A stretch of DNA of 57,706 nucleotides from an uncultured delta proteobacterium (GCA_963848135.1 CAWKCK010000004.1:248001-305706); one strand, 5' to 3'; shown: positions 1-57,706, numbered from the stretch's first letter. Translations and numbers: made by a program. The notes: generated by a model from the letters alone, not told the origin.

Positions 1-323
1 TTTGTTACCATTGTCGAGATATGTGGAGAAAGCAGATTCCATGCCATAATTGCTGTTTGATGAAAGGCGCTATTTTTTACAAGTATCTCAGGTGGATCTT
101 ACTAGTGACGTGGTCGCTTACATTGGTAGGGATGTCGTAAATTGTGTAATTAATTTCCTAATTTGATGACGTTTTCCTCTCAACCTGGGTATAAAAAAGC
201 GTAAGGAAATCCCAAGTTGTTGATAGTTATCAATTCTTGCGGCGCCTTACGGTTGGCCGATTCCTTACGCTCATTTTCCTGGTAGCACTGTCGAGCATTG
301 GCGTCAATAGCAACCTGGGTTAT

Positions 324-486
324 CAGGCTTGTGAAAAACAATGCGCTTAATTAGACGGCGTTAATGGCTGAACCGGGGGTCTTACCCCCGCTTCGGCGAA
401 AATGCTCATTTATCAATCATAAACGCCGCTTTTCAGTCGGATTTTTCCTTGTCTTGCCGGCACTTATGCCGTTATTCAATACCCTT
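324..486. mobile_element. MITE-like intergenic repeat, family D
   Basis: Inverted diverged copy at 3338-3501 and a terminal fragment at ~9423-9455. Ends resemble CAGGSTGTTGAAAA and its reverse complement. No ORF. Confidence 0.65.
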
Positions 487-654
487 GCTGCTAAATCACG
501 GACAATGGCTCTTGCTCGAAAAATTTAAAAATCTTATAATTATAATCGAATCTGGATACAGGGCTGAATCGATAACACTGACGCTGAACCGAAACTGCAT
601 TGCCGGGCACCGATGGGGGTAACGGTATTGAAATCGGTCGGCTGATTCCGCGAT

Positions 655-1314
655 GTGGGGTTGCGCATGTTGAATGCCAGATCGAGACTCATCATTGTGC
701 GTGTGGGAAATACGATTACCTTCAGCAGTTTGAAAACGATCGGTGATGGAATCCTGGAAACATTTCACGGCATGATCGAGGCGGTAGAGTTGGCGCACCA
801 CAATGCCCCGACGATGGACAGCATCGATGCCGAACTCCTGACCATGATCCTGCATGACGAGTACGGCGGGCACACGCTCGGTATCACCGATGCGGATTTA
901 AGAACCGAGGACGACGACGAGTTTTACAATTCGATTTTTGGCGGTAAAAACACCAAGAATGATGTGGCTGTTGTATCCACCAATAAATTGAGCCCGAAAA
1001 ACATCAACACTAGAGGCGAATACGAGCTGTTCATCCAGCGGACACTGAAGGTATCCCTGCATGAAGTCGGTCACAATTTCGGATTGGCCGACCATCCTTC
1101 CTTCCGCACCGCATCCAACGGGGCGCTTTGTCCCATGAGTCGCGGCGAGCAAAACAAGTTCGGTACTATCGGATATGTTCTGGCTGTGATAGATGGTCGC
1201 GGGAAGAATTTCTGTGACGAGTGCTGCCACTTTTTAAGCCAAATCTATGGTTTCCGGGATACTGGCAGTCGACCGGTAAACGCTGGACCGGACCATCCTT
1301 CATCGAAATCATAA
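655..1314 (+). CDS. Archaemetzincin-like (M54) zinc metalloprotease
   Basis: Metzincin motif HEVGHNFGLADH (HExxHxxGxxH), CPMS Met-turn and C-terminal FCDEC. Start may be ATG 667. Confidence 0.75.
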   Translation: MGLRMLNARSRLIIVRVGNTITFSSLKTIGDGILETFHGMIEAVELAHHNAPTMDSIDAELLTMILHDEYGGHTLGITDADLRTEDDDEFYNSIFGGKNTKNDVAVVSTNKLSPKNINTRGEYELFIQRTLKVSLHEVGHNFGLADHPSFRTASNGALCPMSRGEQNKFGTIGYVLAVIDGRGKNFCDECCHFLSQIYGFRDTGSRPVNAGPDHPSSKS

Positions 1315-1462
1315 GGTTCAAAATCCGGGGCAATGGTTCGTGGAAACCGTGTCCGAACGGGGCCGGGAAGGGTTATCGTTGCAATTCCGGCAAGATCAGC
1401 GTTAAACGATAGGTGAAGATTTTAACAAGATCGTTTATATAAACTGATGTGCTCGCACTGCC

Positions 1463-1774
1463 TCACAGGAGGTCTTTGCGCATAATTCTGCTTTTAGGGT
1501 CTCTGTATAACTCCACTCCGAAACCTACTTTGTTTTTCCATACGATTTGACCCTTGCGCTTTTCTTTTCCATTGTTTGAGTAGGGAAGCGCCACCGTAAT
1601 GATATCACCGACGGCCAAGCGGGCAGCTGATTTGATGTAAATGCCATGCTGACTGAAATCCCTGAGTTCTCCCTGGTAGAATTGCTTGGGGGTGGCAAAA
1701 AACACGTAACGAACATAGGCATGCCGTTCATTTTGGCGTCTGTCGATATTGGTATTGTTCTGGGCTGCATGCAT
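1463..1774 (-). CDS. PilZ domain protein
   Basis: RRQNER (RxxxR) and DFSQHG (D/NxSxxG) motifs, plus VW...GFGVEL tail. Confidence 0.85.
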   Translation of the reverse strand: MHAAQNNTNIDRRQNERHAYVRYVFFATPKQFYQGELRDFSQHGIYIKSAARLAVGDIITVALPYSNNGKEKRKGQIVWKNKVGFGVELYRDPKSRIMRKDLL

Positions 1775-1860
1775 GGCGTGATTTTCCTTATTTGCGAGTC
1801 AGTTCCACATGATTTTATGCGATGGGCCGTTTGCCAATGCTGGGCGATGCCTAAATGAAA

Positions 1861-1877
1861 AGCAATAATTATGCCTG
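1861..1877 (-). promoter_or_regulatory. Putative sigma54 -24/-12 promoter for the PilZ gene
   Basis: Minus strand reads CAGGCATAATTATTGCT (GG-N10-GC), ~90 nt upstream of the start. Confidence 0.55.
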
Positions 1878-2009
1878 ATATAATAATTATAAAAACACTA
1901 AAATAACAGCTATATGCAAGGCCATCGCGGATGGGATACCAAATGTTTGTGAACTGTTTTTCACAGAATCTGGTAATCAATTCGCTTGTCGTAATATGGT
2001 GCGACCTAA

Positions 2010-2316
2010 CCCAAATATTTCATGAAATCTATTCGCCGCTATGAGTAAACTAATTTAATTTTAGATACATGACACGAAATGGACGTATTTTGGCCAGAGT
2101 ACAATTTGCAGCTTATGAATTTTAGAGAAAAGCCGAAAAGTTTTCACCCCTTGGGCGCTCCCTGAGGCATCCATTGGCTGCGTTATCCTGCATAGCTGGA
2201 TTTCTCGCCTATTTATATGTAATTCGGTGAGTCGTCAGGGGCTTGCAGTAGGTATACTACGGCGGCACCCTTGAGTGCCTTGCCATTGAATCCCTCAGGG
2301 ACGTGAAATGTCCGGG
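2010..2316. mobile_element. MITE family A, 307 bp
   Basis: Near-identical inverted copy of the same length at 36867-37173. 13-bp imperfect TIRs (CCCAAATATTTCA / TGAAATGTCCGGG), with CTAA on both flanks as target duplication. Confidence 0.85.
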
Positions 2317-2405
2317 CTAACAAACGAACCCGTGCGACCCGATAGATAAAAGGGTCAGTTTGACAATAGGGAGATCGAGGGGGTGAGGGGGGAAAACTGT
2401 GTTTA

Positions 2406-2630
2406 ACCCCAGTTGAGCGTTTCATATTTTTGAAATATGAAAATCAACATTAAAAATAAGGAATTCTGCCCATCGGAATTTCGCAAATATAAAACCGGGA
2501 TTTCCAATTTTTATCCGCCTCAGGCGGGTCATCGCATCTACGACGTCAAATGACGTCCCGCATAGTTCACTATAGCGGAACGCCATTTTCCTTGTACCTG
2601 CAGCAAACTTGAAAATCGCTCAATTTGGGT
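2406..2630. mobile_element. MITE family B
   Basis: TIR-like ends ACCCCAGTTGAGCG / CGCTCAATTTGGGT. Further copies at 4867-5076, 13862-13925 (partial), 26874-26999, 32143-32382 and 32668-32906. Confidence 0.8.
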
Positions 2631-2647
2631 TTTAGTCAAAGCGTTGG

Positions 2648-2905
2648 CTAAATATACCCATGCCTGGACCCGGCACATCTGACAATCGAATCCAACGTAT
2701 CGTTTCGATAGCATGACATTACCGGCGTGTCTTCCACATTGGGCGTTCTTTTCAAGCGTTGAAGGCTTTCGATGGTGGCCTCGATGACCTCTTCCTCAAG
2801 GTTGAAACGGCTGGCGAATTCTTGTACCGAGTGTTTACCCCACTCGGTCATGATAATTTCAACCTGTTCTACGGTCGGCAGTTTCTTTCCATTAATAGTG
2901 TTCAT
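2648..2905 (-). CDS. Hypothetical protein, possible helix-turn-helix
   Basis: 85-aa ORF with protein-like composition; SVQEFASRFNLEEEVI looks HTH-like. Confidence 0.55.
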   Translation of the reverse strand: MNTINGKKLPTVEQVEIIMTEWGKHSVQEFASRFNLEEEVIEATIESLQRLKRTPNVEDTPVMSCYRNDTLDSIVRCAGSRHGYI

Positions 2906-2986
2906 AGAGTATAAGTCATTTCAAAATTAGGCTTTTTGTTCGAGATTGGGGGAGTTTGGGCACAGTTGAAGGAGCCACTATACTCA

Positions 2987-3136
2987 TTAACCAGGCTTTG
3001 GTGAGGTTATACCTAACTTTTTCTTAATCTCAAACCACAAGTGTGAGATTGATTCGTAATTTAATAATTTTTCAGCGATGGCAGCGATGATTATTAATCC
3101 AAAGCCTATAAATAACAAAGATATCGGAGTAGACAT
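2987..3136 (-). CDS. 49-aa membrane micro-protein with PEP-CTERM-like N-terminus
   Basis: Manual translation MSTPISLLFIGFGLIIIAAIAEKLLNYESISHLWFEIKKKLGITSPKPG. Paralogous to 3703-3876. Below the ORF-track size cutoff. Confidence 0.55.
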   Translation of the reverse strand: MSTPISLLFIGFGLIIIAAIAEKLLNYESISHLWFEIKKKLGITSPKPG

Positions 3137-3337
3137 TTTAAACCCATTAATTTCAGACGGATAGAGAATCTCAATTTGTAAGATAATCGTGTCGAATTAG
3201 GAGATGTCTATAATTGTATTGCGTATATATAAGTAATTGCAATAGAAAAATACAATGCAATAACAGTTTGTTATACATGTCTACATCTTGTGTTGCAGTA
3301 AAAAGTTAGTCGTTTATATAGTGGTTCTGAACTTTAA

Positions 3338-3501
3338 CAGGGTGTTGCAAAACGTCATGAGCGCCGGCAAGAAAAGGCAAGATCCGACGAATAAGCGGAG
3401 TTTATGTGAGATAAATGAGCATTTTCTCTGAAGCGGGGGTAGGGCCCCCCGGTTCAGCCATTTACGCCGTATTGTCAAGAGCAATCGTTTTTACCAGCCT
3501 G
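3338..3501. mobile_element. MITE-like repeat family D
   Basis: Inverted copy of 324-486; ends CAGGGTGTTGCAAAA / TTTTACCAGCCTG. Confidence 0.65.
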
Positions 3502-3554
3502 TTAATACAGATTGTAACAGATGGAACTTAAGAATAAAAATGGGCAACTGAAAC

Positions 3555-3752
3555 ATGGAAACTCAAAAAACAAAAAAGGCGACCCGTTGGCCTGACGGAT
3601 CGCCCGATATATGGGAAGCGCGGCGCAAAGCGCTTATAAACTATCATAAGCCTCCCATGAAATATGTCAATTTAGATATTGAAGGTTTAAGAAGATCAAA
3701 CACTAATGTGGGGAACCTCCTAATTCTGGATGTATTACCAGATCGTCTTTAA
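3555..3752 (+). CDS. Hypothetical protein
   Basis: 65-aa ATG ORF with no recognisable motif; overlaps the convergent micro-ORF at its 3' end. Confidence 0.35.
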   Translation: METQKTKKATRWPDGSPDIWEARRKALINYHKPPMKYVNLDIEGLRRSNTNVGNLLILDVLPDRL

Positions 3753-3876
3753 TTCCCTTGCGGGTCTCTTCAGCATAACCAGGAGGAGTATCGGGAGTTT
3801 TAATTATTTTTTTTGCAATGGTAGCAATGAACAATAATCCTATCCCCAGCAACAGCAGCATTAAAGGTTCCGACAT
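3703..3876 (-). CDS. 57-aa membrane micro-protein with PEP-CTERM-like N-terminus
   Basis: Manual translation MSEPLMLLLLGIGLLFIATIAKKIIKTPDTPPGYAEETRKGIKDDLVIHPELGGSPH. Paralogous to 2987-3136. Confidence 0.55.
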   Translation of the reverse strand: MSEPLMLLLLGIGLLFIATIAKKIIKTPDTPPGYAEETRKGIKDDLVIHPELGGSPH

Positions 3877-4078
3877 TTAAAAGAATCCTCTTAATATTTT
3901 ATATTTAGGTACGATAAAGAGGGCGCAGTATAACATACAATGTATTACTATGTAAACAAATTCGTTATTCGAAGCAACAGGAACAATCGCAGCAATAAAC
4001 GGGCGCTGATTCTTATCTTGACAAACAACATATTAATGCATCTAAAGTATGCATACAAGAACGAGAAAGGATCAGAAC

Positions 4079-4228
4079 ATGGCGACAGAACGAATCACTG
4101 TAACAGTTAACAAGGATGTGGCTGAAGAGTGCCGAAGATTGGCTGAGGAGGAAGAGCGCTCCTTGAGCAATTGGATATCAAGGGTGTTATCGGAAAAGGT
4201 CAAGGACTCCAAGAAAGGGAAACGGTAA
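4079..4228 (+). CDS. Ribbon-helix-helix (CopG/Arc-like) DNA-binding protein, 49 aa
   Basis: Manual translation MATERITVTVNKDVAEECRRLAEEEERSLSNWISRVLSEKVKDSKKGKR: alternating beta-strand plus RSLSNWI helix-B pattern. AAGGA RBS and TTGACA (4018) upstream. Confidence 0.75.
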   Translation: MATERITVTVNKDVAEECRRLAEEEERSLSNWISRVLSEKVKDSKKGKR

Positions 4229-4371
4229 CATGGCACTTTATCATTTTTGCGGCGGCGTTGGGGATGATCGTGGTAATTTCACCTTGAAGCTTGAAGGCGA
4301 TGTCACCCTAACGATGAAGCTTGAGAATAAAAATGGGCATCCGGTTTCGATCTGTGCAGCTTGCCAGCGAC

Positions 4372-4765
4372 GGAGTTCATGACTTTGTGTTTACCTATAA
4401 AGGCAAGCCGATAAAAGGGCAGGGCGGTGTCAAACGGTCTTTCAAATAAGCCTGTAAGGAAGCAGGGCTTGTGTATGGAGATTCCGAGAAAGGTATCATC
4501 CTTAAGGACTTTCGGCGAAGCGCCAAAACCAACATGGTTGCAGCTGGCTTAAAGAAGGAATACCGCGACAAGATATTAGGTCACTCATTGAAGGGCATGG
4601 ATCGGCATTATATCGTTCCGAGCGAAAAACAACTTACCGATGCAATGAGTCAATACACCGAATGGTTGAACTCTCAGGTCAACACTGTTTTGGAAAATGT
4701 TGACCATCTTGTTGACCAAGCGACCCAAAAAGGGTTGGCGGGGTTAGCTAAGTCCTTGATATTGT
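4372..4765 (+). pseudogene. Tyrosine integrase C-terminal remnant
   Basis: HDFVFTYKGKP...KRSFK*ACKEAG...KDFRR...ILGHS..MDRHY carries the catalytic R, H and Y boxes. In-frame TAA at 4447-4449, N-terminus absent, runs into the tRNA 3' end. Confidence 0.8.
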
Positions 4766-4841
4766 TGGTGCCCCCGGTAGGAATTGAACCTACGGCACCA
4801 GGATTAGGAATCCTGTGCTCTATCCACTGAGCTACGGGGGC
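4766..4841 (-). tRNA. tRNA-Arg (anticodon CCT)
   Basis: GCCCCCG acceptor stem, anticodon arm CAGGA-TTCCTAA-TCCTG, GGTTCAATTCC T-arm, encoded CCA; 76 nt. Confidence 0.95.
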
Positions 4842-4866
4842 AGGGCGTGTAATGCAAGATACAGTA

Positions 4867-5076
4867 ACCTAAGTTGAGCGTTTCATATTTTCGAAATATG
4901 AAAATCAACACTAAAAATAAGGAATTCTGCCCATTAGAATTTCGAAAATATAAAACCCATCGGGCCTTCCAATTCCACCGCATCTACGGCGTCAAATGCC
5001 GTCCCGCATAGTTCACTATAGCGGTAACGACATTTTCCTTGTTCCTGCGGCAAACTTGAAAATCGCTCAATTTGGG
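4867..5076. mobile_element. MITE family B
   Basis: Direct diverged copy of 2406-2630. Confidence 0.8.
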
Positions 5077-5309
5077 AGTAAATATCTCAACAGAGCACGA
5101 CTGGCATTGTTCTCGTGCCAGGCAGCAGAAATGATCTGTCGATTTACACCAATACCGGTCTCTTTGCAAGTGGGATTCATGCCTCTTATTTTGGCTGTTG
5201 ACACCGCTCCAGCAATCTGAAATTAATTTGTCTGCTGCATAAAGCTGGATACCTGTCACCTTATTGAACGCCAAATGTATCTATAGAAACCAACCATTCT
5301 GGGTGGACA

Positions 5310-6065
5310 ATGAAGATCAATAGAATACTTGTTTTCCTTTCTGCTGCACTTATCCTTACGAGTTCGGTCGCTTTGTGGGCCGATGAGCTCACCAAAAGAG
5401 TCGATTTTGTGTCTAAACGACTGGGATGCGAATTTCCGTACATGGTGGCAGAAGATTCGGAAACAGGGAGGTTCTATGCTGAAACCAGGCTAAGGAATCC
5501 CCAAAGACTCAAGCTCCAGGGATTCCCGGATGCTCAGAGTGGTAATTTCGTGTCAATTCGGGAGTCTCTTCCCGGAGAATATGGTGTTAAAGTTGTTGCA
5601 AAGCATCGTATGCTCGACGGGGCACAGGAAAAGCTCTTCGTTATGGAATACAATTCGGCCATTCAGAGCCCTGCTGATATTATTGCCTCCGGTATTATCA
5701 TTAAGGGTGTCATCACGAATTTTACGGATATAAAAGACAAATTTTCTGCATCGACCTATTTACAATTGGTGGAAATATCTTCCGGCTCCCAAGGCAAAGA
5801 AATTATCGTTGACGGATTTTTAAACTTGGAATCAAATCTGCCCAAAATGTCTGTTTCTCCGAACGGATCGTTTGAAATGAGAACCACCAACATTAAACCC
5901 GGCAGCTATTGGCTTTATTTGCAGAATTTCAAACCTGCCACCCCAGCGAATCCCCCCTTCGAAGCCATTTTGGCCAAAGGCGAAAACTTTTTTCAAATAT
6001 TCATCACTGACGACGTCAACTCACTGATATTCGATTGTGGTAACTTGGCAGTAAAACCAATCTGA
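5310..6065 (+). CDS. Hypothetical exported protein
   Basis: 251-aa ORF with Sec signal peptide (MKINR-hydrophobic-ALWA). Confidence 0.7.
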   Translation: MKINRILVFLSAALILTSSVALWADELTKRVDFVSKRLGCEFPYMVAEDSETGRFYAETRLRNPQRLKLQGFPDAQSGNFVSIRESLPGEYGVKVVAKHRMLDGAQEKLFVMEYNSAIQSPADIIASGIIIKGVITNFTDIKDKFSASTYLQLVEISSGSQGKEIIVDGFLNLESNLPKMSVSPNGSFEMRTTNIKPGSYWLYLQNFKPATPANPPFEAILAKGENFFQIFITDDVNSLIFDCGNLAVKPI

Positions 6066-6197
6066 CCGGCCGTAAAAAAGACGATCTGTCCCCCAAATCC
6101 AATCCACGCTTTTGATGAAGATTTTTCAGCGTCAAGTCAATTCGACAATCAGCAGTGGGGGACTTTGACCGCCTGTAGTAGAAAAAGCGCAGGCATA

Positions 6198-6371
6198 TTA
6201 TGCCGTCAATTCCTCTAATCGCTTTTTGGCTGTTTCGATTACTTCGGGATCTTGGTCGTTTTCGATAACTCGCTGAATAACACCCTTGTCACTCTCATTC
6301 ATCAGAGCTTTTTTGCGTACTTCCGGATTCGAATGGGCAAGTTTTGGTAGGAATAAATCTCTGAATGCCAT
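6198..6371 (-). CDS. Small HEAT-repeat-like protein, 57 aa
   Basis: AGGAGG RBS before ATG 6371. Two helical repeats, HSNPEVRKKAL and DQDPEVIETAKKRL. Confidence 0.7.
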   Translation of the reverse strand: MAFRDLFLPKLAHSNPEVRKKALMNESDKGVIQRVIENDQDPEVIETAKKRLEELTA

Positions 6372-7053
6372 TTTGTTCCTCCTTTCTCTGTTTGACCCGT
6401 AAGTTTCATGAAATATTTTCAGCAAGTTGGTGAAACATCCGGGTAAGGGTTTCAGAAATACGGATAGCCCAAAAGGCCAAGATCGGAGAGATCAACGCCT
6501 GGCTGCGCCCTGTCAAAGGCAGCGTGCTCTCTCCCCGATTCATCGAAATTCTGGGAATGGATTTTCGATAGAGAATTTTGGGAGGGCACGTAAGTGCAGT
6601 TGCAGCGTTGGAACCGGAGGGGTCGTTCAGGATTGACAACCAGTTAATCTGGTGCGTGCTCAGTCGAGTCGTTCAGTGGGGTTCCGCTGCGGCATCGACA
6701 TCTTAGGGCGCTTGTATTTTTGTTACCACAAACCGATACGCTAATTCCTCCTTTCGAAATGATTATAACTTGTTACCATGATTGCGGTCGTATTTCAAGT
6801 CCGCCGATCGAAATCTGTTCGCCAAAATCGTTCGATGTTGCATGCGGACAATTGAAAAAATGGAGATATTCATTTGAATATTAGGTATTTATTTGAACAC
6901 TGCTTACTTGTGTGATATAAAAACCGATAGCATTCGAAAAGTTTGGCCTTGTCGGCGAGATAGAGGTCGGCAGCGTGTCTATCGACCGCTGACTGCCTTT
7001 CATTTTTTATTGGACCCCAATACTTATTAAACTACAACGGAGGAGAGCCCCAT

Positions 7054-8001
7054 ATGCACTTACGGAAGCGTGTGCTGGTTACCGGTGGCGCAGGATTTCT
7101 CGGTTCATTTCTGTGTGAACGATTGCTCGGGGAAAATTGTGACGTCATATGTGTCGACAATTTTTACACCGGCACCAAACGCAACATCGTCCACCTCCTC
7201 GACAATCCTTATTTTGAGCTTCAGCGTCACGACATTACTTTTCCGCTATATCTCGAAGTGGACGAAATATACAATTTGGCCTGCCCGGCATCGCCGATCC
7301 ACTACCAGAATGACCCGGTGCAGACGACGAAAGTCAATGTCCACGGAGCGATCAACATGCTCGGTCTCGCCAAACGGGTGAAAGCCAAAATCCTTCAGGC
7401 GTCGACCTCCGAGGTTTACGGCGATCCAACGGTTCATCCCCAGCGTGAAGACTACCGGGGTAATGTCAACTGCATCGGTCCCAGATCCTGCTATGATGAG
7501 GGCAAGCGCTGTGCAGAAACCCTCTTTTTCGACTACCACCGCCAGCATGACATCAAGATCAAGGTGGCCCGGATATTTAACACTTACGGGCCACGCATGC
7601 ACCCCAACGACGGTCGTGTCGTCAGTAATTTTATCGTCCAGGCGCTCTCCAAGCGGGATATTACCGTCTATGGTGATGGTCGACAGACCCGGTCATTCTG
7701 CTACGTGGACGATCTGATCGATGGACTCGTCCGGTTGATGAACAGTCCGGATGATTTCACTGGACCGGTAAACATCGGCAACCCAGGAGAGTTCACTATT
7801 CTCGAATTGGCTGAAAAAATCATCGAAATGACCGGGTCATCATCCAAAATCGTCTTTAAACCATTGCCGCAGGATGACCCCCTGCAACGCAAACCGGATA
7901 TTCGGCTTGCCAAAGAAGAACTGGGGTGGATGCCTTCGGCGGGGCTTGATTCAGGCTTGCCCCGCACGATTGACTATTTTAAGAAAATCATTCAAAGCTG
8001 A
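7054..8001 (+). CDS. UDP-glucuronate decarboxylase (UXS-like extended SDR)
   Basis: GGAGFLG, LACPASP, STSEVYG, YDEGK and [10 protein letters not shown] motifs. Confidence 0.93.
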
Positions 8002-8045
8002 ACCGAACGAAACGAACTGAATCAAGTATCCAATAGACAATTCGT

Positions 8046-9200
8046 ATGCCGGAACACCACACCAATCAAAACATAATAGAGAATCTGCCCCTTCAAAGCC
8101 GAATATACATCGCCGGTCATCGCGGTATGGTCGGATCGGCCATATATCGTCATCTGGCAACCGCCGGATATGCCAACCTTGTTGTTCGAACCCGCAAAGA
8201 ACTCGATCTTTTGAATCAGAAGGCGGTCCAGGTTTTTTTTGCCGAAACCCCTATCGATGTCGTTATCCTGGCCGCGGCAAAGGTCGGGGGGATATACGCC
8301 AACAACATCTATCCGGCCGAATTTATTTATCAAAACCTTATGATCGAGGCCAACGTCATTCATGCGGCTTTCCAGGCCGGTGTCCGGCGGCTCCTGTTTT
8401 TGGGCAGTTCCTGCATTTATCCGAAACATGCGCGGCAGCCGATCACGGAAGAAGAACTCCTCACCGGCCGGCTCGAGCCCACCAACGAGCCCTATGCCAT
8501 AGCGAAAATCACCGGTGTCAAACTTTGTGAGAGCTACAACCGGCAATACGGAACGAATTACCGGGCTATTATGCCCACCAACCTTTACGGTCCGAACGAT
8601 AATTTCGATCTCCAGAGCTCCCATGTCTTGCCGGCCCTTATCCGCAAATTTCATCTTGCGAAACTGGCTTCCAAAGGTGATCGAGAGGGTATTGCCCAGG
8701 ATGAGGCCCTATTCGGCACCCTGCCTGACGACATTCGTACCGGCTTGAAGGGTCCTGGCGGACCGCTTATTCGACTCTGGGGCAGCGGAACCCCCCGGCG
8801 TGAATTCCTGCATGTCGAAGACCTTGCGGCGGCCTGTATTCTTGTCCTGGGGATCACGCAAGACCGTTACCGAAAGGTATCCGAAAGCATTAACCCGGAG
8901 GAAGGGAATTCAAAAGGAATTGGTAAAAAGCAGGAGATGATTGCCGCAAGTGTTTCCCACCTCAATGTCGGCGTCGGTTCCGACGTGACCATTCGTGAGT
9001 TGGCCGAAATAGTGAAAAATGTTGTCGGCTATACCGGTGAGATACAGTGGGACCGGTCGAAACCCGATGGAACACCACGCAAGCTGCTGGATGTGTCGCG
9101 GATCAAGAGCATTGGTTGGGGCCCGGGAATTTCACTCGAAGAAGGAATTCATCGGACCTACCGGTGGTATCTCGAAAAGAACGTATCAGCGGATGAGTGA
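8046..9200 (+). CDS. fcl: GDP-L-fucose synthase
   Basis: [41 protein letters not shown] and KPDGTPRK motifs. Confidence 0.93.
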
Positions 9201-9522
9201 TTTTCTAAACCTGCCATCTTTTGTGGTTGACCCGGAGAGGTTCTACCGATCCGGGGTCATGCGGCGAGCCCAATTAAAGTTGAAATTCGAATCTCGAAAT
9301 CCGAAACAAATACGAATCCCGAAAGTTCAAATGCCCAAAATATGAAAAACAAATATACTTCAGAATTTTTGGTATGACCGCTGGGAGGTTTGACGTGCAC
9401 CCCATCCATCTATATATTCAACAGGGTGTTGAAAAACGTTTCGTGCGCCGGCAAGTGGTAATTCTTCACGCAAAGTGCCATGGAATATGAAAACTATAAA
9501 GTCGAAATAAATTATACACGTA

Positions 9523-10749
9523 ATGATTGATACACTGAAAGAAAAGAGCATTATTCTGGGGGTAAGCGGCGGGATTGCGGCCTACAAGAGCGTTGAACTG
9601 TTGCGGTTGCTGACCAAGCAAGGCGCTCTGGTCAGGGTTGTCATGACCCGTAATGCCGGCCATTTTGTCGGATGGATGACGTTTCAGGCTCTGTCCGGAT
9701 ATCCGGTTTGTAACGATCTTTTCGACAAAGGTGACGAGGGGTCTTTCAAGCATATCGATTGGGCCACCGAAGCCGATGCTGTGGTGATTGCACCGGCCAC
9801 GGCCAATACGATCGGAAAATTGGCGCACGGTATCGCCGACGATGCACTGAGCACGATGATGACGGTGGTCAGCGCCCCTGTGCTCCTGTGCCCTTCCATG
9901 AACACCAACATGTACCAGAACAAGGCTGTTCAGCGGAATCTGGAGATTCTGCGTAAGGACGGCATGGGTATCCTGGCGCCGGGTTCAGGGGAGCTGGCTT
10001 GTGGAACTGTGGGCCCCGGCCGATTGCCGGAACCGGAGGTGATTCTCGATCGTCTCATCAGCTTTTTGACCCCAAAGGATTTGGCTCGCAAAAAAGTGTT
10101 GGTGACGGCCGGGGCGACGCAAGAACCGATTGACCCCGTGCGATTCATCAGCAATCCATCCAGTGGCAAAATGGGATATGCCGTGGCCTGCGCGGCTGAA
10201 CACCGCGGTGCAGATGTTACACTGGTATCCGGACCGACGCACCTGGCGCCACCCGTCAATGTCGATACGATCAGAATTGGGACGGCTGAGGAAATGGCCG
10301 TTGCGGTGCTCGAGAACGCCAATCTATATGACGTCATCATAAAAACCGCGGCAGTTTCGGATTACCGGCCCCAGACGGCTGCCGAAAATAAGATCAAAAA
10401 GGATCAGAACACGCTGACTCTTCAGTTGGGCAAGACCGTTGACATTCTCAAAGAGTTGGGGCGGCGAAAAACGGATCAGATTTTGGTGGGGTTTGCCGCC
10501 GAAACCGAGAATCTTGACAAATATGCTGCCAAAAAACTGGCTGAAAAGAATCTGGATATCATTGCCGGTAACCTTATCGGTCATCCTGATTCAGGGTTCC
10601 AGTGCGATACCAACAAGGTGACGTTATATTACGAGGATGGGGCCCGGGAGGACCTTGCGGTCATGGAAAAAGAAACCATCGCCCACATTCTCCTCGACCG
10701 GGTGGTCGACCGGTTGAGAACCCGGGGGAACAAATCGGCGCAATCATGA
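9523..10749 (+). CDS. coaBC: Phosphopantothenoylcysteine decarboxylase/ligase
   Basis: GGIAAYK, PATAN, PSMN, LACG..GPGR, DPVRFISN.SSGKMG and GFAAET motifs. Confidence 0.96.
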   Translation: MIDTLKEKSIILGVSGGIAAYKSVELLRLLTKQGALVRVVMTRNAGHFVGWMTFQALSGYPVCNDLFDKGDEGSFKHIDWATEADAVVIAPATANTIGKLAHGIADDALSTMMTVVSAPVLLCPSMNTNMYQNKAVQRNLEILRKDGMGILAPGSGELACGTVGPGRLPEPEVILDRLISFLTPKDLARKKVLVTAGATQEPIDPVRFISNPSSGKMGYAVACAAEHRGADVTLVSGPTHLAPPVNVDTIRIGTAEEMAVAVLENANLYDVIIKTAAVSDYRPQTAAENKIKKDQNTLTLQLGKTVDILKELGRRKTDQILVGFAAETENLDKYAAKKLAEKNLDIIAGNLIGHPDSGFQCDTNKVTLYYEDGAREDLAVMEKETIAHILLDRVVDRLRTRGNKSAQS

Positions 10750-11477
10750 ATAAACGGCAGGCGGTGCTCTCCGCCATAGACGACATTGAATGCTCGCTTC
10801 GCCGACTGGGCCGTATGGGATGGCAGGGGTTCGACTGCTCCCAACCGTGTCTTGACACGCTGGAAAGCTGGGGGACAGTGCTGCTGGCCAAGGGGGCGAA
10901 AGACAATGAAACCCTCGAAGATATCCGCCACGATTTAGGAGGCTGCCTCCGCTGCAAACTATCCTCGGGCCGCAAGAACATCGTATTCGGTTCGGGAAGT
11001 TCCCAGGCGCGTCTGGTTTTTGTGGGAGAGGGACCCGGCTACGATGAAGACCTGCAGGGAGAACCCTTCGTAGGAGCCGCCGGGCAACTGCTGACAAAAA
11101 TCATTCAGGCGATGGGACTTACCCGGGAGACCGTTTATATTTGCAACATTATCAAGTGCCGGCCCCCTGGGAACCGCAATCCGGAACCGGACGAAATTTC
11201 TGCCTGCGCACCGTTTCTGAAACGCCAACTGCAGACCCTCTCGCCTGACTACATCTGTGCTCTGGGGACCTTTGCCGCGCGAACGCTGCTCGAAACGACC
11301 GTGCCGATATCCCGGCTTCGGGGGCGCTTTTTTGATTACATGGGATCCCGCTTGATCCCCACCTATCACCCGGCGTATCTTCTGCGCAACCCGGAGAAGA
11401 AACGCGACGTCTGGCAGGACATGCAGATCCTTATGCGGGCCATGGAATTGCCGCTTCCCACTGGGCAAAGAGGTTAG
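10746..11477 (+). CDS. Uracil-DNA glycosylase family 4
   Basis: CxxC Fe-S ligands, GEGPG, PFVG.AG, KCRPP.NR.P and TYHPAY. Start placed at the ATGA overlap with the coaBC stop. Confidence 0.92.
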   Translation: MNKRQAVLSAIDDIECSLRRLGRMGWQGFDCSQPCLDTLESWGTVLLAKGAKDNETLEDIRHDLGGCLRCKLSSGRKNIVFGSGSSQARLVFVGEGPGYDEDLQGEPFVGAAGQLLTKIIQAMGLTRETVYICNIIKCRPPGNRNPEPDEISACAPFLKRQLQTLSPDYICALGTFAARTLLETTVPISRLRGRFFDYMGSRLIPTYHPAYLLRNPEKKRDVWQDMQILMRAMELPLPTGQRG

Positions 11478-11553
11478 CCCGCATATATCATGAATATTTT
11501 TCATTATAGAAAAAATTCATACCATTCCCAACCATATCCTATTTGAGGCGGCC

Positions 11554-12861
11554 ATGCTTTCGCGATATCGAATCCGTTCAATCGTTGCTTTGATTGGCTT
11601 TCTGATCATCATGCTGGACCCTGTCACCGGGATCGCTGCAGATGAATCCGCGGATAAGGATATTTATGTCATGACGATCAGCGATGCGATCGGTCCCGGT
11701 GTCGCTGAGTATATAACCAGCAGTATTACGCGAGCCAATGACCGCGGAGCCGGCGTCCTGGTCATCCAACTGGACACGCCCGGCGGTCTGGCTGAATCAA
11801 TGCGCAGTATCGTCAAAGCCATCCTGGCCAGCAAAGTGCCGGTCGTTGTTTACGTATCCCCCGGCGGGGCCCGGGCCGCCTCAGCCGGGGTCATGATAAC
11901 CATGGCGGCCGATATCGCCGCTATGGCACCGGGGACCAACATCGGCGCCGCACATCCGGTGGGAACCGGTGGTCAGGAAATCAACAAAACCATGTCGGAA
12001 AAGGTCGTTAACGACATGGTGGCCCAGGCCAGAAGTGTTGCCGAACAGCGGGGTCGAAATGCCGACTGGGTTGAAAAGGCGATCAGGGAGAGTGTCTCCG
12101 CCACGGAAACCGAGGCCCTCAAAGAGAACATTATTGATCTCATCGCAAAGGACCTCGAGGATCTGATCCGGCAACTCGACGGCCGCAAGGTCAAGGAGAA
12201 GGGGCAATTGAAGCTGGCGGGTGCAGCGCGGGTGGTTATCAAGGAAAATCTGCGGACAAAAATTCTCAAGACCATCAGCGATCCCAATATTGCTTATATC
12301 CTCCTGATGATCGGCCTGGCGGGGCTTTATTTCGAGTTGTCTCACCCCGGGGCCATTTTTCCCGGGGTTATCGGGGGCATCAGCATTATCCTGGCTTTTT
12401 TTGCCCTTCAGGCGCTGCCAATAAACTATGCCGGTATCCTGCTTATACTGCTGGCGATCGTCTTTTTTATCCTGGAGATGAAGATCGCCAGTTATGGTTT
12501 GTTAAGTATCGCCGGGATCGTTTCACTGGTTCTGGGATCGCTGATGCTGTTCGATTCGAGCGGTCCGGGAATGACACTATCCTGGACGGTCATCGGCCCG
12601 ACGATCGCCATGATCTCAGGATTTTTCGTGGTGGTTGCCGGATTGGTCTTTCGCTCCCAGGTTTCGAAGCCCCGAACCGGTGCCGGCGGCCTGGTCAGTG
12701 AAATCGGTGTCGTCAAACAGGCACTGACACCGGAAGGAAAGGTTTTCGTACACGGGGAATTATGGAATGCGATCGCTAATGAAACCATCGCGCAAGGGGC
12801 CAAGGTCAGGGTGATCAGGGTCAAGAACCTTGTCATTGAAGTCGAGCCGGTGGATGCTTAA
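11554..12861 (+). CDS. NfeD family membrane-bound serine protease (long form)
   Basis: LDTPGG, AASAG, MAPGTNIGAAHPV, transmembrane region, and OB-fold GELW tail. Confidence 0.92.
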   Translation: MLSRYRIRSIVALIGFLIIMLDPVTGIAADESADKDIYVMTISDAIGPGVAEYITSSITRANDRGAGVLVIQLDTPGGLAESMRSIVKAILASKVPVVVYVSPGGARAASAGVMITMAADIAAMAPGTNIGAAHPVGTGGQEINKTMSEKVVNDMVAQARSVAEQRGRNADWVEKAIRESVSATETEALKENIIDLIAKDLEDLIRQLDGRKVKEKGQLKLAGAARVVIKENLRTKILKTISDPNIAYILLMIGLAGLYFELSHPGAIFPGVIGGISIILAFFALQALPINYAGILLILLAIVFFILEMKIASYGLLSIAGIVSLVLGSLMLFDSSGPGMTLSWTVIGPTIAMISGFFVVVAGLVFRSQVSKPRTGAGGLVSEIGVVKQALTPEGKVFVHGELWNAIANETIAQGAKVRVIRVKNLVIEVEPVDA

Positions 12862-12903
12862 GAATGATCCGTTCCCGGTGCGATTGAATCTTCACTCCTT
12901 TAG

Positions 12904-12929
12904 CCCGGATGTTTCATGAAATATTCGAG
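12904..12929. mobile_element. 26-bp TIR-only member of MITE family A
   Basis: CCCGGATGTTTCA+TGAAATATTCGAG flanked by TTAG on both sides (reverse complement of CTAA). Confidence 0.7.
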
Positions 12930-13011
12930 TTAGTGGGCGGGGCGGCATCAGTTGGCCCCTTTGAAAGGACCAAAAGCAATATTCGATCAGGATGTCTAAA
13001 AGGAGGACGTC

Positions 13012-13857
13012 ATGTTATATCCAACAATCGCCATCATCGTCCTTGTGGTTTTTTTCCTATCGGCCGCATTGCGCATTTTGAACGAGTACGAGCGCGGGGT
13101 CGTTTTTCGTCTCGGCCGAGTGCTTGGCGCCAAGGGGCCGGGTCTGATCATCCTTATTCCGGTCATCGACAAGATGACCAAAGTCAGTTTGCGGCTGGTG
13201 GCAATGGATGTCGATCCCCAGGATGTCATTACGCGAGACAACGTCTCCGTGAAAGTCAACGCCGTCATCTATTTCAGGGTGATCGATACGGTCAAGGCCA
13301 TCGTGGAAGTTGAAAATTACAGTTACGCGATGTCGCAGCTGGCCCAGACCACCATCCGGAGTGTCTGCGGTCAGGCGGAATTGGACGACCTGCTGGCCGA
13401 GAGGGATAAAATCAACTCCGAGCTGCAGGAAATTCTCGACACCCACACAGACCCGTGGGGGATCAAAGTCGCCACGGTCGAGTTGAAGCATATCGATCTG
13501 CCCCAGGAAATGCAAAGAGCCATGGCCCGTCAGGCCGAGGCCGAACGCGAACGACGGGCCAAGATCATCAATGCCGAGGGAGAATTTCAGGCCGCAACCC
13601 AGTTGGCCGATGCGTCGCTGATCATCGAACAGCATCCCACGGCGCTTCAGCTCCGGTACCTGCAAACCGTCAACGAGATGTCGGCTGAAAACAATACGAC
13701 GACCATTTTTCCGATTCCCATCGAAATGTTTAAACCTTTTATCAAAAGCTTTGAGACCCCATCCAGCGTAAACCAAGACCCCCGGAGAAACCGGGGCCAG
13801 CGGTGGAGAAGGCTTCGGAGCCACCCACAGAATCTCAGGATTAGCCTGGTCATTTGA
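13012..13857 (+). CDS. SPFH/band-7 stomatin-like (slipin) protein
   Basis: [32 protein letters not shown] and LQLRYLQT motifs; classic NfeD partner. C-terminal tail possibly frameshifted. Confidence 0.93.
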
Positions 13858-14182
13858 ACCGTTAGTATAGCGGAACGACATTTTCCTTGTACCTGCGGCA
13901 AACTTCAAAATCGCTCAATTTGGGTATGAAATAGGCCCGAAATATGCGGGTAAATGGGATTCATTATTGACAGGCTCAAATCGAATAGTTTATCTTACCC
14001 AATTTAACCACAGGGGCGCACGGGCGTAAAATAGCGTGTGTAAAACAGTATCCGGGGGCAGGGGCCCCCTGGCACTGACTGGGGAGGGTCCCAACACCGT
14101 GACGTGTCCGCCTTTGGCGGATTGGGGTTAAGGCTAATTTTTTGCCCTTCTCGTCGCGTCAACGAAAGGAGAATTGACAGTA

Positions 14183-14515
14183 ATGGCAAGTAAAAAAAAG
14201 GCGGTAAAAGAAAAACCTCTCGATAAAATGACGGCCAAAGAACTCCGGGAGGTTGCCGCAGATATCCCCGAAATCATCGGCGTGCACGGAATGAACAAGG
14301 AAGAATTGCTATCCGGCATTAAGGAAGCGCGGGGCATTGCCGTCGACAAATCCAGTAAGAAAAAGAAAAGCGGTGAACTGCGAGAGCTAAAAAAGAAGAT
14401 CAAAGCCCTCAAGGTCAAACGCCAGGCGGCATTGGAAACCAGCGATAGAAAAATGGCTACGATTTACCGGCGTCGTATTTCCAGACTGAAGAAAAGAACC
14501 CACAGAGCGGCCTGA
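14183..14515 (+). CDS. Basic protein with Rho-termination-factor N-terminal-like domain
   Basis: LDKMTAKELRE...GMNKEELL matches the Rho_N helix-extension-helix pattern; Lys/Arg-rich tail; AGGAG RBS. Confidence 0.75.
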   Translation: MASKKKAVKEKPLDKMTAKELREVAADIPEIIGVHGMNKEELLSGIKEARGIAVDKSSKKKKSGELRELKKKIKALKVKRQAALETSDRKMATIYRRRISRLKKRTHRAA

Positions 14516-14590
14516 TTGGGTGCTGACCGTCAGTGATACTTTAACGATTGTGTACCAAGATACCGACAATCAGCCGATCCCATCCGAACC

Positions 14591-15160
14591 ATGATCGATC
14601 CATCAACGATTGCATTCGATATCGACGGCGTGGTTGCCGATACCATGACCCTATTTCTGGATATTGCCCGGCAGGATTACCGGGTTAACGGGGTTCGGTA
14701 CGAGGATATGACGTGTTATTCGTTGGAGGATTGTCTCGATATGGACCCGGTATTAATCGGGACCATCCTCGAACGGATCATGAATGGCGATTATACGACT
14801 CCCCTGCATGCGTTCGAAGGATCCGGGCAGGTATTGGCTCGGATTGCACCGTACCGAATACCGCTTCTGTTTGTTACCGCCAGGCCGCATCCAGGCCCTA
14901 TTTCAGCATGGATGGAGGCCTTGGTACCTGTAAGACCGGCGTCCCTTCAGGTGGTGGCCACAGGTTCCTTCGAAACCAAGGCAGAGGTTCTTCTGAACAA
15001 AGGCATGCGCTTTTTCGTGGAAGACCGTCTGGAAACTTGTTATCAACTCAAGGCGGTCGGTATTGAACCCATACTCTATAAGCAACCCTGGAACCGCGAA
15101 AAACACCCTTTTATCGAAGTCGGTGGCTGGGGTGACCTTGATGCTTTGATCACGTTTTAA
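14591..15160 (+). CDS. HAD-superfamily hydrolase (5'-nucleotidase-like)
   Basis: FDIDGVVAD, VTAR, FVED and PWN motifs. Confidence 0.85.
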   Translation: MIDPSTIAFDIDGVVADTMTLFLDIARQDYRVNGVRYEDMTCYSLEDCLDMDPVLIGTILERIMNGDYTTPLHAFEGSGQVLARIAPYRIPLLFVTARPHPGPISAWMEALVPVRPASLQVVATGSFETKAEVLLNKGMRFFVEDRLETCYQLKAVGIEPILYKQPWNREKHPFIEVGGWGDLDALITF

Positions 15161-15188
15161 CGGTAGATGGCTGCTGCATAAGTTTTAG

Positions 15189-16169
15189 ATGTTTGAAACG
15201 TTCAATCGTTCACCAACCGAGCGCAGACCCATGGCACAGCTCCCTACCCATGAGGCAATCAAAACATTCATCGAGGTGTTGCTCGCCGAAAAAGGGTATT
15301 CGGCCAACACTGCCAGGGCCTACAGCCGAGATCTTAAGGCGTTTTACGGTTTTGTTGCCGCTGCCGGGGACGATGCCAACCGTCACCTAACAGCTGGGGG
15401 TGACTTGGCGCCGATCCGTGACGTTGACCCGCTGACGATCAGAAAGTACCTGGGGCATCTTCATAAACACAACAAGAAATCGACCATTGCAAGGAAGCTT
15501 TCGGCGTTGAGGTCTTTTTACCGCTATCTTCTCAAGCGGGGGATTGTGCAGGAAAACCCCACCGACATGATTCTCACGCCCAAGCAGGAACACCCGATCC
15601 CGCATTACCTTTCAGTGGACGACATGTTTCAGCTGCTTGATTCGATTCAAACCGGTGATATTTTCGGGCTTCGCAATCGGGCCATTTTTGAGACTTTCTA
15701 TTCCTGTGGATTGCGTGTATCCGAAGTGGCCGGGCTTGATGTGTTCGACGTGGATGCCAATGCCTGTCTGATTCGCGTGTTCGGCAAAGGGTCCAAAGAG
15801 CGGATCGTACCGATCGGCCAAAAAGCCCTGAATGCCATCAGCGCTTACCGGCAGCGGCTGGCGCTTGAAACCGGCATCGCTGCGGCAACGGACGGAGCGA
15901 TGTTCTTGAACAAATACAATCGAAGATTGAGTACGCGATCCATCGCCCGAATTCTCGATAAGATTGTCAGGGATTGCAGTCTCCTGGTGCCGGTGTCGCC
16001 CCACGTGCTTCGCCACACCTTCGCCACGCATATGCTCGATGCCGGCGCTGACCTGCGGGCTGTTCAGGAGCTGCTGGGCCACAAGAGCTTGTCGACCACC
16101 CAGAAGTATACCCATGTCAGTATCGACCGGCTGATGGAAACTTACGACAAGGCGCATCCTCGCAAGTAG
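15189..16169 (+). CDS. xerC: Tyrosine recombinase XerC
   Basis: RKLSALRSF, GLRVSE, GKGSKER, PHVLRHTFATH, LLGH and TQKYT motifs; upstream of hslVU. Start may be 15231. Confidence 0.88.
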   Translation: MFETFNRSPTERRPMAQLPTHEAIKTFIEVLLAEKGYSANTARAYSRDLKAFYGFVAAAGDDANRHLTAGGDLAPIRDVDPLTIRKYLGHLHKHNKKSTIARKLSALRSFYRYLLKRGIVQENPTDMILTPKQEHPIPHYLSVDDMFQLLDSIQTGDIFGLRNRAIFETFYSCGLRVSEVAGLDVFDVDANACLIRVFGKGSKERIVPIGQKALNAISAYRQRLALETGIAAATDGAMFLNKYNRRLSTRSIARILDKIVRDCSLLVPVSPHVLRHTFATHMLDAGADLRAVQELLGHKSLSTTQKYTHVSIDRLMETYDKAHPRK

Positions 16170-16248
16170 TAAAGCGCACCGTATTACGGACAACCGTGAA
16201 AGAAATTAGCGATTGACGGGCAATCGGCAGATTGCCGGAGATAGGGTA

Positions 16249-16779
16249 ATGAAAATACGCGGAACGACGATTATAGGGATTAGACATAAAGGGCGGACAG
16301 TTGTTGCCGGAGACGGGCAGGTGACGCTGCAAAGTTCGATTATCAAACACCATGCCCGCAAGGTCCGCCGTATTTACAACGACAAGATTATCGTCGGGTT
16401 TGCCGGATCCACGGCCGATGCCATGAATTTGTCGGAACAGCTGGAGGGTAAGCTGGAGCGCTATAACGGCAACCTGATGCGATCAGCGGTGGAACTCGCC
16501 CGCGAATGGCGCACCGATAAATATCTCCGGCGTCTCGAGGCTCTAATGATCGCCGTAGACGAGAGCCGGATGTTTCTCCTTTCAGGCAGCGGTGATGTGA
16601 TCGAACCGGATGAGGGCATCATCGGAATCGGCTCCGGCGGGCTCATTGCCCAGTCTGCCGCCACGGCCCTGATGGCCCACACCGATCTGGACGCCCGGAC
16701 CGTCGCCGAAGAAGCGATGAAGATCGCCGCCTCGATCTGTATCTATACGAACCGGCAGATGACCCTCGAGGAGCTCTGA
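16249..16779 (+). CDS. hslV: ATP-dependent protease peptidase subunit
   Basis: GTTI (catalytic Thr), [26 protein letters not shown] and CIYTN motifs. Confidence 0.96.
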
Positions 16780-16780
16780 G

Positions 16781-18151
16781 ATGCAACTCAAACCTACGGA
16801 AATTGTCGCGGAACTCGACAAGTATATTATCGGTCAGGGTAAGGCCAAACGTTCGATGGCCATCGCGCTGCGCAACAGATGGCGCCGTCAGCAAGTCCCG
16901 GAAGATCTCCGGGATGAGATCATACCCAAAAACATCATCCTGATTGGGCCGACCGGGGTTGGCAAAACTGAAATTTCCAGGCGGCTTTCCCGCTTTAGCG
17001 ATTCGCCGTTCATAAAGGTGGAAGCCTCAAAGTTCACCGAGGTCGGCTACGTGGGGCGCGATGTCGAATCGATGGTCAGAGACCTTTTGGAAGTGACCGT
17101 CACTACAGGTAAGGCCGAGGAGGGCAAGCTCGTCCAGGAGAAAGCCCGGCGGAATGCAGAGGAACGGATGCTCGATCTCTTGCTGCCCCGCGGTGGCCAA
17201 CCGGAGGGCGGCATCAGGGCCGTCCCGCCCGATCAAAAGGCAGGGGATCCGGTGGTTGTAGCCGAAACTGCTTTGCGGACCCGTGAGAAACTGCGTAAAA
17301 TGCTTCGTGACGGGCGCTTGAACGATCGTTACGTCGATCTGGATGTCACCGATCGCTCCATGCCGATGGTTGAGGTCTTCTCCAACATCGGCATGGAGGA
17401 GCTGGGTATCAACTTCAGGGATATGCTCGGCGGGCTGCTGCCCAAGGGGACCAAACGGCGCAAGGCCAAAGTGGCGGAAGCCATGAAAATTCTGACCCAG
17501 GAGGAAGCGCAGAGCCTGGTCGACATGGAAAAGGTCGTCCGCAACGCAATTGAAAAGGTCGAGCAGTCCGGCATAATTTTTCTGGATGAGATCGATAAAA
17601 TCGCCGGGCGTAATAGTTCGCACGGGCCGGATGTCTCCCGGGAGGGGGTCCAGCGCGATTTGCTGCCCATTGTCGAAGGCAGTACCGTAACGACCAAATA
17701 TGGCCCGGTGAAAACGGACCACATTCTTTTTATTGCTTCCGGCGCTTTTCACACCGCCAAGCCATCGGATCTGATCCCCGAATTACAGGGCCGTTTCCCG
17801 ATCCGGGTCGAACTCGACTCCCTGGGGCAAAAGGAATTTTACCGGATATTGACCGAACCTAAAAATGCGCTTCTGCTTCAGTACATCGCATTGCTTAGAA
17901 CCGACGGGGTCGCCATCAGTTTCGACGATGAGGCCGTCAAGGAAATCGCTAAGATTGCCGAGGAAGTGAATAACAACACCGAGAACATCGGTGCCCGCCG
18001 TCTGCATACACTGATGGAATATTTGCTCGAAGATATATTGTTTGAAGCACCCGATATTGAGCAGAAAGAGCTTGAGATCGACAGGGATTTTGTGGTGACC
18101 AAGCTGACCGCGGTCAAAGACGACGAAGATCTCAGCCGGTACATACTGTAA
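16781..18151 (+). CDS. hslU: ATP-dependent protease ATPase subunit
   Basis: [31 protein letters not shown] and C-terminal DLSRYIL. Confidence 0.97.
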
Positions 18152-18210
18152 TCTATATGATCCTAAACAAATTAGGATCGGTTTTCATATATTTGATTGC
18201 CCAAACACAA

Positions 18211-18363
18211 AACTCGCAACCCGTAACTCGCAACCCGTAACTCGCAACCCGTAACTCGCAACCCGTAACTCGCAACCCGTAACTCGCAACCCGTAACTCG
18301 CAACCCGTAACTCGCAACCCGTAACTCGTAACCCGTAACTCGCAACCCGTAACCCGCAACCCG
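18211..18363. repeat. Tandem repeat, 11 copies of AACTCGCAACCCGT
   Basis: Read directly; copies 9 and 11 are variants; no spacers. Confidence 0.97.
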
Positions 18364-18373
18364 GTTTACCAAA

Positions 18374-19249
18374 ATGAACGAAAACGTTGCCAGTATTCTT
18401 ATCGAAGCCCTGCCGTATATCCGGCGATTCTCCGGAATGACCGTCGTCATCAAGTACGGCGGCCATGCCATGGTGGATGAACAGCTCAAGGAGGATTTCG
18501 CCCGGGATGTTACATTGCTGAAGTTCATCGGGCTCAATCCGGTGGTGGTCCATGGTGGTGGCCCCCAGATCAACTCCGTGCTTCAGCAAATGGGGATTCA
18601 GTCGACATTCTTCAAGGGCATGCGGCTGACGGACACCCCGACCATGGATGTCGTGGAGATGGTCCTCGGCGGCAAGGTCAACAAGGCCATCGTGGCGCAG
18701 ATCAATCACCAGGGCGGGAAAGCCGTCGGGCTGTCCGGCAAGGATGGTGGTCTGATCCAGGCCAAAAAGATGCACATCGTCTTCCAAAACGGCGACAACA
18801 AACCCCCGGAGATCATCGATCCCGGGCATGTCGGCGAGGTGACCCGGATCAACCCGGATGTGATAAACACTTTGACACAACGGGGATTCATTCCGATCAT
18901 TGCGCCTGTCGGGGTGGGGGAGAGTGGAGAGACGTACAACATCAACGCCGACCTGGTGGCCTGCAGGATTGCTGTGGCCCTCTCGGCCGGCCGGCTCATT
19001 TATCTCACCGACGTCGACGGTGTCCTTGATGCGAACGGCCAGCTGATTTCCTCGATCGAAGCCGACACCATCCGTCGGCTCATCGAGGAAGAGATCATAT
19101 CCGGTGGAATGATTCCTAAGATTAATTATGCTCTTGAAGCATTGACGCAAGGCGTTGAAAAAGTGCCCATCATCAACGGCAAGAGGCGCCATGCGCTTTT
19201 ACTGGAACTGTTTACCGACAAGGGGATCGGGACGGAAGTGACGTTGTAG
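18374..19249 (+). CDS. argB: Acetylglutamate kinase
   Basis: [22 protein letters not shown] and GGMIPK motifs. Confidence 0.97.
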
Positions 19250-19271
19250 GATTCGGGCCGGAGGTGAGGAT

Positions 19272-20468
19272 ATGTCCAGCGAGATAATCAAAAAAGCCGA
19301 TAATTTTATCGCCCAGACGTATAAACGCTTCCCGGTGGTTTTGACCAGAGGTCAAGGCTGTACGGTTTGGGATGAGTCCGGTACGCCGTACCTCGATTTT
19401 GTGGCTGGCATTGCCGTTTGCAATCTGGGGCATGCCCATCCGGATGTGACCCGTGCCGTTACCCGGCAGGCGGATACCCTTGTGCATGTCTCAAATCTTT
19501 ATTACACCGCTCCCCAGGCCGAAGTGGCCGAACTTTTGGTTGCCAACAGTTTCGCGGACAGGGTTTTCTTCTGTAACAGTGGAGCCGAGGCCAATGAAGC
19601 CGCCATCAAGCTGGCGCGCATATACTTCAAAGAAAAGTGCGATCCGGATCGATTCCGGGTGATAGCCATGGAGAAGTCTTTTCATGGGCGGACAATGGCG
19701 ACGCTGTCGGCGACCGGGCAGCATAAAATCCGCAAAGGCTTCGACCCTGTGCTGGAAGGGTTCGATTTCGTTCCCTTCAACGATATCGGTGCGCTCAAGA
19801 GCAAAATCGATGACACCACCGCAGCGGTACTACTCGAGCCGGTTCAGGGAGAAGGCGGCATCTGTTGCCCGACGCCCGGATTTCTGGCGAAAGTCAGAGA
19901 ACTGTGTGACCAGACCGGAACCCTGCTCGTTTTCGATGAAATACAAACCGGCATGGGACGAACGGGTAGGCTTTTCGCTTACGAAAACGAAGGGGTCGAA
20001 CCGGACATCATGACACTGGCCAAAGCGCTGGCCAACGGACTACCCATGGGGGCGATGCTGGCCCGGGAGCATGTGGCCGCAGCCTTTGGACCGGGATCCC
20101 ATGCCACCACTTTCGGCGGTACGCCGCTTGTGACGGCCGCGTCTCTTGCCGTTTTACGGTTAATGTTGGATGACGATATTGCGGGAAAATGTCGCCGCAC
20201 CGGCGCATACTTTCGTGAAAGGCTGTTGCAGCTCAAAGAGAACCATCCGCTCATCGAGGATGTGCGCGGCATCGGACTGCTGCTGGGGATAAAACTCGCC
20301 GAAGAGGGCGAACCGATCGTTTTGGAATGCCTGCAGAAAGGCTTTCTCGTCAATTGCGTTCAGGGCAATATTTTGCGGTTCGTTCCGCCGCTGATCGTCA
20401 CCCCGGCCGAGATCGACCGGTTGATCAGTTGCCTGGACGCGCTGCTCAGCCGTCATTCCGGTAAATAA
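19272..20468 (+). CDS. argD: Acetylornithine aminotransferase
   Basis: NSGAEANE, SFHGRT, EPVQGEGG, DEIQTG and TLAK motifs; arg operon context. Confidence 0.92.
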   Translation: MSSEIIKKADNFIAQTYKRFPVVLTRGQGCTVWDESGTPYLDFVAGIAVCNLGHAHPDVTRAVTRQADTLVHVSNLYYTAPQAEVAELLVANSFADRVFFCNSGAEANEAAIKLARIYFKEKCDPDRFRVIAMEKSFHGRTMATLSATGQHKIRKGFDPVLEGFDFVPFNDIGALKSKIDDTTAAVLLEPVQGEGGICCPTPGFLAKVRELCDQTGTLLVFDEIQTGMGRTGRLFAYENEGVEPDIMTLAKALANGLPMGAMLAREHVAAAFGPGSHATTFGGTPLVTAASLAVLRLMLDDDIAGKCRRTGAYFRERLLQLKENHPLIEDVRGIGLLLGIKLAEEGEPIVLECLQKGFLVNCVQGNILRFVPPLIVTPAEIDRLISCLDALLSRHSGK

Positions 20469-20541
20469 TTTGTGCCCACCTGTCAATAAGGTGAATAGAG
20501 GCCATTTATGAATGGACACTATTTGGTGAAGGAGACTTACG

Positions 20542-21753
20542 GTGACAGAAAAAATCAACAAGGTTGTGCTGGCGTATTCCGGAGGTTTGGACACCTCCGT
20601 CATTCTTAAATGGCTGATCGAGACCTATCATTGTGAGGTTGTCACCTTCTCGGCTGATATCGGCCAGGAAGATGATTTCAAAGAGATCCGTGAAAACGCC
20701 CGCAACACGGGTGCTTCAAAAGTCTATATCGAAGATTTGAAGGAATCATTCGTGCGGGATTACGTGTTTCCGGCTTTCCGGGGCAATGCCATTTACGAAG
20801 GCCAGTACCTTCTCGGGACTTCTCTGGCCCGGCCGCTGATTGCCAAACGCCAGGTTGAAATCGCCAAATTAGAAAAAGCCGATGCGGTCAGTCATGGTTC
20901 CACGGGCAAAGGGAATGACCAGGTGCGTTTCGAATTGGGTTATCTGGCACATGAGCCGCATATCAAGATTATCGCTCCCTGGCGTGAATGGGACCTGAAT
21001 TCGCGCACGGCATTGATGGATTTTGCCCGCAAACATGGGATCAAGGTGCCCACCACCCACGAAAAGCCTTACAGCACGGATTCAAACCTGCTGCACATCA
21101 GCTACGAAGGTGGTGTGCTGGAGGATCCGTGGGTGGCTCCGCCGGAAGACATTTTCACCCTCACGGCGTCACCCCGGCATTCGCCCGACACGCCCGAGGT
21201 CATCGAGGTCACCTTCCAAGCCGGGAACCCGGTGGCCGTTAACGGCAACACGCTCGGGCCGGCCGATCTGTTGACCAAACTTAACCGCCTGGGCGGACGG
21301 CACGGCATCGGCCGGGTCGATATTGTCGAAAACCGGTTCGTGGGCATGAAATCCCGGGGAGTCTATGAGACTCCAGGAGGAACCATTCTGCGCGCGGCCC
21401 ACATGGCCATCGAATCGATCACCATGGATCGCGAGGTCATGCACCTCAGGGATTCATTGATACCAAAGTATGCCGAACTGATTTACAATGGCTTCTGGTT
21501 TTCGCCGGAAATGGATGTTCTGCAGAAGCTGATCGACGAAACTCAGAAAAATGTCAGCGGTGTCGTTCGACTCGAACTCTTCAAAGGATGTTGTGTCGTT
21601 CTCGGCCGAAAATCCGATGAATCAATTTACAGCGTCGATTTTGCCACTTTTGAAGACGACACGGTTTACAGCCAGAAAGATGCTGAGGGCTTTATCCGGC
21701 TCAACGCGCTACGCCTGCGAATTCAAAATCTGCTTCGGTCGGGCCGAAAATAG
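20542..21753 (+). CDS. argG: Argininosuccinate synthase
   Basis: [18 protein letters not shown] and KSRGVYETP motifs. Confidence 0.97.
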
Positions 21754-22074
21754 TTAGTGCTTATCCATTAATGGCCTTTTTTCCGTTGGGTCCCGCATGG
21801 CTGGATTCTCCGCAGGTTTTCAGCTGCGACGCACGTACAGTGCGCCTCGCCGCAAACCTTTGTGCGGCCCCCGTTCAAAAGCAGCTGGATTTCGTGTCGA
21901 TCTGAGAGCATAAATGTACTCAACTTTCCCAGCGATAAAAATTCTTATTTTCGAATTGGACACTCAATCGTGACTTCCATATCGAGGATGGGTGAAAATT
22001 AAACAAAAACATTAATATAAACAATAAAAAATATAGAAAATATTATTAAAAAATATAAACTTTCAGAGGACGTT

Positions 22075-23463
22075 ATGGCAGAAAAAACCTGGGGCGGAAG
22101 ATTCACCGAGAAAACCGATCATCGGGTCGAAGCTTTTACGGCTTCGGTCGACTTCGACAAACGTCTCTACCCCTATGATATCGAGGGCAGCATTGCCCAT
22201 TGCCGCATGCTCGCAAAAACCGGAATCATATCGGAAGATGAGGCGGCCACCCTGGTCCAGGGTCTCGGCAAGATCATGCGGGAACTCGATCGCGGCGAGT
22301 TTGTTTTCGACCAGAGTATGGAAGACATTCACATGCATATCGAAACCCGCCTGGTGGAAGATCTCGGCAAGGTCGCACTCAAGCTGCACACGGCCCGGAG
22401 CCGGAACGACCAGGTGGCACTGGATGTGCGCATGTTCCTGCGCGATGCGACGGTCACCGTCATTGGTCGCCTGCACGGCATTCGCGCCGCTTTTGTCGAT
22501 TTGGCCGCGGCGAACAGCGACGTCGCTATGCCGGGATACACCCACATGCAACGCGCTCAACCGGTGCTCTTTGCGCATCATCTGATGGCCTATTACGAAA
22601 TGTTCAGCCGGGATGAAGAACGCTTCAAGGATTGCCTGAAGCGGATTGACGTCATGCCACTGGGTACGGCGGCTCTGGCCGGTACCACCTATCCCATCGA
22701 TCGGCACTACACCGCCGAACTGCTCAATTTCCCCAGGATTTCCACCAACAGCATTGACGCTGTTTCCGACCGGGATTTTATAATGGAATTCCTTGCCGCG
22801 GCCAGTATCTGCATGGTTCATCTGAGCCGGCTCTCAGAGGAGATGATTCTCTGGTCCACATCGGAATTCAGCTTCATCGAATTGCCGGATGCCTTTGCCA
22901 CCGGCAGCAGCATCATGCCGCAGAAAAAAAACCCTGACGTTGCCGAACTCGTCCGCGGAAAATCCGGCCGCGTTTTCGGCAGCCTGATCGGTCTGCTGAC
23001 TATCATGAAGGGCTTGCCCCTGGCCTATAACCGTGACTTGCAGGAAGACAAGGAGATGCTCTTCGACAGTGTCGATACACTTCACGCCTGCCTTGAAATC
23101 TACACACTGATGTTGCCGAAGTTAACTATTAAACAAGAGGCCATGCGTGCCGCCACCTCACATGGTTTCCTGAATGCCACCGATTTCGCCGATTACCTGG
23201 TTGGCAAAGGGATGCCGTTCCGCAATGCGCATCACACCGTGGGGCAGGCGGTGAGTTTCGCTCTGGAAAACAATAAAGAGATACACGATTTAACGCTGGA
23301 AGAACTCAAAACTTTTTCCAACTTGATCCAGGAAGATGTGTTCGACATTCTGTCCACTGCGGCGATGATCGATCGCCGCACATCCGCAGGGGGCACGGCG
23401 ACCGCAAATGTTCTTGCCGCTATTAACGACGCCCGCAAGGCACTCGAAGAGTCATCGCCGTAA
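22075..23463 (+). CDS. argH: Argininosuccinate lyase
   Basis: WGGRF, RSRNDQV, GYTHMQRAQP and GSSIMPQKKNPD motifs. Confidence 0.97.
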   Translation: MAEKTWGGRFTEKTDHRVEAFTASVDFDKRLYPYDIEGSIAHCRMLAKTGIISEDEAATLVQGLGKIMRELDRGEFVFDQSMEDIHMHIETRLVEDLGKVALKLHTARSRNDQVALDVRMFLRDATVTVIGRLHGIRAAFVDLAAANSDVAMPGYTHMQRAQPVLFAHHLMAYYEMFSRDEERFKDCLKRIDVMPLGTAALAGTTYPIDRHYTAELLNFPRISTNSIDAVSDRDFIMEFLAAASICMVHLSRLSEEMILWSTSEFSFIELPDAFATGSSIMPQKKNPDVAELVRGKSGRVFGSLIGLLTIMKGLPLAYNRDLQEDKEMLFDSVDTLHACLEIYTLMLPKLTIKQEAMRAATSHGFLNATDFADYLVGKGMPFRNAHHTVGQAVSFALENNKEIHDLTLEELKTFSNLIQEDVFDILSTAAMIDRRTSAGGTATANVLAAINDARKALEESSP

Positions 23464-23571
23464 AGTCCGGGTCATGTGAAATGGCTGACCTCAAATGAAG
23501 GGGACCTTTTTTACACCCATCTACGAGTCGTTAAAGGTGTTACAGGGTGGTCTTATTCATTTAAAATTAGG

Positions 23572-23910
23572 GGTTCTTCTCTGATTTAGTTAGTGTAAAT
23601 TGATGCGAATCTCATGCATGGATCATAGCGTAGTTAAATTGGCCGCCCGCTCACTTCGCTCGCTCGACAGACGCTGACGGACACAGACTTTTGCCTCCGC
23701 GACCTGCGGAGAGCAAAACAAGTAGTCGCTGCGCGAGGCCATCTGCTTTTCTGCCTGAAAGGCATGCTCCTTTTAGCCGGGCAAGTCGCCCGGGTAAAAA
23801 GGGTTTATCTGCGCTATGTCAGCGTGCGTCTGCGGTTAATTTATACATTTATTTTAATAAGATATGAGTCATTTACCCGCAAAATCCACCAACTTTATTG
23901 GAGATGATCC
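23572..23910. mobile_element. MITE family C
   Basis: Inverted copy at 37366-37704. Termini GGTTCTTCTC / GGAGATGATCC, with several internal hairpins. Confidence 0.8.
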
Positions 23911-24172
23911 GAATTAGGATACCAGGTCCAGTGAGCGGGGTCATGTTTCAGTGGTTATGCCGTATAAGACGGAAGCATTTTAAAATTCTAATATTGAATA
24001 TCGAAAACCGAAACAAAGCCGATATCCAAATGGGCCAATGACAGAAACAAACCCACCACTATAGTGCTCATGGAACTGAAAGTAGGGCTGATCGGTCAGG
24101 CTTATTCGTATTTTGGTCATTAGGTATTGTTTCGGGTATCGGATTTCTTGCTTCGAATTTGTAAAATCAAAA

Positions 24173-24658
24173 ATGAATGTTGCCGATTGGGGCCTCCCAT
24201 TGAAACGAGTATCTATTAACTATTGGCCGGCCATATTGCTCGCATTTTTGGTTATCGGTCTCATGCCCGGCTGCGGGAAAAAAGGACCGCCAGTGCCGCC
24301 GAAAAAATATCGGTTGCCGCCAGTATCCGATTTAACCTACCGTGTTGACGGTCAAAATCTCGCCCTGGCATGGACGGTTCCCGATGCCACTGGTGCCGGA
24401 AAATCCGCCACTGATGGGTGCGTGGTTTACCGTGCCAGGCAAGCGCTACTGGAATCGGAATGTACCGGTTGCCCGGTGCCATTTGTTTCGATTGCGGAAA
24501 TACCGGTGGCGAAAAGTTCAACCAGTGCAAGTCAGCAAACAGCGTTGACTTACACTGAAACCTTGATACCGGGGTTCGCCTATACCTATAAAGTGGTCTG
24601 TTTCACGCGGGATGGCGGGCCAGGCGAAGATTCGAACGTCGTGAATTTTACTTTCTAA
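24173..24658 (+). CDS. Lipoprotein upstream of lysA (fibronectin-III-like)
   Basis: Lipobox-like MPGC followed by GKKGPPVPP, CxxCP and YTYKV. Start uncertain (24173 or ~24200). Confidence 0.75.
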   Translation: MNVADWGLPLKRVSINYWPAILLAFLVIGLMPGCGKKGPPVPPKKYRLPPVSDLTYRVDGQNLALAWTVPDATGAGKSATDGCVVYRARQALLESECTGCPVPFVSIAEIPVAKSSTSASQQTALTYTETLIPGFAYTYKVVCFTRDGGPGEDSNVVNFTF

Positions 24659-24762
24659 TGTGTGCAAAATTTTTAAAAAGTGAAACAAAAGCGTGATCTG
24701 AGGCGGCAAGAGAATAAACAGGACACCAGTAGATAGAACAGGATTCCATCCGGGAGAATACG

Positions 24763-26016
24763 ATGCACCATTTTCACTATCAACAGAACGAGCTCTACTG
24801 TGAGGATATACCGGTGCGGCAAATCGCCCAGGAGGTCGGCACGCCGTTCTATTTGTACAGCCACGCGACTCTTGTGAGACACTTTCAAGCCTTCGATAGT
24901 GCCTTCGAAGGCGCCGATCGACTGGTGTGCTATTCGGCCAAGGCCAACGCCAGTCAGGCGATCCTTAAGCTTCTCAACCGGTTGGGAAGCGGACTCGATA
25001 TCGTTTCCGGCGGCGAGCTCTATCGCGGGTTAAAGGCCGGTATGGCCCCCGGAAAGATCGTCTATTCGGGGGTCGGCAAACGCGTAGACGAAATCGATTT
25101 GGCCCTGCAAACCGGCATCTTGATGTTCAACATCGAATCCCTCGATGAACTGGAATTAATCGACCGCCGGGCCGGCGCATTGAAGACCAAAGCACCCATC
25201 GCCATCCGCGTCAATCCCGATGTCGATCCCAAGACCCATCCCTATATTTCAACCGGACTCAGAAAAAACAAATTCGGCATCGACATCGCCACGGCCCTGA
25301 CCGCTTACCGGTCCGCCCGAAAGCTCGAAAATGTATCCATAATCGGTATTGACTGTCACATCGGTTCGCAGATCACCGATGTACAGCCTTTCAAAGACGC
25401 CCTTGAGAGCCTTAAAACGCTGATGCAGGAATTGTCCGCAACGGGCATCGACATCCGCTATGTGGACATGGGGGGTGGCCTGGGCATTACCTATGACCGG
25501 GAGGCACCCCCCGATCCGGCCGAATATGCCCGGGCGATCGTTTCTTCGCTTGGCAACATGCCGGTGACGCTGATTCTCGAGCCGGGACGGGTCATCGTCG
25601 GCAATGCCGGTATTCTTGTCACCCGGACCCTTTATCGCAAAACAGGCAGTGTTAAGAATTTCGTGATAGTCGATGCCGGTATGAACGACCTGCTGCGACC
25701 GACGCTCTATAGTGCATTTCATGCCGTGCAGCCGGTGGTTTTGGGCAGTGATAAAAAACTCACCGTCGATGTGGTCGGCCCGATCTGTGAAACCGGCGAT
25801 TTTCTCGCTCAGGACCGTGAATTGCCGGATGTCGCTAATGGAGAACTCCTGGCTGTTATGAGCACTGGTGCCTATGGGTTCAGCATGTCTTCCAATTACT
25901 GTTCCCGGCCCAGAGTGGCAGAAGTGATGGTAAATGGTGACCGGTTCGATGTCATCAGAAAGCGTCAGGAATACGCGGATTTGGTGGCAGGTGAAAATGT
26001 GCCTCCGTATCTATGA
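24763..26016 (+). CDS. lysA: Diaminopimelate decarboxylase
   Basis: YSAKAN, HIGSQ, EPGR and GPICETGD motifs. Confidence 0.97.
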   Translation: MHHFHYQQNELYCEDIPVRQIAQEVGTPFYLYSHATLVRHFQAFDSAFEGADRLVCYSAKANASQAILKLLNRLGSGLDIVSGGELYRGLKAGMAPGKIVYSGVGKRVDEIDLALQTGILMFNIESLDELELIDRRAGALKTKAPIAIRVNPDVDPKTHPYISTGLRKNKFGIDIATALTAYRSARKLENVSIIGIDCHIGSQITDVQPFKDALESLKTLMQELSATGIDIRYVDMGGGLGITYDREAPPDPAEYARAIVSSLGNMPVTLILEPGRVIVGNAGILVTRTLYRKTGSVKNFVIVDAGMNDLLRPTLYSAFHAVQPVVLGSDKKLTVDVVGPICETGDFLAQDRELPDVANGELLAVMSTGAYGFSMSSNYCSRPRVAEVMVNGDRFDVIRKRQEYADLVAGENVPPYL

Positions 26017-26047
26017 TTGTTACCCTCCCTGAAATCTCTTAGTGGAT

Positions 26048-26884
26048 ATGGATACGATGAAAAAAATTCCCTTCTTTAAAATGAGTGGCAGCGGCAACGA
26101 TTTTATCATTATCGACAACCGCGAGCCGATTGTTGAAGAGGCATCGTTGAACCGTTTCATTGTCAATGTTTGCCGGAGAAAGCTGTCCGCCGGTGCGGAC
26201 GGCCTGATATTGATAGAGCCGTCCGAGACCGCCGACTTCAGATGGCGATTTTTCAACTCGGACGGCAGCCGGGCCGAGATGTGCGGCAATGGGGCCCGCT
26301 GCGCCGCTCGCTACGCTTTTGTCAATGGAATCACTGCAAAACAGCTCAATTTCCAGACCGATGTCGGCCTTGTTGCGGCTGAAATCATCGATGAGCGCGT
26401 CAAGGTGAAGATGACCGATCCATCCGATATTACCCCGGATATTACCATAGATTTGGACGCCGGAGACCGTTCAATGGCGGCGGTGAATACCGGAGTCCCC
26501 CACGTTGTCCTGGTCGAAACGGACATTGAAGCCATCGATGCCCATGGCCTGGGCCGTGAAATTCGCCGCCACGCCGCTTTCGCACCGGCCGGCACCAATG
26601 TCAATTTCATCACGGAACCGGTGGATGACACCATAGCGATCCGGACCTATGAGCGCGGTGTGGAGGACGAAACCCTGGCCTGCGGAACCGGAGCGGTCGC
26701 TGCGGCACTTGTCACCGCTGCCGGCCACGATAACGACGGACCGATTCACGTAAAAACACGCAGCGGTATCCTGTTGACAGTTCACTTTTCACGTCAGGAA
26801 AACGGATTTAAAGACGTCTATCTCGAAGGAGATGCACGTATTATTTATAGCGGGGAGATGTGGGCAGAGGCCTACCAGACTTGA
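26048..26884 (+). CDS. dapF: Diaminopimelate epimerase
   Basis: GNDF, NSDGS.AEMCGNG, GVPH and ERGVEDETLACGTG motifs. Exact start uncertain. Confidence 0.96.
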   Translation: MDTMKKIPFFKMSGSGNDFIIIDNREPIVEEASLNRFIVNVCRRKLSAGADGLILIEPSETADFRWRFFNSDGSRAEMCGNGARCAARYAFVNGITAKQLNFQTDVGLVAAEIIDERVKVKMTDPSDITPDITIDLDAGDRSMAAVNTGVPHVVLVETDIEAIDAHGLGREIRRHAAFAPAGTNVNFITEPVDDTIAIRTYERGVEDETLACGTGAVAAALVTAAGHDNDGPIHVKTRSGILLTVHFSRQENGFKDVYLEGDARIIYSGEMWAEAYQT

Positions 26885-26999
26885 GCGAATGCCGATCTTA
26901 ACGCATCTACGGCGTCAGATGCCGTCCCGCATAGTCCACTATAGCGGAACGGCACCTTCCTTGTAGCTGCATCAAGCTCGACAATCGCTCAAGCCAGGT
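26874..26999. mobile_element. MITE family B, short diverged copy
   Basis: Shares CGCATCTACGGCGTCA...CCCGCATAGT..ACTATAGCGGAAC...AATCGCTCAA with 4867-5076. Confidence 0.7.
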
Positions 27000-27125
27000 G
27001 TCTCAAAGATAAATTAATCGTTCTGTTAAAATTATAGAACGATGGATTTGAGGCTTTTTACATCTCGATTTTTTGGAAGCAAACCATATGGCAACTGAAG
27101 GTTGGGTTAAAAATCCAACTGAGTC

Positions 27126-27644
27126 TTGGGTCTGACATCATTGTCAATTAACACTCACACGGCCATCATCTCCATCGGCTCCAACTTGGGGGATAAGCTC
27201 GAGAACTGCCGCCGGGCGATTTCAGAATTGAATCGGCTCGACCGCACGGAGGTCGACGCCCGTTCGCGGTTCTACAAAACCGCTCCGGTCGATTTTCTCG
27301 ACCAGGATTGGTTTGTGAACGCTGTAGTGAGAATCGATACGCGCTTGACACCCCGGGAACTGCTCGAAGCGCTGCAGGATATTCAGCACCGTGCCGGTCG
27401 GGAGCATGATCCGGTCCGTTTCGGACCGCGCATCATCGATCTGGATGTCATCTTTTATGATGACGACATTATCGACACCCCTGAGCTTGTGGTTCCTCAC
27501 CCGCGCATGCACAAAAGACGCTTTGTCCTGCAACCAATTTGTGATATAGATCCCGCAATCGTGCATCCGGTGTTCCGAAAAGACGTCCAATCCCTATTAA
27601 ATCAACTGACCGACAAGGCCCAGAGCGTGGAAGTTCTATGCTGA
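27126..27644 (+). CDS. folK: 6-hydroxymethyl-7,8-dihydropterin pyrophosphokinase
   Basis: IGSNLG, GPRIIDLD and PHPRMHKRRFVL motifs. Confidence 0.95.
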   Translation: MGLTSLSINTHTAIISIGSNLGDKLENCRRAISELNRLDRTEVDARSRFYKTAPVDFLDQDWFVNAVVRIDTRLTPRELLEALQDIQHRAGREHDPVRFGPRIIDLDVIFYDDDIIDTPELVVPHPRMHKRRFVLQPICDIDPAIVHPVFRKDVQSLLNQLTDKAQSVEVLC

Positions 27645-27904
27645 GACTGTTGATCATTGCCGGCCTGGTATATTTTCTCTATCGGGCGCTAAGCTCGCGG
27701 TTATTAAAGCACAGACCGCCGTCGGACGGATCAGTGGCCGACAAAAATGCGGTTGCCGTTGACGACATCATGGTCAAGGATCCCCAGTGCGATGTCTATT
27801 TTCCCAAAAGAAAAGCCGTGCGGGTAACGACCGACGGGCAGGATCTCTATTTTTGCAGTAGAGAATGCCGGGATAAATACATGCTCGAAAATAATGAGAA
27901 TTGA
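27638..27904 (+). CDS. Small membrane-anchored YHS/TRASH-domain protein
   Basis: N-terminal TM helix; MVKDPQC...YFCS.EC. Confidence 0.8.
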   Translation: MLRLLIIAGLVYFLYRALSSRLLKHRPPSDGSVADKNAVAVDDIMVKDPQCDVYFPKRKAVRVTTDGQDLYFCSRECRDKYMLENNEN

Positions 27905-27977
27905 TCTTTCCAGAGGCTGAAGTCAACGATATACAGGAAATAACGAGAATATAACCTGAACGGAAGGAAGTGCCAGA

Positions 27978-28622
27978 ATGAAATTTTTTATCGACACGGC
28001 AAACATAAACGAAATCAAGGAGGCCAATAGCATGGGAATGGTGGATGGCGTCACCACCAATCCTTCGCTGGTTGCCAAAGAAGGGCGCGAATTCGAAGGC
28101 CTCATCAAGGAGATCTGCGAAATTGTCGATGGGCCGGTGAGTGCCGAGGTGATCAGCACCGACACCGAGGGGATGCTTTCCGAAGGCCGTAAACTGGCCA
28201 AAATTCACAAGAATGTCGTCGTCAAGATACCGATGACGGTGGACGGCCTCAAAGCCGTGCGCCAGTTGGCGGAAGAGGACATCCGTACCAACGTGACCCT
28301 GGTTTTTTCACCTCTGCAGGCCCTGATGGCCGCTAAAGCCGGTGCGTCATATGTCAGCCCTTTCGTTGGGCGGCTGGATGACGTGTCCCATGACGGCATG
28401 GTTCTGGTGGACCAGATCGCCGAAATCTACAGCAACTATGCCTATGACACGGAAATTATCGTGGCCAGTGTCCGCAACCCGTTGCATGTGCTCGAATCGA
28501 CTTTGATCGGTGCCGATATTGCCACGCTGCCCTTTAACGTTCTGAAAAAATTGGCGGCACACCCATTGACGGACAAAGGCCTGAAAGCTTTCCTGGACGA
28601 CTGGAACAACGCCCAGAAGTAG
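27978..28622 (+). CDS. fsa: Fructose-6-phosphate aldolase / small transaldolase
   Basis: [26 protein letters not shown] and ASVR motifs. Confidence 0.93.
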
Positions 28623-28664
28623 GAACTTTTCAGGTTGGGTTTATTGAAGATGCAGGGGCGCAGC

Positions 28665-29231
28665 ATGTCAAAGGATGATAAGCTCAAACGGTTTCTACGC
28701 AACCCGAACAACCTGACGCTTTTTCGGATCATCTCCGTGCCGGTCATCGTGTTGCTGATGATTTACCCCAACCGTTTGTTCACCGCCATAGCGGCCTTGT
28801 TGTTCAGCGCAGCGGCCATAACCGATTACCTCGACGGCTACCTGGCGCGTCAGCATGGTCTCGAAACGACCTTGGGTAAGGTCATGGATCCGGTGGCGGA
28901 CAAGCTGCTGGTGTCCTCGGCTTTCATCATGATAACGTCCCACGGATGGATACCGGCCTGGATGGTGTGCATCATCGTCGGCCGTGAGTTGGCCGTGACG
29001 GGATTGCGCAACATCGTTGCCGGGGAAGGGCAGGACGTATCGGCGTCCTGGCTGGGAAAATACAAGACCGGCTTTCAAATTGCGGCCATCATCCCCCTGC
29101 TGTTTCACTATCCGTATTTTGGGGTCAACCTGCACGCCATCGGGTATTTTTTCCTGATCGGCGCCCTTGTTTTCACCATCTGGTCCGGGGCCGACTATTT
29201 TTTTCGCTATCGTAAATTGCTCGATCTTTGA
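28665..29231 (+). CDS. pgsA: CDP-diacylglycerol--glycerol-3-phosphate phosphatidyltransferase
   Basis: PNNLT and DYLDGYLAR...G..MDPVADK motifs; followed by tRNA-Gly/Cys as in many bacteria. Start uncertain. Confidence 0.93.
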   Translation: MSKDDKLKRFLRNPNNLTLFRIISVPVIVLLMIYPNRLFTAIAALLFSAAAITDYLDGYLARQHGLETTLGKVMDPVADKLLVSSAFIMITSHGWIPAWMVCIIVGRELAVTGLRNIVAGEGQDVSASWLGKYKTGFQIAAIIPLLFHYPYFGVNLHAIGYFFLIGALVFTIWSGADYFFRYRKLLDL

Positions 29232-29310
29232 CACGGCTTTTTCAATATCCGAGTTGAGCTTTTTTGTTGACAAAGGGGTCAATTACCGTTAGAAAATAGC
29301 CCCACATTGA

Positions 29311-29385
29311 GCGGGAATAACTCAGTGGTAGAGTGCGACCTTGCCAAGGTCGAAGTCGCGGGTTCAAATCCCGTTTCCCGCTCCA
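29311..29385 (+). tRNA. tRNA-Gly (GCC)
   Basis: GCGGGAA stem, CGACC-TTGCCAA-GGTCG anticodon arm, CCA end. Confidence 0.97.
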
Positions 29386-29395
29386 TTTTTTTTGG

Positions 29396-29470
<75 letters not shown>

Positions 29471-29480
29471 TAATGATATC

Positions 29481-29520
29481 AAAGGCTTGCAAGGATAACA
29501 GCGACTTGCAAGCCTTTTTT
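29481..29520 (+). terminator. Intrinsic terminator after the tRNAs
   Basis: AAAGGCTTGCAAG...CTTGCAAGCCTTTTTT hairpin plus T-run. Confidence 0.8.
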
Positions 29521-29662
29521 AATGTATTGTTTTAGCGGAGAACGCCCCACAGTTGGCAAAAGGTCATTTATGGATGGGGACAAACTTCTTAATCATATTC
29601 ATATTAATGTGGCATAAAAACCCAAGGGTGAATATTAGCATTTTTTATTCGATCGTTAAGGG

Positions 29663-29932
29663 TCAATATTTACATCGCTCCACAATCTTTCGGTAGATTG
29701 TTGACCGGGCGCCGCCACCAACAACTGACAATCGAAACAGATTTTGAGTCCCTTTTCTATCTTTGGGCTTTTCCAGGGTAATACATTCGCTCGTCTTTAT
29801 CCCCCCTATCAATTTCATAGTTTTCAATGAGTTCATAGATTTGTTCAAGAATGGCCTTGTTGAAGGGTCGTTAATGCTCCACTCAAAGATGTTTAATTCA
29901 TCTTTGAGTGGTTGGGAATACTTAAATTTCAT
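29663..29932 (-). CDS. Hypothetical protein
   Basis: ATG ORF of ~89 aa with no motif recognised. Confidence 0.3.
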   Translation of the reverse strand: MKFKYSQPLKDELNIFEWSINDPSTRPFLNKSMNSLKTMKLIGGIKTSECITLEKPKDRKGTQNLFRLSVVGGGARSTIYRKIVERCKY

Positions 29933-30183
29933 TATATTGCGCTGCCGGGTTCTTAAAGGCCGCCCCGTCAGTGGATGTCTGACCCAGCGCGGACTCTGGG
30001 GTGTTACATATAATTTACCGAATTTTCTCAGCAGACAAACTGTGGCATTACGCACACGATGAAAAACCCGATTATTGACAGCCGCTGCTGATTCGTTTAC
30101 ATGTGCTATCTACCGCTATGGTCGTCACATATGAACGGCATGCTCATACCCCATTCATCGGACATACAAAAAGGAGGCACGTA

Positions 30184-30657
30184 ATGGTTGACACGCAAAT
30201 TCTTGCTGCGAAAAGGATTTTGGTCGTCGATGATGAGCCCGACATTTTGGAAAGTGTTGAGGAAGTTCTCAGCATGTGTACAGTCGAAACCGCATCCGAA
30301 TATGGGGCAGCGAGTAAACTCCTGAACGAAGAGACATATGACATTGTTGTTCTCGATATCATGGGAGTGAAAGGCTATGAGCTACTGGATATCGCCAATG
30401 AAAAAGAGGTCCCTGCCGTTATGCTCACGGCTCACGCGCTGAGCGCGGACAATTTCGCCGAATCGATGAAAAAGGGCGCACATGCCTATTTACCAAAAGA
30501 CAAGCTTTTCGAGATCGATGTGTTCCTTGCAGAGATTCTTGAGGAGGGCAATAATAAGGCGGGATTGCTGGGGAAGTGGTTTAACCGACTTAAAGGCTAT
30601 TATGAAAACAAATTTGGGCCTGGATGGCTTGAGGAGTATAAAGGGTCGTGGCAATAA
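30184..30657 (+). CDS. Single-domain response regulator (receiver)
   Basis: VVDDEPD, LDIMG (phospho-Asp), MLTAH and YLPK motifs; AAGGAGG RBS before ATG 30184. Confidence 0.9.
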   Translation: MVDTQILAAKRILVVDDEPDILESVEEVLSMCTVETASEYGAASKLLNEETYDIVVLDIMGVKGYELLDIANEKEVPAVMLTAHALSADNFAESMKKGAHAYLPKDKLFEIDVFLAEILEEGNNKAGLLGKWFNRLKGYYENKFGPGWLEEYKGSWQ

Positions 30658-30675
30658 TAGATAACGTTCCAAAAA

Positions 30676-30704
30676 TTGACGTCCGACCCGGATTCTGGTA
30701 AACT
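30676..30704 (+). promoter_or_regulatory. Sigma70 promoter for the riboswitch-PilZ transcript
   Basis: TTGACG-17 nt-TAAACT with an extended -10 TG. Confidence 0.65.
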
Positions 30705-30731
30705 ATAGACCATAATAGAAAATTTTGATTT

Positions 30732-30812
30732 TAACATGCTAATGCCAAACTCCGAGTGATCGGGGGACGGAAAACCACGGGTCTCAAACGAGACAGCCGG
30801 GTTGCCAGGTTT
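30732..30812 (+). ncRNA. Cyclic di-GMP-I (GEMM-I) riboswitch aptamer
   Basis: AATGCCAAAC-P2 with GTGA tetraloop-GACGGAAAACCACGGGTCTC...GAGACAGCCGGGTTGCC matches the deltaproteobacterial GEMM-I pattern. Confidence 0.88.
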
Positions 30813-30822
30813 TATAAATGAC

Positions 30823-30859
30823 AAGCCGAGCTGCCGCAATGGGGCTCGGCTTTCTGTTT
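30823..30859 (+). terminator. Riboswitch expression-platform terminator
   Basis: AAGCCGAGC...GCTCGGCTT followed by TCTGTTT, between the aptamer and the ATG. Confidence 0.7.
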
Positions 30860-30872
30860 AGCGGGGATACAT

Positions 30873-31265
30873 ATGAAAACAGCAACTCGTCCGATGAATA
30901 TCGACCTGGCGGACAGAAGAAGGTTTCCGCGGGTCAACACTGATAATCCGATTACTTATGCGTTGATCAATGAGAAAGGCTCCAACATTGGGCAGGGGAT
31001 CGGACGCGCCATCAATGTCAGCCAGTCAGGCATCCTGCTGGAAACCTATGAATATATCGGATCAAAGTACCTCTTCCTGGTTTCAACCGATATCGAGGAC
31101 AAATTGGTCGAAATCGTGGGTAAAGTGGTTTTTTCCAGAGAGATCTCCAAAAGCGTTTTCAACTCAGGGGTTCACTTTATGGGAGAGCATGAGGATAATG
31201 TGAAATTCAGAAGAGAGTTGATAAGGGTTTTTCACCGAAAGATCGTCCTCGGCCTGCCCAACTGA
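30873..31265 (+). CDS. PilZ domain protein
   Basis: DRRRFPR, NVSQSG and GVHF motifs. Confidence 0.88.
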   Translation: MKTATRPMNIDLADRRRFPRVNTDNPITYALINEKGSNIGQGIGRAINVSQSGILLETYEYIGSKYLFLVSTDIEDKLVEIVGKVVFSREISKSVFNSGVHFMGEHEDNVKFRRELIRVFHRKIVLGLPN

Positions 31266-31436
31266 TGCTTATTTCCTGACATCCCGCCGACAGCTTCGAA
31301 TTTGAGATATCAAGGCCGGAATCGCCTACAAAAACCTTACGAGATACTTCTTGAAAGCCCCGCCCTTTTGGTGGGGATACTCATCTTATGTCGGCCGAAC
31401 GCCGACAAACCCCTCCTTTACCTCTGTAGCATTCAG

Positions 31437-31586
31437 CCCGGATATTTTATGAAATCTTTTCTTCTTTTTTCTAAATATCCTAAGTTGCTAACTGCAGCCT
31501 GACTATTATGCTTCAATTTCAGTTCAAGTATCTAAAATTTCCTGAATTTACTCATAGTGTAGAAAAGATTTCATAAAATATTCGGG
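31437..31586. mobile_element. MITE family A, internally different 150-bp copy
   Basis: Ends CCCGGATATTTTATGAAATC / GATTTCATAAAATATTCGGG; right part matches ~37110-37173. Confidence 0.7.
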
Positions 31587-31620
31587 TAGAGTCGGAAGTT
31601 GCCTATCCCTGAGATGGGTT

Positions 31621-31896
31621 CTACTGGATTTGCGACAGGATCGAATCCGCTTGATGGATAAGCAGATCGGCTTGTGTGTCGTCGAGTATTTGTGTTCTTT
31701 GATTATTGACCTCTTGAATAAACGCCCTCAAGTGGTGAACGGTCAAGACGTCGATTTTCTCATTGAGATAATCAAGGGCAAACAGAACCCGATCGAGTTT
31801 TATATCCACAGAATTGGATATTGAGGCCTGGTTGTTTATCGAAATAACGGATTGGAGCAGATTCTTGATCATGTACTCGGGATGAAAATCCAGCAT
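31621..31896 (-). CDS. Hypothetical helical protein, sigma54-dependent
   Basis: GGAGG RBS before ATG 31896; consensus sigma54 site upstream. Confidence 0.65.
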   Translation of the reverse strand: MLDFHPEYMIKNLLQSVISINNQASISNSVDIKLDRVLFALDYLNEKIDVLTVHHLRAFIQEVNNQRTQILDDTQADLLIHQADSILSQIQ

Positions 31897-32016
31897 GTTT
31901 CGCCCTCCTTCCATCGGGAAGTTTTACAACATCCATAATATTCTGTAAGAATCAGGTTCGGTGTTGTCGTCACGCGAATCCTAAAGCAGATGGGATTTCC
32001 TTGTAGTGTGGTGACA

Positions 32017-32033
32017 AGCAAGCGATGTGCCAG
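32017..32033 (-). promoter_or_regulatory. Sigma54 promoter
   Basis: Minus strand reads CTGGCACATCGCTTGCT, the consensus TGGCAC-N5-TTGC. Confidence 0.8.
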
Positions 32034-32142
32034 TTTTTTAAGTTTCTTTAAGTATTCTGAATTAATAATAAAATGACGATACTGGCAAATTTATCAAAGA
32101 AAAAATTATGAAAAAAAGTACAGAATTTGGATAATATTTTCT

Positions 32143-32382
32143 ACCTAATTTGAGCGATTGTCGAGGTTGCCGCAGCTACAAGGAAGATGTCGTTCCGTCC
32201 CGCCGTTGGCGGGATCAGCTATGCGGGACGGCATATGACACTGTAGATTCGGCAACCCTCCAGAGGCGGATAAAGATCGGCAATCCCGACGGGTTTCAAA
32301 TTTTAAAATCAAACGATGATAGAATTCCTTAAAACTAAAATAGTTCCCCCTCCATTTAAAATTTGAAACGCTCATTTTAGGT
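32143..32382. mobile_element. MITE family B (reverse orientation)
   Basis: Direct repeat of 32668-32906; termini ACCTAATTTGAGCG / CGCTCATTTTAGGT. Confidence 0.8.
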
Positions 32383-32594
32383 TTTACTCGTATGGAGTTA
32401 AATGTTGAGGAAACACAATATTGAAGGTGCCAACGAAGTAGTCATTCGCTTGAGAGTTCTGACAACTATCTTTGCATGTGTTGGCTTATCTGCTCACGAC
32501 TTCCACTCATAGGCGATTAACTATGAAAATAATAAGAATGAAATAACAGCCTATTACCCGTTTCTCCGGCTATATTTGATCACATTATTCATTT

Positions 32595-32611
32595 CTGGCA
32601 CCGATTCTGCT
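32595..32611 (+). promoter_or_regulatory. Sigma54 promoter facing the receiver gene at 33001
   Basis: CTGGCACCGATTCTGCT (GG-N10-GC). Confidence 0.65.
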
Positions 32612-32667
32612 ATTTTTTATTCTATTTGAGGTTCAGCGTTTCGTTTGACAGCCCTCGAAGATTCAAA

Positions 32668-32906
32668 ATCAAAATTTGAGCGATTGTCGAGGTTGCCGCA
32701 GCTACAAGGAAGGTCTCATTCCGTCCCGCCGATGGCGGGATCAGCTATGCGGGATGGCATATGGCGCCGTAGATGCGGCAACTCTCCAGAGGCGGATAAA
32801 GATCGGCAGCCCCGATGGGTTTCAAATTTTAAGATCAAACTTAAAAGAATTTTTTACATATAAAGCAGTTCCTCATCCATTTAAAATTTTAAACGCTCAT
32901 TTTGGG
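32668..32906. mobile_element. MITE family B (reverse orientation)
   Basis: Direct repeat of 32143-32382. Confidence 0.8.
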
Positions 32907-33000
32907 AAAATATATCACAACACTGTGGTCATATTTTTTTGGGAGAGCACTCTGAAAGGAATCTATAGAATTTTCGGGTGAGCAGGTGGGAGGTAGAACG

Positions 33001-33501
33001 ATGACGGATAGCCTGAGGGGAATAAAAATTTTGATTGTCGATGATGAGCCGGATGTTTTGGAAGTGCTCAGCGAATTGTTAAGCCAGTGCATCATAGACA
33101 GTGCCGATAGTTATGATACTGCCAAACAATTGCTTGCCGAGAAAACATACGCGGCTGCGATCCTGGATATTATGGGCGTAAACGGATATGATCTGCTCGA
33201 ATTATGCCGGCAAAAACAAATCCCGGCGATCATGCTGACAGCGCATGCCTTGAGCCCCGGGAACTTGGTGGCCTCCATCAATAAAGGGGCCTATGCATAT
33301 ATACCGAAAGACGATATGATTAATATCGACAGACATCTTGCCGAAGTCATTGCAAGCGGGGGTGAAACCGCCTCCGGATCACAACATTGGTTCAAGAAAC
33401 TGGCGCCGGTTTTCGACAAGAAGTTCGGTCCGGATTGGAAAATTAGAAACAAAGAGTTTTTAAAAGAGTTCAATCTCGGGCACACAATAAACGATCTGTA
33501 A
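33001..33501 (+). CDS. Single-domain response regulator, paralogue of 30184-30657
   Basis: IVDDEPD, LDIMGVNGY, MLTAHALS, YIPK and KFGPDW; GGAGG RBS. Confidence 0.9.
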   Translation: MTDSLRGIKILIVDDEPDVLEVLSELLSQCIIDSADSYDTAKQLLAEKTYAAAILDIMGVNGYDLLELCRQKQIPAIMLTAHALSPGNLVASINKGAYAYIPKDDMINIDRHLAEVIASGGETASGSQHWFKKLAPVFDKKFGPDWKIRNKEFLKEFNLGHTINDL

Positions 33502-33814
33502 AGGCTCTTATAGCGGTTTTGTAAGGATCAAAATCTTTACTTATCCGGGGGAGTACCCGGAGAAGGGATCAACGCTGTGAGGAAATGCGGTGAACCGAAC
33601 AAATTTGCGCATCCAATATCGAAATCCGAAACAAGAATGACACCCGAATAATCATATTCGGTTTTTGTTTGTGTACAGCCGGTTCCCGAAATGGTAAAAA
33701 TACGAATAAATCTATCAAATTGCGCCCATGGTAGACCCCTGAAACCTGAGCACGTAGATTTCACGAAATGTGAGGACGATTGTATTCGAAACGGTTGTGG
33801 AGGTAGCTGACACC

Positions 33815-34684
33815 ATGCTGAATCTCGAAAAGGTCAAAATGGACTACTGCAAGGAGCAAATAAGAAACGCATATACACGCAATTACAGTGACATGGAACG
33901 GGAACTTGGCAATGTCATTGTCTGGTCATCACACCTGGCCCTTGAAATTATTGCCAATTCCGACGCCCTGTATCACAACGTCGAACACACAGTCATGGTC
34001 GCGCTGGCGGGTCAGACCATACTGGAAGGCAAGCACCTGTCTGAGGGTGGCGTTGCTCCCCGGGATTGGGCCAATTTCATGATCGCGCTTCTGTGCCACG
34101 ATATCGGTTACGTGAAGGGAATATGTAAGGGCGATGAAAAAGATACGATTGCCACCGGTGTTGACGACAACAGGGTCACCCTCGAACCGGGTAGGACGGA
34201 TGCCTCCCTGGCGCCGTATCACGTTGACCGGAGCAAACAGTTCGTGCGCGAAAGATTCGGTAGTGAAATGCTGGCAAACGGCCTTATCGATGCGGGATTA
34301 ATCGCAGATTACATCGAAATGACCCGTTTTCCGGTACCGGATGATGATTTTTACAAGGATACCAAGGGTTATCCCGGATTGGCACGCGCGGCGGACTTCA
34401 TCGGTCAACTGGGAGATCCGTATCGTATTCAGAAGTGCTCAGCGCTATTTTTCGAATTCGAAGAACTTTGTCTCAATCAATTGCTCGGATACGAGACGCC
34501 CGGGGACCTGCGTGAGAGCAATGCTAATTTTTACTGGGAGCATGTGAACAATTACATACAAGAAGCGATTCGTTATTTGCGTGTCACCCAAGACGGAAAG
34601 CAGTGGATCGCCAATTTGCAAGCCAATGTCTTCGGTGCGGAACACGGCTGCAGCATGGGGCCGTTTGGAGCCAGAGAAAACTAG
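33815..34684 (+). CDS. HD-domain metal-dependent phosphohydrolase
   Basis: YHNVEH, LCHDIGY, YHVDRS and AADFIGQL motifs. Confidence 0.85.
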   Translation: MLNLEKVKMDYCKEQIRNAYTRNYSDMERELGNVIVWSSHLALEIIANSDALYHNVEHTVMVALAGQTILEGKHLSEGGVAPRDWANFMIALLCHDIGYVKGICKGDEKDTIATGVDDNRVTLEPGRTDASLAPYHVDRSKQFVRERFGSEMLANGLIDAGLIADYIEMTRFPVPDDDFYKDTKGYPGLARAADFIGQLGDPYRIQKCSALFFEFEELCLNQLLGYETPGDLRESNANFYWEHVNNYIQEAIRYLRVTQDGKQWIANLQANVFGAEHGCSMGPFGAREN

Positions 34685-34689
34685 TTACC

Positions 34690-34820
34690 GTCCATTAATA
34701 ACCTTTTCTGCAATTTCGACTTCAATCGGCGGAATCTTTTGTACAGAATATGAGAGCAAGCCTCCGCGCAATTTGTTGATTACCTTGAACTTGAATCGCA
34801 CATTCCGGATCAGAAAATGA
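34690..34820. repeat. Intergenic repeat family F
   Basis: Diverged inverted copy at ~38955-39085 (TCAATCGG..AATC, CCTCCGC, CCTTGAACTTG). Confidence 0.55.
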
Positions 34821-34988
34821 TCCGCGCTTTCTATAGAACCGCGAATAACGATTGTTGGAAGAAGCTATTATTCGGTTATCCCTTAAAAATCCGCAGGATT
34901 GCGGATTTTTGCTTTCCGGCGTCTCAGCGGAAAGCAAAATAACTCTCTGCGGACTCTGTGACTCTGTGGTGAAAAAAAGGATGTTAAA

Positions 34989-36452
34989 TTAAGTCTTATG
35001 GGGAAAGCGGATGGTAAAGGTGCTTCCGCCGCTGGCGAGGCACTCCTTGGGTGATGAGACAAACCGGCATTCCTCTATCTTGCCGGGGCAGCAATCTTCA
35101 TCCCGGGGAATATGAGGGCAGCGTTTGCTGGAAAACGTTACCTCGAATCCCAACCGTTTTGAAAACGATTTGATTCTCAACAGGTCCGCCCCCGTGCCGC
35201 CGGCATTAAAGGCATACGGCATCTTTGACGTGTATAGCTCGGTGGGCTGGGTGTGGAAAAACCCACTGAAAATCATTTCCTGATTCGTGGGCGAGATTCC
35301 CACGCCATGATCTGTGATGGTTACAAGCGTCTCTTTTTCACCCTGCTTAACGCTGACCTCCACCATCCCATCATCGGGCGTGTTTTCAATGGCGTTTCTC
35401 AAGAGACCGGTACAGACTTTATCGAGGACGCCGCGGTCGATGCGCAGTTCGGCATCTTCGTCAAAATCCTGAATGACGCACAGTTTACGGTTGCTCATGC
35501 CTTCTTTAGCGCGTTCGCATATTCTCTGCAGAAAAGGGGTCAGTTGAAGCGCATCACCTTGCAAAGCCTGCCATTTTTCCAGGGACTGCAGCCGCTTCAT
35601 CAGTTCGGCCATGGCTTCCGGGTTTGAATCACTCTTTTCATCGATGATCTCTTCGAGTAGATTCAAAGCGACCCGACACGCATCGGGCGTGCAATCATTT
35701 CCGACCTTCTGGCATTGCAGGATATCGTCGATCTGTTCCTGCAGAGCTTGCAGCCGTTTGACGTTACGCTCGCCCCTTACCAGAGTCTTTTCAAGGCCAT
35801 CGAAGTCGCCGGCGGCAGCCTTCCCTTTGATAAGGTGCAATACACCGCTTAGAATCGATAACGGTGTTTTTATTTCGTGAGACAGGTGATTGATCACCCT
35901 CTCTTTGGCTTTATCCAGCGCTTTGAGGTTTTCATACAAACGTGCGTTTTCCAGTGCGATGGTGACATAATAGGAAGCAGCGGTCAGCAGTTCCAGGTCG
36001 CTGTCAGTGAATTCGCCATTTTTTTTGTTCAATGTTTGCAGCGTGCCGATACACTCACGATTGCGATTGATTAGTGGTGTGCACAGGATGTTGCGCGTTT
36101 TAAATCCGGTTTTCTTGTCGACACCGGGAAAGAAGCGCGTATCATTGTATGGATCGTTGATGATCTGGGCGGTTTGCGAGCAGAAAACCCATCCGGCAAT
36201 TCCGCAGTGGGGAGATATGCGAACCGCATTGTTTTTCAGATCGGTGGATGCCAACGAACACAACTGCTCGCTTACTGAATCATAGAGAAAGACCGAAGCC
36301 CGTTCGCTGTTCATGATCTGAGTGGTCTGTTCCATGATCAGTCCAAACAGATTATCCAGATTCATTTCAGAAGTGACGATTTGTCCCAACTCGCAGATCA
36401 TTTTGTATCGTTCAGTCAGGGTGTCGGATGGGAAACGAGCCATTGCATCCAT
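34989..36452 (-). CDS. GAF-domain sensor histidine kinase
   Basis: GAF motifs (GIAG, DKKTGF.TRN, LNKK..FT..D), H-box LSHEIKTPL, N-box NAIENT and D-box DHGVGI. Confidence 0.9.
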   Translation of the reverse strand: MDAMARFPSDTLTERYKMICELGQIVTSEMNLDNLFGLIMEQTTQIMNSERASVFLYDSVSEQLCSLASTDLKNNAVRISPHCGIAGWVFCSQTAQIINDPYNDTRFFPGVDKKTGFKTRNILCTPLINRNRECIGTLQTLNKKNGEFTDSDLELLTAASYYVTIALENARLYENLKALDKAKERVINHLSHEIKTPLSILSGVLHLIKGKAAAGDFDGLEKTLVRGERNVKRLQALQEQIDDILQCQKVGNDCTPDACRVALNLLEEIIDEKSDSNPEAMAELMKRLQSLEKWQALQGDALQLTPFLQRICERAKEGMSNRKLCVIQDFDEDAELRIDRGVLDKVCTGLLRNAIENTPDDGMVEVSVKQGEKETLVTITDHGVGISPTNQEMIFSGFFHTQPTELYTSKMPYAFNAGGTGADLLRIKSFSKRLGFEVTFSSKRCPHIPRDEDCCPGKIEECRFVSSPKECLASGGSTFTIRFPHKT

Positions 36453-36866
36453 TTTTCCACCTTAGTTCGATCATGGGGTTATCGAGTTGAAGCCTTTCGA
36501 ACGATAATAACATTCCGGCGAAAATGTGGATCAGAGGAAACCAGGTCGAACGAAAGCAGATCAGAATATTCAACGTGAGCATAGTCGTCCGCTACCGGCA
36601 TCCGGTCCGAACGAGGGCAGGGCAGAAACCAGCCCAGAAATTTCATGAGATCTTATCCACTCTTTCATCAGATCTTGGCGAGGTACAAATTGTCCCTCGC
36701 TTATACGGTTCATGAGTTTGACCAGTGCCCCGATATAGCGCCTTTTTGGCCGATCGATGAAAAGATTTCATGCGCGGATGAAAGATGCGGACGATTGCGC
36801 GCTGCTGATGATCCTGTTCTAAATAAGCAAAAGGGTTCACCTTGTCAAAGGAAATATCAGTGCTAA

Positions 36867-37173
36867 CCCGGACATTTCACGTCCCTGAGGGATTCAATGG
36901 CAAGGCACTCAAGGGTGCCGCCGTAGTATACCTACTGCAAGTCCCTGACGACTCACCGAATTACATATAAATAGGCGAGAAATCCAGCTATGCAGGATAA
37001 CGCAGCCAATGGATGCCACAGGGAGCGTCCAAGGGGTGAAAACTTTTCAGCTTTTCTCTAAAATTCATAAGTTGCAAATTGTACTCTGACCAAAATACGT
37101 CCATTTCATGTCATGTATCTAAAATTAAATTAATTTACTCATTGTGGCGAAAAGATTTCATGAAATATTCGGG
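36867..37173. mobile_element. MITE family A, 307 bp
   Basis: Inverted near-identical copy of 2010-2316, with CTAA on both flanks. Confidence 0.85.
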
Positions 37174-37365
37174 CTAAAGCGCGAACCGATTTACTCTTAT
37201 GTCTGAAAACAGGCAGCTTATACCTATACAGGTCGCCCGATAAAAATTATTTGCGAATTGTCTGCGGCAAAAATGATTCCATTTTCGAAGAAATCACAAA
37301 TTGTTAATTCTTGACAACAGGTTATCATCATTTTACTAACTATAGAAGCCAAAGTCTAAAATTCA

Positions 37366-37704
37366 GGATCATCTCCAAAAAAGTTGGTGGTTTTTGCGGG
37401 TAAATTATTCATTATATTATTAGAACAAAAACATAAATTAGCCGCAGACACACGCAGACATAACGCAGACAAACCCTTCATACCCGGGCGACTTGCCCGG
37501 GTAAAATATGCATGCCTTTCAGGCAGAAAAGCAGATGGCCTCGCGCATCGACTGCTTGTTTTGCCTCCGCAGGTCGCGGAGGCAAAAGTCTGTGTCCGTC
37601 AGCGTCTGTCGAGCGAGTGAAGAGAGCGGGCGGCCAATTTAAAAACGCTGTGATTCATGCTTGAGCTTCGCATCAATTTACACCAACTAAATCGGAGAAG
37701 AACC
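37366..37704. mobile_element. MITE family C
   Basis: Inverted copy of 23572-23910. Confidence 0.8.
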
Positions 37705-37787
37705 AAAATCCAAAATCCGAATCACAAATCACGTTTCCAGAATCGTTTTTACGATCATGAAAGAATAAAGATAAGGGGAGGGCAATA

Positions 37788-38334
37788 ATGAGATCAATCA
37801 AAATATTTTTTTTGTTTTTCCTATTAGCTGCTGGCATTCGGTTGTTCTACCGTCTATGATGTCCAGTTTGATTATGACCAGAAAACAGAATTTTCGAACT
37901 TTAAAACCTATAACTGGTTACCGGTTCCTGAAAAAGCGGACATTGATAGCCTTGACGTTATGCGCGTCCAAAAAGCAGTCAATGCCGAAATGCAAGCCAA
38001 AGGCCTGAAATTGGCATCTGAGAATCCGGACTTTTTAATTGCTGAACATTTAGGAAAAAAGGATAAGGTAAGTGTCAGGAATTGGGGCTATGATTATGGC
38101 CCATACGCAGGATACTGGGGGGGATATTGGGGACCTGGGGGAGTGTCGACCTTTCAATATGAAGAAGGATCGCTCATTTTGGATTTCGTCAATCCGAAAA
38201 CGAAAAGTATGATTTGGCGTGGCTCGGCTAAGGCCGAAGTTGATGATGCCAGAACACCGGAAAAACGGGAAGAGCTAATAACTGAAGCCGTGCAGAAGAT
38301 TTTGAAGAATTTTCCGCCGCCGGTTTCGAAATAA
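37788..38334 (+). CDS. DUF4136-like lipoprotein (frameshift in signal peptide near 37820)
   Basis: GGAGG RBS and MRSIKIFF in one frame. LAFGC lipobox, DYD...FKTYNW, YEEGSLILD, IWRG and NFPP in another frame. Confidence 0.75.
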
Positions 38335-38386
38335 GCTAAGCACCGGTTTTTTGAATATAAGGAATTACCATTCCATCGGGACTAAT

Positions 38387-38678
38387 AATCATCGATAAAC
38401 CCCCAGCTTTGGTGGGGAGACTCCCAAAGTTTGACAATTCCAGGAGTTAACCAAAACCTGAGGCGATGATTATTATGAAAAAATAAAAACAGATAGAGAT
38501 CTGTTGTTGATGGAGCAGATACAGCGTAGTAAAAAAGAGTTTAATTGCGGCAAGGTCGATAATTCATTCCTACAAAAAATTACATTCAATGACCGGTTGA
38601 TTGTCTGAAATAGTGGTTTTAAAAGACCGCTTTGAGCGGTTCACAAATCATTCCTCCGGCTTTGCCAGAGGTTATTGA
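38387..38678. mobile_element. IS200/IS605-like non-autonomous remnant
   Basis: Related subterminal hairpins CCCCCAGCTTTGGTGGGG and CCTCCGGCTTTGCCAGAGG plus CCGCTTTGAGCGG, resembling IS200-type ends. No tnpA ORF between them. Confidence 0.5.
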
Positions 38679-39160
38679 ATTCTGAAATCCAAAATAAAAA
38701 ACGCCTTCATTACACTGGTTGGTGAATGCGGCGCTTTTCAGATATTGAAGAGTTGAATTTACTGTCTGTTAGATCAGGTCATATCGAACCATTTCACCCT
38801 TCGAAGCTTTCTTGTTAAAAATTGTTAGAATCCATCTCAAAATGAGGATTTTGGTTCAAGGTCAAGGCGGATCCGAGATTCCCCGCTCTGCGGGATTTCC
38901 CTCCTGATCGATTCTCCATTGTGGGTCACAACCCGCAGGCATGTAGAAATTGATGTGTTTCCGATCCAGAAATGAGCAATTTATTGCAAGTTCAAGGAAA
39001 TCGGCGGCATCGAGCGGAGGCGTACTTTCGTATGCCGCACAAACAGATTACGACCGATTGAATGACTTCTGCATTAGTTTTGAAGCCTTAAATTAAACGG
39101 TTTTTGTGAGGTCGATTTCGAAACATCTCACTCTTTAATTTCCAATGGCAAAAAAATAGG

Positions 39161-39304
39161 AGAATCCATCTCAAAAGGAGAATTTTGGCTCAAGGCCAAG
39201 GCGGATTCGAGTTTTAACCCGCAGGCATACTGTAGTATGTCGAGGATTTAAAACTCGGCCCAACACGGGTATTGGGCTAAAAGACTTCTTTTGAGGTGGA
39301 TTCT
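39161..39304. mobile_element. MITE family E
   Basis: TIR AGAATCCATCTCAAAA / TTTTGAGGTGGATTCT; truncated copy at 38827-~38945. Confidence 0.75.
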
Positions 39305-39307
39305 CAT

Positions 39308-41572
39308 CTATTTGCGACGCTCCCTGAAAGCCCCATCCCACTCCCCCTTCGGCGGTTCTCTCTGGTAAATCCGGCAGCGTATGCCCATCGTTTGAAATGA
39401 TTTATCTTTGGGGTACAATTTCTGGCCGGATTTGAAAATTTCGATGGCCTCCGCCCACTTCTGTGCTTGATAGGCCTCAAAACCATCTTCGTAGATCTGC
39501 AATCGACGTTCTTTTTCTTCCGAGAATACGATTCCGGCTTTACCCATGAGTTCATAAACGCGAACGGGCTTTTCTTTGCCTTTTACTCTCACATAGTCCA
39601 TTTTTCTGAGGCGGAAATGCCCTTCCACCAGATCAGCCGTATTTTCTCCGATTAAAATTTCGGAACCGTACTGTTTGTTTAGGCCTTCAAGCCGGGAACC
39701 CAAGTTGACATCATCACCGAGTGCGCCATAAGAAAACCGATATTTGGATCCTATGTTACCCACAAGCATATTGCCGGAATTAACCCCGGTTCGTGCCGTC
39801 AATTGCGGCCGGTCCAAATCAGCCCAGATTCGTCTCAATTTCTGCAATTTATCTTGCATCGCCAGGGCTGTTAAGCAGGCTCTTTGAGCGTGATCCTCCT
39901 GGATCAAGGGCGCTCCGAATATCGCCATCAGCTCATCGCCGACATATTCCTTGAGCAGCCCTTCGAATTCAAACACATGCTCGGTCATTTCGCTAAAATA
40001 TTCTCCCAAAATATTGATCATTGCATTGGGAGTGTAGATTTCAGAGTAAGATGTGAAGCCGGCCAGGTCACAGAAAAGAACGGTAATGGACCTGACCTCG
40101 CCCCCCAGCTTCAATTGATCGGGATGGTCGAGCATCTGATTGATAACCCGTTTGGATGCATAGCGACCAAAGGCTGATTTGATTTCTTTGCGCTGACGTT
40201 CTTCGGTAAAATAACGAAATACCGTTATCGCGACATAGCTGATGAACAAGACCAATAAAGGGTAAACCATATTCAGCCAAATGCCGGATGCGGAAAAAAG
40301 CCAACTGTTTGTGACGATGTAAATCCCAAAAAGTGACAGTGCGAATAGCGCTCCCTTGAGTGCATTGAGATGGGGTAAAACCATGCCAACCACAATACCC
40401 ATGGCAATGATGGCAACCAAATTAAAGATATCGGCTCTTTTGGGAATATTTAAATAACTTTGGCTGAGGATGTTTTCGGCAATATTGGCATGGACTTCCA
40501 GCCCCGGATGAACGGTGGTGAAAGGCGTGTTCCTCGAATCGTAAATGCCTTCGGCTGTCGCTCCCACCAAGACGATGGCATCATTAAAGGTGCCTCTGGG
40601 AACCTTGCCTTGCAGAATATTGGTGATGGAATAATGCGGAAAGGTTTTCGGTGGACCCAGGTAATTGATGAGCATGCGGCCGTGAGAGTCAGTGGGGATA
40701 AATCTCTCCCCCATGTGGATTCCTTCGACACCATTAATTTCCACCTGTACGACCAGCTGGGGTTGGTCCAGATAATTCCAGACAGACTGTAGGGCCAGGG
40801 GCGGGAAAATGTCACCACCGCATTGGATCACCATGGGTGCCCAGCGGAGCACGCCGTCATAGTCCGGTATCGTATTGAACCAGCCGGCATAGGGGGTGGC
40901 CTGGCTGAGCAGCTCGAGGTTGCTCTCCGGTGCGTACGCCTTCAGATAGGGTGGCTCGGCCGGTTCTTGCCCCTCGGAAATAACAAAGGGATACTTTGAT
41001 GGTTCAATCCTCTTCAACTGGTTTATCATCGCGTCGGGCGAAATCTGGTAATCTGCCCCCGGTTGACTGGTATGGAAGAAATAGCCCAGCACGATGGTGG
41101 CCGATGAATTCCGAATGGCCGTGGCCAAGGCCAAGTCGTAGTCGGCATCTTTCTTGATCGTTTGCAAATACTGCGACACATCGGCATTCGAGGCGCCCGT
41201 CATTTCCAACTTGTTTTCGATCTCATCGATGATCTGCATGCTGGAGTTCTCATCCGGCTCCAGGAAACCGATATCAAATCCAATGACCTTGGCCCCATCT
41301 GATGAGAGAGTGTCGATAAGCTGAGCGAATTTCGCTCGCGGCCACGGCCAGCGCCCTTCAACGTCCAGGCTCTTTTCATCGATCACGGCCAAAACGATAG
41401 GGTAGGTCGGTTTCCGCAATTTACGGGATAGAAAGCGAAGATCGTATGCCTTGAGCTCGATGAATTCCAATATCGGCACACCGGTAAAAAATAGTGCGAT
41501 CACCAGCAGGATACTGCTGAGGGTAATCGAAAAAGGATTGATCGTTATGAAACGGGTGAGAAAAATTTTCAT
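39308..41572 (-). CDS. CHASE2-domain class III adenylate/guanylate cyclase
   Basis: GRWPWPR (CHASE2), TM helices, FCDLAGFT, YVGDE, GDDVNLGSRLE and VKGK motifs. Confidence 0.93.
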   Translation of the reverse strand: MKIFLTRFITINPFSITLSSILLVIALFFTGVPILEFIELKAYDLRFLSRKLRKPTYPIVLAVIDEKSLDVEGRWPWPRAKFAQLIDTLSSDGAKVIGFDIGFLEPDENSSMQIIDEIENKLEMTGASNADVSQYLQTIKKDADYDLALATAIRNSSATIVLGYFFHTSQPGADYQISPDAMINQLKRIEPSKYPFVISEGQEPAEPPYLKAYAPESNLELLSQATPYAGWFNTIPDYDGVLRWAPMVIQCGGDIFPPLALQSVWNYLDQPQLVVQVEINGVEGIHMGERFIPTDSHGRMLINYLGPPKTFPHYSITNILQGKVPRGTFNDAIVLVGATAEGIYDSRNTPFTTVHPGLEVHANIAENILSQSYLNIPKRADIFNLVAIIAMGIVVGMVLPHLNALKGALFALSLFGIYIVTNSWLFSASGIWLNMVYPLLVLFISYVAITVFRYFTEERQRKEIKSAFGRYASKRVINQMLDHPDQLKLGGEVRSITVLFCDLAGFTSYSEIYTPNAMINILGEYFSEMTEHVFEFEGLLKEYVGDELMAIFGAPLIQEDHAQRACLTALAMQDKLQKLRRIWADLDRPQLTARTGVNSGNMLVGNIGSKYRFSYGALGDDVNLGSRLEGLNKQYGSEILIGENTADLVEGHFRLRKMDYVRVKGKEKPVRVYELMGKAGIVFSEEKERRLQIYEDGFEAYQAQKWAEAIEIFKSGQKLYPKDKSFQTMGIRCRIYQREPPKGEWDGAFRERRK

Positions 41573-41642
41573 TATTGGGGTCTGTAGAAAAAAGAAAGTA
41601 TTATGGAAACTCTACCTGGAAGTCATACATATTGTGCATAGA

Positions 41643-42542
41643 TCACATGTTTGCTCTTCTTGATTCCCCAAAATTTTGGGTCCTCTCTATCACCGACTCT
41701 TTCGAATTTTGGGCAATAGCAAGAACATTTTGAGCACCGTGTTTCCATGGTTGTCGGGTAAAATTCAACATGCGTGTTTTGCTGTCGTAAAGTGCGATTT
41801 CATAGCCACGTTCGTAAAGCCAATCAATGATTTCGTGCGTTTGCATCCCGTAACGTTTCGAATAGCCTGCTAACTCAAGCTGCCAAACAGGAGGGTTCGA
41901 TTGAGATAGTAGGCGTTCTGCACCTTTAAGCGCCAAAGGTTCTGCACCTTCGATATCCATCTTTCCCATTGCATAATGGCGTTCTACAATTTGGTCTAAT
42001 ACGACACAAGGCACACTTATTTTGGAAGATTCAAATCGAGAGTCAGAAACTATCCTGCTGCAAGTGTCTTCATTCAAAGCCATAAACTCTATCATTCCAG
42101 GTTCTGAACCTACAGCGGAAGCGTGTACATGAACCCACGATAGCCTGTTTAATGCGATGTTTTCTTTCAACCTTTTTAAAGCTTTAGGATCAGGTTCGAA
42201 AGAGTCAACAGAACCATTGCCACCGACGAGAGAAGCGGCAAGCAGCGTATACACGCCAACGTTTGCACCAATATCGATAAATGCATCCCCTGGCTTTAAG
42301 TAATGTGTTATGAACTGCATCTCGTGGTAATCAGGATATCCGTTAAAGTATAAAACTGCAGAGGCACTGCGGCTATCAGGGTAAATTCTTAATATCATGT
42401 TAAACACGGAGATATCGAGAGGTTGCCGAATCAGGCGTTTATATATCTGCCAATTTGCAGCTTTATATAAAGATTTTAGGCGATTACCTTGGTTAGCAGG
42501 ATGAATCCATAGATCTTTGATCAGGGATGAGTTTGAAGACAT
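41643..42542 (-). CDS. FkbM family methyltransferase
   Basis: DIGANVG, FEP and KMDIEGAE motifs. Confidence 0.9.
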   Translation of the reverse strand: MSSNSSLIKDLWIHPANQGNRLKSLYKAANWQIYKRLIRQPLDISVFNMILRIYPDSRSASAVLYFNGYPDYHEMQFITHYLKPGDAFIDIGANVGVYTLLAASLVGGNGSVDSFEPDPKALKRLKENIALNRLSWVHVHASAVGSEPGMIEFMALNEDTCSRIVSDSRFESSKISVPCVVLDQIVERHYAMGKMDIEGAEPLALKGAERLLSQSNPPVWQLELAGYSKRYGMQTHEIIDWLYERGYEIALYDSKTRMLNFTRQPWKHGAQNVLAIAQNSKESVIERTQNFGESRRANM

Positions 42543-42761
42543 CAGGTTTTCTTTTAATTCAACTTAGAGTATGGGGCATTTTTATTACACGAGAATTGAA
42601 GACTAACATCGAATCTTTTTTATCATGTTTCGTGATTTCTTATTATCTCGCTTTATGCAGCGGGGCAAAGGCAGCTATGAGACCTCAATTACGAGAAATA
42701 CCAGGCGCTCTTATGTTACTTTTGTTGAAACATTCTGTTTGAAACTTTGATCCATTTCTCC

Positions 42762-43895
42762 CTAACTTCGGTAAGTAAAAACGTAATCAGGTTTATTACT
42801 AAAACCGAGAAGCCAGGCGTAGAGTTCAGCCATCATCGATGTTGCCGATTTCCAAGAGTAGCTTTCCGCCATCCATTTGCGCCCTTGAAGACCCATTCTG
42901 TCAAGTTCCTCCTTCGGAAGGCTCAAGGAGTGTCGCAGGGCATTGGTCAGCGCGATCTCGCCAGGTGGTATGCACCATCCGCTCTCACGCTGTTTAAGGT
43001 CCGTCCATGGCGTTTCGGTCGTGGTAATCACAGGCGTGCCGTGGGCCATTGCCTCGGCTATCGCAATACCGAAATTCTCGGAAAAGGTGGGAAGAACGAA
43101 AAGACGTGCACTGGCAAGCATCTTCTGCTTATCTTCTCCCAAAACTTCGCCTCGGAAATTAATGCGCTTCGCACCCAGCTCATCGACAAGTGAAATCATC
43201 TTTCGTCCGTAGTGATCCGTCACTTTCCCCGCAATATGCAATTCCCACTCGGGGAAGGCGCTCTGGATTGCACGCCAGGCCGGTATGAGAATGTGCACAC
43301 CCTTTTTTTCATGTATCCGGCTGAGAAAAACGACTCTGTTCCGTTTATTCCGATTTTTTGAAATATCAGGAATATCGACGCCATTAGGGATAATTGCCAC
43401 CGGCTGCTTGAAATTCAAGCGGCGGATGTCTTCAAGTTCAGAATTTGCTGTCGCATGAAAGCAGTCAACCCGTTGTAAGGCAGGTTTTTGAATCAGACGC
43501 CAGACTGGTCGCTTAATCGCTGATCTGTAATTCCAGGCCCATGGTGAAAACATGCCTCTTGGGCTCCAGACAACTTTAGCTTTCGAATGCTTACTGAGTG
43601 CATGGGGGAAAAGGTTCGAAAAACGCCATACGCCATGGCCGTGCATGATGCAGGGCGTTTTGGCGCGGTGCCGTATTGTTTTTAAAGCATAGAGAGGCGG
43701 GAGTCCCACGCGGCCAAGCAAGCCATTATATATTTCTAGTGATGAGGCATGTTGCCATACTTCCGGTTGGTTGCCTAAGGCCATCACTGTGACAGGATTT
43801 TCCTGATTCGATAGATGGTGCGAAAGGTGACCTACGGAATGCGTTGGCCCCGAAGATGAGCTATCAACGCTTTGCAGTAATTGGTAAATCTTCAT
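42762..43895 (-). CDS. Glycosyltransferase family 4
   Basis: SPRGM, IPNGVD, SRIHEKKG and ENFGIAIAEAM motifs. Confidence 0.92.
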   Translation of the reverse strand: MKIYQLLQSVDSSSSGPTHSVGHLSHHLSNQENPVTVMALGNQPEVWQHASSLEIYNGLLGRVGLPPLYALKTIRHRAKTPCIMHGHGVWRFSNLFPHALSKHSKAKVVWSPRGMFSPWAWNYRSAIKRPVWRLIQKPALQRVDCFHATANSELEDIRRLNFKQPVAIIPNGVDIPDISKNRNKRNRVVFLSRIHEKKGVHILIPAWRAIQSAFPEWELHIAGKVTDHYGRKMISLVDELGAKRINFRGEVLGEDKQKMLASARLFVLPTFSENFGIAIAEAMAHGTPVITTTETPWTDLKQRESGWCIPPGEIALTNALRHSLSLPKEELDRMGLQGRKWMAESYSWKSATSMMAELYAWLLGFSNKPDYVFTYRS

Positions 43896-44155
43896 TATTC
43901 CGCTTTTCGGTGAGAAGCTTTAAGGCCTGACTTTGATTGCGATAGCGCTTTGATAAGTGTACCGGTTACCCAAAATGGGGGTCAGAAACATAGCGCATAA
44001 AAAGGCAGAGGGCATCGTTACGCCAGTGAGCCCAAATTTAAAATTTCAATCGTCAAGAGTACGATCCTGAGCAATGCTACTTTATTCTGCCCATAAGGAT
44101 TCGGCCAGTGAATCCGTCTGCATAAGATCATATTATGCTTCGTTGAAAGGGTCAT

Positions 44156-45301
44156 CTATTGGCCGTTCTCCAGAACGGTTTTAATCACTTGGCTAACCCT
44201 TCGCTGAAAGTTCGATTTTGAGAAAAATGCCAAACCAGGCGGTATCCGCCTATCGGATCGCAACGCACTCTTAATGCCATTTATTATATCCTCTTTGTTC
44301 GAGGGGTCCACAAGTGTGCCAAGCTTGCCATCCCGCAACGCCTCTCTTCCACCGTCGAGTTTGCTGGCAACAACTGGTATTCCACAAGACATGGCCTCCA
44401 GAAATACAATTCCAAAACCCTCGCCTTGACTTGGCATCACATAAACATCCGCTAAACGATAGTGGTCAACCTTTTCATTTTCATCGATCATTCCTGCGAA
44501 GACAACCTGGTCTGAAACGCCAAGGTCATGGGCTTTTTCTGCGAGTCGGGCTCTGTCTGGGCCATCTCCCCCCAAAAGATATATCAAGTTTGGTATTTTC
44601 CTATTCAATAGAGGCAAAACCTCAATAATTTCATCGTAACCCTTTTTGCGGTCCGGCCCAGGCATGCGACCAAGGGACATCAATACACATTTGCCCTGCA
44701 AACCATAACGTTTAACCAGTGTTGGATTCTTGGGTCCTGGCGTGAAGCTTTCTAAATCCACACAAACCGGAAGAATAATTGATTTTCCATGGTTAAAGGC
44801 TGACCAGCCGCAGAAACGGTCAATTGTCGTTTGACTGATTGAAACCACATAATCGACTTTTGAGGCGAAGTAATTCACTATGTGGTTTTTTGTCGGGGTC
44901 CACGCATCGATGCCATAAATTATCATAACCAATTTCATCTGCAGAAGCTTTGACAGCGGCCAGGCAATTGGCAGTAGATTGATATGCCCGCAAATTAAGA
45001 CGTCAAAGCGGGAATCCATGAATAATGATATTAGCAGATTTTTAATGTAATTGGGTATTGTCGTGATACCCTTGTCAATGAATCGAATTTTGTCTGGTAT
45101 TTCCTCTTTGATGGCGTAAGTGACGAGTCGCGGGAATACTAAAGCTTCTTCGCAATTGGTGGCAATGCTCATGGCTTCGAGAAGGTCTCTATTGAATCGA
45201 GAAATGCCTCCATGCCCGCCATAGGCATCTGTTAGTAAAACCAGAATACGCCCTGTGGATTTTTTGTCAGTCAATTTCGGGCCAACAGCAAACGGATTCA
45301 A
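44156..45301 (-). CDS. Glycosyltransferase family 4
   Basis: GGI, KGYD and EGFGIVFLEAM motifs. Confidence 0.92.
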   Translation of the reverse strand: MNPFAVGPKLTDKKSTGRILVLLTDAYGGHGGISRFNRDLLEAMSIATNCEEALVFPRLVTYAIKEEIPDKIRFIDKGITTIPNYIKNLLISLFMDSRFDVLICGHINLLPIAWPLSKLLQMKLVMIIYGIDAWTPTKNHIVNYFASKVDYVVSISQTTIDRFCGWSAFNHGKSIILPVCVDLESFTPGPKNPTLVKRYGLQGKCVLMSLGRMPGPDRKKGYDEIIEVLPLLNRKIPNLIYLLGGDGPDRARLAEKAHDLGVSDQVVFAGMIDENEKVDHYRLADVYVMPSQGEGFGIVFLEAMSCGIPVVASKLDGGREALRDGKLGTLVDPSNKEDIINGIKSALRSDRRIPPGLAFFSKSNFQRRVSQVIKTVLENGQ

Positions 45302-45306
45302 TGATG

Positions 45307-46593
45307 TTATCTAAGATCATTATTCGAGTCACGATGTATCCGCGATTTTTCCTTCATCTGCTGATGCGTAAATTGGAAAAGCTCTTTGAGCCAGTATACC
45401 CAACGCTTAACATACGATAATGGCAACAGCCACGGCTTCTTCGGCGGATAAGCGACGCGAACATAGGCTGGATCAGGGAAAACAAGCTGTAGTAAAAAGG
45501 TGAACTTTTTTGGAACCTTACGAATAGACTCTATATATCCGCGAACGCGAATATTGGATGTATTTCTTCCGATCGCATAGTTTAATTCCAGCATTTCAGC
45601 AGCATCTGTTTTAAAATTTGACAAAAATTTCAAGAAATCGTCAGGTATTTGCACGTTAAACCAAAGTTGTGCTGCTTTCAGTGCATGTTGAACGACCACA
45701 CTCGTTTTCGATTCATCGAATTTACTTTCTAAGTATGGCCATCCGTTCATTTCATTCAACTTTTTCGTCAAATAGGCAATGTCAGCAATCCAAATCAGCC
45801 TTACGTTTTCATTATGGTTTAAAGTCAGATGAACGGCCGAATGGATTAATGCATCGACAGGGTTAAGAGTGTTAAAAGAAATGCCCGTTACTTTCACTGG
45901 TTCTGCTTGATCAAAGACATCAGCTGCCCAGTCATTACGCCCGATGCCATAATAGTCGAGAAGGTTCCAGTGTAGATCCAATGTTAACGGTCTTTGTCGA
46001 CTCTCTTTATGAAAAAAATCCTCCGCTTTACAAATATCTTTGAAATGTTCAAACCTGTTAAATCTGGTACGGTAGCCGAGTTTATACAATAATTTTCGAG
46101 CCAGGAGGAATTTCTGAGGCTTAACCAGGATGTCAATATCGCCAAACGGCCTTGCAGCAAAGTCAGGATAAACGGCCCATGCCAATGCCAATCCTTTTAG
46201 AACAATCACCTCAACATCCGCTTGAGAAAAAGCTTCCAAGACTTCACGTAGTTGTCTCAGGTAAATCTGGTAGGCAAGGTTGTTTTTCAGGAATGTTTCC
46301 TTGAACTTTTTTTTTATATTTACTGACGGCTGGCAAGATACAGGTAATTGCGCTATCTTTGTGTATAAAAGCGGAATCAATCCATGTCTGCTTAGCTCTG
46401 AAATTAAAAAAGCCCATTCATTTTCAGATGTAATGGGGAAGGGAAGGGGGTTATCATCTCTGAGTATAGTTAGAAAGTACGAAAATAAGGGCTTTGATAC
46501 ATCAAGAAGGGGCCGTTGAGAGTCCTCTAAAAGCTTAAAATCTTTGTGGAAAGATTTTATATTTAATATTAAATCGTTGTTCATGAGGTGCAT
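45307..46593 (-). CDS. Nucleotidyltransferase family protein (type found in lasso/RiPP clusters)
   Basis: VLKGLAL...YPD...RPFGDIDILV and DLHW motifs. Confidence 0.85.
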   Translation of the reverse strand: MHLMNNDLILNIKSFHKDFKLLEDSQRPLLDVSKPLFSYFLTILRDDNPLPFPITSENEWAFLISELSRHGLIPLLYTKIAQLPVSCQPSVNIKKKFKETFLKNNLAYQIYLRQLREVLEAFSQADVEVIVLKGLALAWAVYPDFAARPFGDIDILVKPQKFLLARKLLYKLGYRTRFNRFEHFKDICKAEDFFHKESRQRPLTLDLHWNLLDYYGIGRNDWAADVFDQAEPVKVTGISFNTLNPVDALIHSAVHLTLNHNENVRLIWIADIAYLTKKLNEMNGWPYLESKFDESKTSVVVQHALKAAQLWFNVQIPDDFLKFLSNFKTDAAEMLELNYAIGRNTSNIRVRGYIESIRKVPKKFTFLLQLVFPDPAYVRVAYPPKKPWLLPLSYVKRWVYWLKELFQFTHQQMKEKSRIHRDSNNDLR

Positions 46594-46638
46594 AAAAATA
46601 TTTTGTGAATATTTTTCAGTAGGACTGAAAAATCTGTA

Positions 46639-48453
46639 CTATCGATAGTGTTGTGCCTGCTTGTTGAAATAGAAGGCATACTTCCCATCGAGATTCACCA
46701 ATTCCCCATGGCTACCGCCTTCAATGATTCTGCCCTTTTCAAGGACAAAGATACGATCAGCCATCCTTACAGTGGAAAAACGATGGCTGATCAGTACAGC
46801 CGAGCGCCCATTTAACAGTTGCCGGAAATTTTGGAATACGTCATATTCGGCTTTGGCATCCAATGAACTTGTCGGCTCATCCAACACAATCATTTGGGCA
46901 TCTCTTAGGAATGCCCTCGCCAGCGCGATTTTTTGCCATTCTCCTATGCTGAGTTCTTCTCCATCTTCGAACCACTTGCCCAGGGTGGTGTCGTAACCCT
47001 TTGGCAGCTTCTCGATCAGCTCAGCTGCGCCAGCATGTCGTGCCGCACTTTCAATATATTCAGAATTTAAAGGAAGTTTGGTATTCCCAAACCAGATATT
47101 TTCACGGGCGGTCAAATGATATTTGGCGTAGTCTTGGAAAATAGCGCTTATTTCGTTTCGTAAAGACGTTAAGTTGTATTGACGCAGGTCAGTACCATCC
47201 AAAGTTATTATTCCATCGTTGGGGTCATATAGCCGACAGAGAAGTTTTGCTAACGTGGTTTTGCCGGAACCGTTTTCGCCGACCAGAGCGATGACCTCAC
47301 CAGGATGAATGTTTAGGGAGATGTTACTCAAAGCATTTTCGCTACCCATGGGATATTTGAAACTCACATCATCAACAATGAAACCACTAAGAATTGGTCG
47401 AGGGAACTTCGTAGGATGGATCGGAGTTTTGACTTTTGTCTGAAGTTTCAGCAACTCGTCCAAGTTAGTTAAAAACAGATTGTTTTCGTATAATTCGGCC
47501 ATACCACCCAGGGTTCCCTGGAAATAGTTCAATGCTCGTTGAAAAGCCTGAAAATACATGACCATATCACCGATCGTAATCATGCCGTTGAGCGTCCGAT
47601 AAATTATAAACCCCAAGGATCCAAATAGACCGATGATGCTAAAGCTTTCGGCAAAAAGCTCCGCACCCACACGTTTCCGGGAAAGATTTAATTTCTCTAA
47701 TCGCAATTGATTCCGCAAATGCATAAATCGAGGTTTAAACACTGTCCCCAAGTTAAATAGGCGGATTTCTTTGGCATGGGTTTCACCGGTGAGCAGCCAA
47801 TTGTAATAATCGGTTTTACGCTGCATGGAGGTTCGATCACGCTGCCACCCGAAAATTTTTTCAGAATATTTCAGTCGCACGATCAGGCTTGGTACTGCCA
47901 CAATGATCAGGATGAATACGATACCCCAGTGGAATGCCATCAACAAGCCTGTCAAGGCCAATAGTGAGACGGCGTTTTGTCCTAATCGAAGCCAACTATT
48001 TATTATCATCGACGGGCGATATGGACCTTCTTTTTGGGCCCGATGAAGCGTGTCGAAATATTTCGGGTTTTCATAATATTCCAGATCTAATTCTGCCGAT
48101 TTTTCGTGTAGAATACTATACACATGGTCGGTGACCTTCAGCGTTTGAGCCTCACCTACAAATGCGCTGAGATGACGACAAACCGCGTTTAATAAAGCCG
48201 CACCGGCGGCCAGACCAATGAGAACCGGAATGCTGATCGAACTGGCAGCGCTTTCCTGCACACCAAGAGATACCGCCACCGCATCGAGTATCAACTTGAT
48301 GATATATAGGTTCAAAAGAGGGAGTACCCCCAAAAAAACAAGCAGGGCAAGATTTGCGAAAAACAAACCGGGCCCTGCTTGCCACAATAATTTAAAAGCT
48401 TGTTTGAATCGTAGCGCCGTTTTTAGTTTATTCAGTATAGATGGCCCCTCCAT
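46639..48453 (-). CDS. ABC exporter, fused permease/ATPase (RiPP-cluster type)
   Basis: TM domain with KEIRLF, then GENGSGKTT, LSIGEWQKIALARA, LDEPT and SHRFS. Start placed at the TAATG overlap with the rSAM stop. Confidence 0.92.
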   Translation of the reverse strand: MEGPSILNKLKTALRFKQAFKLLWQAGPGLFFANLALLVFLGVLPLLNLYIIKLILDAVAVSLGVQESAASSISIPVLIGLAAGAALLNAVCRHLSAFVGEAQTLKVTDHVYSILHEKSAELDLEYYENPKYFDTLHRAQKEGPYRPSMIINSWLRLGQNAVSLLALTGLLMAFHWGIVFILIIVAVPSLIVRLKYSEKIFGWQRDRTSMQRKTDYYNWLLTGETHAKEIRLFNLGTVFKPRFMHLRNQLRLEKLNLSRKRVGAELFAESFSIIGLFGSLGFIIYRTLNGMITIGDMVMYFQAFQRALNYFQGTLGGMAELYENNLFLTNLDELLKLQTKVKTPIHPTKFPRPILSGFIVDDVSFKYPMGSENALSNISLNIHPGEVIALVGENGSGKTTLAKLLCRLYDPNDGIITLDGTDLRQYNLTSLRNEISAIFQDYAKYHLTARENIWFGNTKLPLNSEYIESAARHAGAAELIEKLPKGYDTTLGKWFEDGEELSIGEWQKIALARAFLRDAQMIVLDEPTSSLDAKAEYDVFQNFRQLLNGRSAVLISHRFSTVRMADRIFVLEKGRIIEGGSHGELVNLDGKYAFYFNKQAQHYR

Positions 48454-49574
48454 TATTTCTTGGAGTCCAGTGTTGCTTTGCGTGCCTTTGCAATTTGACA
48501 GAAGTATTCCACAGGCGCATCGGGTTCGCCTGTTTCCAAGAAAGCATGTGCCGGGCACCAGTAACAGAGGTCGATGAGCTCGCAATTTCCACAATTATCG
48601 ATATAATCGTTTCGTTTTGCACGTAATTTGCGAATTTTGGGGATAAAGTGATTCCATGCTTCCTGTGAGGCTCCCGCGTCTAAGATCAAATATGTAGAGA
48701 GCTGATTGTGAAAGCTCGAGCATATCCGAAAACTGCCATCAGAGCCCACTGAAAAATTTTTATCTCCGGCATTGCATTGAAAGAGCAGATTTCCGCAGTC
48801 CTTAACACCTTTCCGCATTTTGGCCGTATCGCATTTTTTCCTGAGTGACGCCCATCTCTGCGGGTCCGTCTGCTCCAGTGCGATGATTTCATCCGCAGTG
48901 AGTCTCTCGGACTCAATTTGCTTGTTCTTCACAGAATCCCGATCATACCGAAAATGCAGAAACGGGTCAAAGCGGTAAAAATCTTTCGTGAGTTTCCTGC
49001 AAAATATATCGATTTCTTTCAATTCCGCAAGGTTTGAACGCAGAGCCATAGCTTTCAGGCGAACTTTGATGTCACTTTGTAACAATTTACCCAAGCCATT
49101 TTGGAAGCTGTGGAAAAGGCTTGGCCGGCGTGTAACTCGCCCGTACGTTTTTTCGGTAACGCCATACACAGTCACTTCGATGTCCCTTGGCGGATATTTT
49201 TTAAACAATTTTATGTGGTTGTCCGATATCAAAGTCGCATTTGTAAATACGGATACCAGCAAACCTGCTTTTTTCAATGCGATGTAAATTTCCTCGAAAT
49301 CCTCTCGCAGCAGAGGCTCGCCGCCCGAGATCAAACACCACAGTGAACCTAAAGATACGGCTTCCTGGGCTAATTCGCTTATTTCGTCCAGAGTCAATTC
49401 ATTGTTCCGTGCTTCAACATCGTTTTCCGGAAGATTGATATAGCAGTGCCGGCAGTTATTGTTGCACCGGGCGGTTATTTCGATATCAAATGAAAAGGGA
49501 ATCCGGCGGTTACTGGTTTTATCCCACAAACCAAAATCAGATAATTCGCGATGTGATACAAAAGAATCTTTCAT
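48453..49574 (-). CDS. Radical SAM/SPASM maturase 2
   Basis: CNNNCRHC, SGGEPL and FTNA; SPASM region CNAG...C...CGNCELIDLCYWCPA...C. Confidence 0.92.
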   Translation of the reverse strand: MKDSFVSHRELSDFGLWDKTSNRRIPFSFDIEITARCNNNCRHCYINLPENDVEARNNELTLDEISELAQEAVSLGSLWCLISGGEPLLREDFEEIYIALKKAGLLVSVFTNATLISDNHIKLFKKYPPRDIEVTVYGVTEKTYGRVTRRPSLFHSFQNGLGKLLQSDIKVRLKAMALRSNLAELKEIDIFCRKLTKDFYRFDPFLHFRYDRDSVKNKQIESERLTADEIIALEQTDPQRWASLRKKCDTAKMRKGVKDCGNLLFQCNAGDKNFSVGSDGSFRICSSFHNQLSTYLILDAGASQEAWNHFIPKIRKLRAKRNDYIDNCGNCELIDLCYWCPAHAFLETGEPDAPVEYFCQIAKARKATLDSKK

Positions 49575-49683
49575 AGTTGTTTATATTGCTGTAAAATTAT
49601 GAGATTCTCCACCAATTTGTAGACCCTTAGATTATGGTCTACGAATTATCCGTGTTGTTTGCGGCCAAAATTTGTTTCTTGTA

Positions 49684-50156
49684 TTAGTGCTCCAAATATT
49701 GAAATAGTTTGACCAAAGGAAGGAACAAATTGTGACGCGTTAGAAATGAAATGAAGACCCTCTCGAAGCCCAAGCCGAAACGATTATTTTTCCCGTATCG
49801 CTCGACATTGCTCGTGATACCTAAAACTTGATTTGCGGCTACATTGTCTATGGCAGTTTTTACGTTATCTGCTTTGATGGAATAAAAGTTTCCATTCGCT
49901 ATAATTATGCGATGAACTAAAAGCCTCTTCGTCGTCGGATGCACATAAGCAACGACTTCGCCAACTTTGGGTTTTCTGTCTTTCAGAGAAGAAATCGTCA
50001 GGATATCGCCATCCTTGATCAAAGGCGACATACTGCGCCCTGCTGCACGAAATCGAAAAGGTTTACCTTTTTCAAGAACGGCACTCAGCAGTGTGACCAA
50101 AGCATTATTGGAAAGACAAATCCCACTGGAATTTCAATGATTGAAACCGGTCTCAT
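49684..50156 (-). CDS. S24/S26-family peptidase (putative leader peptidase)
   Basis: GRSMSP (Ser) and LVHRII (His) motifs. Probable ATG at 50156 overlapping the RRE stop, with a frameshift near 50130; the intact frame runs from 50100. Confidence 0.8.
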
Positions 50157-50464
50157 TAGCTGTCAATTTCAACAACGATTCCCCGTTTCGAAAGTTCCCG
50201 GACGAATCCGAGGACATCGATTTCAATATTCTCTTTGGAATTTTCGTACTCGGCTGATATATCTGCAATGATATCTTTAAGGCTTTTGTTGCCATCAAGC
50301 TTGTCCCATATAGCTTCACCGGTGGCGTTCAATGTAAATAGCTCATCTTCCATGTCGCCTATGCCTGAGACAAGCGGTACAATAATAATTTCACCCTCTA
50401 TCTTGCGGGCAACGACATCCTCGGAAACTTTGTACACTTTTTCAAGGCCAGAATTGATTTCCAA
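50156..50464 (-). CDS. PqqD family / RiPP recognition element
   Basis: VVARKIEGE, LFTLNATGEAIW..LDG and DV..FV.EL..RGIV. Confidence 0.92.
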   Translation of the reverse strand: MEINSGLEKVYKVSEDVVARKIEGEIIIVPLVSGIGDMEDELFTLNATGEAIWDKLDGNKSLKDIIADISAEYENSKENIEIDVLGFVRELSKRGIVVEIDS

Positions 50465-50710
50465 GTTAATCCTCCCTGGATATACCTGATATGAATTCCG
50501 AAACGGCGCATTTGAATTTATACAAATGATATATTCCCAAGTGTTTGTAACGATTCTGCAATTCGGTAAAATATTGAAACAGGAAATTGGGGGGGGGAAT
50601 TACTTTATCGTTAAGGGATGGTCCGGCCTTCGGGATGGTCAATTTCGATCAACTCTAAATTGGTGGGCACTAATCGGGTTCATTCAAGTTGGTAATCATA
50701 AAGGGGCAAG

Positions 50711-50745
50711 GGGAAAAACCTCTACCAACAATTTAGGGTAGAGGG
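50711..50745 (-). terminator. Intrinsic terminator/stabilising hairpin after the precursor gene
   Basis: Minus strand CCTCTACC-10 nt-GGTAGAGG followed by TTTTT. Confidence 0.65.
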
Positions 50746-50779
50746 CGGTGGGCTGTGTTTTATCGATACCCCAGAGGTT

Positions 50780-50962
50780 TCAACTCGTTACAAATGCCGA
50801 ACAAGGCTGTGGATCCGGAGGCTCTGAAAAATAGCCGCAACCTGTTAACCACCCTGTCGGTCCGCTTGCATCACCAAATAGCTTGCAGAAGAACAATACA
50901 CTTTCTTCCGGTTTACCGCGGATTAATACGATTAATTTTGGTTTTTCCCATTCTTTTTTCAT
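50780..50962 (-). CDS. RiPP precursor peptide, 60 aa
   Basis: AGGAG RBS 7 nt upstream. MKKEWEKPKLIVLIRGKPEESVLFFCKLFGDASGPTGWLTGCGYFSEPPDPQPCSAFVTS has a WxxPxL RRE-binding-type motif and lies between the rSAM and RRE genes. Confidence 0.85.
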   Translation of the reverse strand: MKKEWEKPKLIVLIRGKPEESVLFFCKLFGDASGPTGWLTGCGYFSEPPDPQPCSAFVTS

Positions 50963-51117
50963 TATCATACTCCTATAGTTTCAAGATCTAAAAGATGTGT
51001 TACTTAGCGGCCATTTAAATTACTCGATAAGCAAATATCGTATTCGCTAACGATCTGTCAGTGGATTATTAGCGGCGAATTTCTTGACCCTGTCATCTCC
51101 ATTATCAATCTCCCAGG

Positions 51118-52342
51118 CTAAATGTTTTGATGCACAGATATTGCATCCTCTGATGATCTAATATTAGCAGCCTGTTGCTTGACTCTGTCATTACCATCAT
51201 CAACCTCCCAGGCGTTTTCATCATTTCCGATTAGCCCGAGATATATAGCTTTGGCATGCGCAGCTTTGCACAAGTACTCTATTGGTGTATCCAAGGTGCC
51301 GTTTTCTATCCATGATTTTCCGGGGCATTGTTCACAGAGTCCTTTTAGGAAACAACGTGCACACTTCGCCAGGTATTCAGGGTTGACGGCATCACGGGCT
51401 CGAATATCACGCGCAAAATCGACAACGGCCTCCCGCAGGTTCCCGGTACTCACATTATAGACGGTTTCAGGGTGTCGGAGCAACAAGCAAAGCTGAAAAC
51501 GGCCATATGCGTCAACCGAACCGTTTTGCACGCCGGCACCGCAAGTGAAGAGGCGGTTTCCACCAGTCTTCATGAATTTTGAGCAAAACTGGTTCATAGC
51601 TCTTGAAAATTCGGCTTGATTCCTGGTTAAGAACGTTAATGTATCTTCAGGTGCCAAACGCAATTGTTTAATTTGTGAATTCTTTGTTTCTGAATCTCGT
51701 CGACATCTTAGATTGAGTGAAAGTGTATATGATGGCTTTTGAATTTCCTCGGGTAAAGAAGAAACCCAACTTTCAAATGCATCAATTTCTTGGATTGAAG
51801 ACGGTAATAAAACATTTTTTATTCCAAAAGGGACCTTATAATCCAGCAAGAGTCGGATTCCGAGATAGGCAGCCTCGTATGAGCCCGGCGCCCGGCTAAC
51901 CGCCTCATAAGTGCCTTTTTGTAAACCATAATTAGAGATTTCAATTTTTTCCAGCGGTGGTAATTTGGCAAAAAGAGCGGCCAGACGGGGTGTGATCAAT
52001 GTGGCGTTCGTGGACAGAATTACCTTTATGCCGCACCTTCTAGTGTGGACGTAAATTTCCTCAAAGTCTTCTCTTAGCAGAGGCTCGCCTCCCGTAAATT
52101 TGACAGTTAAACATCCTAAGGCCGCCGCCTCATCAATAATTTTTTTTAATTCATGAGTCCCCAGTTCCCCCTTTTTATATATCTTCATCATCTGCCGGTT
52201 GGTTGATATAACAATGGATGCAATCATTGTTACAGCGTTCCGTCAGTTCAATGTCGAGTTTTGTTAAAAGAGGTTTACGGGTTTTCCATAATCCAGACTG
52301 GCCTGCTTTTATTTTTTCGAAATATGAATTGATTCTTTTCAT
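51118..52342 (-). CDS. Radical SAM/SPASM maturase 1 (frameshift near 52180)
   Basis: N-terminal frame MKRINSYFEK...DIELTERCNNDCIHCYIN, then TGGEPL, STNA and CGAG...C...CARCFLKGLCEQCPG...C. Confidence 0.9.
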
Positions 52343-52448
52343 TCAATTTTTATTCTTAAAAAGCCAGATATTTTCCCCGGGCAGAGAAGACTGTTTGTGA
52401 AAAGTCTGTGTGCGCCTGTAGCCTATATATGGTTTTAATATTATGAAA

Positions 52449-53337
52449 TTATTGATTTAAAAGTAAACTTTTAAATTGTTTGATTATTTTACCGCTTTTG
52501 TCAAAACTCATTTCATAGCAGGGGACCTCCTGCGCCGTTTGTTCAATAAGGCTTATCATCGATTCCCACCAGGAAGCCGTCACAAATGGCTTTATCAAGC
52601 ACGATAACAGGTTTTTGAAAATTTCTTTTTTATCTTCGATTCGGGTGATTCGATTCTCTACAGCCTTGTTTAGAAATAAGATATGTTTCAACCCGGTCGA
52701 TTCGGTGACACGTCAGTCACATCACCATGACTCCAAGTTCCATGAATCTTTAGCCCTTCTTTCCAACTGCGGACGATAACCCGATCATCGGAAAGAATTA
52801 TTGCCTCGTTTTTTATCATTTTGGCGATTGTCGATTTTCCAGCCGTCGAATGGCCCACAAATAACAGTCCTTGATTGTCAATAATAGCGCCGCATGAATG
52901 CAGATAACAACCATGCCTTGGGGCTAATGTTTGGGCAATTAAGAGCTGATCTGTCGGGAAAAGAGTTAGGGCGCCTAAATTACCTCTTTGGAAAGCGTCT
53001 TCACTCGGGTTGTATATCTCGGCTTGGCTGTAATCGTGGTTGAAAATCGCTACGCGATGATAATCGTTGTTTTCTCCATTGGTTGAATCCCGAGATAAAT
53101 CCATGAATCGCTGTTTCGGTAAATCGCCCAGGGCGGTTTGCAGTAGACTCGCTGGCCCAATTCCCATTTGCCGACATCCGGTAAGCAGAAATGATGGCGG
53201 ATGGTAATCGTATCATCTCCGGGGCCCTCCACTTCAAAGAGTTTGAATTTAGGTTGGAATGTCGTGTCTTGTATTGGGAGGTCGGATATTACCTGAAAGG
53301 TAATCCCACCGCACTGATAGTAACGACAGCGGCTCAT
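52449..53337 (-). CDS. HPr-kinase-like P-loop protein (two frameshifts, ~53085 and ~52690)
   Basis: Three consecutive ORF fragments join into YLHSCG...GHSTAGKST...LSDDR...GTW.HG...ILFL...VPCY. Confidence 0.8.
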
Positions 53338-53380
53338 CGCATGTGCTCCGAGATAATAAGATTAAGGAAATTGGACTGCT

Positions 53381-54514
53381 TTATGCAGTGTAGTTTCTGA
53401 GAAGTTTCCCCAAACCGATCGACAATAGCTTGGGCTGGCGGAGGCAGAGATGAAAAATGAGCTTAATGCTTTCGTCACGGGTATAAGTGCTTAAAATTTT
53501 AAGGATTGAGGGCTTCAGATGATCGAATAATTCGACGTAGTCGTTTTGAGTAAAACTATTTAGGGATTTTCTAATAATCCAATGCAGTTTGAGCTCGCTG
53601 CGTAATTTAGTCAGGTTTTCCTGATCATTCTTACCTAGAATATGGTCGACCACGGATAGGGCACCGCGAATCCGGTAACGACACCCCCAACAGTTGATGA
53701 TTTCACATGACCAGCAGCGTCGCCGACTAGGTAGACATCTCCCTTCCCGATTCGGCGGTGAATAGGTACCCAGCGATGGTAAATAGGCGTCAGTGCACTT
53801 TGGAACGAAGGAGGGTTTCAAACCTTTTCTCCTCATGAACTGCTCAAGCGAATGACGGCCTCTCTGCATGTCTTCTGCAATCAGTCCGAGAACCCCTTCG
53901 GATGACGAATGGGGAATCAGCCAGTAAAAATATGGCGTATCCTCAGGTAAAAACCAAACCCGAGAGGTATCCGATGGCATATCTGAAGGAAGTTTAACCA
54001 CTGCCTGGATCAATGGTGCGGTTTTCTGACGCGGCCATCCGCCAAATTTTGCCACGTTGCTGAAAGCACCATCCGCACCAATGAGAATATGTGTCGACGC
54101 TTCTTTTGCATTTGCAAAGCCATTGTTGGTTACTCGAAACTTCAGGCGGGTTCCATTGGGTTTGAAATCAAGGAAGCGTTGGTCTGAATGAATTTTGGCG
54201 CCATTTACCCTGGCCCTATCGGCAAGTTCATTCAGCAGTTTGGTACGTTCAATGACTAAATCCGGTTTGGGCAAGGATACTTTAGCCATACGACCGTTGG
54301 CGAAAAGTTCAAAACAGTTAATCTTGTTTAGCACCGTATCTTCGTTTAGGGAGCCAATCAATTTAGACAACTCGTGAGTGACAATCAATGTTCGTGGCTG
54401 TGTGGCTAAATTCTTTGACGCCTCAAAAATGCTGACATCCAAACCTTTTCGGCCAGAAGGGCTGCGGCTAAAAGACCTGCCGCCGACCCGCCGATTACCG
54501 CAACATCTTTTATT
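53381..54514 (-). CDS. FAD-dependent oxidoreductase, geranylgeranyl-reductase-like (frameshifted)
   Basis: DVAVIGGSAAGL in the upstream frame, LIGADGA, YFYWLIP, and LVGDAAGHVK..TVGG in a shifted frame. Start uncertain. Confidence 0.8.
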   Translation of the reverse strand, partial: NKRCCGNRRVGGRSFSRSPSGRKGLDVSIFEASKNLATQPRTLIVTHELSKLIGSLNEDTVLNKINCFELFANGRMAKVSLPKPDLVIERTKLLNELADRARVNGAKIHSDQRFLDFKPNGTRLKFRVTNNGFANAKEASTHILIGADGAFSNVAKFGGWPRQKTAPLIQAVVKLPSDMPSDTSRVWFLPEDTPYFYWLIPHSSSEGVLGLIAEDMQRGRHSLEQFMRRKGLKPSFVPKCTDAYLPSLGTYSPPNREGRCLPSRRRCWSCEIINCWGCRYRIRGALSVVDHILGKNDQENLTKLRSELKLHWIIRKSLNSFTQNDYVELFDHLKPSILKILSTYTRDESIKLIFHLCLRQPKLLSIGLGKLLRNYTA

Positions 54515-54662
54515 ATATAAAATTCCCTAAAATTGAAATAGCTTTGCTAAGAAATAAAGAACCTCTTTTATAGGCGAGAAGCAATAATAAGTTAATAATA
54601 TTTATTTGTCAATAAATACGAATAGTTGGTCTGTTATTTTTTATTAATTGATCTCTTATTTA

Positions 54663-56260
54663 GGTGCTTCTCCAATTTAGTTGGTATGAATCTCCCCCGA
54701 ATCAGTGGACACCGAGTTAAGCCGCAAGAGAGAAAGTTACGTATTCCTGCGGCGTTGCATATCCGAGTGCCGAGTGACGCCTTTTTCGGTTGTAGAAGAT
54801 TTCTATGTAATCAAAATAGGCTGTTGGTTGCCTGAGACCTGCTCAGGTACCGGTGATGGTTCACCCATTCGGTTTTGAGCAGACGAAAAAAGCTTTCCGC
54901 AACAGCATTGTCGTAACAGTTTCCTTTGCGGCTCATACTGCAAGTAATGGCATGCTTGGAAAGGAGTTTTATGATAATCGCCGGAAGCGTATTGACTGCC
55001 CCGATCCGAGTGGTGAATCAAGCCCTGTGCAGGAGTTCGAAGGCCAAGAGCCATCTGCAGTGCATCGATCGCCAATTGGCGGGTCATCCGAGATGAAGTT
55101 GCCCAACCGACGATCTCGCGGTTGAACAGATCCAGCAGCACGGCCAGATATAGCCATCCTTTCTCGGTATGGATGTAGGTAATATCGCTAACCCAAGTAC
55201 GGTCAGGAGCATCCACAGTGAAATCCTGATTCAGCAGGTTTGGCGCTAACGGCAGGTTGTGCCGGGAATTGGTCGTCGCTTTGAATTTCTTTTTGGTCCG
55301 AGACCGGATACCGGCTTCACGCATGATTCGGGCGACACGGTTTTTACCGCATCGCACGCCATCATCGATAAGATCCCGGTGAATCTTGGGTGATCCGTAG
55401 ATACCGTGACTGGCGGCATGAAAGACGCGGATCTTGTCTTCCAGAGCTCGGTTCTCAAGACTTCGACGGCTCTCGGGACGCTTCAACCAGGTATAATAAC
55501 CAGAGCGGGAGACTTTGAGCAGCGTGCACATGCGGCCTACCTTGAACGTCTCCCGGTGGGCAGAGATGAAACGAAATTTCATTCTGATCCTCCGCAAAGT
55601 AGGCCAGCGCTTTTTTTAAGATAGCACGCTCTTCGGTAACATGCTCCAATTTCCGCTGGAAATGGCGCAGATTCTTGGTCGTCAGTTTTAAGTTTCCATT
55701 GCCGGGAAATGCGTTTTGTGGATCATTGGCCAGCTGTCTTCTGCAGCGGCGCAGAATGCTGTATTCGATACCAAGATTACGGGAAGCTTCGGCAATGCTG
55801 TAACCCTTTGTCGATGATTAACGACACGGCTTCCAGTTTGAATTCTCGGCTGTAGCTCTTTCTGAGTTTCTTTGACATTGGAACACCTCCTGTTGCCAAT
55901 ATAACTCGGGCTTTTTGAGGTGTATACTAAATTGGAGTAAATCCAGTACCAATTGGTGGTTTGTAAATCAGGTCAACGATTTAATGATAGAATTTTTGTA
56001 TTAGCCACCCGTTCACTTCGTTCACTCGACAGACGCTGACAGACACAGAACTTTTACCTCCGCGACTTGCGGAGGCAAAAACAGCCATCGCTACGCGAAA
56101 AAAGCCGTCTTTTTTGTCTAAAAGGCAAGCGGGTTTTGTCTATGCAGTTCGCCTGGGGAAAAACTATTGTTCGTGTAAGTCTGTGGCTATAAAAGTTATT
56201 GTTTCGAATAGTTCTGGATTAGCTACTCATAAATTACATCCACTATTTTGGAGGTGATCC
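54663..56260. mobile_element. MITE family C copy split by IS3
   Basis: Left end GGTGCTTCTCCAATTTAGTTGGTA at 54663-54686. Remainder 55946-56260 matches ~23640-23910 and ends GGAGGTGATCC. Confidence 0.7.
54687..55945 (-). mobile_element. IS3-family insertion sequence, 1259 bp
   Basis: TG...CA ends with imperfect ~27-bp IRs and a GTA duplication. orfA from 55878 (MSKKLRKSYSREFKLEAV), A7G slippery site at 55610-55617, orfB with [15 protein letters not shown] and [11 protein letters not shown]. Several indels. Confidence 0.93.
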
Positions 56261-56264
56261 CTAA

Positions 56265-56882
56265 TTAAAATTTCTCATCCCTTGATTCCCACCTACCCCT
56301 GAAGCTTATCCAGAATGAAAGCGCAATCAGGTGTATATCCAGGCAAAGAGAGTGCTTGTTAATATAAAGAAGATCGTATTTAAATTTCCGACGAGGTGAG
56401 GAATTTTTAGGTATGTAAACTGTAGCCAAACCGGTCAGGCCTGGGCGAGCCTTCAGTCGATCCCAAAATCCTCTTATTTCCTCATAGTTCACACGATTAC
56501 CTTTTTTATCGGTTAAGATTTCGCCCACAGCGAGCGATCTGGGGCCGACAAAACTCATGTCACCGACCAGGATATTTAGCACCTCGGCAATTCGTCCAAT
56601 CCCATGGTTCTCAGTAATCGGCCTACTTTCGTAATGCGAGCGTCTTTTTCCTAACTTTAACAATGCCATATTTTTTTTCGGCATCAGGCACCATGGTTCT
56701 AAATTTGTAAACACCAAAACGCTTCCCGTTCCTGCCCCACCGCTTTTGACGGAAAACGGCCCGCCGTCTTCGAGTTTTATTGCCATTGAAATTGGTAAAA
56801 CCACCGGCAAAGACATCCCCAACATCAACATAGATAAGGCTATGTCCAGGATGCGTTTAAGGGTAGGCTCCTGGTAATTCAT
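56265..56882 (-). CDS. Sugar transferase (priming/undecaprenyl-phosphate glycosyltransferase family), internal frameshifts
   Basis: KRILDI, GDMSFVGPR, RPGLTGLA and YDLLYI motifs. Confidence 0.85.
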   Translation of the reverse strand: MNYQEPTLKRILDIALSMLMLGMSLPVVLPISMAIKLEDGGPFSVKSGGAGTGSVLVFTNLEPWCLMPKKNMALLKLGKRRSHYESRPITENHGIGRIAEVLNILVGDMSFVGPRSLAVGEILTDKKGNRVNYEEIRGFWDRLKARPGLTGLATVYIPKNSSPRRKFKYDLLYINKHSLCLDIHLIALSFWISFRGRWESRDEKF

Positions 56883-57001
56883 TTAAATTTTGGGTCCTCC
56901 ACAATCGTATTGGAGACGAGGGTCCCAGGATTCATGCGCTTTTGCACTCCGAACGAGAGAAAGCGAGCCCCGTGAGCGGGAACCAAAAGCAGGCGGTTAA
57001 A

Positions 57002-57345
57002 GCAGTCTTTGGTCAACCTGGACGCTAATTTGCCTGAAGGGCAGACTTGGTTATCCCGGGCAGGTCGCCCGGGCTAATAATATTATCTGTGAACTGTCTG
57101 TGTATGTCCGCGGCCAATAAGATTTTTTTTTTCCCCTATCGGTTGTGCCTTTCGACTTTGTGAAATAATTCGCGGTTACAGCAGTCATTGGTCAAACTAA
57201 ATCGTTAATTTGCCTGAAATGCAGACTGGTTTATCCCGGGCAGGTCGCCCGGGCTAATAATAATATCTGTGAATTGTCTGTGTATGTCCGCGGCCAATAA
57301 AATTCTTTTTTGTCCTTATCAGTTGTGCCTTCCGATTTTGTGTAA
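57002..57345. repeat. Diverged tandem duplication, ~180-bp unit x2
   Basis: 57002-~57165 aligns with 57181-~57345 (TATCCCGGGCAGGTCGCCCGGGCTAATAATA...GTCTGTGTATGTCCGCGGCCAATAA). Confidence 0.9.
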
Positions 57346-57706
57346 AAGGTCCCTATATCGCAGGATTATTTTATCCTTGGCGTAGTTCGTCACAACATAC
57401 TCAGGGCCGTTTTTCCCGAGCCTGTCGAGTTCATCCGGGTCGCTTTGCATCCGAACGATCGCATCTGCCAGGGCAGGGGGGTCTTCAGGAGGGTACCAGT
57501 TACACCGCAGTCTCCTTCTTTGATTAGACGAGCAATTTCTGAATCTGCTGGTACTGACGCAATAAGATAATTAATCGCTTGCTCATGCTGTTAGCGTCAC
57601 GTTTTGCTGGGAACATATCGAACTGGCCGAAAGTCTGTCCGGTCGAGGGTGACCACGGAAACGTCGGCAGCAGCTAACATTTCAGGCAGGATCTGTGCGG
57701 GTTGTG
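57319..57706 (-). CDS. Glycosyltransferase family 4, C-terminal fragment (runs off window, multiple indels)
   Basis: MLAAADVSVV, VPSK, SEIARLI..GDCG, PPEDPPALADAI and LGKNG..YV across frames. Confidence 0.7.

Follow-up and report, generated by a model that had tools for sequence, protein, structure and literature searches.

A probable family of RiPP gene cassettes that joins two radical SAM/SPASM enzymes to the accessory genes of linear polyphosphorylated peptides

What is made by a gene cluster that carries the accessory genes of phosphorylated lasso peptides and two radical SAM/SPASM enzymes, yet no lasso cyclase? The question is raised by positions 45307..53337 of a 57,706 nt stretch of DNA from an uncultured delta proteobacterium (GCA_963848135.1 CAWKCK010000004.1:248001-305706), here called the window. 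We consider it likely that the locus belongs to a large, horizontally mobile and uncharacterised RiPP family which combines the kit of the linear polyphosphorylated peptides (LPP) with two paralogous radical SAM/SPASM enzymes (rSAM1 and rSAM2), a sister lineage of the SynChlorMet (Scm) cassettes. Judged from sequence, the cassette most likely cross-links a small Cys-bearing peptide, phosphorylates its last Ser, trims and exports it. The LPP accessory kit and the Scm-like architecture are already known; the product of a cassette which unites radical SAM enzymes with the LPP kit is uncharacterised.

The eight genes are co-oriented on the minus strand in the order HprK-like kinase, rSAM1, precursor, PqqD, S24/S26-like peptidase, rSAM2, ABC exporter and NTP_transf_5 protein. 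ORF calls and Pfam/NCBIfam matches agree with this order, which the initial annotation had proposed, and the HMM searches suggested there for PqqD, radical SAM, NTP_transf_5 and S24/S26 peptidase domains all returned matches (Table 1). The absence of a lasso cyclase holds as well: Asn_synthase (PF00733) has no match on the contig, and the reading as a RiPP-type cluster without this enzyme is supported. Gene content was thus described correctly, but the broken reading frames of rSAM1 and of the kinase gene had been overlooked. TAATG coupling had been claimed at two junctions. It does join the stop of rSAM2 to the start of the ABC exporter; a TAATG is also present at the end of the PqqD gene, but its ATG begins a 23-codon frame different from that of the peptidase.

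Table 1. Features of the cluster and its immediate surroundings, with positions in the window.
Feature	Position	Strand	Evidence
HprK-like P-loop kinase gene	52449..53337	-	Pfam Hpr_kinase_C, E 7e-4; homology; three frames
Radical SAM/SPASM enzyme 1 (rSAM1)	51118..52342	-	PF04055; two frames
Precursor peptide, 62 codons	50780..50968	-	precursor profile match, E 2.8e-19
Spurious 58-codon ORF	50466..50642	-	family and homologue searches both empty
Discrete PqqD-type RiPP recognition element (RRE)	50156..50464	-	PF05402, 61.3 bits
S24/S26-like soluble leader peptidase, signal-peptidase-I-like	49684..50156 (49684-50100 from canonical start)	-	PF00717, E 3e-7; PF10502
Radical SAM/SPASM enzyme 2 (rSAM2), intact	48453..49574	-	PF04055
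MsbA-like ABC exporter, permease and ATPase	46639..48453	-	PF00005; NCBIfam MsbA, 268 bits (below cut-off)
NTP_transf_5 nucleotidyltransferase-like protein	45307..46593	-	PF14907, E 4.9e-54
GT4 glycosyltransferase, possibly in cluster	44156..45301	-	PF00534, E 1e-36

The state of this particular copy has to be considered first. Blastx aligns rSAM1 with intact homologues at 55-56% identity (residues 4-388 of 404) and reveals a single frame break in it, between 52187 and 52176 within an A5G5 run; the CX3CX2C part lies in an ORF at 52175-52342, the remainder in an ORF at 51118-52227. The HprK-like gene is distributed over three frames (53050-53337, 52688-53167 and 52449-52691); its frame changes near 53083-53071 and again near 52706. 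Across these frames it covers four intact homologues almost end to end. In the peptidase frame homology extends to 50145, past a TGA, and the first canonical start is a TTG at 50100; the gene therefore probably has a fourth indel or else starts at a non-canonical codon. With two, perhaps three, genes out of frame this copy may make no product.

The chances come close to even that we are looking at a decaying, non-functional remnant that arrived by transfer and is in the course of being lost next to an IS element. Besides the three certain breaks in rSAM1 and the kinase gene and the likely one at the peptidase start, the three genes between cluster and contig end (a geranylgeranyl-reductase-like FAD protein, an IS3 transposase and a Bac_transf sugar transferase) shift frame repeatedly when inspected by eye. 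The breaks are local because the housekeeping genes at 7-29 kb are intact and stop-free frames of at least 150 codons span 82% of the genome. Genes in several fragments are also encountered elsewhere, i.e., in one of about 22 AMP-binding loci, two of 11 RND pump loci and one of three Asn synthase genes, and a search of the whole genome retrieved no second copy of kinase or precursor that could compensate. Against decay speaks the kind of damage. Every defect in the cluster is a single-base frame change at a short homopolymer (A5G5, A4, G3), no in-frame stops or deletions are seen inside the aligned segments, all catalytic motifs are retained, and the broken rSAM1 is as similar to its homologues as the intact rSAM2 (53-57% identity). 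Poor polishing would also fit the clustering of breaks in the final 6.7 kb of the contig, and two loci on long-read-style MAG contigs (L032 and L065) are fragmented in the same way. The breaks represent either a recent inactivation or a poorly polished contig end.

The family can be examined in its other members. Relatives of rSAM2 number 226 and are spread over many phyla, including Omnitrophota, Thermodesulfobacteriota, Chloroflexota, Planctomycetota, Bacillota and methanogenic archaea. The neighbourhood survey proposed for the radical SAM homologues defines a core set of HprK-like protein (alone or fused to a third radical SAM enzyme), rSAM1, PqqD, signal-peptidase-like protease and rSAM2. 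All five are found together in 30 of 35 well-flanked loci, in 28 of the 35 along with a detected precursor; an ABC exporter (16/35) and NTP_transf_5 (19/35) are less regular. Among all 81 loci we find rSAM1 in 67, PqqD in 74, the peptidase in 72, an HprK domain in 61, NTP_transf_5 in 32 and the ABC exporter in 24. A precursor was detected in 60 of them. Horizontal transfer is indicated by the spread over phyla and by two further observations. None of 19 genomes of the same family has an rSAM2 relative, but five of 21 taken from the order's other families do. The region also has a GC content of 0.42-0.44, against 0.50-0.56 for the window's housekeeping part. The cassette is very widespread, neither rare nor unique to this genome.

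The precursor ORF, which shortens to 60 codons when started at the second ATG (50962), is the sole match of the precursor profile in the whole genome. It displays WxxPxL, VLxxCK, three Cys and a terminal C-x5-Ser. Searching 1.84 billion proteins returned 3448 cluster representatives of this family at E<=0.001; the 120 matches listed are all unnamed or 'hypothetical'. The consensus WxxPxLIVLxRGxPEExVLxxCK shows no Ser that is conserved where the core begins, and the core itself is hypervariable: besides its cysteines it conserves just one Gly and the Lys that follows the first Cys. In 80 precursor peptides from the loci the W of WxxP, the Lys after the first Cys and an S or T at the C-terminus are each present in 76, and 52 have their last Cys at a distance of exactly six residues from the end. 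The best 150 of the 3448 representatives, a set independent of these 80 peptides, give the same picture: 149 have the W, 147 end with S or T, and 137 end with C-x5-[ST]. The spurious ORF of Table 1 was considered as a second precursor and rejected; it had no phmmer match in the 81 loci and no family match.

Precursors and enzymes vary jointly. Loci with a stand-alone kinase, i.e., with two radical SAM enzymes, encode 3-Cys peptides in 16 of 19 cases; where a third radical SAM enzyme is fused to the kinase the peptides have at least four Cys (43 of 48), the extra Cys being placed 2-3 residues before the last one. In these counts, which include related, non-independent loci, the number of enzymes tracks the number of precursor cysteines.

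The chemistry of the two radical SAM enzymes is suggested by this co-variation and by remote similarities. In rSAM2 the CX3CX2C motif (C37/C41/C44) and seven SPASM cysteines (C267, C285, C328, C331, C337, C340, C359) are invariant among 74 sequences. The closest solved structure to rSAM2 is the thioether-forming SkfB (E 5e-8), and the best model for rSAM1 is the sactipeptide maturase StsB (77 bits versus a cut-off of 625); PapB reaches 41.7 bits versus 340. By these scores every characterised maturase is no more than a distant relative of both enzymes. It could be argued that they do not link Cys by thioethers at all and instead form C-C cross-links, epimerise or modify the invariant Lys, the cysteines serving in disulfides or metal binding. 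The Lys after the first Cys is conserved like the Cys itself, the top NCBIfam matches include AhbD/NirJ-type enzymes, which are not peptide maturases, and every known maturase model falls short of its cut-off. Nevertheless, we regard such chemistries as unlikely. A core which preserves only Cys, Lys and one Gly suits an acceptor-independent thioether chemistry, more radical SAM paralogues occur where there are more Cys, and the best matches of rSAM2 and rSAM1 are SkfB and StsB, respectively.

The role of the HprK-like protein is debatable in a similar manner. Its gene retains three motifs that never vary within the family, the P-loop GHSxAGKST, DDR and WSHG, while its NCBIfam scores are below cut-off (HprK_rel_B 27.9 bits, ScmC 19.2 bits). 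The lasso peptide kinases PadeK and PsmK are reported to phosphorylate the C-terminal Ser, and the D158A/D159A mutant of PsmK to be inactive (PMC6993621). The LPP kinase LppK is described as phosphorylating Ser3 of the core, not the C-terminus (PMC13381572); therefore the accessory kit as such does not dictate a C-terminal site. An internal Ser might then be the target here too, or the protein might be an ATP-dependent partner or scaffold of the radical SAM enzymes. For a physical role of this kind speaks that the whole protein is fused to a third radical SAM enzyme in 44 of 81 loci; the ScmC model, furthermore, defines the HprK-like protein merely as a protein of the cassette. Still, both possibilities appear improbable, since P-loop and DD metal site are invariant and the core start offers no conserved Ser/Thr, whereas the last residue of the peptides is almost always S or T, a terminal Ser being precisely what PadeK and PsmK are reported to use (PMC6993621). 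A C-terminal Ser/Thr kinase is our preferred reading.

The nearest solved structure to the PqqD protein is the lasso RRE TbiB1 (5v1u, E 1.2e-6), with weak matches to 9x90_B and 9x8z_B. [quoted passage not shown] In 58 sequences S23, H63 and D32 are invariant and D78 is conserved to 98%; these residues are of the same types as S29, H68 and D93, reported as essential in the LPP leader peptidase LppS (PMC13381572). The DxD of the NTP_transf_5 protein (D152, D154) is invariant in 17 sequences. In PsmN a D134A/D136A exchange is reported to abolish activity (PMC6993621), and LppN is described as inactive in a heterologous host (PMC13381572). A GT4 gene begins 5 nt after NTP_transf_5 and possibly belongs to the cluster. 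A GT4 homologue occurs in five of 81 loci. Four of the five belong to the subtype with a stand-alone kinase, and three (L023, L042, L043) have it directly upstream of NTP_transf_5; because these three look closely related they lend this assignment little weight.

Taken together, a pathway can be proposed. The RRE would bind the 62-residue precursor at its WxxPxL leader and offer the peptide to all enzymes. rSAM1 and rSAM2 would each introduce one Cys-based cross-link, most likely a thioether, into the hypervariable core. The kinase would act, once or possibly several times, on the side chain of the C-terminal Ser/Thr, a nearly invariant residue, and phosphorylate it as PadeK and PsmK are reported to do on lasso peptides. 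NTP_transf_5, perhaps with the adjoining GT4, might then attach a sugar to the phosphate, by analogy to PsmN, which is reported to do so on a lasso peptide (PMC6993621). The peptidase would remove the leader in an RRE-dependent manner, as described for LppS (PMC13381572); from the spacing to WxxP, cleavage may take place behind the conserved PEE. Finally, the ABC pump would export the product. We infer thioether formation, phosphorylation site and cleavage site alike.

Only tentatively, and with considerable doubt, we suggest that the products constitute a distinct RiPP class, with one cross-link per radical SAM paralogue and a (poly)phosphate or phosphoglycosyl group on a C-terminal Ser/Thr spaced C-x5-S/T from the last Cys. 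If true, the recurrent fusion of a third radical SAM enzyme to the kinase would imply a mechanistic coupling of phosphorylation with cross-linking, and the GT4 plus NTP_transf_5 subtype, situated in a polysaccharide locus, that the phosphorylated end may join a sugar.

How does the cassette relate to known systems? SynChlorMet is defined by the TIGRFAMs/NCBIfam models ScmC (HprK-like), ScmD (PqqD), and ScmE and ScmF (radical SAM/SPASM); to our knowledge its product is uncharacterised. The likeness, noted in the initial annotation, extends to the architecture: PqqD, two paralogous radical SAM/SPASM enzymes and an HprK-like P-loop protein in one operon. L108, a locus which passes all four cut-offs, has in addition an S24-like peptidase, an NTP_transf_5-like gene and an ABC exporter. 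The likeness does not extend to the scores (ScmE 82.7/400, ScmF 59.6/400, ScmD 34.1/100, ScmC 19.2/125; ScmC for the intact homologue in L023, 38/125). Every cut-off is missed; therefore the cassette is not Scm itself. The precursor family differs too: the peptide at L107:9730-9939, encoded beside a partial Scm cassette, carries YxxPxL and a different arrangement of Cys. Many members of the present family add the third radical SAM enzyme fused to the kinase. That the cassette is simply a member of Scm, whose architecture it shares in L108, or of LPP, whose accessory genes it shares (PMC13381572), is very improbable, as all four Scm models are far under cut-off, the genome has no ScmC match at E<=1e-20 whereas 12 of 301 genomes of the phylum have one at this level, and the precursor lacks the motif of LPP, itself described without a radical SAM enzyme.

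The LPP pathway (LppA/K/B/S/D/N) was demonstrated experimentally in Paenibacillus alginolyticus (Popov et al., Nat Commun 2026, PMC13381572). [quoted passage not shown] It is set in a polysaccharide locus, and its leader has [Y/W]xxP, here WxxP. The accessory set recognised in the initial annotation is thus present with kinase, RRE, NTP_transf_5 and ABC exporter, but it is not specific to lasso clusters; it is the LPP core. Since this core holds a signal-peptidase-like leader protease, replacement of the B2 protease by an S26-like enzyme, proposed in the initial annotation, has a characterised precedent. There are also differences. The LPP product is linear, and in the main text on LPP the pathway has no radical SAM enzyme or other class-defining modification enzyme, whereas two radical SAM/SPASM genes are conserved here. 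LPP precursors are given as YxxPxVLxHQxIxFETxxS, phosphorylated on Ser3; the present ones have WxxP, at least three conserved Cys and a C-x5-S/T end. LPP is described as restricted to Bacillota (PMC13381572), whereas the present family inhabits many phyla.

With paeninodin and pseudomycoidin, lasso peptides that are phosphorylated or phosphoglycosylated, the cassette shares the WxxP leader reported for paeninodin-like precursors (PMC13381572), the lasso-type RRE and, as far as described (PMC6993621), the C-terminal Ser which is the kinase target there, an HprK-like kinase with a DD metal site and a PsmN-type nucleotidyltransferase with DxD. It differs in that the contig has no lasso cyclase and the cluster no B2 protease; the closest Transglut_core3 match (PF13471) is 228 kb off (C4:20392-20715). 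Presumably the cross-linking falls to the radical SAM enzymes here; the idea of the initial annotation that they replace the cyclase is a conjecture about evolution. Sactipeptide and ranthipeptide systems likewise employ radical SAM/SPASM enzymes on Cys-bearing precursors with hypervariable acceptor positions, and their SkfB, StsB and PapB are the closest maturase-type matches, albeit sub-threshold and far under the family cut-offs. There the RRE is fused to the maturase; here it is discrete, the enzymes have no fused RRE and CX3CX2C begins at about residue 37. There one enzyme forms all links; here one enzyme apparently serves each added Cys, accompanied by a kinase, a nucleotidyltransferase and a signal-peptidase kit.

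All long reading frames called in 45307-53337 are on the minus strand. The initial annotation had described eight co-oriented genes, from an HPr-like kinase to a nucleotidyltransferase, with two radical SAM (rSAM) enzymes among them. Its gene order and coordinates are correct because ORF calls, family scans and TAATG overlaps agree. The TAATG couplings it had placed at two junctions are both present, i.e., at the rSAM2/exporter junction and at the end of PqqD; the latter, however, opens a different frame of 23 codons. A 58-codon ORF (50466-50642) was considered as a second precursor and rejected because it lacks a homologue in the 81 loci compared. Polysaccharide genes surround the cluster (41643-45301 and 56265-56882), encoding an FkbM-type methyltransferase, two GT4 glycosyltransferases and Bac_transf. 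A polysaccharide setting is likewise reported for the clusters of linear polyphosphorylated peptides (LPP) and of paeninodin in Bacilli, and LPP clusters are often housed in capsule loci according to the text of PMC13381572. Because a homologue of the window's GT4 is restricted to a few loci, a general association with polysaccharide genes was dismissed. The GT4 gene may belong to the cluster in the subtype with a free kinase.

Features of the cluster, of its surroundings and of the loci compared (positions are those of the window unless a locus or contig is named; G000 is the source genome)
Feature	Position	Strand	Remarks
HprK-like P-loop protein	52449-53337	minus	family scans; most upstream
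rSAM1, radical SAM enzyme	51118-52342	minus	family scans
Precursor ORF	50780-50968	minus	between rSAM1 and PqqD; relatives found
PqqD-type RiPP recognition element (RRE)	50156-50464	minus	PF05402, 61 bits
S24/S26 signal-peptidase-like protein	49684-50100 or longer	minus	family scans
rSAM2, second radical SAM enzyme	48453-49574	minus	family scans
MsbA-like ABC exporter	46639-48453	minus	family scans
NTP_transf_5 protein	45307-46593	minus	PF14907, E 5e-54; most downstream
GT4 glycosyltransferase	44156-45301	minus	homologue in 5/81 loci
Geranylgeranyl-reductase-like FAD protein	within 53381-57706		frame changes
IS3-family transposase (rve + HTH_21)	within 53381-57706		frame changes
Bac_transf priming sugar transferase	within 53381-57706		frame changes
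rSAM-HprK fusion, examples	L037:2223-4241, L028:4030-5985		42 further loci
AMP-binding, two RND pumps, Asn synthase	G000:C3:715557-716581, C18:732092-735913, C17:455581-458611, C17:217673-218711		matched in pieces or with internal stops

A relative of rSAM2 is present in none of the 19 other genomes of the same family and in five of 21 that belong to the order but not to this family; a scan of species-representative genomes yielded 226. The best 80 of these 226 belong to bacteria (Omnitrophota, Thermodesulfobacteriota, Chloroflexota, Planctomycetota, Bacillota, Aminicenantes, NC10) and to archaea (Methanothrix and Methanoregulaceae). Together with L095, a locus from a genome of the same order, they constitute the 81 loci in which ORFs were called and scored with profiles built from first-round matches. 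Of these, 35 are well-flanked, i.e., they extend at least 6 kb upstream and at least 3 kb downstream of rSAM2. The initial annotation had called for such a neighbourhood survey of rSAM homologues, and the precursor is indeed conserved in homologous loci (60/81). Judged from these comparisons of sequence, a group of six or more genes and a conserved precursor recur together, and the catalytic motifs are retained. An intact cluster resides in a cultured organism, Desulfobotulus alkaliphilus ASO4-4 (locus L021).

Occurrence of cluster genes near rSAM2 relatives (core genes: HprK-like, rSAM1, PqqD, peptidase, rSAM2)
Gene	All loci	Well-flanked loci
rSAM1	67/81	32/35
PqqD	74/81	35/35
Peptidase	72/81	34/35
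HprK-like domain	61/81	31/35
Precursor	60/81	32/35
NTP_transf_5	32/81	19/35
Exporter	24/81	16/35
All five core genes	55/81	30/35
Core genes and precursor	49/81	28/35

The precursor has 78 similar peptides in the fetched loci (phmmer). A profile built from 35 peptides matches the window's precursor ORF and nothing else in the whole genome (E 2.8e-19). Among 1.84 billion representative proteins it finds 1066 sequences at E<=1e-10 and 3448 at E<=0.001, the latter being cluster representatives at 50% identity. The top database match, P0001 (180 aa), contains two precursor-like units in one frame. A second search returned 433 matches. Among the 120 of these listed, none carries a Pfam domain or functional name; apart from one with an evidently wrong ribosomal-protein label, they are unnamed or 'hypothetical protein'. 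No Pfam or NCBIfam model was found for the family.

Motifs were counted in those 80 of 84 peptides (the window's own included) which possess VLxxC[KRA], taken as the start of the core. The Trp of a WxxPxL leader motif is present in 76 of the 80, as is the Lys after the first Cys (VLxxCK). The C-terminal residue is Ser in 68 and Thr in 8 (76/80), and the last Cys is located exactly six residues from the end in 52/80. The stretch of core between these positions is hypervariable; conserved are only the cysteines, the Lys after the first Cys and one Gly. The best 150 database representatives, picked without reference to gene context, repeat this pattern more sharply: Trp in 149, a Ser/Thr end in 147 and a C-x5-[ST] end in 137 of the 150. 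A complex prediction of PqqD and precursor, both supplied as alignments, gave no call for or against binding, with a score of 0.45 next to 0.33 for the control.

In 44 of the 81 loci the HprK-like protein is not free; it is fused to a third rSAM/SPASM enzyme. The fusion protein has about 650 residues, residues 1-350 being rSAM/SPASM and about 352-651 a complete HprK-like protein. A free kinase with two rSAMs is found in 18/81 loci, and the window is part of this minority. Peptides from loci with a free kinase and two rSAMs have three Cys in 16 of 19 cases, those from fusion loci, i.e., with three rSAMs, four or more in 43 of 48. Two of the three free-kinase exceptions, L051 and L032, may actually be fusion loci because their kinase is cut by the contig end or fragmented. 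In 108 of 118 four-Cys peptides the added Cys precedes the last Cys by 2 or 3 residues. Thus, the number of Cys follows the number of rSAMs, which is a pattern and not a statistic because the loci are related to each other.

The enzymes retain their signatures. CX3CX2C and seven SPASM cysteines are kept in all 74 aligned rSAM2 sequences. Neither rSAM1 nor rSAM2 has space for a fused RRE ahead of the cluster motif, and both are remote from every solved structure, SkfB being the best for rSAM2. The nearest solved structure for the window's RRE is the lasso RRE TbiB1 (E 1.2e-6); it weakly matches two 2026 structure entries named PqqD-family chaperones. The kinase family keeps GHSxAGKST, the DDR motif and WSHG, and NTP_transf_5 keeps DxD. 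In the peptidase family, which scores best as archaeal-type signal peptidase I, G21, S23, M24, P26, D32, H63 and R64 are invariant and D78 is 98% conserved. As a side observation, a signal-peptidase-like protein of one locus (L018:2534-3598) ends in a GNAT acetyltransferase domain (PF00583, E 2e-10); about ten other loci have peptidase ORFs of 280-400 residues, which may also be GNAT fusions. Such a fusion would suggest that the freed N-terminus or the conserved Lys may be acetylated.

From these features a mode of action can be proposed. Each rSAM would install one Cys-based cross-link, probably a thioether, and the phosphosite would be the terminal Ser/Thr. The leader might be cut after a conserved PEE, a tentative placement by spacing, because the distance from PEE to the aromatic residue of the leader motif equals that of FET in LppA, of the LPP system. 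For related systems the texts of PMC13381572 and PMC6993621 describe individual steps: RRE-dependent leader cleavage by a signal-peptidase-like enzyme (PMC13381572), (poly)phosphorylation of Ser by an HprK-like kinase (PMC13381572, PMC6993621) and nucleotidyltransferase-dependent addition of a hexose (PMC6993621).

The window's copy has breaks which the initial annotation overlooked, i.e., a split rSAM1, a kinase gene in three frames and a problem at the 5' end of the peptidase. The CX3CX2C motif of rSAM1 is in a 55-codon frame (52175-52342), the remainder in another (51118-52227); the frame switches between 52187 and 52176 within an A5G5 run (blastx, three intact homologues). The kinase gene switches frames near 53083-53071 and near 52706. 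The N-terminus of the peptidase is the shortest among 58 family members, its homology extends upstream of the first canonical start beyond a TGA, and the ATG of the PqqD overlap is in another frame, which together suggest one further indel or an unusual start codon. Each of the three genes between cluster and contig end, which is also the end of the window, shows several apparent frame changes (three-frame translation, by eye).

These breaks may be an assembly artefact. Each cluster defect shifts the frame by one base at a short homopolymer, with no in-frame stops or deletions inside the aligned parts. The catalytic motifs of the kinase are all kept, and broken rSAM1 is 55-56% identical to its homologues vs 53-57% for intact rSAM2. 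The breaks are concentrated in the final 6.7 kb of the contig, and two loci on MAG contigs, L032 and L065, show the same fragmentation. Alternatively, the copy may be truly decayed and inactive. An IS element adjoins the cluster, and the breaks are a local feature: the housekeeping genes located at 7-29 kb are intact, and stop-free frames of at least 150 codons take up 82% of the genome. Elsewhere about 1 of 22 AMP-binding, 2 of 11 RND pump and 1 of 3 Asn synthase genes are in multiple fragments; therefore broken genes are not confined to the window. Contigs from public reads, taken from two metagenome DNA runs (5-7% of sampled words), cover only 50700-51364 and 52809-52842, away from every frame-break site; among public sequencing runs no RNA run matching sampled words was found. 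The value for the source genome alone is lower because this copy may be inactive.

The likeness to the SynChlorMet (Scm) cassette, pointed out in the initial annotation, is one of architecture; all four Scm models remain below cut-off (ScmE 82.7 of 400 bits, ScmF 59.6 of 400, ScmD 34.1 of 100, ScmC 19.2 of 125). Against ScmC, an intact kinase homologue scores 38 vs 125. Of 301 genomes sampled from the phylum, 12 have ScmC above cut-off, and no such match exists in the source genome. Scm in its curated definition does not include the window. Locus L108 passes all four cut-offs, and the genes flanking its cassette encode, as in the window, an S24-like peptidase, an NTP_transf_5-like protein and an ABC exporter (own profiles). 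Because the Scm scores are weak and these flanks are alike, Scm and the window family are two lineages of one architecture. Beside another ScmC above cut-off a 69-codon ORF (L107:9730-9939) combines repeated Cys with a YxxPxL leader motif. This ORF, which has no NCBIfam match at E<=1e-5, is a candidate for the Scm precursor; its cassette is without rSAM genes and adjoins ribosomal protein genes and a masked stretch.

The Scm architecture and the LPP kit are already known. In the literature searched, with most subscription journals outside, no description was found of the precursor family, its C-x5-S/T end, the rSAM-kinase fusion or the link between rSAM and Cys numbers. Searches of this literature for SynChlorMet, for PF14907/NTP_transf_5 and for a radical SAM RiPP with HPr-type kinase, PqqD/SPASM, nucleotidyltransferase or signal peptidase returned nothing relevant. 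The window family joins the kinase/signal-peptidase/RRE kit, first shown working in 2026, to radical SAM peptide cross-linking, a connection for which this literature held no earlier report. The survey yields testable rules, i.e., a WxxP leader, one rSAM per additional Cys and a C-x5-Ser/Thr end. The precursor family is large, extends across bacteria and methanogenic archaea, and is relevant to research on peptide natural products.

The initial annotation's view of a cluster without lasso cyclase is borne out, as contig C4, which carries the window, has no Asn_synthase match. The nearest match to Transglut_core3 is 228 kb away. There, upstream of the window (G000:C4:19497-20715), a weak HprK-like match (E 6e-4) lies beside this lasso B2-like Transglut_core3 (E 1e-19); the pair may mark a further kinase/protease peptide locus of contig C4, separate from the cluster.

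[quoted passage not shown] LppS is the SipW-like signal peptidase (S29, H68 and D93 essential), LppB a discrete RRE required for cleavage, LppK the HprK-like kinase which places several phosphates on core Ser3, and LppN an uncharacterised NTP transferase, inactive in the host used (PMC13381572). The main text of that paper leaves radical SAM unmentioned; in its supplements 'Radical_SAM' turns up a single time, heading a column in a co-occurrence table. The lasso-peptide kinases PadeK and PsmK place the phosphate on the C-terminal Ser, at its side chain, for which a DD pair is needed, and PsmN with its DxD motif is required for adding a hexose to that Ser phosphate, according to the text of PMC6993621. 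Paeninodin-like lasso precursors typically have Trp in WxxP, and LPP precursors have Tyr instead (PMC13381572). The window family thus shares protease and kit with LPP, and the Trp leader and terminal Ser with the paeninodin type, whose cyclase it lacks. By this comparison of features, it combines the LPP kit with a paeninodin-type leader and end in the absence of a cyclase.
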